From NCBI GenBank assembly GCA_964016885.1, contig OZ024742.1, positions 40,486,001 to 40,550,000 of the forward strand: a DNA stretch of 64,000 nucleotides, in the 5' to 3' direction. Positions 1 through 64,000 of this stretch are shown piece by piece. Source of the DNA: Eledone cirrhosa. Lineage: Eukaryota. Below the pieces are notes generated by a model, which was not told where the DNA came from, did not search any database, and saw only the letters and a list, made by a program, of their open reading frames with translations. Position numbers and translations under genes: made by a program. Numbering within the stretch: the first letter of the stretch is position 1; each line of letters starts with the position of its first letter.

Positions 1-135
1 TAATATTTGTCTCTTAGCTTGCATCAATTAAATATAAGAGCTAGCTTTGTCTCCTACTGGAATCATTTCACTTCATTAAAACTAACTGCCACTACTACTA
101 CTACTGCTGCTGCTATTGTTGCTACTAATAACAAC

Positions 136-361
136 AATAATAATAATGATTTCTACTATAGGTAGAAGGACAGCAATTTGGGAGGAGGGGAAAGTCAATT
201 AAATCGACCCCAGTGCATTACTGGTACTTTACTTTATCAACCTCGCAAGGATGAAAGGCAAAGCTAACCGCAGCAGGATTTGAACTCAGAATGTAAAGGG
301 CCATAACTATGCTTCAAAGCATGGTGTCTGATGCTCTACCAATACTGCCAATCCACCACCC
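136..361 (-). mobile_element. tRNA-derived SINE of an abundant family (Nin-domain-like core), with (ATT)n tail
   Basis: The minus strand has a B-box-like GAGTTCAAATCC and a core GCCTTTCATCCTT..GGTTGATAAAGTAAAAGTACCAG. Homologous copies lie near 5879-6075, 10090-10300, 16277-16370, 38575-38960, 42310-42440, 48735-48840, 51650-51790 and 52560-52700. Confidence 0.75.
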
Positions 362-533
362 TAACAACAATAATACTATTACTATCAAGTCCAACAACAA
401 CCACCATCTCCACCAATAACTAAAACCTTCTTGTGACATGAGTTGTTTAACTCAAGTTCAGTTCCATTTGAGAGAACGTAAGATTAAAGGAAATCCAGTC
501 ATAATTACCCCATCGCTTTTATATTTAGAGGTT

Positions 534-1053
534 CCTCTCATATATTCAATTGTATTACACGGCTTGGAAAGATTCCCTTCCTTGAGCTATTTAATTGTAA
601 AAGACTATTTTGAGTTTCTAACTCAATCTATGATATTCTCGGCTCCATACGTAGAGCTAACTTTAGTCTCATAAAACCGGCTGCTACTTTTAGCGGCATG
701 AGTATGAGACGCGCTAGGTGCTGTAACATGTGCTTTTATATCAATACATGGTTCAGTCTTCTTAGATCTTTTGAAGTGAAAGGTACGAATTTCCTGGATA
801 CCCGCAGAAGAGCACAGGAATGGTGGCTTTCACTTAATAATCCTTGCGAAACAGATTTTAGATCTGTCCGGGTATCAAAGGCAGTTGCCCGATATAGGTT
901 TGTTATTTTTATTGATTTATTACTTTAAATCGAGACAGGCAAACCATATAGTTTTCAATTAGTATTTTTTCAACCTAGCTAACTTGGTCATTTGCAATTC
1001 GAACACATGTATACTTGTATCGGTGTTCATCCCTCTCATATATTCAATTGTAT
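534..1053 (+). mobile_element. 498-bp-period unit bounded by a 22-bp direct repeat and containing a hammerhead ribozyme (retrozyme-like or Penelope pLTR remnant)
   Basis: CCTCTCATATATTCAATTGTAT occurs at 534-555 and 1032-1053, and the second copy runs into (TA)n. An HHR fold lies at 793-881. Confidence 0.5.
793..881 (+). ncRNA. Type I hammerhead ribozyme with complete stems I-III and a U4A core variant
   Basis: Stem I GAUACCCG(797-804)/CGGGUAUC(869-876); core CAGAAGA(805-811); stem II GCAcAGGA(812-819)/UCCUUGC(841-847); GAA(848-850); stem III ACAGAU(851-856)/AUCUGU(862-867); cleavage triplet GUC ending at 868. Confidence 0.8.
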
Positions 1054-3507
1054 ATATATATATATAGAGAGAGAGAGAGATGAAGACCAAGTCAGATTCA
1101 TATTATTTAGGAGTTTTGTGTGTCTATTCCCAGGGTCATCACAAGAGTACAAGGCAATTAATTTTACACTGTAATGAAGAAACAAGTTGAGAGATTGACA
1201 TTTCAGACAGGAATCCTTTGTCAAGTAAAAGCAGAAATTTTACTCTGTTTTTATTTTTCAGCAAATGATAACTGTCTGAAAGACTAAACTCTCCAGGGTT
1301 TCTTTCTTGTAGTATAAAATTAATTATTTCGATATAATCAACTTTTCCCATCTCCCAAATGAGAAAAGTAAAAAAATCAAATCAAATAAAACAATATTAT
1401 TGATAATAATATTACACATAGTAATGCAGAAGTTTATCCAACAGTAACACTTTTCACAAGTCAATGAGGGAGCCTTTACATAATAATTTCAGCTGCTAGA
1501 AATAGGAATGAAATCTCCCCCAAATCATACCATAGCATATATAAATCGAAGAAAGACACATTGGGTATGTACCTGACAAAGAAAAAAGAAAAAGAAAACA
1601 GAATGGTCAAGACTAGAACATCTTTGACCATAGCTCTGTTTGGTCAGAGCTAAACAACAATATAGCAGCAATTACTGACAGACAATAATCCTTTGACCAT
1701 TTTATGGCCATATTTTTCATAAAATATTCTGTATTTTAATTTATGGATAATTTAATGTGATTTACTAAAATTATCAATTATTTCATTAAGATGGTATTTA
1801 CAACATAATAAATGGTCCTTATATACAACTAGACCACCTGAGGTCACTTAAAAATATTTTTTTAAATAATTAAAATATACACAGACATATATATAATGTA
1901 AAATGAAATTGGAAGGCCCATATATATATATATATATGTGTGTGTGTTCGTGTGTGTGTGTATATGTGTGTGTGTATACATATTCTCTCTCTATGTCTCT
2001 CTTTCAATCTACTCACTCACAACCACTGTCTCTTTCTCTATCTTTCTCTCTCTCTATTTATGAAGGTATCTGGAAAAACCCTGTATCTCAGGAACCCGTG
2101 CTCTGATTTACATGAAACTTGTTTTATTCCATTTGTATTCCCATTTCAGGGGCAACTTCCTTTCAAAGTATTTTCCCATTATGCACTGTTTTGGCTGTAT
2201 TAAATAACAGACAAGACACAATCACAGAGCTTTAGTAGTATATAGATTATTTTGTAAGGTTTTAATTTAAATAGAAACCTTTTAAAATGGGTTGATTTGT
2301 TTCATAGAACAAGAGGCAGTTTTAGGCAGTTTAGCCTCAACATCATCTTTCTTTCCATGTTTTCCATGCTGGCATGGGTTGGATGAGTCATCCTAGTCCA
2401 AGACAAAACAAGGTTAGCAAGACTGTTTTGCTCATATGTTCCATTTTTGGCATGATGTCTACAGCCTGACACCCTTCCTAATCCTAACCATCTTACATAG
2501 TGTATTAGGTGCATTTTATCATGGAACCAACACAACCACTTTACAGAATATATAAGGTATGTTTTATTGTGACACTAGCACTGCCACTTTGCAGTGTGTA
2601 CCGGAAGAATTTTATTGTGACACCAGCTCTTTCACTTTACAGAGTGTACTGAGTGCATCTTATAACACCAGCTCTATCACTTTACAGAGTATACTGGGTG
2701 CATTTTATTGTGGCACTGCTGCTATTACTTTACAGAGTGTACTGGATGTGTTTTAATTCATAGTTGATATTAAAAGGGTTAAATAAAGAATGTAAGCTTT
2801 AAACACTTCAATTCAATCTAAACTATAATATTTACAGTAATGATTGGTACAGACCTATTTTATTATTAGTCTGAGTGTCTGTGAGAGAAATTAGACTGAT
2901 TTATTGTGTGGGGGGAGTAGTTTGGCAGAGATGGGTTTGGTTCCAGTTCGTGTTTTTACTAACTTTAGTTATTTAAATGAAAACTGACAGATAAATGAAA
3001 TAAATAACAAATCAAAATGAAAATAATATTAAGATAAGGAATAGCTTTTGATTATAATGATAAAGGCAGTGTTGGTGGGGAAGATGGTGATAGTGATAAT
3101 GGTAGTGATGGTGGTGGTGGTGATAAAAGATGAGGATTATTTTGATGATGATGATGATGGTGGGGAAGATGATGGTGGTGATAATGGTAATGATTGTGAT
3201 GGTCATGATGGTGGTTGTGGTGGTGGTGGTGGTGATAACAATGGTGCTGATAAATGATGAGGATTATTATGATGATGATGGTGTTGATAATAATGATGAT
3301 TGATAATTTTTCAGACACATCAGAAATATATCAATAATCATATAGACAACTGTTCTTCACACACACACACACACTCACCTAATGTCACATAAATCATATG
3401 AAATGGACCTCCTGTTGGTTTCTGTGAGAGTACCTGCTGTTTAATCAACACACCAGCCTACTCGTGAAATTAATGTGTAAGTGGTTGAACCACAGACATG
3501 TGTACCC

Positions 3508-3695
3508 CTAACCCTTTAACATTTAAACCAGTTATATCCGGCCGCTCATGCTGATATTAAGGAATTGTTCTCAAAATATTTAATAACATCAAAATCTCGT
3601 AGATTCAATATTATGTGAGATAATTATGTGAGGTAAAGCCTTTACTGTGAAAATACAATAGTAAATATAGAGTAATGTGAATGCTAAAGGGTTAA
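3508..3695. mobile_element. piggyBac-like MITE (TTAA target), internally shortened copy
   Basis: Ends are ctaaCCCTTTAAC ... GCTAAAGGGttaa, and the body is homologous to 7484-7712. Confidence 0.7.
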
Positions 3696-4651
3696 TGTTA
3701 TTCTCAGGGAGATTCAGTGTGACACAGTGTGACACAGTGTGACTAGACTCGTCATTTGAATTACAAGTACAGTCCATCCGATGGGCTTCCAAATAATTTC
3801 TGTCTCCCCAATTTCACTAACAACATGTGAGCCAACTCAAGTCTGTGGTAAATGACATTTGCCCAATATACCATTCAATGGGATTGAACTCAGGACCTAA
3901 TGATTTCAAATGATTTCAAAGCAAATGTCTTAACCATTTGTTCATACTGTATCCACATAAATCATATAGAACTGATATAATTAACCCTTTTAACACATAA
4001 ACTACAAGATCTTTCTATAAACAGATTCTATTCAAACTACGTTATATATCACATCAGCCAACAAGACAAAATAACAATAAACAAAACAGAAAAATAAGTG
4101 AAACTAACCTAATATATTTTCTAGATATTCATCTCTGTTGTTCTCTCTTTGTCTCTGTCTGTCTGTTTGTCTCTCTGTCCAATGCTGTAGGGTTAAGTGG
4201 TCAGTTTTCTCGTCTGTTCTCTCTCTCTATCTATCCATCTCTCTATCTATCAATTTCTCTATCTACCAATATCTCTATCTCTCTCTCTCTATCTATCTAT
4301 CTATCTCTATTTATCTCTATCTATCTATCCCTTACAAGAAACTCTAGTTCTTTAACATTTTCAGGATTCACCCCAACCTTCACTTAATTCCACCATACTA
4401 CATCCATTTCTCTGTATGTCAGTATGTGTACTACCTTCCATCCTCAATCCTTTTTATGTTAAACCACCAGAAGCTTTCCCTGGTTCTTTGACATAAAACT
4501 GATTGTTTTAAATTGTTTATTTTTATCTTAATTTTATTTAAGACCCTTTATCAAGTTATGTTCCAAACACCAGCTTATTATTGAGAAAGTTAGTTATATT
4601 ACTAAATCACACCAAGTTCTTGATTACTTTCAAAATTATTTGAAAATCATA

Positions 4652-5345
4652 TGCATGCTCCGTTGGATGTGTAATAGTAATATACATGAACTAAGTGAGA
4701 AATTAGGAATAAGAGAGATCAGATGCTGTTTACTTGAGAGAAGACTACGTTGGTATGGTCACGTGATGTGCATGAAAGACGATAGCTGCATAAAAAAGTG
4801 CAGGGCAATCAAAATTGATGGTAGTTACGGAGTAGGTAGACCCAGAAAAACCTGGGACGATTTGATAAATTCCGACCTTATACACTTACATCTCTCTAAG
4901 ACAATGTCTCTGGACCGAGACCTTTGGCGCTACGCAGTAATACAGAAGACCCACCTTGCCTATGTACAAAGCAAAACCTACAGTCAGTAGGCACCTCTTA
5001 ACCAAATATACACCCCAATCCACTACCCCTTCCCTATCCTCCCACTCCCACCAACAGCACGAGAAAATGAGATCGAGTTCGTGTAGGTGTCACAACAAAA
5101 AACACACACAGTCCACACTGTAATATGGCCGTGTAGGTAACACGGTAAAAAGTTCCCAGTTCCACACTGTAAATGTGGTTGGTGTTAGGAAGGGCATCCA
5201 GCCGTAGAAAACCTGCCAGATAGTCCTATATGAGCGAGACACGGTCACCCAACCAGCCTTGCCTCAAGTGGGACAACTCCCGTCTAACCCATGCTAGCGT
5301 GGAAAACGGACGTTAAACGAAGATGATGATGATGATGAGGATGAT
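4652..5345 (+). mobile_element. RTE-clade LINE 3' fragment with 3'UTR and (GAT)n tail
   Basis: Translates to CMLRWMC...RRLRWYGHVM...GRPRKTW. Closely similar to the C-terminus and 3'UTR of 26083-28270. Confidence 0.9.
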
Positions 5346-5878
5346 GTAGTATCCTTCATATGTGGTAATGAACAGATTAAAATACCAAGCTAGCATTTAC
5401 TTGCTTTCAACAAAAAAGATGATATCACTTTCTTTCTCTCATTCACAAATAAAAAGTAAGAGCCCAAAACTTTCGAAACTTCACCCTTCACAACAATTAC
5501 ATACATACACTAACCCATTTGATACCAATCTGCCCCAAACCACATCTGATTCCCTGGAACAAAACCATAAAATCTTCCAACATAATTTTATATAAACCTT
5601 TTTGTTATATTACAAATATTATTTTAAAAATTGAAATAATTATAGAAAACCTTCCAAATTCTTCATTGATTAATTCAAATACAGTATATTTTTATCAGAA
5701 ATATGGTAATGAAAGTCTTATAAGTGTATGACTACTGTGTATCCTTCTGTTTCCTACAAATTCAATGGCTCCAAGAATTATAATCTCTAGCGAGGCATTT
5801 ACCATTCCAACTACTGATATAGAGGGGTGACAAACAACATGTCTGAACCAGGCCAGGTGACAGTGTTGAATCTTTTCC

Positions 5879-6075
5879 ATAATAATTGTTTCTACTTTTG
5901 GCACAAGGCCAGCAATTACCCCAGTGCACTACTGGTACTTTATTTTATCGACCTCGTAAGGATGAAAGACAAAGTTTACCTCGGCGGGATTTGAACTCAG
6001 AATATAAAGGGCCATAACTCTATGCTGCAAAGCATGGTGTCTGATTCTCTACCGATACTACCAATCCACCGCCCT
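5879..6075 (-). mobile_element. tRNA-derived SINE (same family as 136-361)
   Basis: Shares ACTGGTACTTTATTTTATCGACC..AAGGATGAAAG..AAAG..ACCTCGGCGGGATTTGAACTCAG on the plus strand. Confidence 0.75.
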
Positions 6076-7483
6076 TTTATCCATAATGATGTAATCGAGA
6101 CCTAATATTTCCATGATCTTTCATTAGATATCTTATCTTGCCTTGTGGAGTCATGACTTCAGGGTTTATTTTAAGGAAATTTTAGAACTACACAAATCTT
6201 TAAGGCAGGTACCATGACCCAGTGTATGATAGTTTTGAAGTCTGAGAAGTATTTGTAATGGCTATTTTCAACACTTTATGAGTGTTTTAAGTCTTTTAGC
6301 CACCATTTACAATGTAAACACAGATCAACTGCACATTAAAATAATCACTGATTGGTTAAAGCAACTACACTTGTTGAATTATTTCACAAACACTTTTGGT
6401 AACACTATAGATTTTTTTCAGATTCTAGATTTAACGATAGCATGTATATAACATTCTTTCATCTTGAGAGTTGCTGCCTTTATTTGACACTCTTTCTATC
6501 CAATACATCCATGCCTTGCACTAACTACTCAATGTATCATTCTCTGTGATTTTTTGTCCCTAGTTTAGTGAGAGGAGAAGGATAGTGCTTATCTTTGCAG
6601 GGCATTTGAGACTGGGGTGGGGGATAAATAGATGAAGGAGCCATGAATCTGGAGTTGTTGCAATGAGGAATAGTACATCAAATTATTGAGTTATATGTCA
6701 ACTAGAGAACTTGCAAAAAAAAGTGAACTCTGCAAAAGATTCCCAACTACCAGGTAGTAATGTTAATCTTTTCATTACTATATTTCTTATGAAAAACACT
6801 GCCTACAGTTTTCAAAAATATCCTAGAATTTGGAGAGATTAAGCAATATAATGAATTTTCTCATTTATTAAGCTGGTGTTTAGAACATGTAAAAAAACAT
6901 ATTACATAAAATTATGATAGAAAGTTTTTAGATAAATATAAACTCTTTAAAACAAGCAGTTTTATATCATAGAACCAGCAGCAGTTTCAGACTAGTTGGA
7001 AATGAAAGGGTTAAACTGGATGGCAGATTAGATTTACATATCTAGGACAAGTATAATCCATTTAACCATGTTCTGTGTCTACTTAATTTTACATACAAGG
7101 CTTAAGTCAGCTGAAGTTATGTTTGCCCACTGTGCTATAATGTCAGATTGCAATCCAAGGTGAAATTATTAACTTTTAATTTCTTGTACTACATGAAATT
7201 GCTTGTGCCTAAAATAGAAAGAATTATTTAAATAATAAATATACAATAAATATTTGAATTAAACATGCTGTTAGACATTTTCATGACAAGTATCAAGTAA
7301 CAAGCAAACATATGCAACATTATTTTGATCATAATTAATTGCTTCACATTAAATATTAAACTCTTTAGTCACATATATATTTTCACAATGATCTGTCCAC
7401 TAACAGAGATATTATAAGCATTTGAATTAACAAACCTGCTTTTATACATTTTATGCTTTATCATTTTTTATCATTACAGCATG

Positions 7484-7712
7484 TTAACCCTTTAGCGTTT
7501 AAACCGGCCATATCCAGCCAGAATTCTCTCATCTCTTTCAGTTCAAACAGGCCGTAACTGGCCACTCATACTGATGTTATAGTATTGTTCTCAAAATAAA
7601 TAATATCAAAATCTCATAGATTCAATATTATGTGAGATAATTATGTGAAATAAAGCCTTTACCATGAAAATATAAAAGTATATATAGAGTAATGTAAATG
7701 CTAAAGGGTTAA
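7484..7712. mobile_element. piggyBac-like MITE, ~230 bp, with TTAA target-site duplication
   Basis: TTAA-CCCTTTAGCGTTTA ... TAAATGCTAAAGGG-TTAA inverted termini; five copies in the window. Confidence 0.8.
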
Positions 7713-8019
7713 GGGTTAACCACACAGCCATGCTGCATTTCTTGTTTTAACCCTCCACCAAATATTACATGAAATGAAATCTGTCATTGTGAGAACTACT
7801 ATGTTAAGTGGAGTCCCATTTGTTCAGTGGGTGGTCCTGCTCTGTTGAGCATAATGTTTAAGAATAAAAAATAATATAAAACTATATCATCAACCATTGA
7901 TAGATGCAAGAGAAAATGTATTTGTGGTGAAATTGAAATTATAAAACACTCTAAAGCTGCTGAGGTAGCTATGACAGGATCAGAAATTAAAATACCTACA
8001 GCGAGACATATGTTTCAAC

Positions 8020-8250
8020 ATCATCCTCATTTTATGTCCGCTTTTCCCTGCTTGCAAGGGTGGGACGAGTCCTATTCAGTGCAGTATCTCTCCACTTGTC
8101 ATGGTCCTTCATCATCTCCTACGTGAGCTTCAGCAATCTGAGTTCTGCTCTCACCACCTCCGCCCATGTTTTCATGGTCTTCTTCTACTGCGTCTCCCTT
8201 CTACTCGGATTTCTTGGCACTTCTTTACCCAGCAGTCATCCTCCATGTTC
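8020..8250 (-). mobile_element. RTE-clade LINE extreme 3' fragment (second RTE family)
   Basis: Homologous to 28795-29135 and 38088-38415 (family motif GRPRKTWAEVVR, degraded here), ending in a (GAT)n tail. Confidence 0.75.
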
Positions 8251-8743
8251 ATTATATATAAACAAATTATGATTTCAAATATGTTGCTAATCCTAACATT
8301 GACTAGTGTTATCACCATATCTGAGACTCAACCATACCAGAAGTTAGAATATATTAGAGATCAATTGAACGATGTACTATCCATATTGACATATAACTGG
8401 GTAACTGGGCTTGTATGATGATTTGTTGGTAGTTAGCAAGGCAGGGGTTAACCTACAAGTGATGATGGTAGCAGTGGCAGTAACAGTGATGCAGCAGTAG
8501 TAGTATCAGCAGCAGCAAAACTGATCAATAAGTACTTAAGGCAAACATTGCTATCATATAGCAATGTAGAAGGAAGTAACCTTTAGTAAAATACCAAATA
8601 TTATGAACTGTTACATACAATTTGTGTGTGTATGTATATATATACATGTATGTGTATAGAGGTGTGTATATATATGTGTCAGTTTATGTGAGTATGCTTA
8701 CATATGTATGTATACAAATTTGTGTAGATATTTGAGTAGGTGC

Positions 8744-8806
<63 letters not shown>

Positions 8807-9446
8807 GAATTGTATAAAAGCTGGAAATGCTAGAAGGCTAATAAAAGTTAAGGAAATTAATAGGGATGGCATAGGAGAGGAAAATTAAAAGGAGGTAATA
8901 AAAGGAGAGCGAGAGAGAAAGAGAGAGAAAAGAGAGAGACAGACAGGCAGACAGACAGACTGAGCAAGAGAAAATAGGTGAAAGGAAAAATGAATGGAAA
9001 AGAGATTTAAAGGAAGAAGGAAAGAAAGAAGGAAAAATAAGAAAGTGGAACATGAGAGATTGGTGAGGAGTGACAATGTAAAAAAGGATAAGGAAGGATG
9101 TAAACATGGAAAGAACAAAAGGAAGAAGTGGGGTGAGGGAGTAGATAAATGTGTAAAGATATGGGGTGGGAATGAAAATAGGAAATGAAATGAAAGTAAA
9201 TGAAATGAAATGAAAGAGAAGAGGAAAGAGAAAGGAACAACAACAACACAAACAACAGTTACAATAGCAGCAACAACAACAATGTTAGTAACAACAGCGA
9301 CAACAACAAGAGCCACACCACCACCAACAACAACAACAGCAACAGCAATAACAACAGTCCCAGTAACAACCACAGCAACATCAGCAACATCAGAAACAGC
9401 ACCAGCAAAGAATAAATTATAGAAGGCTTACATAAACAAAAGGTCA

Positions 9447-9535
9447 ACTACAACAACTACTGCTACTACTACTACTGCTACTACTACTACTGTTACTACT
9501 ACTACTACTACTGTTACTACTACTACTACTACTGT

Positions 9536-9578
<43 letters not shown>

Positions 9579-9681
9579 GCTGCTACTGCTACTACTACTA
9601 CTACTACTACTGCTGCTGCTGTTGTTGCTGCTGCTACTACTGTTACTACTACTACTACTCCTGCTGCTACTACTACTACTT

Positions 9682-9740
<59 letters not shown>

Positions 9741-9742
9741 GT

Positions 9743-9782
<40 letters not shown>

Positions 9783-9817
9783 GCTGCTACTACTACTACT
9801 ACTACTGCTACTACTGT

Positions 9818-9868
<51 letters not shown>

Positions 9869-9963
9869 CACTGTTACTACTACTACTACTACTGCTACTA
9901 CTACTACTACTACACCTAGTGCTACTACTACTGCTACTACTACTACTACTACTACTACTACTG

Positions 9964-10003
<40 letters not shown>
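9447..10003. repeat. (CTA)n microsatellite with CTG/TTA interruptions
   Basis: Direct reading; explains the poly-L and poly-V ORFs. Confidence 0.95.
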
Positions 10004-10306
10004 AATGGTGACAACATCAGTATAGGGAATATAAAAGTATTAGAGTTCTGAAGGAAGAGAACAAGAACAAGAAAAATATTGATTTCCAAGATAAGTACCA
10101 AGCTGCAGTTGTTTAATTTTGGGCAGGGAGCAGGTATAATTGATTGCATCATCCCTTGGTGTTTAACTGGTGTTTTATTATATCAACCATGCAAGATTGA
10201 ATGACAAAACTGACGACGTTGGTGAGATTTGAACTCAGAACATAATATTATACAGCTAAATGCAAGACATTGTATCTGTTGCTCTACTGATTCTGCCATT
10301 CCATCA

Positions 10307-13300
10307 CACTACACCAGATTGTACCACACCACACACAACTCCACCACACCACACCACACTACACACAACTCCACCACACCACATATAACTCCACCACACC
10401 ACACAAAACTCCACCACACCACACACAACTCCACCACACCACACACAACTCCACCACACCGCACACAACTCCACCACACCACACACAACTCCAGCACACC
10501 ACATACAACTCCACCACACCACACACAACTCCACCACACCACACACAACTCCACCACGCCACATACAACTCCACCACACCGCACACAACTCCACCACACT
10601 ACACACAACTCCACCACACCACACACAACTCCACCACACCACACACAACTCCACCACGCCACATACAACTCCACCACACCGCACACAACTCCACCACACC
10701 ACATACAACTCCACCACACCACACACAACTCCACCACACCACATACAACTCCACCACACCACACACAACTCCACCACACCACATACAACTCCACCACACC
10801 ACAGATAACTCCTCCACACCACATACAACTCCACCACACCACAGATAATTCCACCACACCACATACAACTCCACCACACCACACACAACTCCACCACACC
10901 ACACACAACTCCAGCACACCACACACAACTCCAGCACACCACACACAACTCCACCACACCACACACAACTCCACCACACCACACACAACTCCACCACACC
11001 ACACACAACTCCACCACACCACACCCAATTCCACCACACCACACACAACTCCACCACACCACACACAACTCCACCACACCACACACAACTCCACCACATG
11101 ACACACAACTCCACCACATGACACACAACTCCACCACACCACACACAACTCCACCACACCACACACAACTCCACCACACCACACACAACTCCACCACATG
11201 ACACACAACTCCACCACACCACACACAACTCCACCACACCACACACAACTCCACCACACCGCACCCAACTCCACCACACCACACACAACACCACCACACC
11301 ACATACAACTCCACCACACCACACACAACTCCACCACACCACACACAACTCCACCACACCACACACAACTCCACCACATGATACACAACTCCACCACACC
11401 ACACACAACTCCACCACACCACATACAACTCCACCACACCACACCCAACTCCACCACACCGCACACAACTCCACCACACCACACACAACTCCACCACATG
11501 ACACACAACTCCACCACACACAACTCCACCACACCACACACAACTCCACCACATGACACACAACTCCACCACACCACACACAACTCCACCACACGACACA
11601 CAACTCCACCACATGACACACAACTCCACCACACCACACACAACTCCACCACACCACATACAACTCCACCACACCACACACAACTCCACCACACCACACA
11701 CAACTCCACCACACCACACACAACTCCACCACACCACACACAACTCCACCACACCACATACAACTCCACCACACCACATACAACTCCACCACACCACACA
11801 CAACTCCACCACACCACACACAATTCCACCACACAACACACGACTCCACCACACCACACACAACTCCACCACACCACACACAACTCCACCACATGACACA
11901 CAACTCCACCACATGACACACAACTCCACCACACCACACACAACTCCACCACACCACACCACACACAACTCCACCACACCACACACAACTCCACCACATG
12001 ACACACAACTCCACCACACCACACACAACTCCACCACACCACACACAACTCCACCACACCGCACCCAACTCCACCACACCACACACAACTCCACCACACC
12101 ACACACAACTCCACCACACCACACACAACTCCACCACATGACACACAACTCCACCACACCACACACAACTCCACCACACCACATACAACTCCACCACACC
12201 ACACACAACTCCACCACATGACAGACAACTCCACCACACCACACCCAACTCCACCACACCGCACACAACTCCACCACACCACACACAACTCCACCACATG
12301 ACACACAACTCCACCACACCACACACAACTCCACCACACCACATACAACTCCACCACACCACACACAACTCCACCACACCACACACAACTCCACCACACC
12401 ACACACAACTTAACCACACCAGACATAACTCCACCACACCACACACAACTCCACCACACCACATACAACTCCACCACACCACACACAACTCCACCACACC
12501 ACACACAACTCCACCACACCACACACAACTCCACCACACCACACACAACTCCAGCACACCACACACAACTCCACCACACCACACACAATTCCACCACACA
12601 ACACACGACTCCACCACACCACACACAACTCCACCACACCACACACAACTCCACCACACACAACTCCACCACACCACACACAACTCCACCACACCACACA
12701 CAACTCCACCACACCACACACACAACTCCACCACACCACACACAACTCCACCACATGACACACAACTCCACCACACCACACACAACTCCACCACATGACA
12801 CACAACTCCACCACACCGCACACAACTCCACCACACCACACACAACTCCACCACACCACACACAACTCCACCACACCACACACAACTCTACCGCACCACA
12901 TACAACTCCACCACACCGCACACAACTCCACCACACCACACACAATTCCACCACACCGCACACAACTCCTCCACACCACATACAACTCCACCACACCACA
13001 CACAACTCCACCACACTGCACACAACTCCACCACACCACACGCAACTCCACCACACCACATACAACTCCACCACACCACAAACAACTCCACCACACCACA
13101 CACAACTCCACCACACCACACACAACTCCACCACACCACAAACAACTCCACCACACCACACACAACTCCACCACACCACACACAACTCCACCACACCACA
13201 CACAACTCCACCACACCACACACAACTCCAGCACACCACACACAACTCCACCACTCACACACAATTCCACCACACAACACACGGCTCCACCACACCACAC

Positions 13301-15577
13301 ACAACTCCACCACACCACACACAACTCCACCACACACAACTCCACCACACCACACACAACTCCACCACACCACACACAACTCCACCACACCACACACACA
13401 ACTCCACCACACCACACACAACTCCACCACATGACACACAACTCCACCACACCACACACAACTCCACCACACCACACACAACTCCACCACACCACACACA
13501 ACTCTACCGCACCACATACAACTCCACCACACCGCACACAACTCCACCACACCACACACAATTCCACCACACCGCACACAACTCCTCCACACCACATACA
13601 ACTCCACCACACCACAGATAACTCCACCACACCACACACAACTCCACCACACCGCACACAACTCCACCACACCACACACAACTCCACCACACCGCACACA
13701 ACTCCACCACACCACACACACAACTCCACCACACTGCACACAACTCCACCACACCACACACAATTCCACCACACAACACACGACTCCACCACACCACACA
13801 CAACTCCACCACACCACACACAACTCCACCACACCACACACAACTCCACCACACCACACACAACTCCACCACACCACACACAACTCTACCGCACCACATA
13901 CAACTCCACCACACCGCACACAACTCCACCACACCACACACAATTCCACCACACCGCACACAACTCCTCCACACCACATACAACTCCACCACACCACACA
14001 CAACTCCACCACACCACACACAACTCCACCACACCACACGCAACTCCACCACACCACAAACAACTCCACCACACCACAAACAACTCCACCACACCACACA
14101 CAACTCCACCACACCACACACAACTCCACCACACCACATACAACTCCACCACACCACACACAACTCCACCACACCACACACAACTCCACCACACCACATA
14201 CAACTCCACCACATGACACACAACTCCACCACACCACACACAACTCCACCACACACAACTCCACCACACCGCACACAACTCCTCCACACCACATACAACT
14301 CCACCACACCACAGATAACTCCACCACACGACACACAATTCCACCACACCACATACAACTCCACCACACCACATACAACTCCACCACATGACACACAACT
14401 CCACCACACCACACACAACTCCACCACACCGCACACAACTCCTCCACACCACATACAACTCCACCACACCACAGATAACTCCACCACACCACACACAACT
14501 CCACCACACCACATACAACTCCACCACATGACACACAACTCCACCACACCACACACAACTCCACCACACCACACACAACTCCACCACACCACACACAACT
14601 CCTCCACACCACATACAACTCCACCACACCACAGATAACTCCACCACACCACACACAACTCCACCACACCGCACACAACTCCTCCACACCACACACAACT
14701 CCACCACACCACACACAACTCCACCACACCACACCCAATTCCACCACACTACACACAACTCCACCACACCACACACAACTCCTCCACACCACAGATAACT
14801 CCACCACACCACACACAACTCCACCACACCACACCCAATTCCACCACACTACACACAACTCCACCACACCGCACACAACTCCTCCACACCACACACAACT
14901 CCACCACACCACACACAACTCCTCCACACCACACCCAATTCCACCACACTACACACAACTCCACCACACCACACACAACTCCACCACACCATACACAACT
15001 CCACCACACCACACACAACTCCACCACACCACACACAACTCCACCACACAACACACAACTCCACCACACCACACCACACACAACTCCACCACACCACACC
15101 CAATTCCACCACACAACACACAACTCCACCACACCACACACAACTCCACCACACCACACACAACTCCACCACACCACACACAACTCCTTCACACCACACA
15201 CAACTCCACCACACCACACCACAAACAACTCCACCACACCACACACAACTCCACCACACCACATACTACTCCACCACACCACAAACAACTCCACCACGCT
15301 ACACCACAAACAACTCCACCACACCACACACAACTCCACCACACCACACACAACTCCACCACACCACACACAACTCCTCCACACCACACACAACTCCTCC
15401 ACACCACACACAACTCCACCACACCACACCACAAACAACTCCACCACATCACACACAACTCCACCACACCACACACAACTCCACCATACCACATACAACT
15501 CCACCACACCACACCCAACTCCACCACACCACACCCAATTCCACCATACCACACCACACACAACTCCACCACACCAC
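10307..15577. repeat. ~5.3-kb minisatellite with a 20-bp unit, (CCACCACACCACACACAACT)n
   Basis: Tandem 20-mers with recurrent variants (acatac, acatga, gcacac, caattc) and occasional short indels. Confidence 0.97.
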
Positions 15578-16029
15578 TCAAGACATTGTGTCTGTGCTTA
15601 TGGCCTGTAACTTAGTGGTTTGACAAAAAAAGAGATCGCTATTTATTTATTTATTCATTCAATTTAAACGTCCGTATAGAGATAGTAAACCATGGCAAAC
15701 TAGAGAAAGTATTGAGTACTCCTTACATAAGGTAATCACAGAGAGCTAGTGAGACAAATAATAAAAGAAATTAATTAAAAAAGAGGGAATAAAATAAAAT
15801 AAAATAAAATTTCAAATATTGAAGGCCAAGGGAGGCAGATTATGGATAAGAAAGCATAAAAGGAAAGGAAGATGGGAAATAAGGGAAGCTGTAAAACAGA
15901 AGTTTCTGTTGTTGAAAAATAAATGCCAAACTTGCAAAATATAAGTACTGAAATCAATATGATTGACTAAATAAAGGTGCTGTCCCGGCATGACTGATGT
16001 CTAATAACTGAAAAGAATCAAAGAATAAA

Positions 16030-16250
16030 CAAGGTGACCACAAAAACACTCCTTGATTTCAAATACTTATAATATCAAAACTATAATATCAAAAATGAAT
16101 ATTTTTACAATATTGGTGGCCACAGTTGCATAAACTAACAAAGTTTCTTTCCTCATTTGCAGAATTGACTTGATCTGCTAGATGGCAGTGTAATTCAACA
16201 TGGCATTCACTCCACAATGACATAGCTAGTGTATTTTTGTGGTCACCCTG
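16030..16250. mobile_element. Tc1/mariner-type MITE
   Basis: Imperfect TIRs CAAGGTGACCACAAAAACACT / AGTGTATTTTTGTGGTCACCCTG, with TA after the right end. Confidence 0.65.
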
Positions 16251-17404
16251 TATATATCATAATTATTTAACATCCACTTTGCCTTTCATCCTTACGGGGT
16301 CGATAAAATAAAGTACCAGTAATGCATTGGGTAATTGCTGGCCTTGTGCCAAAAGTAGAAACAATTATTTAACATCCACTTTCACTGTTGGCAAGGGCTG
16401 GATGATGTATATAGGCAATTTTCCAGCATGGCTGTAGTCTAATGACTCTAATCAGTAAAAGGATAATAATTGTTTCTACATATGGCACAAGGCCAGAAAT
16501 TTGAAGGGAAAAGGAAAGTCAACTAAATCGACTCCAGTGTGTTACTGAGGCAAAGCTAACCTTGGCAGGATTTGAACTCAGCTTGTCCCACAGGTACAAG
16601 CTGAAGCTGAAGCAAGTAGACAATATTCCCCCACGCCCCTCCTGCTGCAAAGTTGTCATGTAGGTCACACGACAAAAAGCACCCAGTTCACACTGTAAAG
16701 GGGTCATGTAGGCGCCACGGTAAAAAAAGCACCCAGTATCCACTGTAAATGAGGTTGGTGTTAGGAAGAGCATCCAGCTGCAGAAACTGAGCCAAAATCA
16801 GTTCTGTATGAGCAAGATATGGTTCCCTGACTTGGCCTTGCCTACAACAGGACAGCTCATCTAACCCATGCTAGCGTGGAGACATCGATATAAAATGGTG
16901 TTGGTGATGAACGTAAAGGGCCGTAACTAAATACTGCAAAGCATTTTATCCGACACTCTACCGATTATGCCAATCCACTGCCTTCAATAAAAGGATAATA
17001 ACAATGCTTGAGCTGAGGCATATATCTAATAGGCAACATCTTCCTCTACCATCTCCCCTCCCATACACCTCCCTTGATATAACCATCCCTCCCCTATTAC
17101 CTACATCCTCAATTTTCCCAAGATTCTTCCCTCACCCTCCCTAATTCCCATCCCACACCATGAATGGTCCCTCTGGAGCTATGACTAAAGTGCTGAGCCC
17201 TTACTGTATAGTGGTCATGTATGTGTCAAGACAAAAGAACCCAGCCCACATCATAATGTGGTTGGCATTAGGAAGGGCATCCAGCTGTAGAAATCAATCC
17301 AGAATCAGTTCTGTGTGAGCGAAACACAGTCCCCTCACCTGATCTCTCCCAAAGGGTCAGCCCATCCTACCCATTCTAGCATGGAAAATGGACGTTAAAC
17401 AATA

Positions 17405-17435
<31 letters not shown>

Positions 17436-17860
17436 GGTATTTTGGTGTACCATGACGCAAGAAGTCCACTGGATGATGGATTATTTTACATTTATAACCA
17501 GTTGTGTCTCCACAAGAAGACTAAATTCTTGGTTTTTAACAATGAATTTATATTCTAATGCTCTGACTTTTGCCAATACAGTCCACATCTAGTCTATTTG
17601 AATTTCAAAAGATTTATTTTCATATCTTATGAATATTCTAGATTGCGCTAGACAGCAACAACAGACAGGATCTTACTTGTTCAATAACAAACAAAACAAA
17701 GACTTTTCAATCTGCATAAAAAAATAGAAAAATGAAATGGACAAAATTACAGAGACCACTCTCCATAAATACATAAATATTAAGTTTTCTCTTTCAAGCA
17801 TATATGTATATAAATATACATTTATATTTAAATTCATGTAATACATCTCTCTCTCTTTCT

Positions 17861-17913
<53 letters not shown>

Positions 17914-18439
17914 GGAGGTGAGTTTTATTGTAGGACAATATATATAGAAAGAGAGAGAGAGAGAAAAGAGAAAGATATAGTGGGTGTATGATTATATTTA
18001 TACATGATATATGTATATATATATATATATATATAATTTAAATATTCAAATATATCAGGTATAAATATTTCATACATACATACATGCATACACATCTGTT
18101 ATTAGACAATTAAAAAAAGCACTGATTTGAGACAAAAAGATAAGCAGGCCAATATTTATTTATATATGTAGACTTACACATCTATAAATCATATACCTTC
18201 ATGTGTGTATGTGCATGTGTCTATATATATATGTGTATGCACGTGTCTATATATATATGTGTGCGTGTGTATAGATAGATAGATAGATATATACAACAGT
18301 CCTATATGAGCGAGACAAGATCACCCGACCCAACTTGCCACAAATGGGACCAATCCGTCTAACCCATGCTAGCGTGGAAAGTAGATGTTAAACAATGATG
18401 ATACATATATATAATATATACAATGTAAATATATATATC

Positions 18440-18486
18440 TACTCCGATGATTCCAGCCTTGTGTTAGGATGAAACAATCGTAAGTG
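18440..18486 (+). ncRNA. Decayed minimal hammerhead-like motif in a short Penelope-like 3' fragment
   Basis: UACU-CCGAUGA-(stem II uUCC..GGAu)-GAAA-CAAUCG-UA-AGUG. The fragment is flanked by (TA)n on both sides. Confidence 0.45.
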
Positions 18487-18555
18487 ATTAAATGTTTTAA
18501 ACACTCTTTGATTGTCATTTACATTGTATTTCGGCTATATATATATGTTCTAACT

Positions 18556-19383
18556 AAAAATGAAAGGCAGGCTGTATGATGCCTGCATACGAACAGCAAT
18601 GTTGCATGGCAGTGAGACCTGGGCATTGTGTGCAGAGAATATACGCAGACTGGAGAGGAACGAAGCTTGCATGCTCCGCTGGATGTGTAATAGTAATATA
18701 CGTGAACGGCAAAGCATAAACGAACTAAGGGAGAAATTAGGAATAAGTGGGATCAGATGTTGTTTACTCGAGAGAAAACTACGTTGGTATGGTCACGTGA
18801 TGCGCATGAAAGACGACAGCTGTATAAAAAAGTGCAGGGCGATAAAAATAGACGGTAGCCACGGAGTAGGCAGACCCAGAAAAACCTGGGACGACCTGAT
18901 AAACTCCGACCTCACACACTTACACCTCTCCAAGACAATGTCACTGGACCGAGATCTTTGGCGGCACTCAGTAATACAGAAGACACCGCCTTGCCTAAGT
19001 ACAGAGCGAAACCTACAGTCAGTAGGCACCTCTAACAAAATACACCCCATCCCACTACCCCCACCCCATCCACACCACCCCTTCCAATGTAAAGTTATGT
19101 TGGTACCACAACATCCAGTCCGAAACAAATGAGGTCGTGTAGGTGTCATGACAAAAAAACACACAGTCCACGCTGTAATGTGGCCGTGTAGGTAAGACAG
19201 TAAAAACCTCCCAGTCCACACTGTAAACGTGGTTGGTGTTAGGAAGGGCATCCAGCCATAGAAAACCCTCCAGACAGTCCTATACGAGCAAGACAACCAA
19301 TCTTGCCTCAAGTGGGAAAATTCCCGTCCAAACCCATGCTAGCGTGGAACATGGACGTTAAACGATGATGATGATGATGATGA
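18556..19383 (+). mobile_element. RTE-clade LINE 3' fragment with 3'UTR and (GAT)n tail
   Basis: ORF 18560-19132 (MKGRLYDACIRTAMLHGSETW...RLERNE...WYGHVMRM) is nearly identical to the C-terminus of the 572-aa RTE ORF. Confidence 0.92.
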
Positions 19384-19400
19384 TATATATATATATATAT

Positions 19401-19670
19401 ATATATATGAATGTATATATAGTGTATTTGGTAATACACTGTATGCTTAATTAAAAGCACTTTGAAGACCTGACACTATTGTTTTAAAGTAGTGACTATG
19501 TCACTTACTTCTTTTTTCAACAAACAAAGGGAGATAAGCTGACACATCTCTGTTTCATACTATTGGTATTCCTCAGAGCTTAGCACTCCCTTTGTTTGTT
19601 GGTCTTCAAAATGCTTTTAATTAAGCATACAGTGTATTGCCAAATACACTATATATACATTCATATATAT
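19401..19670. repeat. Long fold-back inverted repeat enclosing a hammerhead ribozyme
   Basis: 19401-19470 is the reverse complement of 19601-19670 with 2 mismatches. The inner arms 19518-19533/19586-19601 are perfect. Confidence 0.9.
19518..19601 (-). ncRNA. Canonical type I hammerhead ribozyme
   Basis: Minus strand: UAAGCU-CUGAGGA(19576-19570)-AUAC caaua GUAU-GAA-ACA gagaug UGU-C^AGCUUA. Stem I is extended by a perfect 16-bp helix after an internal loop. All core nucleotides are canonical; cleavage is predicted between 19541 and 19540. Confidence 0.88.
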
Positions 19671-20833
19671 ATCGCTATTTCAGAGCACCAATTCGAATTT
19701 TCAATTTTTGCTGGACTGGCAACCGCTCTGTATAATCAGTTCCTGATTATTACTGGAATTCTATAAGAATCCAACACACATAATTTTCAACAAAATAGGT
19801 AATCATTGAGGAGATCTTAGAATGTGTGATGAAAGAACTTTGACATACAAATGAATAATGAACAATAAAGATTTTCCGAATGATTTGAAAGTTACAGGCA
19901 GTGTCTTTCATTAGAAATATGATAACAAAAGGGTTAAGGCACTCAAGGGCCAAGTAGATTAGATGGGATTTGAACTTAGACAACAAAGAGCTGAAACAAA
20001 CGCCAATACGCCAATGCGCCAATGCACCAATGCCCTGCCAATGCTTCAACGACTCAGTCTACTAATTCAGACTGGCACTTTATTTATCAACCCCAAACGG
20101 CTGAGAGGAAAAATTAACCTCAGTCAGGTTTGATCTCATAATGTAAGAAGCCAGAATAAATGTGTGTATTTAGATGCATTCTTATCTAATAATGTTATCT
20201 GTACATGTCTATTCATACATACACTATCAGGCACATATACATATATCTACATATATATATACATACACCCCATAAACATATATACACACACCAAAACACA
20301 CAAGTACACGCACACACACATACCCAGAAACATTCACACACACATATATACACACACACACAGATAAACATATATATATATATATACATACATTCCAATT
20401 GGAGGTTAAAAAACAAAATGAACATGCCATATGAATTATCAGTGATAGGAGAGTGATGTAGTAGTGAGTAGGTTACATGTCAAATCAATAGAATACAACT
20501 CATGTGAATATCACAACTAAATAACTTACTATCACTAACATCATCCCCATTACCATCATCATCCTCATCGCAACTATATGTCCAACCGTCAATATCATTA
20601 TCATTACCATCATCGTCTTCATCACATCTATTGGTCCAACTATTTGCACCATCATCTTTATCACCCTCACAACCATCTCTATCATTGCCAACAACAAAAC
20701 CTACCCTCACCACTATCAAAGTTTGCCAGCATCTACTCTTTACACCACAATAGTGACCCCCTTCAGCAACAAGCTAAAGAGGAAAATTTCTACATATTTA
20801 TCTCTCCTGTTAGAAAGAGTAGCCAAATTTCCC

Positions 20834-21062
20834 TTAACCCTTTAGCATGTAAACTGGCCATATCTGGCCAGAATTCTATCACCTCTTTCTGTTCAAACTG
20901 GCCGTAACCAGCTCCTTATACTGATGTTAAGGTATTGTTCTCAAAATAAATAACAACAAAATCTCATAGATTCAATATTATGTGAAATAATTATGTGAGA
21001 TAACACCTTTACTGTGAAAATACAATAGTATATATAGAGTAATGTGAATTCTAAAGGGTTAA
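20834..21062. mobile_element. piggyBac-like MITE (TTAA TSD)
   Basis: TTAACCCTTTAGC...CTAAAGGGTTAA; homologous to 7484-7712. Confidence 0.8.
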
Positions 21063-22179
21063 ATAAGGGCCTGTCTTCTTAAAAGGAGAAATACCACATA
21101 GGATAATGCAGTCTTATATAGATTATATATGATAATATGATGAGATGGTCACAACTGAAAATAAAATCTTCTTTGTAAATAAGTTTGCTTTCTGAGAGCT
21201 GACCTTCGGCTAAACAACCACAACTTATCATCACTATCACTATCAACAGCAACAACCCATTAGCATCATTGCCCATCATCATCTTCGTTTAAAGACCATT
21301 TTTCATACTAGCATGGGTTAGATGTGTTGTCCCATTAGAGGCAAGTTGGGTCAGGTGGCCATGTCTTGCTCATATAGGACTGTTTCTGGCTAGATTTCTA
21401 CTGTTGGATGCCAACCACGTTTATAGTCGTGATACCTACACAAACACTTTGCAGTGTGGGCTGGATATTTTTGTGATACTAACATAACTTTACAGTGTAA
21501 GGGTGGTGTGGACAGAAGTGGGAGGGTGGTGTAGGGGTGTGGGGGAATGTATGGGAGGTATAGTGGAATAAGTGGTTAAGAGGTGCCGACTATCAATAAA
21601 AACAATACAATGATAGTGTTTACAACTTGCATGGCCTGTCTTTCCAGAATACAAGTAAGTAATCATTTCAGTAAGTAAAAATCTAATGAAAAATAACTAT
21701 GAAATGAGAATAAGACAACCTTGACCCCAATGATTAATATTTTAATAATTTTGGCAAATATGGGAAACCACTGGATGTGAAGTATTGATGAGAGAATCAG
21801 TAAACATGTATAATATTGTTTTGTTTTTGTTTTTACTGTTTAATTCTTATGAGTGTTTACTGGATTTCTAAAAAAAAGTGTGTGTGAGAGAGGAAGGTTT
21901 CCTTGAATCGGAGATCTACCCCCACCCCCAATGCTTGCAACAGAGTGGACTTCACTAAAGCACTCAAAGGCCAGGAAATGATATTAAACTGGGTGATAAA
22001 TTAAGTATACCAACCAAAATAAGTCTATGTGTAGGCATGGAAAATTAATATATTTTAAAGGATAAATCACAGAAGGAAATTTACTTAGCAACACAATCTG
22101 CATAATAGTTAAGTTAGTGTTAATGCTACTTCTCCAAATTGAGAAATCACAGCTCTGATACTATGGGTATGGGGCTAGA

Positions 22180-22418
22180 ATGTCTCAGGAAAGAATCGCT
22201 GGACAGATTTTATGGGCAAAACTAACCACCAGGAGACCCAGGAGTAGACCCCAAGCAAGATGATTGGATAACAGCCATGAGCTTGGCTGGTCACGCTTGG
22301 GGATCCAGCTGGATCAATTGGAAATAATTGCTTTTACAAGACCCACTGGAAGGAGTGTTTGAGGAATCTGCCCCCAAAATCCTCTCAGAAATAAGTGGGC
22401 AAAGAAGGAAAAGAAGAA
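22180..22418 (+). mobile_element. Degenerate RTE (Expander/Rex3-like) LINE 3' end
   Basis: Translates to RRPRSRPQAR*LDNSHELGWSRLGI, resembling the RPRGRPRTRW..LAWSRLGI-type C-terminus of this group. Confidence 0.5.
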
Positions 22419-23869
22419 TAAAGTTTTGTATCACAGAACCGGAGCTGGATTCAAGCAGTATGGTTTCAAAATATCATTTTTAGGCAGAATCAATGTGACA
22501 TGATGTGACGAGGTTAGGGTTTTGAATTACAGGTAAAATGTCCAATTACACTCACAGGCTTGGGTCAACCCAAGACAATGTTAAAAGACAATTGCTGGAG
22601 ATGCTACACAAGGAGATCAAACCCAGAGCTTTATGATGATAGAAGTAAACTTCTAAATTATTCAGCTATGCTTGTGTCCTCTAGAGTAATACTTTAGACT
22701 GAATTCAAATAAACAACAGTATAGATTATTCAACGACATGCTCTTCTTTTTTAACAAAATTGATCATATGCCTATTCAAAAGAAACTAATATGTCTTGAT
22801 GCCTTATATTACCGCAAGAGAAGAACATGATATTTTGATTATCTTGAAATAATCACAGGAATCAAAGAGAATGTGTAATAAAGTCGCGACAGCATCAGTC
22901 TGCTTGAAATGTTGTATTGACATGAAAATATTCACTCAAATGTCTTACAAAGAATTTATACAACATAAACTTGTTTTTTTTTTAGCTATCTACTGCATGA
23001 AACAATGTGCAAAAGAAAAAAATGAATGGTGTGTTGGTTTCTCCCAAGATCATTTATCTTAAAAGAGAGATATGAGAATTTGTTTTTAATTAAATTCTTC
23101 ATGTAACAAGATACAAAAATCACCAAAAAACTTCATTTCTTTTTTGTGTCAAGGTGTTGCTGTAATTTTGAAGGAGAATAAAGAACATTAGTTCTACTTA
23201 AAGCGAAATATATAACATACTGCTGGGTGTGGATATTAGAAATAACTTTAGATAATTAACTATGAAGTCGCATGCAACCAGTGACAAATTAACTATGGTT
23301 GAATATGATGTTGTACTAATATTTCTTTAAAATACTACATTATGCTATTCTTTCCTTTTTGTAACAAGAACTCAACACTTTGCAACCATATTTCTAATGA
23401 AATACAATTAATTAACCAAAGATAATTTTGTGTGGTTTGGTATCAAAAGGGTTAAAATATGCTCATTAGTTTGATAACTGTCAATGCAAAGCTGTCAATA
23501 TTTGAATTGGCATTCTATACAATGCATTTTGGCTTTTTAAGATAATATTGATTTCTTACATAAGCACAAGGCTTCAAATTTGGTTAAAATAAAATAACAT
23601 TAGTTGTATCAATCCCAGTACTGGGAAGAAATACTGCAAAACATTCTATCAGATGCACTAATCACTACCAATTCAGCATTGTTCTTTACACAGGTTAACA
23701 AGAGATGCATTCAGGCTTTAGGTAGAGGGGCCTGTTCGAAAAATATATTGCAGTCTCAATATCATGCTATAAAAACTGGTGAAGGGCCTGCAATCTCTCC
23801 TGGTAGGTGTTGGATAAATGCACAAAGATTGTGTGATTGTGTGTCTCGAGACCCCAAAGTGAGTTTGAA

Positions 23870-25315
23870 AGAAAGCAAACTGTAAACATTTGAACCTGGA
23901 ACATTACAACCCTTACAGGTAAGGAGCAGCAACTAGTGGAGGTGGCTAGATGCTACCAGCTAGATAAAGTCAGGGTTTCCTCAACAAAGTTCCATGGCTC
24001 TGATACTGTAGATTTTGATGGAAGATGAAAACTCTACTATTCAGGTGTGGTGTCATAAATGACTGCTTGGGTGAGATTGGGGATACTCACAAGCCCCCGG
24101 CTGTCAGAATGTGTTATGGACTTGATCCCATTAAGAGGGAGTATTTGCTTCTTGAAGCTTCGGCTGAAAGATAAGTCTCTGTGGGTGGTGCAAGTTTATG
24201 TACCAAACAAAGTGTCTGAATACAGATCCTTCCTTGATGAAGTCACTTCAGCATTAGATGTAGTTAAGACTGAGTCATATATCCTGATAGAAGACTTCAA
24301 TGTACATGTTGGCAGTACCACCAGACACGGAAAAGAGTGATTGGAAGGAACAGCGATCCCAATCTAAATATGACTGGAGAGGCCTTATTAGACTTCTGTT
24401 CTAGAAATGGGTTCTCTATTGTGAACACTTTCTTCTAGCAAAAAGACATACATGGTATAAGGTGAATCAAGGACAGGGATCAATAACTAATTTTATTATT
24501 GTCTTTAATCTCTTTGATTCTGTGCCGGATGTTCATGTTAAGAGAGGGGCTGAGATATCAACTGACCACCATCTAGTTATCTGCAACTTGAGACTATCTC
24601 AAACCAAGTGAGCCCACAAAACTGGCAGGTCCAGGTTGACTTACAGGATAAAGTGGGAAGCACTGGCAGCTAAAGAAGTCAGGACCAGGTATGCAGATCC
24701 TATTGCATCCTGAGCAAACTGGAGGCATTAAAATGAAGTGGAAACTGGGGAGGATGAAATTTGACCCAAGATGTTAAAAGCCTTAAATAGAAAAGATATT
24801 CTCTGGTTGACTCATGTGTACTGAGTGGCCTGGAAAGGCACCTATGCAATGGCAATTGGGGTGATAATCCCAATTTTCAAACAAAGAGGCAACAGAGATT
24901 GCTTCAATTACAGCGGTATCTCCTTGTTAAGCCTCCCCAGTAAAGTCTATACTAAGTGTCTGACAAAGAAATGTAAGGAGATTGTCAAATCCAGGTTAAT
25001 TGATGAACAGTGTGATTTTTACCCCAGATGCAGCACAGCTGACCAAATATTCACACTTGTGGCAGGTCTTTAAGAAATCATGGAAGTAGTACCAAGAGGT
25101 GAATGCATGCTTTGTAAACCTTGAAAAGGCATATGACCATATTCCACAGAACCTGCTGCAGAAGGTTCTGCTGCTTTTTGTTGCCCTGATGTCTCTATAC
25201 AAACACCTGAGTATTTGTGCTCAGATAAATGGGGCTCAATCGAAACCATTCAATGTGGGAGTTGGACTCTGTTAAGGGTGCATACTGTCACTTCTGTTTA
25301 TAATCTTCATGAACT
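23870..25315 (+). pseudogene. Old RTE-clade LINE remnant: AP endonuclease plus partial RT, internally deleted, with many stops
   Basis: Motifs TWNITTLTGKEQQLV, VQVYVPN, EDFNVHVG, STDHHLV, IIPIFK..NYSGISLLS, FVNLEKAYD. Confidence 0.8.
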
Positions 25316-25525
25316 CTAACCAGTTACATTTAGCTTGACTCTTGGATCGATTTGCTCATCAGACACAAATATTCCAATTCTAATCTTCATTGCATCTGAC
25401 AGGCAAATCGATCCTTGAGTTGAGCTGAATGCAGCCAATTAAAGTTGCAAGCTGGTCGTTCATTTAAAAAAAGGTTACGCATGATTACAAATAAGATATT
25501 TTCAACCAAATCTTTGATCTCTCTT

Positions 25526-25556
<31 letters not shown>

Positions 25557-25674
25557 AATACACACATGCACACACATATGTAAAATGTAATCAGAAATAA
25601 CAAAAGTAACAAAACAAATAGCACAGTATATGGAAGAAATATATTAGGGTTATGCTTAAAATAGAAGGAAGAAA

Positions 25675-25710
25675 GTCTTAACGTTTCAGACACTAGTCCT
25701 TCATCAGAGT
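25675..25710 (-). ncRNA. Minimal hammerhead motif in a Penelope-like 3'-end fragment (~25570-25785)
   Basis: Minus strand: aacu-CUGAUGA-AGGACUAGUGUCU-GAAA-CGU-UA^AG, with palindromic AACGUU at stem III. Stem I is only 2 bp. Confidence 0.5.
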
Positions 25711-25799
25711 TAGAAATAGAAGATGAATAGACAGTAAAGAGTGGTGAGAGGAAGCAACAGGGAAAATGAGAAAAGAAAAACAATATATATATATCATTT

Positions 25800-26082
25800 C
25801 ATCATCATCATTTCATTTTACGTCCGCCTTTTCCTTGCTTGCAAGGGTGGGACGGGAACTGATTCTGGCTTGATTTCTACAGCTGGGTGCTTTTTTGCCG
25901 TGGCACCTCCATGACCACTTTGCAGTGGAGTGATATGGACCCCAGTCCCTATCATCTCATTTCTACAGCTGAGTAAACTGGAGCAATGTGAAATAAAGTG
26001 TCTTGCTCAAGGAAACAACACATCATCCGGTCTGAGAATTGAACTCACAACCTTTCAATTGCAAGGCCAATGCTCTAACCAC
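25800..26082 (-). mobile_element. tRNA-derived SINE with an RTE-derived 3' tail
   Basis: The minus-strand head is GGTTAGAGCATTGGCCTTGCAA..GAGTTCAATTCTC and the 3' end matches the RTE tail. A second copy is at 34315-34638. Confidence 0.7.
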
Positions 26083-28270
26083 AATCATCATCATCATCAT
26101 CATCAACGTTTAACGTCTGTGTTCCACGCTTGCATGGGTTTGGACGGGGGTAGTCCCACTTGAGGCAAGAGTGATTTTCTTGCTCTCATAGGACTGTCTG
26201 GCAGGTTTTCTACAGTTGGATGCCCTTCCTAACACCAACCACATTTACAGTGTGGGTCTGGGAGGTTTTTACCGTGTTGCCTACACGGCCACATTACAGC
26301 GTGGACTGTGTGTTTTTTGTCGTGACACCTACACGATCTCATTTGTTTCGGCCTGGATGGCGCGGCACCAACATAACTTTACATAGAACGGGGTGGTGTG
26401 GATGGGGTGGGGGTGGTGGTGGTGGGACGGGGTGTATTTTGTTAGAGATGCCTACTGGCAAGGCGGGTCTTCTCTATTACTGAGTACCGCCAAAGGTCTC
26501 GGTCCAGTGACATTGTCTTGGTGAGGTGTAAGTGTGTGAGGTCGGAGTTTATCAGCTCGTCCCAGGTTTTTCTGGGTCTGCCTATTCCGTGGCTACCGTC
26601 TATCTTTATTGCCCTGCACTTTGTTATACAGCTATCATCCTTCATGCGCATCACGTGACCATACCAACGTAGCCTTCTCTCTAGTAAACAACATCTGATC
26701 CCTCTTATTTCTAATTTTTTCCTTAGTTCGTTTATGCTTTGTCGTTCACTTATATTACTATTACACATCCAGCGGAGCATGCAAGCTTCGTTTCTCTCTA
26801 GTCTGCGTATATCCTCTGCACACAATGCCCAGGTCTCACTGCCATGCAACATTGCTGTTCGTATGCAGGCATCGTACAGCCTGCCTTTCATTTTTAGGGA
26901 GAACCCTTTAGCGGCTAATAGTGGTATAAGCTCTCTGAACTTTTTCCACCCAGTTCTGACTCTAGCTACTGTACTTTCAGAGCACCCTCCCCCACTGCTG
27001 ATTTTGTCACCCAGGTAACGGAAGCTGTCCACTATTTCTATAGAACCCTCTGCGCAGTTGAAAGAGCTAGTATTTTGTGGGCACTTGCTGCTACTTATAT
27101 CCCCAGAACACCGGCCACATGTAAAATCTATGTTCTTAGTTAGCTTACCTGTGATCCCACTACATCTTTTATGCACCCAAACTTTGCATTTGGGACACAA
27201 AATGGAATTTCTACCTACGCCTTTCCTACACTCTGCGCATGGCCACTTCCCGGAGGGGACCGCCGCCTTATTTTCTTTCTTACAAACTAGAACTTTAGTC
27301 TTAGCTAGTTTAATTTTAAGGCCTTTTGATTCTAGGCCGTGCTTCCATGTTTGGAATTTCTTCTCTAGCTCGGCCATTGATTCAGCTATGAGCGTTAGAT
27401 CATCTGCGTATAGGAGTTCCCATGGGCAGCCGGTCTTGAACTCCACTGTTATAGCCTGGAGGGCAATAATAAATAGTAGGGGGCTAAGAACAGAGCCCTG
27501 ATGAACACCAACTTTTACACTAAACTCTTCACTATATTCGTTGTTAATTCTAACCTTGCTAACTGTTTCTTTATACATGGCTTGTATAGCTCTCACAAGC
27601 CATTCATCAACACCTAGTTTTCTAAGAGCCCACCAGATAATGGAACGGGGGACTCTGTCGAAGGCCTTCTCCAAGTCGACGAAAGCTAAGTATAGGGGTT
27701 TACTTTTAGCTAGGTACTTCTCCTGTAGTTGTCGTACAATGAAAAGAGCGTCTGTGGTACTTTTTCCTGACACAAACCCGAACTGCATTTCATCTAGATC
27801 AATTCGCTCTCTGATTAGTTGCGCTATAACTTTTTCCGTGACCTTCATGACCTGGTCGATTAATTTAATGCCTCTATAGTTACTCCTATCTAGGGCATCT
27901 CCTTTACCCTTATAACAGTTAACGATAATGCTGCTGCGCCAGTCCTTCGGAACAACCCCATTCTGTATGACTTGGTTGACTATCCGGGTGACCATGGTGT
28001 GTCCCACCATACCAGATGCCTTCAGCATCTCGGCAACTATTTCCGAAGGCCCAGCCGCCTTGCCTGTCTTCATATCTTTGATTGCCTTACTTATTATACT
28101 ACCCTCGACATTGCTGGTCCCTCTATTGGGTCGATGTGGGGGAGACTGTCTTTCTCCCATTTATTCTCCTCATTTAGTAGCCTTTCATAGTGACACTTCC
28201 AAGCTACCTTCTTATCGGCGTCGGTGATGGCAAGTATGCCGTCATCATTAAGTACACACTTCTCCCCGAC
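26083..28270 (-). mobile_element. 5'-truncated RTE-clade LINE
   Basis: RT ORF, 3'UTR and (GAT)n tail. The 5' end abuts (TA)n and the endonuclease domain is absent. Confidence 0.95.
26442..28160 (-). pseudogene. RTE reverse transcriptase ORF fragment (572 aa) with an embedded PHD-type zinc finger
   Basis: Motifs KAAGPS, YKGKGD..NYRGIKL, QFGF, FVDLEKAFD, GVHQGSVLSPLLF, LYADD, FRYLG, RLRWYGHV. C4HC3 pattern CAEC..CPKC..HKRC..CGRC. The N-terminus is frameshifted or truncated. Confidence 0.93.
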
Positions 28271-28431
28271 AATATATATATATATATATATATATATTTT
28301 AGAAAGTGAGGTTTTTTTTACAAAATGAAAAAAAAACGAGGTGTCCTACACAAGTGAAAGTATAAGGAAAAAAGATGACATCGAAAATGCAACTGGAGTC
28401 TTTTTTATAAAAATATATATTTATTTGGTTC

Positions 28432-28467
28432 CTTTACCAGTTTTGCAGTTCTTCTGCTTTTCAAAAG
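28432..28467 (-). ncRNA. Minimal hammerhead-like motif with U3-A8 core, probably decayed
   Basis: Minus strand: CUU-UUGAAAA-GCAG aagaa CUGC-AAAA-CUGG-UA^AAG. The two departures from GAAACCGGUA are CpG-type transitions. Confidence 0.45.
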
Positions 28468-28794
28468 TAGAATTGAGATGGAGGGTTTGTGGTTTTTCTC
28501 ACATCTGGTTGGTGTTTGAATGTTACTTCTGTTTTATATGGAAAAAAGTGGCTCGAAATGGTAGGTTTTTAGAGAAGTAATTTGGTTGGTTGGTGAATAA
28601 GTATAATAAATTTCGCCCCAGTTCACGTTACAAAGTTCTTATTATATTTGCCTTAAAAAAAAAAAAAGGGGGGGGGGGGGCTCAGGTTGTTTTTCATATA
28701 TGAGTGAAGTTTGGTTGGTTGATGCAGTCACATGAATAAGCACATCAGCTTTCGCGCCAGTTTGTGTTTGAATTTCTTTTTACTTATATATATA

Positions 28795-29135
28795 TCATCA
28801 TCATCATCATCCTTTTACGTCCACTCTTCCCTGCTCGCAAGGGTGGGACGGGTCTTATTCAGCACAGCATCTCTCCACTCGTCACGGTCCTTCGTCATCT
28901 CCACCGTGAGCTTCAACGATCTGAGGTCTGTTCTCACCACCTCCGCCCATGTTTTTCGTGGTCTACCTCTACCATGTCTTCCTTCAACTGGCACTTCCTG
29001 GCACTTCTTCACCCATCGGTCATCCCCCATGCGCATCACATGTCCATACCACCTCAGTCTCCTCGTCCGTACACTACATTCCATCCCTCTCAGACACAGT
29101 TTCTCTCTCAACACATTCATGCTGGGTCATTCACT
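28795..29135 (-). mobile_element. RTE-clade LINE 3' fragment (second family)
   Basis: ORF 28815-29120 contains RRLRWYGHVMRM..GRGRPRKTWAEVV; (GAT)n tail. Confidence 0.88.
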
Positions 29136-29923
29136 ATATATATAGTAGTAGAAATTAAATCTAGGCGTAGAGGGTGCAGACTTATGCTTTGAATGAAAAG
29201 AATACTATGGGGATGAAATGAGGTCAAGTCAAGAAGATAGTGAAGGGTACACGAAAATTTGATGTTATTAAAGAATATTGTTAAAAACGAAGGAAAATAA
29301 AATTTTAGGGTAAGGGTATTAGTGAGAACCGTCTTTTGCAGTTTCCATCTACCAAATTCATTCATAAGGCATTAATCAACTGAAGTTATAGTAAAAGACA
29401 CTTGTCCAGTAGTGGGACTGAACCCAAAGCCATGTTGTAAAGCAAACATTTTAACAACACAGCTTTGCGTACATCTATAGTTTGGATCTCTTTTTACTTT
29501 TTTGGTCAAGAAATCTTGTGGAAGGAAGCTGTAGTAGTAGAAGACTGGGGAACGTGGTTAAACAATATGACAAAGAAATGCAATAAGCAGAATGAAGCTG
29601 TATCAGAAAAAATCCATCCAACCCATGCAAGCATGGAAATATTTACATATGATGATGATGATGTCTTTTGTTTTGTTTCTTAATTTCTTTTCAATTTTTT
29701 CATTAACTATTATTTAATTAACAAAGCAATTTCTCAATCTAGGGAGACAGATAATTAGAGACTCATATTAGATTAAATAGAACTTATTACCTTAAATAGA
29801 ACAATAATGTGCCTGGACATATATATATATATATATGTAAATGTATGTATGTGTGTGTGTGCATGTGTGTGTATATACATATACACATATATATGTATAT
29901 AGATATACATATATATGTGTGTA

Positions 29924-29956
<33 letters not shown>

Positions 29957-30120
29957 GAGGAGACTATGTATATGTATGCGTGTAAATGTGTGTGTATGCA
30001 CATGGTCATATATAGTGTGTCTATGTGTTTGTATATGTGTGTGCACACATTAATATATATATACACTCATAAAATATATTACATTTAAGCCCAAATCTCT
30101 ATTATATATATATATATATA

Positions 30121-30345
30121 TTTTTAAAAAATAGAGGTGTAACACACGAGTTGTGATATGTTAGCAAAAGGAAAAGAAAATGCTGACAAATTTTTCCCAG
30201 TGAAAAATAGTTTAATTAGGAATAAGTATAAATTAGTAATAAGTATTGGATAGTATTCAGTTTTAGTTTTAAGTTTTTACGGGTTGCGCATTTCTAATGC
30301 TTTTCAAAAATAATTTTGAGATAGAGTGCTCGTGATTTTTGCTCT

Positions 30346-30347
<2 letters not shown>
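30121..30347 (-). mobile_element. Dispersed repeat homologous to 57449-57670 (putative Penelope-like 3' end with HHR-like motif at 30275-30310)
   Basis: The reverse complement aligns by eye with 57450-57670. Both copies end at (TA)n. Confidence 0.6.
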
Positions 30348-30377
<30 letters not shown>

Positions 30378-30612
30378 GGTTTAGCGTCCGTGTTCCACGC
30401 TTGCATGGGTTTGGACGGGGGTTTTCCCACTTGAAGCAAGAGTGGTTGTCTTGCTCGCATAGGACTGTCTGGCGGGTTTTCTACAGCTAGATGCCCTTCC
30501 TAACACCAACCACATTTACAGTGTGGGGCTGGGAGGTTTTTACCGTGTTGCCTACACGGCCACATTACAGCGTGGACTGTCTGGCGGGTTTTCTACAGCT
30601 GGATGCCCTTTC
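30346..30612 (-). mobile_element. RTE 3'UTR fragment with (GAT)n tail and a short internal duplication
   Basis: Matches 26090-26310; GGACTGTCTGGCGGGTTTTCTACAGCT occurs twice. Confidence 0.8.
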
Positions 30613-30726
30613 TAATCTGTATATATATATATTACTGCATATGTTTGTCTTTAAATGCTAAATAAATGAAATCATATTAACATTTTAGTTTAATTTATTC
30701 AGAACATATATATATATATATATATA

Positions 30727-30761
<35 letters not shown>

Positions 30762-30895
30762 AAGGAAAGCTTAGTTGAATCCATATGGTATGACAATCTC
30801 AAAATAAAATACCATTAAACACAATGCTTATTTATAACTACTACCAATACCACTGCTACTACTACCACTACTAGTACTACCACCACCACCACATG

Positions 30896-30937
<42 letters not shown>

Positions 30938-31284
30938 CACAAGTACAGCCACTACTACTAACCACACTACCACTACTGCAGGCAGCTAAGCCAAATAAAC
31001 TAATAAACTACCATTTTTGGCAGTCTGCCTAATTTGAGCATCTTAATGTGTATAATCACAGGTCATCTGATTGCATTTCAACTTGTAGACATTATAAACT
31101 ATAATTTTGTAATGTAATATTTTTGGCAAACAAATTGAACAAGAACTACCTATCTGACACCTCTCATCTTCACTTTACCAATTATACATTAATCCTTTTG
31201 TCACCTATTGAAAAACTCTGCTTGTGATTTTCAAATAATTTTGAAAATAATCAAGAATTTGGAGTGATATAACAATAACTAATT

Positions 31285-31710
31285 TTCTGTGAAACATGGG
31301 CTGTGACTGCAGAGGGCGTGCATAGATGGAGGAGAAATGAAACAACCATGCTCCATTGGATGTGCAATCTATGTGTGAGAGAGAGGCACAGCTTGGACAA
31401 GTTAAAGGAGAAGCTGGATTTAAGAGGAATTTGAGGTAGCGTACAGGAGAAAAGACAACGTTGGTTTGGACATGTGATGTGCATGAACAATGATTGTTGG
31501 GTGAAGTGCCAAGAAATGCCAATGGAAAGAAGTCTCGGTAGAGGTGGACCAAGAAAGGCCTGGGCAGAGGTTGTGAGAGCTGACCTCAAATCACTGAGAT
31601 TCACAAAGGAGTTGAAAAGGATCGCAACATGTGGAGAGATGCCATGTTGAGAAGGACCATTCCAACCCATGCAAGTATGGAAAAGCAGACATAAAATGAT
31701 GATGATGATG
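31285..31710 (+). mobile_element. Degenerate RTE LINE 3' fragment
   Basis: Contains ETWAVTAE..RNETTMLHWMC, QRWFGHVM and GRGGPRKAW; (GAT)n tail. Confidence 0.8.
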
Positions 31711-32799
31711 AATAATCTGGTGTTTGGAACATAAATCAACAAACATTCTTACATAAAATTATAATAGAAAGTTTAAAGTTAAATATATGGACCTGTAACT
31801 CCTAGAACATTTTAAAACCTGGCAGAGCCCATCTCCGGTGTTTAGATAAATATAAACACTTTAAAATAATGAGATTTGTATTACAGAAACAGTGGAGATC
31901 TCAGAGGATTGGTGTCATAAGTGTTAAGGATACCAACTATATCCCAAACCTTCATAATATATTCTCTCTCCTCGATCAAGGACATTCCAAATTTATATTA
32001 AGGTAGCAAATGGCAGAAGCATTAGAGTGTTTTGTGAAATGCCTTGCAGTGTTTATTTTGGTCCTTTGCATTCTGAGTTCAAAACCTGCCACAGTTAACT
32101 TTAATTATGAACCTCTGGAAGGATGATTAGCAAAGTACCAATCAGGGGATGTGGACTGTCAGTATCATTAAAGCATCAGATGAGATGCCTTGCAGTATTT
32201 GTTCCAGTTTTTGCATTCTGGGTTCACATCTTTATCTTTCTGGAAGTCAGTATATAATATACCTGTCTAGGGCAGTGGATGGTGAAAAGATGTAAGCATC
32301 TGATATATAACCAGAAATGAATGTTTGACGGGCACATACTTTATAGTAACCAATATACCAAAAATCTGTTTATACAGAATAGAGGTAACTAAGACTGCAT
32401 AAATGTATATATAAATTTACACATTTTAAACATTCCAAATATACATATTTTGCTCAGTGAATTGAAAAATGATAATTAATTTAGTTGATTTTCAGATTTG
32501 AGTGGATGTTTTAGTGTGGGAATAGGAAGGGGGTGGTAAGAAGGATGATATGTATGTAATAAGAGGTGGGGAAATGACAAATTTGATGTCAGGTTTGAAG
32601 TGGTGACGTGGAGAGAGGAGTGAGAAAAGTATGTCAAGGAAGTAAGACAGATATGATGTAGTTTAGCAGGGTGATAAAGGGTGGGATGAAGAGGTGGTGA
32701 CCCTGGGTAAAGTAGAGGGTGGGAAGGAGTGACCCTGGGCTGAGTGGAGTGTGTACAGAGATGTTATTAGGTAAGTTTTTTTCTCCAATACCGCATGCT

Positions 32800-33450
32800 G
32801 CTAATCCTAACAATCAGCTTCCTTAGATCAGTCTTCACTATATTATCCCATGGCTTCATAGGTGTACCTTGTACATGAGTCCCATCCACTGAGATTTTTC
32901 TGTATGTCTTTATACAGTAGAATCACATGTCCATACCATCACAGACTTTTCTCTTGCACACTGCATTGGAACGCTCTTATATGAAGTCTTTTTCTGAGCT
33001 CCCTTATTTTATGCTATTCATACACACTAACATTACACAGCTACCGAAGCATGCTCACTTCATTTTTTTCTAAACTTTGCAGGCCTTCTGCAGTCAAGGC
33101 CCATGTCTCACTGCCATTCCGCCTTGTGATTCACATGCAGGCTTCATAGTCTACTCTTCACTGTGAAGAAGAAGTCGTTGTCAGCAGAGGCACAAGTTGT
33201 ATAAACATTTTCCTGCCTGTTCATATTTTGGCAACCTCACTTTCAGAGTATCCCCCACCACTACTTTTTATGTCACCTAGTTAACAAAATTTGTCACCTA
33301 GTTAACAACTTCCATGCAATTGAGGTAATCTATTCTAAGTTTGTTTTTAGTACTTACTTCTGCACATCTGTTGCATTCAAAGTCTACCTTCCCAGTTAAC
33401 CTACCTTTAATCTCACTACATCTTTTTTGCATCGGTAGATTATCCAGTGT
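32800..33450 (-). mobile_element. Degenerate RTE LINE fragment (region C-terminal to RT)
   Basis: The minus strand gives LGDIKSSGGGYSE, GSETWAL and WYGHV-like segments, with frameshifts. Confidence 0.7.
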
Positions 33451-34314
33451 GTATCTAGTGGAATTTCTACTCATGCATCTCTTGTATATGTGTGTATGTG
33501 GATTCCTAGAGGATTTATATACCAGTGAATAATGAATGACATGATGTCAAAACAACAATATAGCTTGTGGTATTTAGTGGCTAAATGATTAACTGACTTC
33601 AGTTCAACAGTAGCTGAAAAGTCACCAAAAAAACTTAGATACCCTTCAAAGTAACTTGTGATAAATAATTCATACATTTTGCATAAAATATTTTACTTGT
33701 GAATTAAGAGATTAAATATCTTATTTAGATGAACTAAGATTTATACTATTCAAGTTCATATGTGTCTATCTGTAATGTATGTGTATTTATCCATTCATAA
33801 ATTTATATAATAATTCATACACTCTTAGACTTCCATGCATATATATATCATCATCATCATCATCATCATCATCGTTTAACGTCTATCTTCCACGCTAGCA
33901 TGGGTTTAGACGGGGTATATATATCATCATCATCATCATCTTTGTTTAACGTCCATCTTCCACGCTAGCATGTAGAAGCTCTTCTATATTAAAACTTTTA
34001 TACTCTGCTATGTATTGAGTACTTACTGTGGTTACCTCCAATTGAACCCGGAATAACTTATATATATATATAAGAGAGTATTGAAGTTTGCTTGAAGTAT
34101 TGTGAAATAATAAGATATATTTTCTTTAGGTCGTTTTGGAAGCCTCAACAATGCAGATGGGTAATTCTCTGCATAACAATATCCGGTGGTGAAGAGAGAA
34201 ATGTAAGTGAATGTAGAATGAGATGTATAATGTGTAGAACATAGGAAAGAGCGTAAAAAATAAAAATAATAACATGAGATAGAGTTACCTTGGGAGAGAT
34301 TTAATTGATATATA

Positions 34315-34633
34315 TCATCATCATCATCATCATCATTTTACGTCCGCTTTTCCCTGCTTGCAAGGGTGGGACGGGAACTGATTCTGGCTTGATTTCTACA
34401 GCTGGATGCCCTTCCTAACACCAACCTCATTTACAGTGAGTGCTGGGTGCTTTTTTGCCGTGGCACCTCCACGACCACTTTGCAGTGGAATGATAGGGAC
34501 GCCAGTCCCTATAGTCTCATTTCTACAGCTGAGTAAACTGGAGCAATGTGAAATAAAGTGTCTTGCTTAAGGAAACAACACATCACCCGGTCTGAGAATT
34601 GAACTCACAACCTTTCGATTGCAAGGCCAATGC

Positions 34634-34638
<5 letters not shown>
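34315..34638 (-). mobile_element. tRNA-derived SINE with RTE tail (second copy)
   Basis: Highly similar to 25800-26082; flanked by (TA)n. Confidence 0.75.
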
Positions 34639-34670
<32 letters not shown>

Positions 34671-35313
34671 GAGAATCACAAATACACACATGCATATATA
34701 TGTCAATCCACATCCACATAATACACCACACAAAGAAATATATATTGGTTCCCACAAAGACACAGTAATGTTAATATGCACACACATGCATACACAGACA
34801 CACATGTTCCTACAAACAGACTCACTCACACATGGAAATATTCTCAAACTCATTCATGCACATATTCATATTTACAGGATGGCTTACATATGCATTTACA
34901 CACATACTATACACATAAACATATATACTATATATACACACATACATGCAATAAACACACACATACCATACAGATATACACATCATACTCACACAAACAC
35001 ACACATACACCGCACATTCATTTACAGTATGCCCCTGGTAATGAGGGAATATTTATAAAGTATTTGAAGTAAGCATTAGAAAGAAAGGTTACTACATTAG
35101 GTCTCTCTTAAACACTAACAAGCTTCTAGGAAGTTCTTTCGCATGAAGACTGTTAGAGCCTAATAGAGCAAAGGTCTGCTCTTCAGAGAAGTTCTTTAAT
35201 GAGAAAGGTCAGAAATAATTATTAAATTTCCAGGAATGGAGGTTTTATTGTGTAGAGCAAAATCTGATGGCAGAAGGCTCAGTGGTGGAAAATATGAAGG
35301 AATGTATGGTGGG

Positions 35314-35450
35314 GGAATATCTGGTGGAGGAAGGAATGTCTGGTGGGGGAAGGAATGTCTGGTGGGGGAAGGAATGTCTGGTGGAGGAAGGAATGTCTGG
35401 TGGAGGAAGGAATGTCTGGTGGAGGAAGGAATGTCTGGTGGAGGAATGTC
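35314..35450. repeat. 19-bp tandem repeat (GGAATGTCTGGTGGAGGAA)n, ~7 copies
   Basis: Direct reading. Confidence 0.9.
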
Positions 35451-36144
35451 CAGTGAAGGAGTGTCTGATAACGAGAGACAGGTGTCTGGTGGAGAAATAT
35501 TTGAAAAATATGTTCAGGTGAAAAGATGTGAAGTAGAAAAAGATCTGGTGGAGTGAGTTATGATGGATGGACATGAGGTATGTAAAGATGTTAGGGAGGA
35601 ATGGTTAAAGGAAGGAAATTTGAAGGAAGGTAATGGGGAAAGAAAACTAAGTGAATGAAGAACTTGAGAAAGAAACAATGTGTAAAACCATCTGCTGAAA
35701 GAAAATGTGGAGAATATAGTGTGGGAAAGGTAGGTTGTGTGTGGTAGAGGGAGGGGGAGAGGAAAGGGAAGAGTGAGGGGAGAGGGAGGAAGGAGAGGAG
35801 GAAGAGAGGGGATGAGGGGGGGGGGGTGATTAAGAGAGGAGGAGATGAGGAGGAGATGTGGGGGAGTGGAGGGAGAGATGATTAAGAGAGGAGGAGAGGA
35901 GGAAGAGATGAAGAGGGGGAGAAATGAGGAGGAGATGAGGGGAGTGGAGGGAGAGATGATTAAGAAAGGAGAGGGGGAGTAGAGAGAGAGGAGAGAGGAA
36001 TGAGTAAAGAGTGAAAAAAGAGAGATGGACTGCAGAGAGTGAGAAGGGAAAGATGGAGAGATGGAGACAGAGATGGAAAGAAAGAGAGGAGTGAGAGAGA
36101 TTTGAAGTAAATAATATACATATGGGATGGAAGAGGATAATGTG

Positions 36145-36805
36145 GTAAGTGGTGGTGGCGGGGGGTAGTGGTGGTAGTGGTGGTGGTAGTGGTGGTGGTA
36201 GTGGTGGTGTTGGTGTTGGTTGTAGTGGTGGTGTTGGTGTTGGTTGTAGTGGTGGTGGTGGTGTGTGGCATTGCTGGTGGGAGTGGGGGTAGTGGTGGTG
36301 GTGTGTGGGAGTGGTGGTGGTGTGTGGCAGTGGTGGTGGTGGTGGTGGCTGTGGTGGTGGTAGTGGTGGTGGTGGTGTGTGACAGTGGTTGTGGTGTGTA
36401 GTAGTGGTGGTGGTGTGTGGCAGTGGTGGTGGTGTGTGGCAGTGATGTGTAGCAGTGGTGGTGGTTGTTGTGGTGGTGGTGGTAGTGGTGTGTGGCAGTG
36501 GTGGTGTGTGGTAGTGGTGGTGGTGTGTGGCAGTGGTGGTGGTTGTGGTGGTGGTGTGTAGCAGTGGTGGTGGTTGTGGCAGTGGTGGTGGTGGTGGCAG
36601 TGGTGGTGTGTGGCAGTGGTGGTGGTGGTGATGGTAGTGGTAGTGGTAGTGGTGGTGTGTGGCAGTGGTGGTGGTGGTGTCAGTGGTTGTGGTGATGTTG
36701 GTAGTGGTGGTGTTGGTAGTGGTGGTGTGTGGCAGTGGTGGTGGTCATGGTGGTAGTGGTGGTGGTGGTGGTGGTGGTAGTGGTGGTGATGGTGGTGGTG
36801 GTGAC
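36145..36805. repeat. (GTG)n-based degenerate microsatellite
   Basis: Direct reading; source of the His/Thr/Pro-rich spurious ORFs. Confidence 0.9.
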
Positions 36806-37017
36806 AAAAGGTTATAGTTGAAGAAGTAGTAGAGATTGCAACAGGGTTATTTGTACTCAAAATATTTTTAGCAGAGGTAATGGTGTTGCATAAGGTCAAA
36901 GGTTCTCAAATCTTTTGGGCCACCTTCCCACTCCCAGCCATGTAATACCCTCAGTTACTCCACCCCTATTTCTAGAGAGACCTGCCTACTTGCAAATTGT
37001 AAATAATATATAATAAA

Positions 37018-37575
37018 CTAACAGTGGTACCCGGCGTTGCACGGGATAAGGTATTTTGGAACGTGGGCCGCCAACAGACCTAATCGTGGAAAAACTGCAT
37101 GCCTGGACAATATGTAAAGAAAATAAACCGAATACTCTGATGGCTGGATAATCTTTAAGATTTTCCTCGATGAAGCAGGAAAAATGCAGGTTTTCACCTA
37201 ATGCGGGCCCTAGGGGATCAAGAAAATGAATTTTTTTTTAATGTGCATAATATGCCTTGAAATTTCGAGAAAATCGGCTAGACGTAACATCTCAAAAAAG
37301 CCCTAAAAAGCTGAAAAAAGGAAGTTTTTCACCTAATGTGGGCCCTAGGCCATAAAAAAGTTGGATTTTCTTTGCTCACGGTATGAAGAAGAGACTGACT
37401 AACACATAGTTACAATTTCAAGGAAATCAATCTGACGTAACCTCAAAAAAAACCCAGAGGATCAAAATGTTGAAACATAAGTAATACACATGTAAAGTTT
37501 GAAAAAAATAGGTTGGGAACTTCTCGAGTTTTAGGGATTCAAACTCACAGACACACACACACACACAGACATACA

Positions 37576-37629
<54 letters not shown>

Positions 37630-37651
37630 TCCTCAGTTTTATATATATAGA
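37018..37651 (-). mobile_element. Non-autonomous Helitron with internal (GT)n
   Basis: The minus strand starts A|TCTATATATATAAAACTGAGGATGTCTGTGTG and ends with the hairpin CCCGTGCAACGCCGGG followed by ..TTAG|T (CTRR-like). It is inserted between A and T with no TSD. Confidence 0.8.
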
Positions 37652-37727
37652 TAAAATGGATAATTTATATATAATAAATATAATATATACTATGTATAAA
37701 TAAATAATATACATTTGTTATCTACTA

Positions 37728-38062
37728 CACAGTGTATCTCCGGCATTGGCAGTCCCGGTTAAGCACAGAATTTTCCTTAGAACCTAACTAATAACTGTTC
37801 ATGGAAACCACCGCATATTCACAGAATCGTAAATATCTTCCACATATCTTTTTTCATGGCTTTTTTCATGGCAATATATATTTTTACATGCTTTTTAACC
37901 CTAAATTATTAATAACAGTAAACTGTATTTGCCGGCCTATATTTTACATTATGTTTTGACGTTTATAGGCATTTTTATGGACCACGTCCAATCTTCGCAG
38001 TTTTTCACTCTATGTGGGTGTTCTAGGAACGTAACCCCCACAAATACTGGGGGACAACTGTA
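37728..38062. mobile_element. pogo/Tigger-like non-autonomous DNA transposon remnant
   Basis: Starts CAGTGTATCTCCGGCATT.. and ends ..AAATACTGGGGGACAACTG-TA (degenerate inverted ends). Confidence 0.5.
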
Positions 38063-38087
38063 TATATATATATATATATCATCATCA

Positions 38088-38415
38088 TCATCATCATCAT
38101 TTTACGCCCGCTTTTCCCTGCTTGCAAGAGGTGGGACGGGTCCTATTCAGCACAGCATCTCTATGCTGTGCTGAATAGGACCCATCACGGTCTTTCGTCA
38201 TCTCCTCTGTGAGCTTCAGCAATCTGAGGTCTCCTCTCACCACCTCCGCCCATGTCTTTCGTGGTCTTCCTCTACTGCGTCTTCCTTCCACTGGGATTTC
38301 TTAGCACTTCTTTATCCAGCGGTCATCCTCCATGCGCATCACATGTCCATACCATCTCAGTCTTTTCTCCTGCACACCACAACTTATCCCTCTTATACCC
38401 AGTTTCTCTCTCAAC
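38088..38415 (-). mobile_element. RTE LINE 3' fragment (second family)
   Basis: Contains RRSRGRPRKTWAEVVRGDL; (GAT)n tail abutting (TA)n. Confidence 0.85.
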
Positions 38416-38734
38416 TATAATATACTATTATATCATCTCTACTGCCCCCTTAGGCACCACTGCCCCTGGACCTTCTCAACACCCCCCAGGAGGCAGTAGT
38501 ACCACTTTGAGAATCTCTGCTTTAGATGATGCTGGTATTCGTATTAGTGTTATTTTTATTGATGATAATATAGGATGGTAGATTGGTAGAATTGGTAACG
38601 TGTCATATATAATTCCACTGTGGAATTTGTTCTGGCTCTTTACATTCTGAGTTCAAATCCCACTGAGGTTAATTTCCCCTTTCATCTTTCTGGGGGTCAA
38701 TAAAATAAACTACCAGTCAAATCCTGGGGTTGAT

Positions 38735-38921
38735 TTAACCCTTTAACATTTGCATTATTTACTATTGTATTGTATTTACTATACTATTATATTGAATCTA
38801 TGAGATTTTGATATTATTTATTTTGAGAACAATACCTCAACATTAGTATGAGCAGCCAGTTAGAACAGAAAGAGAAGAGAATTCTGGCTGGATATAGCTA
38901 GTTTAAAAGCTAAAGGGTTAA
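38735..38921. mobile_element. piggyBac-like MITE, opposite orientation, nested in a SINE at a TTAA site
   Basis: TTAACCCTTTAAC..GCTAAAGGGTTAA; SINE sequence resumes after it. Confidence 0.75.
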
Positions 38922-39615
38922 ATCAACTTTGCTGGCCTTGTGCCTAAATTAGAAATCAACATTATTGATGAGAATCTTTCATGGTAGTAGTAGTAGTAGT
39001 TGTTGTTGTTGTGGGTTAGCCCCAGATCAGATCTGATTGAGTAAAACTATGATCAAAGGCATTCCAGATGTGACCCACCTGTCTTTTTCTTATTTGCAAA
39101 GAACCCAGGACCACATTAGGCCAAATGTACCTCTTCTACGACATCAGGATATGATTTGCAACATATTCAGTTGCTATTTCTAGCGTTGGCTTGAGTGAAG
39201 ATAGTGTTAGTATTTGGTGGTGTGTGATAGTTGTCATGGTAGTTGTAACATTAATGGTGGTTACAAGACAGCATCACAGCCATCACTACTATCACTAGTA
39301 CTACCATAACTTTCATCACCACCACTCCACCATCTCTCTCTCTATATATATATATACATATATATATATACTAGCATAATTTCTACCATTAACAGCACCA
39401 TTTTGACCACTACAACAAACAGCTACCATGATCACATCACCATTACAAATACTACCACCAACCCTGCCATGTTGCAACACCTTCACCATTAACAGCACCA
39501 ACATCAGTAAGTATTCAAGTATACAAGTGAGAACAAACAGCTGTGACTATAGTACAAAGACTAGATATAATGTATGGGTCAGTGGTCACTTAAACTATGT
39601 TTGTGTGTGTATGTG

Positions 39616-39646
<31 letters not shown>

Positions 39647-39712
39647 TTGGGTGTATATATATATATACACATCTATATATTTATATAAACATATTTAAAT
39701 ATGTATATATGC

Positions 39713-39747
<35 letters not shown>

Positions 39748-41414
39748 TATTTTACATATATATATACATGAACATATAGATGCATGCACATTTGTATGTA
39801 TATATGCAAGTATGCAAATGTGTGTTGGTAATTATATGTATTAGTGTGCGTATATAGGTATTCATTTACATAGAGGGGGAGAGAGATAGGGTAGATAGTA
39901 TATATGTTTGTGTGTGTCAGTTTTCTGCAAAAGAAAAAAAAATCAATCACATCGCAATACCATTAACTGAAAATTCCTGGCGCTAGTATAGTTAATAAAG
40001 CCATTCCAGAGCTAAAATAATTGAAATGTCATTCCTCTCTACTGCTTGGACTTTCTAGATCCTTCCTGATAGTTAGAATAAAAACCAAAGATCAGACATA
40101 TAAAATATTAATCACCCCCAGCCATCCAGCACTCTAAATATTACTTGATGCTAAACTGAAGTCGACGATATATCTACATATATGAACGCCATTTTTTTTC
40201 ATTCTTTTAACCCCTTTGATACCAAACTGCCCAAAACTTCTGGTTCTACAAATACATAACTGTATATTTTAAAGTGTTTATTTTTTTTATCTAAAACAAC
40301 TCCAAGGTGGATGAGTGCATATATTTTTGGTTTGGATAAGATGTTGAGCAATGCATTTAATTCTTATAGCAGTTAAGTTGTGAAGGTTACCTGTAATAAA
40401 CTATTATCCTATCTATGAGAAGATTTATCTCCCATGTCCTTAACACTTTTTTTATACCAAACGACCTTAAAACAACTCTGATTCTATAATACATGACCGT
40501 TTATTTCAAAGTGTTTATATTTACACAAAAACCTCCCATCATGATTTTATATTGGAATTTTTCTTAAGTTATACTCCAAGCATGAACTTAGTAATGAGAA
40601 AGTTTGTTATATTACTAAATCCCTCCAAATTCTTGATCATTCTCAAAATAATTTGAAAACCATAGGCATTGTCTTTCATTAGAAGTATGGTAGCAAAAGG
40701 ATTACGTTCTAAAAATAATTAGGAGTGTGGCTTTTAGTCTTTCTATAATGGTGTAATTATTCTGTAACTATCCTAGAATATTTTCTATGTGATGTATCGT
40801 TATATTTTCTTTCCATATATTTATTTGCCATAGACAATTTTTAAATAGTTACAAAGAATATTGTGGCATGAATGACTTGATTAAATGATTTAAAATGTAC
40901 CTTGGGAAGCTAATGTGACTACTTACCATGTATCATCATCATCATCGTTTTTACATCAACCTTTCCATGCTGGCATGGATCAGACAGCATGTTTTGAGAT
41001 GATGTTCTATAGCTGGATGTCCTTTCTGATTTTAACCCTTCTAGTTGTCTCTTACTACATGTTGAGATACAGCCTAGCTATTCTAAGAATCCAGGACTCA
41101 CATGACACACTGTAAAGTAATTGGTGATAGAAAAAGGACATTCAGCTGTAGAAAATTATTCAAACTAAGAGTAAAAATCACTCTTCATTTGTGTCAAAGA
41201 ATTGATAATCTCCATAATACTGGAACCATGATAAAATGCATGGCGAACTCTGTAAGTGTGGGAACATTTGTAAGTACTGACTTTGTCTATGGTGACCCAT
41301 TCAACTCTTGTTAGAAGGGAAAACGAATGCTAAAAAATGATGTACACACATACAAAAGTGAGAGTTATGCATGTTTATTATTACATTAATATATTGTATA
41401 TGCTTTCATATATG

Positions 41415-41486
<72 letters not shown>

Positions 41487-42585
41487 CATACACACACACA
41501 CATATATATATATATACATACACACACATATATATATATAACCATGCATATATATTTTGAAGTTGTTCTTGTTTTTGTTAAGCGATTTGATCTCTGACCA
41601 TGAAGCAATTAGATCGCAGAAGAATCATTTTAGCCATTTAGTAACTTACAAAAACTGCCATATTCCCTTTCATTTTTCTTAATAGCATCATAAATTCTTA
41701 TTTGTACCTACAAAATGTGACCTGGTCATAGAACCAATTCCACTACAGATGCAGGAATTGCTGTATTTATATGTAAATGTGTGCATAATATTGCATGCAG
41801 AAATACACATACATACATCTGCTTATATATATATCCATACATCTACATATATATTAACATATACCTATATGTTCATATAAAGACGGTCCCCAAATCTGCT
41901 ATTAGATATACCACCAAATTAGCAGGCAGTTTCAAAATTGAATTGATCCACTATTTTCTATTTTATGTTTGGGTTCAATGTAATCCTGTTACATAATTCT
42001 GCAAATAACACCTGATGAGATTGCTTAGTCTTGCATCATAACTGGATGATAGAGCTAGGCTATCAAAATTTGTATAGTGCTTTCGCGTGATTAAAATTCT
42101 AAAGTAAATTTTCCAGTCCTGCCTTCTGTTGTTGTTTTAATGTAAACATTTGTCTGTGTGTGTAACTTTAATTCAACTGAAAAACCAAAGATGATACTTC
42201 AAATTATTTTATTAACTTCTATGTTCCTTTCAATTTTAATGTGATTATGTAACATGAAAATATCCTCAGGAAATCATTATAAGACCTGGAGAATACATGT
42301 CCCCCACAAAATTGTTAGAATGTCAGATAGATTGCTTTATGGTATTCATTCTGGCTCTCTGAGTTCAAATCCCACCAAGATCAACTTTGCCTTCTGAGGT
42401 TGATAAAAAAAAGTACCAGTCTAGTACTGGGGTCGATTATTCCTCTATATCTCTTTTAATTTATTTATTTATAAACAACCTTGTAGAGAAATACAGTAAG
42501 GAGAATCTACTATGCTGGTTGGGACAATGATATTAATGATGATGTTGATAATGATGACAATGATAAAGTGGATGTGATAAGGCTG

Positions 42586-43290
42586 ATGGTGATGATAATG
42601 GTGATGATGGTGATAATGGCGTTAATGGTGATAATGGTGATAATGGCGATAATGGTGATAATGGTGATAATGGTGATAATGGTGATAAAGATGATAATGG
42701 TGATAATGGTGATAATGGTGATAATGGCGATAATGGTGATAATGGTGGTGATAATGGTGATAATAATGGTGGTAATGGTGATAATGGTGATAATGGTGAT
42801 AATTGTGATAATGGTGGTAATGGTGATAATGGTGATAATGGTGATAAGGATGTTAATGGTGATAATGGTGATAATGGTGATAATGGTGGTATTGGTGATA
42901 ATGGTGATAAAGATGATAATGGTGATAATGGTGATAATGGTGGTGATAATGGTGATAATAATGGTGGTAATGGTGATAATGGTGATAATGGTGATAATTG
43001 TGATAATGGTGGTAATGGTGATAATGGTGATAATGGTGATAAGGATGTTAATGGTGATAATGGTGATAATGGTGATAATGGTGGTATTGGTGATAATGGT
43101 GATAAAGATGATAATGGTGATAATGGTGATAATGGCGATAATGGTGATAATGGTGGTGATAATGGTGATAATAATGGTGATAATGGTGGTAATAGTGGTA
43201 ATAGTGATAATGGTGATAATGGTGGTAATAGTGGTAATGGTGATAATAGTGATAATGGTGATAATGATGATAATGAATATGATGATTGCA
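42586..43290. repeat. (GGTGATAAT)n 9-bp minisatellite with a 195-bp higher-order duplication, followed by a (GAT/GAC)n tract to ~43600
   Basis: The variant markers aattgtgata, gataaggatgtt and gtattgg each recur 195 bp apart. Confidence 0.9.
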
Positions 43291-43966
43291 TGGTGCTGAA
43301 GATGATAATGATGATGAAAATGCTGATAGTAATGATGACAATGATGATGATGATGACAGCAGTGACAATGATGACAACAAAGGTGACAACAATGATGATG
43401 ATTATGCTGCTGATGATGATGACAACAAAGATGACAAAAATGATGACAACAAAGATGTCAAAAACGACAAAAAGGATGACAATGATGATGATGATGATGA
43501 TGACAAAAATGATGATGATGATGACAATGATGATGATGATAATGACAATGATGACACTGATGATGATGACAACAAAGATGACAAAAATGATGATGATGAT
43601 GTCATCAGGGATAACAATGGTGATGTATTTATATACACACCCTCAAACACAAGTTGTCCACCATCACCTTACAGGCAGGAGGTTCTTTACATCTTTCTAA
43701 TGCTTTATTATTTTCTTTAAGTGTTCACACACAATGCACATCTACTGCACATGTTTCACATCTGCACATTTCTTGGTGCTTTACATAGGTAAGTGAACGT
43801 GTAACTGCATGAGTATGTCTGTATGTGTTTATGTTTGAGTGTGTGTGTGTGTGAAAGAGTTAGCGTGGGTGTATGAATGCATTGACAGATTGAGTCACAT
43901 TTGCATACACACCCTCACATACATAGATGTGTGTGTGTGTATGCGTGTGTATGTGTGTGTGTATGC

Positions 43967-43999
<33 letters not shown>

Positions 44000-44175
44000 T
44001 CTTATATTCACTAAGTCTGTATATATGCAAGAATGCATGTGTATGTATGTCTATACATATGCATAGATACATTCATTCACTAAGTATGTATTTCTGATTT
44101 AAAATACTATGCTCACATAGTTGCCAAGACATTTTAACATTTTGCACATAATCTACATAAGTAAGAGAGATAGAG

Positions 44176-44275
<100 letters not shown>

Positions 44276-44519
44276 GCAAAATCTAAAGTTTCTTAACAGA
44301 ACTATAATTTCCAATGAATCTTCTTTAACAAAGCTTCATCATCATCATCATCATCATCATCATTTTACGTCCGCTTTTCCCTGCTTGCATCTATTTTATG
44401 AAGTAACAATTGTATTAAGACACAACAAACCATTCCAAATATATAGAGAAAGAACAGTAAAACACACTGGACACCCCTACCCCCACACACACATGTGTGT
44501 GTGTGTGTGAGAATCCAAC

Positions 44520-46190
44520 GTGTCTTGTTCTAGGAACAATAGACTATCTCTGTGTAATAACAGATTTAATGAGCTCAGTGCTAATTTAGATACAGCAGCT
44601 AAAAGCTACCAGCACTTGAAAGAATAAGACTGCCAAAAATCTGGTACTAACTAGAAAAAGGAGAAACAGGAAACAACTATCCAAAGATCCCCAAGAAGAA
44701 CTTTCTAGGTGGGAAATACAAGATCTCTTCACTGAATACTAGAAACAACCAAATAAGAAAAATCTCAGTAAATTGAAAAGAAAGAAAGAAAATCTGAAAG
44801 TAGCTTATAACATGATTGCAGAAGAACTAAACATCATGATTCCAAGAATCGAAGAGGCAAACATAAACACAAAGTGCTGGAAGCTCGTTAATAAAATTAG
44901 TGACAAGAAAGCTCTTAAGAAAGGTGTGCTGAAAAGGAATAACAAGGAAGATATATTGAAAAAGTGGTGGTACATTTCAGTGAACCATTTGGAAAGGAAC
45001 CTACTATCACAGAGAATAAGTACAATACCTTCCATAATGGATAAGTATCAGACAGTCAAGAAAGCATTAGTTGGCAGAAAAGCTCCAGGGACTAGGGGCA
45101 TATCACTCAGAGTTTTCAAGCTCTGTAGATTAGAAAATATCATTCTTCACTTCTCTAACAAAGTTTTTATAGGTCACAAACCACAACAATGGCCACAAAT
45201 TGATATAATATCTCTGCCTAAGTCTGGTGACCTGGGTTATACAATAAAATACCTAGGGATAGGTTTAACATAAAAAATCACACACAAAATGATATTAAAT
45301 AGAATTCAGTGATATTTCAACCCTCATCTAAAATCAAATGAAAATGGCCTCAGGCCCAAATGATCAACATTTCACATACTTATTCCCATGAAAATCAAAA
45401 AAAAAAAAGAAAAAAGAAACATAAAAGCAATATTACGTTGTAACAATTTAGAGAAAGCCATAAATGGTTTTCATAGTAAGTTGTATATATTATCTGGGCT
45501 TATAAAATACAAAGAACTAGAGTGTCGTCCCCAGATGGTGAAAAAGGCCTTTTCATTATACTTGTAGGCATGCTGCAGGGTAATACTTTGGCATCTTATC
45601 TCTTGTCTGAAAACTTGACTTCAGACACACGATGAAGAGAAGCAGACATATATCAGCAATAGTAATGTCCGAGCTTATCACAATGCCTTACTGTCATAAG
45701 AAATATACCAAGCACAAGAACTACTGGAAAGAGTAGAGAAGGAAGCTGAGAATGTTGGACCCATTCATCAATACTAATTAAACAGAGATCAGACTCTTTT
45801 TAGCAATGGTTGAATCTGTTTTGTTATATGGCTGCAAGACATGGTCACTCACTCAGAAGCTTAAAAGTCAGTCAGACTGATCGAACGCCCACATGTTACA
45901 TCCGGGTCTCAATACCACTTAGAAGACCACATTGTCAATACAGAACTTCATGATGGTTTGCAAAATTTTACTCAAAAGACAGCTCAGAGAAGATAGCGTT
46001 TGGCAGGTCACTGTGTGAGACATCCTGAAGAGATAACCCCAAATTAAATGCAATGGCAGCCAACACATTGATGGGCAGACAGTGGGAGACATAAATAAGT
46101 AGTCTCAAATCTCGTACTCTAACAGCCAACACATGAATAGATTATCTGTGGGAGACAAACTAGCACATTTATAGACATATGACTTGAAGA
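44520..46190 (+). pseudogene. Highly degenerate non-LTR retrotransposon (RTE/RTEX-like) RT remnant
   Basis: Segments KAPGTRGI, KPQQW..IISLPKSGDL, GMLQGNTLASYL, MVESVLLYGCKTWSL and RLAGHCVRHPE. Confidence 0.7.
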
Positions 46191-46271
46191 CTGTATAGGT
46201 CATACACATAGTGATGGTAGATTGAGACATCTGGTATGAATGTTTTATTGATTCGATTGGAACACAGGCTT

Positions 46272-46810
46272 TATATTAAGTTGATGCAAACATAAAACTG
46301 ATTTTTATTTAAAACTTTGATGCTTATTTTAGAATAAAGTTTTAACTATATTCATGCAATATATCATTTTGAAGCGCATATTTTGGATTTATGCTAATGG
46401 CTTTTGCTGCCACTTTCTAGCTTTATTCATTTTAGGCTGTCAAATTAAAGATAGTAAAAAAATCAAATGCAACTAATTTTTGTATTTTTTATTGTACAAC
46501 TTCCAAATGGAACATGAAGCAATGGAAACTGTTCACAATGTCAGTTAAGCTTTTGGTTAAGAGACATACACTTCGATATTGTCTAAAAAATTTTTATTGG
46601 AAATGAGAGCCTCGAAGATGAGAAAGGTCACGAACAACCTTCTGCGATTGAAAACGGCCAATTAAGGGCTAATATTTAAATGAACACACACAAAACAACT
46701 CAAGATGATATAGAAGAATTAGGCATTGATCATTTGACAGTGGAAGGGGAAAAACAGTGGAAGGGGAAAAAATATCTTGTCAAATAGATGTTGCTCGTGT
46801 TGAACAGATA
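46272..46810 (+). mobile_element. mariner (Hsmar1/cecropia-like) 5' remnant: TIR plus HTH region pseudogene
   Basis: TIR-like TATTAAGTTGATGCAAACATAAAACTGATTTTT. The translation GNESLEDEKGHEQPSAIENGQLRA..TT..EELGIDHLTV matches the mariner N-terminus. Confidence 0.75.
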
Positions 46811-48030
46811 ACAAATTGCTTCTTTGTGGTTGAAAATAAATTTAAAAAAAACTGACAAAGAAAGATTTTCATAGGTGAACAACTTTGATACCAATATGGC
46901 CAAATCTGGATCCAATTCTGTGAAACAAAATCATTCTAATGGGTTCGAAATTTAAATTGAAATTATCTAAGAACTATATATTAAGTCATTATGATAGTAA
47001 TTAGATAAGTAGTAAATCTCTCAAAATTCTTCATTAGTTAATTGAAATAGAGTGTATTTCATTAGAAATAGAATCATGAAATCTTGTTGATAGAAAAACT
47101 AAATGTGTTATGATGAACTTAGAATGGATATAAAACAACAATTGGGAATTTTAACACAAATAAATATATTCAACCCTTTGGTAACTAATCTAATTCGTTC
47201 TTTATTCATTCATTATTGCATCAAATAAAGTATATACATTTAGAGTTAATTCATTTCAAACTCTTAATCAACATCGTATATCTACTCCCAAAGCATCTTT
47301 TTAAAAATGAATAAAACACAAATTATCGATAAAAATAAATGCATATAATACAAACAATGTAATAACTGTATAATAGGTTAATAAATTGTAAGAATACATA
47401 AGCAAATAAAAATGCTTTCAGTCTGACTTGATACAAATTGTTAACAGAAGAGTGTAGACAAAGAGAAATAATTCAACCTAACAATTTAAGGTGTTAACAC
47501 TTATTATTAATGACTTTTACTATCTTTGTTTTTTTAGTTTAATATTTTGTATGAAAATCGTAGTTAACATGATTTCTTTCATTTCCAAAAGGTCGACTAT
47601 TATTGTCAAGCCTAAATTTGTCAAGTTCATTTAGGAGTTGCAGAGAGAAAACAAGCTGGAATAAAATCTGCAAAAAACAGCCACATTGACGGTATCCATT
47701 GTTATTCAGATGTTTGAAATCAAATAGAAATTGTCATATGAGATAAGAATTCTGTGTCAACTTTGCCTTTCATTTTTTCAAGGTTGATAAAGCACCAGTC
47801 CAGTAATGGGGTCGATTTTCTCTTTCTCTCTCTCACACATACACACACACACACACACAGAGACACACACAAACCTGCTGTCTTCCGTCCTAGAGAGGGG
47901 TGGGCTTCACCAGGTTTAAAATGTCTAAGATATGCTGTGTGTCAGGACGGCACATGAGATAAAAGTCTTTTGCTATCTTTTTTCTCTACCAAACCTTATA
48001 AACACTAAAAATAAATAGTGAACTCAGATT

Positions 48031-48508
48031 ACACTGCATGACAAAATGAAAAAGGTTTCTTTAGCAAGAAATAGTTATGGTGATTTTAGATAATTCTAGG
48101 GTGCTCTTCCTGAATATGAAGTCAGTTTTGCTCCATCACATCTAAATTTTTATCTATATACCAAATTTACAACAATGTAATGTAGCATGCAGCATGTCAA
48201 GTGTTCCTATTTGTCTTTTAAGATAAATATTTTGCTCCACATATTGTATGCAAAGGTTTCAGTGATCAGCATTCCTTGTGGTTCAGTGGCAAGCTAAAGC
48301 AAAAGGCCATTTGCCACTCCAATGGTATAGCGAGAACAAATGCTACTTTTGCATTAATAAATGTAGACACTTTTTCTGTAAATGTGAGATAAACCAAAAT
48401 GTAGATGATGAAGCAAAACAAATTTTATATTCATAAAGAGCACCCTAAAATTATCTAATATCACTTAAAGTAGTGTTTGCTAAAAAAAAATAGTGTTATG
48501 CTGTGTGA
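48031..48508. mobile_element. Non-autonomous DNA transposon with ~110-bp imperfect TIRs
   Basis: TTAGCAA..GTGATTTTAGATAATTCTAGGGTGCTCTT..GAATAT..TTTTGCT on the left is inverted relative to AGCAAAA..ATATTCAT.AAGAGCACCCTAAAATTATCTAATATCAC..TTGCTAA on the right. Confidence 0.65.
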
Positions 48509-49221
48509 TTAATGGAAGAATACCATAGTTTCAACAAAATATATTAACTCCTCTACATGCTTTGACGAATTTCTTTCTCCCATTACTAAATTGAAATGTA
48601 CACATGCATCTACAAACATACACATGTATGTACGTATGAATGTATGCTTGTGTGTATGTATATGTGTGTACGTGTACATCTATGTGTGTGCATGCATATG
48701 TGGGATAGTGTGTGTATGTATGCACACATACATAATTGTTTCTACTTTTGGCACAAGGCCAGCAATTACTCAGTGCATTATTGGTATTCATTTTATCGAC
48801 CCCGTAAGGATGAAAGGCAAAGTTAACCTCAGCGGGATTACATAATGGCAGCTAACTTGTGCTAGAGTATAGCCATTATAGCCATTGCTTGAATTTTCAA
48901 TAATGCTTCTGCAAGTGTGTAGCATAGATGGGACTTATTTACTGTAGTATAAGTTTGGTAAATATATCCAAGGTAACAGCACTTAGTCCATAGGATGAGT
49001 TAAGTATAATTACAACAGTGATATATATAGGTACTTAAGTTTCCAACTCATTCAGTCTGTTATATATACTCTTTATGACGTCTTTAGCAATTGACGTCAT
49101 TCTCATGAATAGTAAAATAACCGTAAAAAAAAACCGCTTATAAACGATTTAGAAAAATTTAAATCAAAATTTAATCCCAAAAGAGAGGAAATTGGAACAT
49201 TATCCTCTGAAAGCTCCTTAA

Positions 49222-49260
49222 ATCCTGAAGAAGGGAATTTTAGGTTCTGAAATATTGGAT
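49222..49260 (+). ncRNA. Minimal hammerhead-like motif (Penelope-type)
   Basis: AUC-CUGAAGA-AGGG..UUCU-GAAA-UA-UU^GGAU, with palindromic AAUAUU at stem III. Stems are weak. Confidence 0.4.
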
Positions 49261-49329
49261 AGAAAAAAAGAACAGGAACAACAAAAAACAAAACAAAGAT
49301 TACCATTTAACTTACTTTTCGTTACCACA

Positions 49330-49618
49330 TCTTACCATCCATTTTTTCACACTCAGAGTTGCTGAAGCATGGAACAAACCGCCTGCATCAGTTGTTAGCT
49401 GTCGAGACACTGCATCCTTTAAAACCTCCATGCTTCCTGAGATTCGCCAATACTACACCTAATATTCCCCCTCCATACACATGCACACATGTATATCATG
49501 ACTCATACACTATTCACTTCCCTGACATTTGTATATTATTCTATGTACTATACATGCACCTTTGATGAGTTGTAGTGCACTTGAGCACTGTACACAATAA
49601 TTTCATTATTATTATTAT
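49330..49618 (+). mobile_element. CR1/L2-like LINE 3' end with (ATT)n tail
   Basis: The translation FFTLRVAEAWNKPPASVVS...SFKT matches the CR1-group C-terminal motif FF..RV...WN.LP. Confidence 0.7.
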
Positions 49619-50090
49619 ATTTCGCATTGTTTAGCCTTCTATTTCTATTCACATTATATATTATATATACATATATATGCATAAAAAATAAAAGTCTTTC
49701 CCATGCCATGAGGCTCATCACTCAGTGCATATACCTCATTTCATATTTCATCTGCATTAAGTGACTATAATATAAGATGCTCTCCTAGACAGTACATCAA
49801 ACCATCGCGGTGTTAACATCTAGCTACTGCCAGTTCTGATTTTCAGCTGAATGTACAAGAGTAACTCAAGAACACAATGTGCCACATGGTCCAGGAGTCA
49901 TACACTTTAACCACTAAGCCATGCATCTTTACTGAATCGATATAAATGGTACAACAAATAGAATTATGTACAGACAAAAAAACGACTCATATTGAAAACA
50001 TGAAACACAAGACTGTCCTTGGTACAACAACAATGAACCTAATGTTAAGTTCTATGAACCCCAAATAAAATGTATCCAAGCATTGTGTAT

Positions 50091-50286
<196 letters not shown>

Positions 50287-51791
50287 GGTGCAAGCATTTA
50301 TCAAGTGTTACTAAGTAAATACCTATAGTCATAAGGAAATGACTGTCCTGGGACCAAATAGTGAAAATGATAATGTTTGTGTTGATTTTGATTACAATGT
50401 GAGTTAAAACAATGACCATAACAACGGAGGGGGTGTTGTTAGTGTTGATGGTGTGGGTAGTGGTGATGGTGTGGGTAGTGGTGATGGTGTTTGTGGTGAT
50501 AGTGATAATGTTTGTGGTGATGGCAATCATAATGATCATAACAAGTATATTTATGTTGAGGAGGAGGGGAGAGAGGCTAAAAGTTATGTCTGTGATGGTG
50601 GTCTGAGTTGATGCTGGTGATGATGATTCTGATGACTATATCGATAATAATGGTGATGATGATTCTGATGACTATATCGATAATAATGGTGGTGGCGGTG
50701 GTGGTGGTGGTGGTGATGACTTTGATGATGATGAACATGGCTCTACAATGGCTATGTAGATTCAAATACAGCCAAAAAAAAAATATGTGGTGATTTTCAG
50801 TTGAATGCACTATATAATATAAAGCGTTGAAGTGTGAGAGTTGTAATGTATCATTTTTGGCTGTTTTACATCCAGATTTTCCAGGATAGCAAGAAGATAG
50901 AGAGGAGAGAAGATCTTACTTTTATTTCATTTTAAGTTTCTCCCAACTTTCTTTTATTACTTCTTTTTTTTTTTTGCTGAATCAAATGTCTCTTACATCT
51001 GAATCCCATGCTTATCAACGGGAGAGAGTGGTGCAAGGCTGATCATGAAATTGAACCAAGGAAATTATGTTTCCATTGCATCTTTAAAAAAAAAAAAGGT
51101 TTCGTAACATAATGCAGTCTGAGATATGAAATGTCTGAAAAATTAAAGGAGGGTGGATTTTTTTTAATTTATTTTTTTTGTTTTTTCTGTTGTAGAATTT
51201 AATGTTTTTAACATCTAAATTCTTTTCTTACTAATGGAGGTCACAGTTGCCCACCTTGCTAGAAATAGCAGCAACTCTGCATAAAGCTATATAGTAACAT
51301 ATTTTAAAAAAGGAAGGTTATGTAGGAGAGTATAGTCCTAGAAACTAAATGTCTAATAAGATGGGATGGCCATGGCTGGTATACTTTTATCATAGTTCTA
51401 CCTAATAAAAACTGACATGGGATTAAACAACAACAAATGCATAGAATTCTTATAAACCCATTATATGCATGAACCCATAACACCCGATGGGGTCATAGAG
51501 ATGCCTTAGCAATATACAGCATTTTGGGGGCATTTTAAACCTGGCAGAGCCCATCCCTCTCCAGGTGTGGGCAGAGCTGAAGAAGGAGAAGGAGTGGTAG
51601 AAAGAAGGAGAGAGAGAAAGAATGTGAGAAGGATATAGAGGAAGAATCAACCCCAGCACTGGACTAGTAACTTTTTTTTATCAACTTCAAAAGGATGGAA
51701 GGTAAAGATGACCATGGCAGGATCTGAACTCAAAGCAGATTTGGAACAAAACTGCAGAACATTCTCTCTGACATTCTAACAATTCACTGCC

Positions 51792-51991
51792 TTAACCCTT
51801 TAGAATTTACACTACTCTATATATACTATTGTATTTTCACTTTATCTCACATAATATAAAATATACGAGATTTTAATATTATTTAATTTGAGAACAATAC
51901 CTTAACATAAGAATAAGCAGTCAGTTATGGCAGGTTTGAACAGAAAGAGGTGAGAGAATTCTGACCAGATGCAGCTGGTTTAAATGCTAAA
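51792..51991. mobile_element. piggyBac-like MITE, one end truncated
   Basis: Starts TTAACCCTTTAG; the body is the reverse complement of 7484-7712. Confidence 0.7.
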
Positions 51992-53151
51992 CCTGATATT
52001 ATTAAAACCTAAAACTGGGTAGACCAATTTGCATATATATCACATTCTTGATAGCTAGTTCAACTAATAAATTACTAATGCATTAACATTGCTTATATCC
52101 CATAAGTTATTATAAGTATTTTAATCCATTTACTACCATCATTGTTTGACTGCATTAAAAACTGGCCACAAACCTCATTCACCCATTGTAGCCTCCATAA
52201 TAAATTGTGGTCCTGTAGTTGGATAATTAGCCCTGTATCATCATCGTTCAAATGCAATAGATGATGACCTCAAGCCTCTTTCATCTTTTGTAGTTTTCAC
52301 AGTAAGTGTAGTTGGATAATTAGCCCTGTATCCTCCTCCTCATCATCATCATCATTCAACTGCAATAGAAGATGGCCTCAAACCAATTTCAGGCATTGTA
52401 GTTTTCATGATAAGTTGTAGTCCCATGGCTGGTTAAATAGACCTAAGCATTGATAGGATTTGAATCCTGAGGTAAATTTGAACCCAGAACACAAAATGTA
52501 GGAATAGTCACTGCAAGGTATTTTCTCCAATACTTTAAAAATTCTGCCAATCCACCTTCACAAACTGGTGCTTTATTTAATCAACCTCAAAAGAATAAAA
52601 GGCAAAAGTGACCTTAGAAGGTATTGCATTCACAGTGTAGTGAATGGGAATAAATATGAGACCTTCCATTCAATGCTCTGGTGATTCTGCTAATCTATTC
52701 AACAAAATCTTAATTCCTAATTATGAATTGTAAATTTGTAACAAATCTAATTTTAATTACAAATTGTAAATTTGTTCCTACTTAGATATCAATTATAAAT
52801 TGTAAATTTGCCCTGTTGTTGTCAGCCTTGACACAGCAGACCTATAATTTATCATGATCTTCTCATTTTTCTTCTTCAGATACTGGTCTACATTGTGTAA
52901 TGTGCCCTTCCTTTTCTAAGACAGTAAGGTGTCATTTCAGGGGGATTTGAATGCTATTTCTAGCAGATGTTATGACCATGAAGAGGTTTCTTCATTGGCT
53001 CCTGATGTTTGCAATGGGGAACAGCACATCATTCTAGCTAACCTCTAGCAGTAACACATCCACAATTTTGTCCACTGGGACCATGAGACAACATCCATCT
53101 ATGGTTTTGTAAAGACCATGAGAATGTAGTCTAATGTACACTGTTCCACTG

Positions 53152-53260
53152 TGAAGGCATGTGGCCTAGTGGTTAGGGGGTTTGACTCATGATCATAAGG
53201 CCATGGGTTCAATTCTTGAATCAAGTAGTGTGTTGTGTTCTTGATCAAGATGCTTCTTTT
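53152..53260 (+). mobile_element. tRNA-derived SINE head (Pol III A and B boxes)
   Basis: TGGCCTAGTGGTTAGG ... GGGTTCAATTC, followed by a SINE-like core rather than an acceptor stem. Confidence 0.55.
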
Positions 53261-54199
53261 CATGTTTTTCTAGGTATGATTAGGAACCTTATCATTAAAA
53301 CACCTGAGGAACTTCCTATGAGAAGCAACTTCATAGGAGACCAGCTAAACCAAAATAGGTGTGAACTGTAAATTTCCTTTTCATATTGGCTGAGCAACTA
53401 AATGATATTTATGTAGCTTACTTTAACTGAATTTGGCCAAGATAATTATTCTGCAGTTAGGTAAACTAAGAGAGATGGATAGATAGACAGATACAGAGAG
53501 AGTGATGAGGAAACAAGTGAGAGCAAGAGAGAGAATGTGAGAGAGAGAGTCACATAAACCACTCATTGATTTAGTTAGTCACGACTCAACACTTCACCAA
53601 TTAAACTATATAAATATCACTTTGGAAGTATGGCTATACCATACATAAATTGCGACATTGCCTTAAAGCACAACTTTATAATTATGGCCAGTACAATCTA
53701 TCAATATATTTAACACTTTCATTACCATATTTGTAATACTACCTAGGATTTTCAAAGAACTTCTTAAATAATAAAGAATTTAAAGCGATTTAGTAATATA
53801 ACTAATTTATTAGTAAACTGATAAACTGGTATTTAGAGCATAACTTAACAAAGGTTCTTACATGAAAAGATTTAAAATAAATATGAATAAAACTATAAAA
53901 CAAACAGCTTTGTATCACAGAACCAGGGCAGTTTCGGGCAGTTTGGTGTAAAAAGGGTTAAAGTCACATTTAACCTATTGAATCTACCCTCTTCCAGTCA
54001 CCACAGCACCCTTACCTACCTAACCCAAGCTACCACAACACCCTTACCTACCTAACCCAAGCTACCACAATACATTTACCTATCCACCTCCAGTGACCTC
54101 AATCCATTTACCTACACACCCCAGTCATCTCAAGACATTTATCTACACAACTTCAGTCATCAACATATTTTCCTACACAACACCAATTACTCCAGCCCC

Positions 54200-54530
54200 A
54201 CAACACCTACCCATCCAAGCCACCCCAACACATTTACCTACCCATCCAAGCCACCCCAACACATTTCCCTACCCATCCAAGCCACCACAACACATTTCCC
54301 TACCCATCCAAGCCACCACAACACATTTCCCTATCTAATTCCAGCCCCCACAACACATTTCCCTATCTAATTCCAGCCACCCCAACACATTTTCCCACCC
54401 ATCCAAGCCACCCCAATACATTTACCTACCCATCCAAGCCCCCACAATACATCTCCCTAATTCTAACCACCACACCACTTACTCCCCACCTCATGTCACC
54501 ACCACAACACATCTCCCTATCCAATTCCAC
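54200..54530. repeat. ~31-bp degenerate minisatellite (CATTTCCCTACCCATCCAAGCCACCACAACA)
   Basis: Direct reading; related units at ~54000-54090. Confidence 0.8.
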
Positions 54531-55312
54531 CACCACATCATTTAACCTAAGAAAGTAACTCGTAATAACATACAATTTTATTTTTCAATGAACAGATAAT
54601 TAGTTCGGAAAAGTTTGCACGTAAAATAGGTATTTATTTTCAAATTATAGTTATAGCTATCCAAACCACAAGAAGATTAATATATCTAGAAGCAAATCTT
54701 AAAGTTTGGTATCTATTCTATAAAGCTGCCAGCATAATATACAAGTTGCCAGAATCACAAATAAACTACAAATTTCATATATGATAGATTACTGACAAAT
54801 AACACAATATATAAACTGGAGCTATCTTATAAGATGCCTGTCATATCTCTGAAGACTGTCAATGGTTCAAGACATGAGGGATTATTCCATCATTTCCTCC
54901 TTGCCATAAATCAGTGGAAAGCATAGCAGAATGACAGGTGGTGATTGCACACATGGACACCTGCATATACATAACTGCATAGGAGTTCATATGATTATCT
55001 GGATGGTGGTTGTGATGCAGACAATAAATGACGTTCTGAGAACGATGTAAATTTCTTGGAAGGAGAGAAAGGTAGTTAGTTGCAAACAGAGATTTATGCT
55101 AATGGATAGTTGAAAAGCAAATAGATAAGATATTACTATAATTTATAAGCAAGCAGTATTCTGTATAATGTATAACTATTTTATGTAAACTATCAGTGTC
55201 CCTGGTTTAGAATAGATATACTGTATCCTGGGATGTTGTAAGAAGCAACTAAAATGGTTGGCATCAAGAATCACATCTGACCAGCTTAAAATACTTACAG
55301 TGAGACTTATGT

Positions 55313-55468
55313 ATGTTTATAAATAAACATTTCGAAAGCCTTCAGCTATGAATTTGGAAACTAGCAAGTTACCTGTCCTTAGTTTCTACCGGAACACACT
55401 AGATGGTGCTATGCTATCAGTTTCTAAATTCATAGATAAAGGCTCTCTGAATGTTTATTTATAAACAT
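55313..55468. mobile_element. MITE with ~50-bp imperfect TIRs (Tc1/mariner-like)
   Basis: ATGTTTATAAATAAACATT..AGCCTT..CTATGAATTTGGAAACT is inverted relative to AGTTTCTAAATTCATAG..AAGGCT..AATGTTTATTTATAAACAT. Confidence 0.7.
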
Positions 55469-55666
55469 CCCGTATATCGCCAGATATACAAATTCATGTA
55501 CTTCATATACACAGCTATGTCAGAGCTAACACCCTATTTTTATGTTTGTATATGCTTTCATATACATCTCTACTCTGAATCACACTGTTAGTGCTACTAC
55601 TAATACCAGCCTGTTGAACCTGCACTATATGCATTATTTGCAAAAATTTATATATAACCTGTTGAC

Positions 55667-55897
55667 AAGTTAGACAGGTGTACCAATGAACAAGAAGTTA
55701 GTAAAGGAAATAGTAACCTAAGTAAACATGAAAGAACAGCCGAACTCCCACTCTCATCGCTTCCATCTCTCTCGCCGTCTCCATCTCTCCATATGGGGAG
55801 CAAATGGGGTCCCATGTGCTGGCCTCCGCACAGCCCCGGTGGACAGAATGGAGAAGGTGTTTCCCCGGAGGATGGTAAGGGAGATGCGCTGGAAGTG
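55667..55897 (-). mobile_element. Putative 3' end of a CRE-like (restriction-like endonuclease) non-LTR retrotransposon with a 10-bp flanking direct repeat
   Basis: The minus frame HFQRISLTILRGNTFSILS resembles the terminal FQRLS.AIQRGNA motif. ACCTGTTGAC occurs at 55657-55666 and 55898-55907. Confidence 0.5.
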
Positions 55898-56086
55898 ACC
55901 TGTTGACTGCCACATATATTATACACAGCTACAGTTGCTGTGCTGGGTTTTTTTTACAGTAACATGACTATTTTTTTAAACAAACATTTATTAACAACAC
56001 ATATCTGAATGATTGACAAACATCACATCAATAAACTAGTAACCCCATCTATCTTTGAAGTTATGAACTGTTGGAAAAGAGTTCAA

Positions 56087-56411
56087 ACATGTTAGGACGA
56101 GTTATCTCATGTGGCACTGGAATGTATACATGTTAGGACGAGTTATCTCGTCTGTGACACTGGAATACAAACATGTTAGGATGAGTTATCTCGTCTGTGA
56201 CACTGGAATACAAACATGTTAGGATGAGTTATCTCGTCTGTGACACTGGAATACATACATGTTAGGACGAATTATCTCGTCTGTGACACTGGAATACATA
56301 CATGTTAGGACGAATTATCTCGTCTGTGACACTAGAATACATACATGTTAGGACGAATTATCTCGTCTGTGACACTGGAATACATACATGTTAGGACGAG
56401 TTATCTCGTCT
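56087..56411. repeat. 43-bp tandem repeat, ~7.5 copies, with an internal hairpin GACGAG-TTAT-CTCGTC (imperfect in several units)
   Basis: Unit starts at 56087 (41 bp), 56128, 56171, 56214, 56257, 56300, 56343 and 56386. Confidence 0.92.
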
Positions 56412-56727
56412 ACGGCATTAAAGAGAATAAACTGATAGCTTATCCTGCCACAATACAGTGTCAGTAAATGTTACTGAAAATGGATAAACATTCTGAAATA
56501 CCAGTGTTTGACATTCTCATGTGGTTATTGTGATAGCTGTGATATGATCACAACTTAAAATACCCAAAGCACGACTTATGTATGTGAATACAAGTATATG
56601 TACAAATATGAATACATGGTTGTATGAGTATGCATACATGTATGTGTGTACATGGCTATGTATGCATCCACTGATGTGTCTGTGTATGAATGCAAATCAT
56701 CTATTCATGTGTGAGTAAATTCAGACG

Positions 56728-56769
<42 letters not shown>

Positions 56770-56844
56770 ATCATCATCATCATTTTACGCCCGCTTTTGC
56801 CTGCTTGCAAGGGTGGGACATATATATATATATATGTATATATA

Positions 56845-57406
56845 CAGGGGTTGGACAAAATAATGGAAACACCTAGCATCATAGCATCATAATTTTTAAA
56901 TATCTATAAAATCGTCAAAAGCTTGTTTATTTTTATGTTATTTTATTTATTATTAGTGTTGCTTAATATGTTTTGTTAAAATTGCTGTTTCTTTTCAGAT
57001 ATCATCAGAAAAAGGTAATTAAAATTCATTAAAATGACAGATCTATCGGACTTTCAAAGAGGTCAAATTGTTGGTGGTCGTATGGCAGGCGCTAGCGTAA
57101 CGAAAACAGCCGAAATGTTTGGTGTATCAAGAAGTACTGTCTCGAAAGTAATGGCAGCCTTTGAGAAAGAGGGAAAAACCTCCTCGTCGAAACAAAACTC
57201 CGGAAGAAAACCAAAACATTCAGATAGGTACCGTCGGACTCATACGCGAATTGTTAGAAAGGATCACAAAAGTACAGCTCCCAAAATTACTGCTGAGCTT
57301 AACGACCACTTCGAGAACAATAAAAATAAACAAGCTTTTGACGGTTTTATAGATATTTCAAAATTATGGTGCTATAATGCTAGGTGTTTCCATTATTTTG
57401 TCCAAC
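56845..57406 (+). mobile_element. Internally deleted Tc1-like transposon with ~90-bp TIRs
   Basis: Left end TA-CAGGGGTTGGACAAAATAATGGAAACACCTAGCAT..; inverted copy at 57319-57406 lacks the terminal CCCTG. Confidence 0.9.
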
Positions 57407-57414
57407 AAAAATAA
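57034..57414 (+). pseudogene. Tc1 transposase N-terminal paired-like HTH fragment (DDE domain deleted)
   Basis: MTDLSDFQRGQIVG..AGASVTKTA..GVSRSTVSKV..NSGRKPK..TAPKITAELN, then reads into the right TIR. Confidence 0.88.
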
Positions 57415-57491
57415 TTTTGAGATAGAGCGTCCGTGATGTTTGCTCTGATCAGAGCAAACATCACGGACGCTCTATCTCAAAATTATTTTTG
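57406..57491. repeat. Perfect 86-bp spacerless palindrome
   Basis: Arms 57406-57448 and 57449-57491 are exact reverse complements, centred on TGA|TCA. Confidence 0.95.
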
Positions 57492-57521
57492 AAAAGCATT
57501 AGAAATGCGCAACCGGTAAAA
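57486..57521 (+). ncRNA. Atypical minimal hammerhead-like motif (U3-A8 core, GCAA instead of GAAA)
   Basis: UUU-UUGAAAA-GCAUU aga AAUGC-GCAA-CCGG-UA^AAA, with palindromic ACCGGU at stem III. The same layout occurs at 30275-30310 (minus). Confidence 0.45.
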
Positions 57522-57671
57522 CTTAAAACCAAAACTGAATACTAACCAATACAATTACTAATTCTCGCTTATTCCTAATTAAACTATTTTTCACTGTGAA
57601 CAATTTGTCAGAATTTTCTATTCCGTTTACCAATATATAATAACTTGTGTGTTACACCTCTATTCTTTTAA

Positions 57672-57713
<42 letters not shown>

Positions 57714-57745
57714 ATTAAATAAATGGAAACTATATTTATAAAACC

Positions 57746-57822
57746 ATATTTATTTCATTATATATATTTCAGGGATATCATATTAACAATATGCTATGCC
57801 TTCCTCAGACAAAATACAATAT
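57746..57822 (-). ncRNA. Type I hammerhead ribozyme in the inverted pLTR
   Basis: Reverse-complement copy of 60447-60523, with core TCCTCAG at 57802-57808. Confidence 0.8.
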
Positions 57823-60446
57823 AAACAGTTTTATAAATAAATAGATTCGACATACCGTAACAACATCGACTTGTATTTGAAAAAGTTGAATTGGCAGTGA
57901 AAAAATTGTACACAGAGAGAAAGAAAGAGAGAAAAAAGAAAGAAAGACAGAAAACGAAGAAAAAGAAGAAATGCATGGAACAAAATAGAGAGATGGAAAG
58001 ATGGATAAAGAGAAGAACTTCATGTAAAGAAACAGAGAGAGATATATATATATATAGAGAGAGAGGAAATAGAGATAGATACATATATATAGAAAACTAG
58101 GTAGTGGGACGTCTGTTGAGTAAACGTATCAATGATACATTTATTTATTTATTTATTTAGCTCTAGTATTAATGTAAGGGAGATATATGGAGAGAAACCA
58201 GCTGTTATATAGAGAGAGAAAAAAATATAGAGAGAGAAAAAATTTAAAAATAACCAGACATAGGCGAGGCGTAAAAACCCTATGTTTTAATGTAGAGGTA
58301 TTAGTATTTATAAAAACCAGCCACTATATTGTAAATATCAGTATTCCTGAATGAGACATGTATCCATAATGTGTGAAAATTAATGATCTTATGTTTAGTT
58401 TTTAAAAAAAATTCATATGTTTATGTGATAACTACAAACATCTATGTGAATTTACATGATCAACTCTGCAAACCCTAAGCTCACGGAAAACATTCTCATT
58501 GTGGTATAAAAATTTAAGTATACATATATGTGTATATATATATACACACAAATATATATAGAGTCAATATTACTATTCCTGTCTTTACTCTACAAGATTA
58601 TCTATCAAGCAGAAATAGAGAGCAGATTTCAATATACTAATAAAAATATATATCAGAAACAAAACTAAAAAATAACAATAATAATAATAAGTAATAATAA
58701 AATAGAAAACTAAAAAATATTACGAAAGAATATTACATATTAAAAATATTACATATTAAAAATATTAAAAATAAAAATATTAGAAAATACTACGATAATA
58801 AAAATAAAAATAAACCACAAAGATCAACCCTTCAAAATTAATTGACAATATATTGCCAAGTTCATTATAAGCATCAGAGTTGAAAAACAGATATAGTCGA
58901 AAAACGGAATTTAGTCTCAAGAGGGATTCCTTTTAATTCATCCTCTGAGACATGTGACCTCTGCGCAGAGGAGATATTCTTTATACTAAAATCTAAAAAT
59001 TCCCTTAATCTACGGACAAATTTATTCAGTTGCTGCAAACATAGATTAAACTCAACGTTTAAATATAAATTTAAATTTAAAATGTAGTATATTTAGTTTG
59101 ATTTATAATTATATGGGAAACTAGCCGATAAATCTTTGATTCCTTCTTTTTATTCTTTTTATTTTTATTTTTATTTTTATTTAAACATTCTTCATGAAAA
59201 ATTAAGCTACCCTAAATGTTGATGCTCCAAATATTTCGAATAAACGTTACACTAGATAAACTTCTATATTAAATATAAGAACACATGTAGACCAAATGGG
59301 CATCCTAAACTTTTTGAAATGATCTTTGCTAGATGCGATTTGATAGATAATTTTTGGCTGTATCTGATTTTCGACTCTGATGCTTATAATGAACTTGGCA
59401 ATATATTGTCAATTAATTTTGAAGGGTTGATCTTTGTGGTTTATTTTTATTTTTATTATTGTAGTATTTTCTAATATTTTTATTTTTAATATTTTTAATA
59501 TGTAATATTTTTAATATGTAATATTCTTTCGTAATATTTTTTAGTTTTCTATTTTATTATTACTTATTATTATTATTGTTATTTTTTAGTTTTGTTTCTG
59601 ATATATATTTTTATTAGTATATTGAAATCTGCTCTCTATTTCTGCTTGATAGATAATCTTGTAGAGTAAAGACAGGAATAGTAATATTGACTCTATATAT
59701 ATTTGTGTGTATATATATACACATATATGTATACTTAAATTTTTATACCACAATGAGAATGTTTTCCGTGAACTTAGGGTTTGCAGAGTTGATCATGTAA
59801 ATTCACATAGATGTTTGTAGTTATCACATAAACATATGAATTTTTTTAAAAAACTAAACATAAGATCATTAATTTTCACACATTATGGATACATGTCTCA
59901 TTCAGGAATACTGATATTTACAATATAGTGGCTGGTTTTTATAAATACTAATACCTCTACATTAAAACATAGTGTTTTTACGCCTCGCCTATGTCTGGTT
60001 ATTTTTTAATTTTTTCTCTCTATATATTTTTTTCTCTCTCTATATAACAGCTGGTTTCTCTCCATATATCTCCCTTACATTAATACTAGAGCTAAATAAA
60101 TAAATAAATAAATGTATCATTGATACGTTTACTCAACAGACGTCCCACTACCTAGTTTTCTATATATATGTATCTATCTCTATTTCCTCTCTCTCTCTCT
60201 CTATATATATATCTCTGTTTCTTTACATGAAGTTCTTCTCTTTATCTATCTTTCCATCTCTCTATTTTGTTCCATGCATTTCTTCTTTTTCTTCTTTTTC
60301 TTCTTTTTCTTCGTTTTCTGTCTTTCTTTCTTTTTTTCTCTCTTTCTTTCTCTCTGTGTACAATTTTTTCACTGCCAATTCAACTTTTTCAAATACAAGT
60401 CGATGTTGTTACGGTATGTCGAATCTATTTATCTATAAAACTGTTT

Positions 60447-60523
60447 ATATTGTATTTTGTCTGAGGAAGGCATAGCATATTGTTAATATGATATCCCTGA
60501 AATATATATAATGAAATAAATAT
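60447..60523 (+). ncRNA. Type I hammerhead ribozyme near the 3' end of the pLTR, just upstream of the ORF
   Basis: Stem I AUAUUgUAUUUUGU/AUGAAAUAAAUAU; CUGAGGA(60461-60467); stem II AGGcAUAgCAUAUU guu AAUAUGaUAUcCCU; GAAA(60499-60502); palindromic AUAUAUAU stem III; cleavage predicted after UA at 60510. Confidence 0.82.
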
Positions 60524-60696
60524 GGTTTTATAAATATAGTTTCCATTTATTTAATATTGTAAATATACTCCAAATACTTGTCGAGTGCTTTTATATCAGT
60601 TATAAATATTTACTAGTTGTAACCCAACAATTTAAATATAACTTTCCATGTATCTTGCTCCAATACTGTTGAGCGCTTTATATTATAACTGGAAAA

Positions 60697-62916
60697 ATGG
60701 AATTCTTTAAGATTACTTCCTCTTTAAAAGACATACTTCTACCTAGAAACAAAGACTTTATAAAACAATTAATAGATAAATCTGACTCTTTTATAAGGAG
60801 AATCAGGTGGCGAGCATTCCACTTTGATAAATCTAATATAAATGAAAATGTCTCGGACTTAAACAAAGTTTTCAAATCTAAAAGAAATCCACCCCCTAAC
60901 AAACTTTTATCTGACTTTGAAAACGATATAATTTCTATCATACAAGGGGTCAAATTCAAGAGAAACTTCAAAGGCCAGGAATATCTGAAAGGCATTAAGG
61001 ATAACATTGAGAGCTTAGAGAAAACTGAGAAGATCTTGGTGAAATCTGACAAGACCAACAACCTCTATGGAGTGCAGAAAGACATGTATAATGGCCTCAT
61101 ACTGAAAGAGCTGAGGAAAAAGTACAAGGTAGCAGATTGGGCCGAGCTTGAGAAAATGAATGTCGAAGCATCTTGTATAATGCACGAGTTGGAAATTGAG
61201 AACAGAACACAACCTTTCGTGCCCAGGAAACCGAAGATCAATATGAAAGATCACAAGAGGAATTTTGAAAATGACTTGCCAGTTAGATTGATCGCACCAT
61301 CAAAATCGGACCTGGGCAAATTAAGCAAAAACATTCTTGACAGGGTGATACAGCAAATTAAGAACTTGGATTGTTTATCTAACCTGAGCTTGTGGAAGGG
61401 AACTGGAGAGGTTGTTGAGTGGTTTAAGCAAATTAAATATAACAATAATAATAAGTTTATTCAACTTGATATAGCTAACTATTCTTCTTCTATTACCCCT
61501 AATCTACTAAATAAGGCACTAAATTACGCATTCAAACATACTGACCTAACTAGCAATGAAATGCATATTATATTATCGGCTAGGAAAACTTTGATAGAAT
61601 TTAATGACCAACTATGGACCAGAGCAGATAGAGATAGCAATTTTGACATTACTATGGGATCATCCGACTCAGCTCAGGTAACTGACCTTGTGGGCTTATT
61701 TTTAATCAATTCGCTACATAGGAAAATACCTGGTACTACCGGAGGTTTATATAGAGATGACATGCTTTTACTTATTGATAATAATAACTCTGAACTAAAT
61801 AGAAAATGTAAACAAATTACACAATTTTTTAATTACTTTAATCTTAAAATAGAAATTGAGAACAACCATAGAATAGTCAATTTCCTAGATATAACATTAA
61901 ATCTCAACACATGTCTTCACTATCCTTTTCACAAGTTGAATGAAAACTTAAACTATGTCAACTTTAACTCTAACCACCCCAGATCTGTCAAAAACACTAT
62001 AGTAAACTCTGTTCAAAAACGTATCTCTAGGATCTCGTCGAATAGAAAGATTTTCGACGAAAAAGCCCAATACTACAATGAAGCATTAGCTAGAGCAGGA
62101 TATGCTGATAAGATTGTGTACATAGATAATGATAGACAAACTAAACAAAATAACAATTATTTTAATTACGGCAACAACCTTAACAACTATAATAGAAAGC
62201 ATTACAATAATTCCAAAGGCCAAAAAAGAAATAGAACTAGGAACATAATTTGGTTTGCCCCCCCCCCCCCCTTCTCACTAAACATTAAAACCCACATCGC
62301 TAAACTATTTTTTAAAGCTCTTGATAATCGCTTCCCTAGAACACATAGGTATCACTCAATTTTCAATAGACATACAATAAAATTAACCTACTCATCCACC
62401 AAAAATTTAGCACAAAATATTAATAGAATAAATAATAGGAACTTAAAACCTAGTGATAATAGCATAAATAATATACAAGTTAACAAATGTAACTGTAGAG
62501 ATAGATCTAAATGTCCGTTAAATAACAACTGCTTAGTTAAAAATATAGTATACAATTGTAATGTTAATACTGACTCTAATTCTTTTAACTACGTCGGTTC
62601 CACATCGACGGAATTTAAACTTCGCTATAATAACCACAAGAATTCTTTCACAGATCCAAGCAAAAAATCTTCAACGGCACTATCAGGCGTACTCTGGCAA
62701 CTTAAGCTAGATAACGTTAGATATTCGACGGCTTGGAATATAGTCTCAAGAGGGATTCCTTTTAATTCATCCTCTGAGACATGTGACCTCTGCGCAGAGG
62801 AGATATTCTTTATACTAAAATCTAAAAATTCCCTTAATCTACGGACAAATTTATTCAGTTGCTGCAAACATAGATTAAACTCAACGTTTAAATATAAATT
62901 TAAATTTAAAATGTAG
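60697..62916 (+). CDS. Penelope-like (Naiad-type) reverse transcriptase / GIY-YIG endonuclease polyprotein, 739 aa, uninterrupted
   Basis: N-terminal FIRRIRWRAFHF, KSDKTNNLY, KDHK.NF, RLIAPSKSDLG, QLDI, TMGS, YRDD, NFLDITLNL, SNHP, WF.PP; zinc linker CNC..CP..C; IVY..YVG..FK.RY..H (GIY-YIG); CDLC..E; C-terminal CKH. Confidence 0.95.
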   Translation: MEFFKITSSLKDILLPRNKDFIKQLIDKSDSFIRRIRWRAFHFDKSNINENVSDLNKVFKSKRNPPPNKLLSDFENDIISIIQGVKFKRNFKGQEYLKGIKDNIESLEKTEKILVKSDKTNNLYGVQKDMYNGLILKELRKKYKVADWAELEKMNVEASCIMHELEIENRTQPFVPRKPKINMKDHKRNFENDLPVRLIAPSKSDLGKLSKNILDRVIQQIKNLDCLSNLSLWKGTGEVVEWFKQIKYNNNNKFIQLDIANYSSSITPNLLNKALNYAFKHTDLTSNEMHIILSARKTLIEFNDQLWTRADRDSNFDITMGSSDSAQVTDLVGLFLINSLHRKIPGTTGGLYRDDMLLLIDNNNSELNRKCKQITQFFNYFNLKIEIENNHRIVNFLDITLNLNTCLHYPFHKLNENLNYVNFNSNHPRSVKNTIVNSVQKRISRISSNRKIFDEKAQYYNEALARAGYADKIVYIDNDRQTKQNNNYFNYGNNLNNYNRKHYNNSKGQKRNRTRNIIWFAPPPPFSLNIKTHIAKLFFKALDNRFPRTHRYHSIFNRHTIKLTYSSTKNLAQNINRINNRNLKPSDNSINNIQVNKCNCRDRSKCPLNNNCLVKNIVYNCNVNTDSNSFNYVGSTSTEFKLRYNNHKNSFTDPSKKSSTALSGVLWQLKLDNVRYSTAWNIVSRGIPFNSSSETCDLCAEEIFFILKSKNSLNLRTNLFSCCKHRLNSTFKYKFKFKM

Positions 62917-63946
62917 TATATTTAGTTTGATTTATAATTATATGGGAAACTAGCCGATAAATCTTTGATTCCTTCTTTTTATTCTTTTTATTTTTATTTT
63001 TATTTTTATTTTTATTTTTATTTTTATTTTTATTTAAACATTCTTCATGAAAAATTAAGCTACCCTAAATGTTGATGCTCCAAATATTTCGAATAAACGT
63101 TACACTAGATAAACTTCTATATTAAATATAAGAATACATGTAGACCAAATGGGCATCCTAAACTTTTTGAAATGATCTTTGCTAGATGCGATTTGATAGA
63201 TAATTTTTGGCTTTATCTGTTTTTCGACTCTGATGCTTATAATGAACTTGGCAATATATTGTCAATTAATTTTGAAGGGTTGATCTTTGTGGTTTATTTT
63301 TATTTTTATTATTGTAGTATTTTCTAATATTTTTATTTTTAATATTTTTAATATGTAATATTTTTAATATGTAATATTCTTTCGTAATATTTTTTAGTTT
63401 TCTATTTTATTATTACTTATTATTATTATTGTTATTTTTTAGTTTTGTTTCTGATATATATTTTTATTAGTATATTGAAATCTGCTCTCTATTTCTGCTT
63501 GATAGATAATCTTGTAGAGTAAAGACAGGAATAGTAATATTGACTCTATATATATTTGTGTGTGTATATATACACATATATGTATACTTAAATTTTTATA
63601 CCACAATGAGAATGTTTTCCGTGAACTTAGGGTTTGCAGAGTTGATCATGTAAATTCACATAGATGTTTGTAGTTATCACATAAACATATGAATTTTTTT
63701 TAAAAAACTAAACATAAGATCATTAATTTTCACACATTATGGATACATGTCTCATTCAGGAATACTGATATTTACAATATAGTGGCTGGTTTTTATAAAT
63801 ACTAATACCTCTACATTAAAACATAGGGTTTTTACGCCTCGCCTATGTCTGGTTGTTTTTAAATTTTTTCTCTCTCTATATTTTTTTCTCTATATATATA
63901 ACAGCTGGTTTCTCTCCATATATCTCCCTTACATTAATACTAGAGC

Positions 63947-63977
<31 letters not shown>

Positions 63978-64000
63978 ATGTATCATTGATACGTTTACTC

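What the first reader, a model, noticed from the sequence alone, without database searches (positions are those of the whole stretch)
534..1053. Complete three-stem hammerhead inside a 498-bp direct-repeat-bounded unit (retrozyme-like)
Seen: a type I HHR at 793-881 with an 8-bp stem I, a 7-bp stem II, a full 6-bp stem III and a GUC cleavage triplet; only position 4 deviates (CAGAAGA). It sits in non-coding sequence bounded by a 22-bp direct repeat, i.e. slightly more than one monomer, ending in (TA)n. Known: metazoan non-LTR retrozymes are non-coding tandem units with type I HHRs that yield circular RNAs, and PLE pLTRs also carry HHRs, usually with minimal stem III. Inference: an insertion derived from a circular or tandem ribozyme-bearing RNA, possibly an undescribed family.
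Basis: partly seen in the sequence, partly recalled or inferred. Interest (0 to 1): 0.75.

Follow-up and report, generated by a model that had tools for sequence, protein, structure and literature searches.

The report
Penelope-type repeat with variant hammerhead ribozyme
This is one copy of a multi-copy, 498-base repeat with no recognisable gene that carries a hammerhead ribozyme motif with one atypical core base and is likely pasted into TA microsatellites by Penelope-like retrotransposon enzymes, a kind of parasite ('retrozyme') already known from other animals; self-cutting and circular RNA remain untested.

Summary
A type I hammerhead lies at 797-876 (0 of 478 shuffles gave a comparable motif) inside a 498-bp unit with a 22-bp end repeat. 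Reads from four public runs show a multi-copy family: the 1031-to-534 junction recurs with up to 66 bases on each side, so the repeat is terminal redundancy, not a target duplication. Other copies often end near 636 in (TA)n, and inverted junctions occur; both are Penelope-like-element (PLE) marks. No PLE coding sequence was found in the unit or the first 3 kb. The GAA-ACAG…CTGT-C stem III and (TA)n targeting match Hydra-clade PLEs, and a full-ORF Hydra-type element of another family sits in the same window. Best reading: a solo monomer of a non-autonomous, PLE-mobilised non-LTR retrozyme family. Two twists: A4 appears to be the majority state among close copies rather than damage to this copy (inferred from a truncated variant table), and a 9-bp helix joins loop II to upstream sequence (blocker or pseudoknot). 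Cleavage, circles and arrays with two ribozymes are unshown. New member of a known kind; interest 0.38.

The parts
534..1031 (+). 498-bp monomer without recognisable coding sequence (permuted relative to the family's common 3' end near 636)
   Evidence: Repeat spacing 498; reads and contigs laid only on about 534-1050 and joint 1031->534 in 4 of 4 runs; no match to a PLE protein HMM
534..555 (+). first copy of the 22-bp terminal redundancy
   Evidence: Exact repeat; part of the element, since other copies run through the junction
1032..1053 (+). second copy of the 22-bp redundancy; 3' end of this insertion, ending in TAT shared with the microsatellite
797..876 (+). type I hammerhead motif: stem I 797-804/869-876, stem II 812-819/841-847, stem III 851-856/862-867, predicted cut after 868
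805..811 (+). core CAGAAGA with A in place of U4 (806)
   Evidence: Sequence; 806 absent from the 40 best-supported variant rows although covered in X1, X5, X8
774..786 (+). upstream strand of a long-range helix with loop II (774-782 pairs 827-835, 9 Watson-Crick pairs; 784-786 with 823-825)
   Evidence: (40 of 20000 shuffled loops reach 9 pairs)
823..835 (+). loop II strand of that helix; the common variants 822 and 826 fall at its two G.G mismatches
610..640 (+). region in which many other copies of the family end and pass into (TA)n
   Evidence: Loose ends at 610, 631, 636 in X1, X6, X8 (table 7)
1051..1080 (.). (TA)n(GA)n microsatellite, the presumed insertion target
   Evidence: Sequence; (TA)n preference listed for 26 of 27 Hydra-clade families

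Best explanation
This is a single, slightly-more-than-unit-length copy of a multi-copy 498-bp repeat with a type I hammerhead motif and no recognisable gene, likely a non-autonomous (retrozyme-type) parasite of Hydra-clade Penelope-like retrotransposons, whose enzymes would have pasted it into a TA microsatellite from a head-to-tail RNA. Shown: hammerhead anatomy, many related copies, recurring head-to-tail junction, several 3' end points that pass into microsatellite, no PLE ORF. Inferred: a tandem source locus is transcribed through more than one unit; a PLE GIY-YIG endonuclease nicks (TA)n; the PLE reverse transcriptase primes on a TA-rich spot of the RNA (usually near 636, here at 1053) and copies one full unit plus 22 nt across the ribozyme site, giving the end repeat. 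The A4 hammerhead is predicted to be slow and can be sequestered by the 774-786/823-835 helix, so the template of this copy was more likely an uncleaved multimer (about 55%) than a circle (about 45%).
For: Family: 2307 contig pieces of run X1 and 2920 raw reads of run X8 lie on the unit, and 16 and 6 pieces in X5 and X6 (4 studies, 3 organism labels); depth is zero in the bins 442-503, 1062-1123 and 1186-1280 in all four runs. Junction 1031->534 in 4 of 4 runs (X8: 93 reads from 11 start places, up to 66 letters on the shorter side; X6 record 17 covers 959-1031 then 534-593). Overlapping contigs 534-710, 603-768, 631-774, 657-824, 772-955, 857-1041 tile the unit without an intervening ORF. Loose ends into (TA)n behind 610/631/636 (X8 631: 464 reads) and into (GT)n behind 1018 (X5, 1 contig). 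10 of the 15 joint rows shown are opposite-strand joints, the inverted truncated copy typical of PLE insertions (PMC8557442). An HMM of 14 PLE proteins finds a control PLE end (E 3e-14) but nothing in the unit or the first 3 kb (best E 1.1). Hydra clade: canonical hammerheads, (TA)n targeting. A Hydra-type element with an unbroken 747-aa ORF (RWR, DKT, CxCX5C, CxxC, CxH) and inverted plus partial-tandem structure ends at (TA)n in this window. 1 of the 40 best-supported variant rows falls in the 59 core and stem positions (4.7 expected, P 0.04) and it keeps pairing (G-C to G-U at 842). Slow ribozyme: CUGA single mutants had low activity in a type III hammerhead (PMC9901934).
Against: No listed piece spans the whole unit, and none shows two hammerheads in tandem. 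A more abundant, more diverged subfamily is seen only over about 906-1031 and 534-636; its hammerhead and whatever lies beyond were not visible and could belong to an autonomous PLE. No DNA similarity to the PLE in this window (local score 37 against 35+-4 for shuffles; 3'-end likeness only tied third among 121 other TA-run flanks), so the actual helper is unidentified. Opposite-strand joints each rest on one X1 contig, none is seen in X8 reads, and they could be library chimeras; reads were laid at 80% likeness, where joints are less reliable. No clear target-site duplication and no empty site seen. The variant test is weak and biased by the likeness filter. In the full monomer the predicted MFE breaks stems I and II (pair probability about 0.01), unlike most metazoan retrozyme circles (PMC7229834), though the hammerhead fold is only 2.6 kcal/mol worse.
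Confidence: 0.7

Rival explanations
1. Fully active retrozyme: the A4 hammerhead cleaves well because the loop II/upstream helix acts as an activating pseudoknot (or is a switch that protects the circle); 498-nt monomers are circularised, and this insertion came from reverse transcription once around a circle. This shares the element class with the best explanation and differs in the ribozyme step.
For: One unit plus 22 nt with two identical repeat copies; monomer folds better than 100 of 100 shuffles, z -4.2; variants avoid core and stems; 9-bp complement unlikely by chance; about 40% of hammerheads use a stem I/II pseudoknot and U4C still supports viroid infectivity (PMC3088659); read depth rises just downstream of the predicted cut site (bins from 876 on).
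Against: CUGA mutants are poor in vitro; 8 of 9 predicted Xenopus retrozymes showed no cleavage; the same helix also fits a fold that destroys stem II; the depth step is equally explained by a diverged subfamily dropping below the 80% filter (loose end before 906).
Confidence: 0.2
2. Ordinary debris of an autonomous PLE: a 5'-truncated partial tandem or internal-deletion copy of a coding Hydra-clade element whose ORF was not visible; the 498-bp unit has no life cycle of its own.
For: Hydra-clade PLEs carry similar hammerheads near their 3' ends and target (TA)n; most laid sequence is the 906-1031 plus 534-636 segment ending in (TA)n, as 5'-truncated PLE ends would; one X6 contig leaves the unit's sequence just after 636; two other hammerhead-bearing PLE structures occur in the window.
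Against: The segment 637-876 is continuous with both neighbours in many X1 contigs and X8 reads, with shared high-share variants along it, so the ORF-less unit was itself amplified; no ORF remnant.
Confidence: 0.17
3. A satellite spread by DNA-level mechanisms (unequal crossover, extrachromosomal DNA circles); the hammerhead is an inherited relic.
For: Head-to-tail junction; atypical core; satellite-like expansion of PLE ends is discussed in 10.64898/2026.07.22.740005.
Against: End points pass into TA or GT microsatellite at spots of microhomology, and inverted joints occur; this copy is a lone unit abutting (TA)n.
Confidence: 0.07
4. The hammerhead resemblance is chance.
For: One core mismatch; no Rfam hit.
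Against: 0 of 478 shuffles; stem III start and G10.1-C11.1 pair as in Hydra-clade hammerheads.
Confidence: 0.01

Closest known systems
Metazoan non-LTR retrozymes (Cervera and de la Pena 2020, PMC7229834; Li, Clavereau and Pollet 2026, bioRxiv 10.64898/2026.07.22.740005)
   Same: Non-coding unit of a few hundred bases, GC below 50%, one type I hammerhead per unit, multi-copy, head-to-tail junction; solo monomers are a described class; proposed PLE origin and mobilisation; a mollusc example (mussel, 350-390 bp) exists.
   Different: 498 bp is above the 150-450 bp of the first paper (within 51-972 bp of the second); core has A4; stem III is 6 bp rather than 1-2 bp; predicted monomer fold blocks the ribozyme, which the first paper reports only for some mussel circles; arrays, cleavage and circles not shown here.
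Hydra-clade Penelope-like elements (Craig et al. 2021, PMC8557442), including Hydra-1_Obim of Octopus bimaculoides
   Same: Sense-strand type I hammerhead with formed stem III (ACAG/CTGT in 4 of 26 listed rows), 7-bp stem II in several, (TA)n insertion (26 of 27 families), terminal extension, inverted truncated copies.
   Different: No RT or GIY-YIG ORF; all 26 listed Hydra hammerhead rows have CUGA; Hydra-1_Obim's hammerhead and 3' end are a different sequence (read by eye); five short motifs of the unit gave no family match in the supplement text.
Natural hammerhead core variants (Perreault et al. 2011, PMC3088659)
   Same: Rare single-position core changes occur in nature; U4C lowers activity in vitro yet supports viroid infectivity; pseudoknots between loop II and a stem I tail can raise activity.
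   Different: U4A is not named in the passages and sections read (Figure 5 itself is not held); here the variant seems to be carried by most close copies of a genomic family.
Dolichopoda pDo500 satellite with hammerhead (PMC2837043, passages)
   Same: About 500-bp repeat with one type I hammerhead, stems more conserved than loops.
   Different: Classical tandem satellite with canonical core; no PLE-type insertion marks described in the passages read.

Membership tests
Metazoan non-LTR retrozyme | Type I hammerhead architecture in the repeat unit | tested here: met
Metazoan non-LTR retrozyme | Canonical or minimal hammerhead core (CUGANGA...GAAA...UH) | tested here: inconclusive
   10 of 11 fixed core letters match; A4 in this copy and apparently in most close copies; the core of the more diverged subfamily was not visible
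Metazoan non-LTR retrozyme | Non-coding unit of a few hundred bases, GC below 50%, no LTR pair | tested here: met
   498 bp, GC 37%, longest ATG ORF 76 aa; no Pfam or PLE-HMM match
Metazoan non-LTR retrozyme | Many genomic copies | tested here: met
   2307 contig pieces (X1), 2920 reads (X8), variant columns in up to 93 contigs
Metazoan non-LTR retrozyme | Tandem arrays with a hammerhead in at least two consecutive units (Li et al.'s 'active' class) | tested here: inconclusive
   This locus is a solo monomer (1.04 units); head-to-tail junction recurs in 4 of 4 runs but no piece spans two hammerheads
Metazoan non-LTR retrozyme | Self-cleavage | not testable with these tools
   Needs an in vitro assay
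Metazoan non-LTR retrozyme | Expression as linear and circular monomer RNA | not testable with these tools
   No RNA data could be laid
Autonomous Penelope-like element (Hydra clade) | ORF with RT and C-terminal GIY-YIG endonuclease | tested here: not met
   tblastn and HMM of 14 PLE proteins find nothing in the unit or in 1-3000
PLE-mobilised insertion (works like) | Insertion into (TA)n with variable 3' end or tail | tested here: met
   This copy ends in (TA)n; others end near 610-636 in (TA)n
PLE-mobilised insertion (works like) | Partial tandem and inverted 5'-truncated copies | tested here: inconclusive
   Junction well supported; 10 opposite-strand joints each in one contig of one run
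PLE-mobilised insertion (works like) | Sequence homology to the pLTR of an autonomous partner | tested here: inconclusive
   None to the PLE in the window or, by motif search and eye, to Hydra-1_Obim; no genome was available to look for the true partner
Plant LTR retrozyme | Type III hammerheads in two LTRs, 4-bp TSD | tested here: not met
   One type I motif; no LTR pair

The most novel reading that the evidence does not exclude
A high-copy retrozyme family of a probable cephalopod that runs on a natural CAGA-core hammerhead: U4A is the family norm and is rescued, or switched on and off, by a 9-13-bp helix between loop II and the sequence upstream of stem I, so that tandem transcripts cleave but the 498-nt circle is protected, and Hydra-clade PLE enzymes prime on it at several TA-rich sites.
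Probability: 0.18. Interest if true: 0.65.

Novelty: new member of a known kind. Interest (0 to 1): 0.38.

Why it matters
As it stands, it extends hammerhead-bearing non-autonomous PLE parasites to a probable cephalopod and points to the Hydra clade as helper, which the vertebrate-centred 2026 preprint did not examine. The recurring junction and several priming sites offer a population of insertions with which to test whether PLE enzymes copy circles or uncleaved multimers, an open question in PLE biology. If A4 is really the family norm, the family is either a natural active core variant that standard CUGA descriptors miss (Rfam missed it here), or evidence that such families can amplify with a crippled ribozyme; either result bears on what PLE hammerheads are for.

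Tried and rejected
No genome is held for the window, so copy number, arrays and empty sites could not be read from an assembly. Rfam: no hammerhead or other ribozyme hit. No second copy of the unit in the window. Exact-pattern scans: 0 in metagenome contigs, 0 in viral contigs, 1 in prokaryote genomes, a 22-nt chance match with no extension. Earlier findings by sequence, place and one word search: nothing. Target-site duplication: TATATTTAGAG left against TATATATAGAG right is low-complexity and was not accepted. The YTAW/YSTAW likeness between one frame of the unit and the PLE endonuclease end was rejected. Likeness of the unit's 3' end to the window PLE's 3' end was rejected as unexceptional. 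No tRNA in the window; bacterial promoter scan at chance level and not apt for an animal. Summed contig depth was not used as copy number, as the tool warns. A relaxed hammerhead hit at 40568 (-) was set aside as probable chance (56 of 478 shuffles have a hit at that level). Literature: no cephalopod retrozyme paper in searches; no U4A or CAGA natural variant in searches; the library is open-access only. Lunse et al. (PMC5785218) is not held, the supplement of PMC7229834 is too large to read, and the preprint's supplements are closed; any of these may already list similar invertebrate elements or core variants.

Full report
1. Observation. The motif is as described. Stem I is 797-804/869-876, the core CAGAAGA is 805-811 with A4 at 806, stem II is 812-819/841-847 with one bulged C, GAA is 848-850, stem III is 851-856/862-867, and the GUC triplet ends at 868. 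Folded alone the region adopts the hammerhead. With one core mismatch allowed it is the only strong hit in the window, and 0 of 478 dinucleotide shuffles gave one. Rfam models do not detect it. The 22-bp repeat is exact, 498 bp apart, and runs into (TA)n(GA)n. The unit is 37% GC with no credible gene.

2. Setting. The window is repeat-rich animal DNA: microsatellites, a LINE reverse transcriptase frame, a transposase HTH fragment. It is probably an octopod. The basis is weak: 1 of 13 homologues of the window's PLE protein carries a name, from Argonauta hians at 38% identity, and the SINE-like repeat at 207-362 resembles octopus repeats (recalled, from no call). No genome is held.

3. The unit is a family. 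I laid 4 of the 10 listed runs on 380-1280 at 80% likeness. X1 gave 2307 contig pieces, X8 2920 raw reads, X5 16 and X6 6 pieces; these are four studies and three organism labels. Nearly all depth lies on about 534-1050; the flank bins 442-503, 1062-1123 and 1186-1280 are empty in all four runs, so this insertion site itself was not seen. The joint 1031->534 occurs in 4 of 4 runs (X8: 93 reads, 11 start places, up to 66 letters on the shorter side), so the 22-bp repeat is terminal redundancy of a head-to-tail unit and not a target duplication. Overlapping X1 contigs tile 534-1041 without an intervening ORF, but no listed piece spans the whole unit or two hammerheads. Many copies end at 610-636 and pass into (TA)n (X8, loose end at 631: 464 reads; also X1, X6); one X5 contig passes into (GT)n behind 1018. 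Each end point lies at a spot that resembles the microsatellite. Ten of the 15 joint rows shown (3 hidden) join opposite strands, each in one X1 contig. Depth is highest over about 906-1031 and 534-627; loose ends before 906 show a diverged subfamily (about 75% alike over the 30 letters shown, by eye) whose hammerhead I could not see.

4. Position 4. The variant table shows 40 rows and hides 131. Recomputing shares, the lowest listed rows cluster at 0.43-0.44 per run (0.47-0.50 per strand), which indicates ranking by share. Seven sites are nearly fixed against this copy (565, 687, 719, 745, 842, 950, 956); 806 is not listed although X1, X5 and X8 cover it. I infer that fewer than about half of the close copies have U4, so A4 is the majority state of this subfamily, in two organism labels. 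This is an inference from absence in a truncated table; U4 may be present as a minority (X5 has one unlisted A>T site) and in the diverged subfamily. One of the 40 rows falls in the 59 core and stem positions (4.7 expected, P 0.04); it turns G-C into G-U. Listed deletions in the motif are at 843 (stem II) and 856-862 (end of stem III and its loop). This is weak support for constraint.

5. A second helix. Loop II (827-835) is complementary over 9 Watson-Crick pairs to 774-782, extendable to 784-786/823-825; 40 of 20000 shuffled loops reach 9 pairs with either 40-nt flank. The two common loop II variants, 822 and 826, fall at the two G.G mismatches. In the whole monomer, linear or circular, the predicted MFE uses this helix together with 791-796/815-820 and breaks stems I and II; the hammerhead-constrained fold is only 2.6 kcal/mol worse. 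It could block the ribozyme, as in plant retrozymes and viroids and unlike most metazoan retrozymes (PMC7229834), or serve as the loop II pseudoknot used by about 40% of hammerheads (PMC3088659). Folding software cannot decide this.

6. Link to PLEs. The unit and the first 3 kb have no PLE coding similarity. Hydra-clade PLEs have canonical hammerheads and 26 of 27 families insert in (TA)n; all 26 listed hammerhead rows have CUGA and a 3-4-bp stem III, 4 of them ACAG/CTGT as here (PMC8557442). So a formed stem III does not separate this motif from PLE hammerheads. The window holds a Hydra-type element at about 57702-64000 with an unbroken 747-aa frame and the clade's motifs (RWR for RWK, DKT, CxCX5C, CxxC, CxH), an inverted truncated head, a partial tandem, an end at (TA)n and a hammerhead-like motif. 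It shares no DNA similarity with the unit, so it shows that such enzymes exist in this genome, not that it is the helper.

7. Mechanism. Shown: anatomy, multi-copy family, junction, microsatellite-linked variable ends, no ORF. Inferred: read-through transcription of a tandem source; nicking of (TA)n and priming by PLE enzymes at a TA-rich site of the RNA, usually near 636, here at 1053; reverse transcription of one unit plus 22 nt across the intact ribozyme site. That needs a circle or an uncleaved multimer. Because CUGA mutants are poor in vitro (PMC9901934), PLE hammerheads are often slow (PMC4209133) and 8 of 9 Xenopus retrozymes did not cleave, I favour the uncleaved multimer slightly. Against this, U4C remains viable in a viroid, and depth rises just after the predicted cut site, which could mean cleaved RNA is the usual template but could also be a likeness-filter effect.

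8. Comparison and membership. It works like a metazoan non-LTR retrozyme, and a 2026 preprint argues that these are non-autonomous PLE derivatives with solo monomers as a described class. Membership tests met: type I architecture, non-coding small unit, many copies. Inconclusive: canonical core, arrays with two hammerheads. Untestable: cleavage, circles. It is not an autonomous PLE (no ORF) and not a plant LTR retrozyme. Earlier notes of this scan describe similar Penelope-marked non-coding units in other genomes; they are unchecked and only suggest that the pattern is common.

9. What I read. 10.64898/2026.07.22.740005: parts 1-3 of 5 (abstract to discussion). PMC8557442: passages, section 11, supplement searches and parts 2, 52, 53 of 59. 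PMC7229834: parts 2-4 of 6. PMC4209133: parts 1-2 of 4. PMC3088659: passages and sections 6-8. PMC9901934, PMC6765202, PMC2837043: passages. Supplements of PMC7229834 and of the preprint, and Lunse et al., were not available and may bear on novelty. Searches found no cephalopod retrozyme; searches found no natural U4A hammerhead.

10. Verdict. A real element, correctly spotted, of a known kind: probably an undescribed family of PLE-mobilised retrozyme-type repeats. The apparent family-wide A4 and the loop II helix are the points worth an experiment. Interest 0.38; most novel reading probability 0.18, interest 0.65.

Noticed in passing
window 57702-64000: Hydra-type Penelope-like element: unbroken 747-aa RT/GIY-YIG frame 60673-62916 (+), inverted truncated head 57702-58903, partial tandem 58906-60562, end at (TA)n 57672-57709, hammerhead-like motif with CUGAGGA core at 60453-60518 and its inverted copy at 57751-57816; copies 96-97% alike. 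Pfam does not recognise the protein; homologues at 31-39% identity.
   Followed up: partly
window 19535-19582 (-): Second type I hammerhead with canonical CUGAGGA core and GUC triplet, between 72-bp inverted repeats (19399-19470 / 19601-19672) next to (TA)n: likely an inverted PLE remnant of a third family.
   Followed up: partly
window 876-906 and 610-640 (read data): The most abundant related sequence runs from just after the predicted cleavage site to the common 3' end near 636; it may mark reverse transcripts of ribozyme-cut RNA, or only a diverged subfamily.
   Followed up: partly
window 26442-28160 (-): LINE-type reverse transcriptase frame (572 aa, PF00078 E 2e-31) with a PHD-like finger inside; related fragments at 18547-19384 and 4652-5342.
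   Followed up: no
window 10352-15577: 20-bp satellite, about 260 copies, 90% matches, with extreme strand skew.
   Followed up: no
window 56840-57410: Element with an HTH (transposase-like) frame at 57019-57414 and 87-bp inverted repeats (56850-56936 / 57320-57406), next to an 86-bp perfect palindrome at 57406-57491.
   Followed up: no
window 207-362: SINE-like repeat also found at 5918-6075, with related pieces at 16276-16371 and 48727-48839.
   Followed up: no
window 40568 (-): Relaxed hammerhead-descriptor hit in AT-rich sequence; probably chance.
   Followed up: partly

Follow-up and report, generated by a model that had tools for sequence, protein, structure and literature searches.

A 64,000-nt stretch of the Eledone cirrhosa genome (contig OZ024742.1; here called the window) carries a hammerhead ribozyme (HHR) motif at the apex of a rod-like fold-back of about 270 nt. 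What kind of element does this motif belong to, and how did the long hairpin around it arise? An earlier note, made from the sequence alone, had offered a viroid-like or retrozyme-like non-autonomous element, or the 3' end of a Penelope-like element (PLE) whose inverted terminal duplication was primed at the ribozyme stem. Our analysis argues with good confidence that the locus is a dispersed copy of an HHR-bearing 317-nt tandem repeat, likely an animal non-LTR retrozyme inserted in trans by a PLE reverse transcriptase (RT) and GIY-YIG endonuclease. That PLE enzymes moved the unit is what we infer from the marks that insertion left in the genomic sequence.

The hammerhead motif and its helices

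The type I motif lies on the minus strand at 19535..19582 and was identified from the sequence, a descriptor scan, folding, and covariation in relatives. As the earlier note had described, its core is intact, with C3 at 19576, CUGAGGA, and GAAA at 19556-19553; C17 is at 19541, and cleavage is predicted at 19541/19540. Stem I has 6 bp (19582-19577 with 19540-19535), stem II has 4 bp (19569-19557), and helix III (19553-19542) has 3 bp. C3-A9, G12-A14, A15.1-U16.1, the NUH triplet, three stems and an open stem I are all present. A 3x1 internal loop separates stem I from a perfect 16-bp helix (minus strand, 19518..19601; 19601-19586 with 19533-19518) that is intrinsic to the repeat family, and the outer helix, put earlier at 70 bp with two mismatches, comprises 72 bp with two non-Watson-Crick positions (19432 and 19460). 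The locus folds with a z of -22.8, and 0 of 200 shuffles folded equally well.

The motif is nevertheless not "fully canonical", as had been claimed. Pair 10.1-11.1 is A-U in the window and in the main subfamily and G-C in other subfamilies, the G10.1-C11.1 pair having been called highly conserved (PMC4209133). The 3 bp of stem III are what is left of a 4-bp stem whose fourth pair is broken by a G-G mismatch (19550/19545), and stem III is absent from the predicted minimum-energy fold. At 19545 the window has G, where C is found in 132 of 151 motifs and G in 3 (one of them outside the family). Helix III in sibling copies has 4 bp and is near- or fully palindromic. Its predicted pairing probability is 0.01 in the window versus 0.36-0.44 in sibling L002, and the predicted self-duplex is worth -5.0 kcal/mol in the window versus -12.4 in L002 and -20.3 in one U3-A8 sibling. 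The window ribozyme is thus predicted to have been damaged by a later helix III mutation and would cleave poorly, and its description as the best candidate for an active ribozyme is doubtful because helix III is better in siblings. Activity cannot be ranked by folding energy alone, since for the monomers of two U3-A8 siblings misfolding is predicted, with the active fold lying 2.9 and 8.8 kcal/mol above the minimum, yet one of them self-pairs at the -20.3 kcal/mol given above. With its single HHR, the window copy would be unable to release a monomer circle on its own; two consecutive HHR units, which define an "active" retrozyme, do occur at other loci.

The descriptor scan of both window strands returned this HHR and two copies of another HHR-like motif (57.8 and 60.5 kb), and no opposite-strand ribozyme motif was found by descriptor at the rod. 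A comparison with Rfam matched no hammerhead at the gathering score anywhere in the window, nor any at E up to 10 within 19000-20000. The gathering score of RF00163 (Hammerhead_1) is 34 bits, and L147, a good sibling, reaches only 14.6 bits (E 0.88); loop II aligns to the Rfam consensus loop.

Two pieces joined head to head

The insertion, at 19399-19794, is made up of two pieces whose 5' ends meet at 19601. The first piece (19399..19601, minus strand) covers unit positions -25 to about +177, counting C3 of the HHR as 0, and carries the HHR. Its 3' end lies in (TA)n and is the commoner of the family's two 3' ends, and it is 96% identical to a natural copy, L030, over 199 nt. The second piece (19601..19794, plus strand) is head-to-head with the first, extends from +106 via the tail into the next unit, as far as about -21, lacks the HHR, and is 95% identical to L030 over 192 nt. 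The 72-bp arms (19399..19470 in the first piece and 19601..19672 in the second) both correspond to unit positions +106..+177, that is, to the positions present in both pieces. The 27-nt "tail" that lies between the family's two preferred 3' ends is internal here (19672..19698, plus strand), and the second piece ends off both of these sites, as do 55 of 262 family ends.

The (TA)n target, read from the sequence at 19385..19410, follows directly on a LINE 3' fragment (about 18547-19384) that ends in a (GAT)n tail and matches 26087-26904, where the ORF has an RVT_1 domain. (TA)n is therefore present at one end only: the locus had been described as bounded by (TA)n, which holds on the left, but on the right the element continues to 19794. 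No target-site duplication of 7 nt or more was found within 60 nt of the insertion ends. The longest Met-ORF has 51 aa, in agreement with the earlier statement that coding capacity is lacking, and the RT plus GIY-YIG ORF of an autonomous PLE is absent.

The window has other repeats of its own. The LINE family is also represented by a 572-aa ORF at 26442-28160 (minus strand), which has RVT_1 and, within its C-terminal part, a weak match to a PHD finger, and by a further 3' fragment at about 4650-5340 in addition to that at 18547-19384. A 20-nt minisatellite of extreme strand skew is repeated about 260 times at 10200-15600.

A dispersed family of 317-nt units

A similarity search of the 3.0-Gb genome, in which the window lies on contig C3, gave 45 matches from the 40 scored of 1,446 candidates, the best with 95-97% identity. 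Exact patterns were matched 188 times for a 31-nt HHR core, 1,222 times for a 29-nt 3' motif and 1,973 times for the 27-nt tail in its family form, with 0 matches for the reversed-pattern controls. A core pattern of the family had 0 matches in viral contigs. The unit, as seen in a natural partial tandem, has a period of 317 nt, a GC content of 35%, no coding sequence and one type I HHR. Its monomer is predicted to fold as a branched circle with 63% of bases paired (z -5.9 on 60 shuffles).

Two tandem arrays are long, with about 15 and 17 units (L214:3457-8957; L181:8527-9963 with L123:16-3216), both belonging to U3-A8 subfamilies. In a 62-nt segment, divergence between neighbouring array units is about 11-12%, so that these arrays are older than most dispersed copies. 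Another array, of a 163-nt deletion unit (L213:6883-7510), has lost the whole HHR but still shows both 3' ends and a fusion to an inverted PLE fragment, which suggests that the ribozyme is dispensable for insertion. Whole head-to-head insertions have also been duplicated nearby (L064-L067 at C1:26514090-26517335, and L128 with L129), with the copy inverted at a distance of 3 kb or in direct orientation at 32 kb; local segmental duplication is the probable cause. Literature searches on retrozymes, hammerheads or Penelope elements in octopus and cephalopods did not turn up this family, which may already be catalogued in a supplement, Repbase or Dfam.

Judged from these genomic copies, the HHR is under structural constraint at the family level. 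Among 151 motifs, one of them outside the family and the set enriched by search design for the window's subfamily, the 3-8 pair is C-G in 95 and U-A in 42 (137 of 151 for either), and stem II is present in several paired forms. In an alignment of 30 copies, 90.8% of cells are paired and 19 of 33 pairs show double changes, counts that are inflated by kinship since the copies were hand-picked for variety and are related; 0 of 500 shuffles match this level, and slid controls reach 40-50%. Helix III pairs 1-3 were fixed by the search anchor and are uninformative for covariation. The HHR stems, the 16-bp helix and the core 3-8 pair covary between subfamilies, the extended 16-bp helix showing double changes at 12 of 19 pairs in the 30 chosen copies. 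One internal-loop U and two loop II A residues, in the region of a possible loop I/loop II contact, are invariant across the 30 copies.

Insertion architecture and the origin of the fold-back

The 27-nt junction at 19601 has one match in the genome with up to one mismatch allowed, namely that in the window. This refutes an intrinsic rod as a family trait and leaves the viroid-like reading of the locus unsupported. Contigs from three sequencing runs of one sample contained neither an empty-site joint nor a piece across the locus, an outcome that favours no reading. The first 100 of the 1,222 3'-motif matches, all on C1, correspond to 78 insertions: 57 have a head-to-head join (53 simple pairs and 4 complex), 20 are single and 1 is tail-to-tail. 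The overlap between pieces ranges from 25 to 317 nt in the 53 simple pairs (at least 50 nt in 46), the junction differs in each, and the tail is present on one end only in 30.

The 3' ends of 262 pieces, taken as BLAST ends accurate to a few bases, fall at about +177, before the tail (104), at about +203, after the tail (103), or elsewhere (55). Thus 207 of 262 lie at two preferred sites some 27 nt apart. Ends at these sites lie in or beside (TA)n in 83 of 104 and 87 of 103 cases, respectively (170 of 207 together), versus 12 of 55 elsewhere. As overlaps and junctions vary and ends cluster in (TA)n, fold-backs appear to be a routine product of insertion in this family, and not an RNA structure. 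The comparison that had been suggested, of copies with both arms and copies with only one, cannot tell the models apart, since inverted arms are present in most copies and the junction differs from copy to copy. Priming at the ribozyme stem agrees with the geometry of the window copy, where the pieces end at -25 and -21; the stem base was rejected as a third start site for the family, such ends not being significantly enriched (14 of 55 off-site ends, p = 0.14).

Pieces that reach the HHR cleavage site (+36) continue past it in 62 of 63 cases. A pile-up of 5' ends at this site was not found: three ends lie at +32..+40, and since the mild excess over +29..+62 is not significant (p = 0.07), it was dropped as a sign of cleavage in vivo. 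More than one unit lies past the anchor motif in 16 of 91 pieces, and long pieces enter another unit, never an ORF.

A two-site haplotype is common to 29 of 38 tandem-unit pairs and 60 of 71 inverted-arm pairs; in pairs of random copies, each site differs about half of the time. This led us to reject different templates for the two pieces of one insertion, and it fits either one circle or one uniform multimer, without telling them apart. A residual excess of discordance at the two sites (11 of 76 versus 85 of 1,900) may reflect an occasional template change within an insertion. The background difference between pieces, about 4.4%, suggests about 2% change per copy since insertion.

Penelope-like elements as candidate partners

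At family level, the features of PLE-type insertion are all present: a head-to-head, 5'-truncated copy, a one-sided tail, (TA)n and partial tandems. A GIY-YIG search of the genome gave at least 150 scored matches. Three long ORFs carry RVT_1, and two of these also carry GIY-YIG, with a CxxC linker of the type described for Neptune PLEs. Named homologues of one PLE ORF are mostly bivalve proteins. The genomic PLE 3' ends consist of an HHR-like motif, a spacer, a TA run and a tail of about 30 nt, the same layout as in the unit. An autonomous PLE that has the unit as terminal repeat was sought among 30 of the at least 150 GIY-YIG loci plus 7 longer loci, and none was found. These 37 loci had one neighbouring unit copy only, separated by (TA)n, and no sequence match to the unit. 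Two loci, L032 (with a unit 650 nt after a GIY-YIG ORF) and L146, were considered as partner elements and rejected, the unit being a separate insertion beyond (TA)n.

In five of 58 free 5' flanks, the unit is joined directly and head to head with a PLE 3' piece in inverted orientation, and at least three PLE families take part: L028 and L183 (with the L221 family), L123 and L147 (with the L146 family), and L211/L213 (with a third family). L163, L130 and L180 (weak or TA-spaced) and L160 (which matches DNA flanking a reference) were left out of this count. The L028 junction holds short inverted bits of both unit and PLE, and suggests that this fusion was one event. Many family 3' flanks also hold PLE ends, and the fusions could be later insertions beside older PLE copies at the common (TA)n target. 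The 58 free 5' flanks had no same-sense upstream sequence in common.

Several candidate PLEs were noted. Two Neptune-like frames, L146:5809-8622 (minus strand) and L216:1775-5062 (plus strand), measure 938 and 1096 codons from stop to stop and are candidate intact elements. The window itself contains an uninterrupted 747-aa ORF at 60673-62916 (plus strand) with RWR, DKT, YRDD, CxCx5C and a YVG endonuclease-like motif, which match those given for Hydra-clade PLEs (PMC8557442); it had a weak match to a Neptune-like ORF (E 2e-7) and none in Pfam or PDB. Upstream of this ORF, at about 60461, is an HHR-like motif whose inverted copy, at about 57808, falls within a long inverted duplication (associated segments 57702-60567 and 63204-64000).

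Discussion

In the mechanism that we favour, arrays or partial tandems would be transcribed, and HHR cleavage, likely aided by dimer pairing of the near-palindromic helix III, followed by ligation, would produce monomer circles. The PLE protein would nick both strands at (TA)n, each nick starting a cDNA at one of the two internal sites that flank the tail. Both cDNAs would read through an uncleaved or religated HHR and then be joined at their 5'-truncated ends, so that a fold-back would arise wherever the two pieces cover the same unit positions. For the window copy, the second cDNA likely began off-site at -21, giving the 72-bp arm, and the helix III mutation would have been acquired after insertion. 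The retrozyme-like element, the PLE connection and the insertion-made inversion, all raised in the earlier note, are supported.

Could the unit instead be the pseudo-LTR (pLTR) of an unsampled autonomous PLE, the window holding its 5'-truncated insertion with the usual inverted copy? All insertion marks are PLE-like, the PLE loci compared number only 37, and retrozymes have been reported as relatives of pLTRs (10.64898/2026.07.22.740005). Nevertheless, we consider it improbable: the unit repeats itself with a period of 317 and has no upstream ORF, pieces longer than one unit run upstream into another unit, arrays reach 15-17 units, and the free 5' flanks lack a common upstream partner. The first two of these points also speak against the 3' end of an autonomous PLE that had been proposed for the locus.

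Two further explanations concern the arms. The 72-bp arms might be part of the element itself, an intrinsic viroid-like rod or a MITE-like fold-back, as the great stability of the fold and the inverted arms of most family copies would allow; with a junction that occurs once, arm lengths of 25-317 nt elsewhere, one ribozyme polarity by descriptor and a monomer that folds as a branched circle, this is scarcely credible. Alternatively, the arm could have been made after insertion, by local inverted duplication or hairpin repair, or through twin priming of the RTE/L1 LINE type in place of PLE. Twin priming is an established L1 mechanism and predicts near-contiguous pieces. The window pieces are nearly contiguous on the RNA, and a LINE tail lies directly left of the insertion. 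However, a target-site duplication of 7 nt or more is missing within 60 nt of the ends, the unit has no poly(A) or LINE tail, and twin priming would not give the two fixed sites at which family pieces usually end, making this explanation very improbable as well.

A broader proposal can be made, which we regard as possible and rather less likely than not: that the retrozyme hitchhikes on several PLE clades at once without a common sequence, the PLE proteins recognizing the layout of HHR, spacer, TA and tail, priming both strands on a circular monomer, and being able to switch between retrozyme and PLE RNAs within a single event, which would generate the head-to-head fusions. If so, the thousands of copies would be direct genomic footprints of the integration of retrozyme circles, including footprints of subfamilies that swapped the catalytic C3-G8 for U3-A8.

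The window locus itself is ordinary, one damaged copy among thousands. Its family matters because the enzyme that moves animal retrozymes has so far been proposed from co-occurrence and homology only, while these copies carry two start sites, a one-sided tail and head-to-head joins that purified PLE protein explains, a few of them being fused to PLEs. The family thereby supplies named RNA and protein candidates for PLE-driven retrozyme insertion. It also calls for caution, as a long perfect hairpin that encloses a genomic hammerhead can have been made by insertion and need not be a viroid-like rod.

Comparison with known systems

Like viroids and viroid-like hammerhead rods, the window locus places an HHR within a long paired stem; unlike them, it is a genomic repeat, its outer stem is specific to one insertion, and its ribozyme has one polarity only.

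The family corresponds, at the level of sequence, to the definition of a non-LTR retrozyme, being a short, low-GC, non-coding HHR unit found both in tandem and dispersed. Non-LTR retrozymes were defined, and PLEs named as their likely mobilisers, by Cervera and de la Pena (2020, PMC7229834). With those of coral, mussel and axolotl described there, the family shares the short low-GC unit, the type I HHR, forms ranging from monomers to multimers, the lack of an ORF, and a molluscan type of host as indicated by PLE homologues. It differs in that most of its copies form head-to-head pairs in (TA)n that bear the tail on one side only, the words "inverted" and "microsatellite" having 0 matches in the text of that paper, and in its helix III of 4 bp, known here from genomic sequence, versus the 1-2 bp described.

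Retrozymes of vertebrates have been linked to pLTRs and proposed to be non-autonomous PLE derivatives (Li et al. 2026, 10.64898/2026.07.22.740005). The relationship proposed is the same as ours, and so is the distribution, with dispersed monomers and multimers in few places. The Xenopus work rests on co-occurrence and pLTR homology, whereas our case rests on insertion structure and fusions, without homology. In that study, "active" refers to two consecutive HHR units, of which the window copy has one, and 1 of 9 predicted retrozyme dimers cleaved in vitro and 8 did not.

A further likeness is to the insertions of endonuclease-bearing (EN+) PLEs (Neptune, Poseidon, Hydra) and to pLTR hammerheads. 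The family has no RT/endonuclease ORF and no match to the PLE terminal repeats tested, and its HHR has the full loop I/loop II layout, not the minimal form of PLE hammerheads. At the same time, according to Craig et al. (2021, PMC8557442), PLEs insert at (TA)n as partial tandems, together with a 5'-truncated copy in inverted orientation, and carry a tail of 30-40 bp at one end; head-to-head is reported as the usual PLE arrangement, and mobilisation in trans has been reported (Arkhipova et al. 2013, PMC3846280); and the U3-A8 core variant and palindromic helix III have been reported for PLE hammerheads (Cervera and de la Pena 2014, PMC4209133). Purified PLE protein nicks and extends both strands in vitro, from two internal sites that bound the tail, and does so independently of HHR cleavage (Frangieh et al. 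2024, PMC11167929). The repeat family agrees with these accounts (PMC8557442, PMC4209133, PMC11167929, PMC3846280) in its partial tandems, inverted 5'-truncated copies and (TA)n targets, in the tail of about 30 nt at one end with the HHR upstream of it, in the U3-A8 variant, and in the read-through of the HHR.
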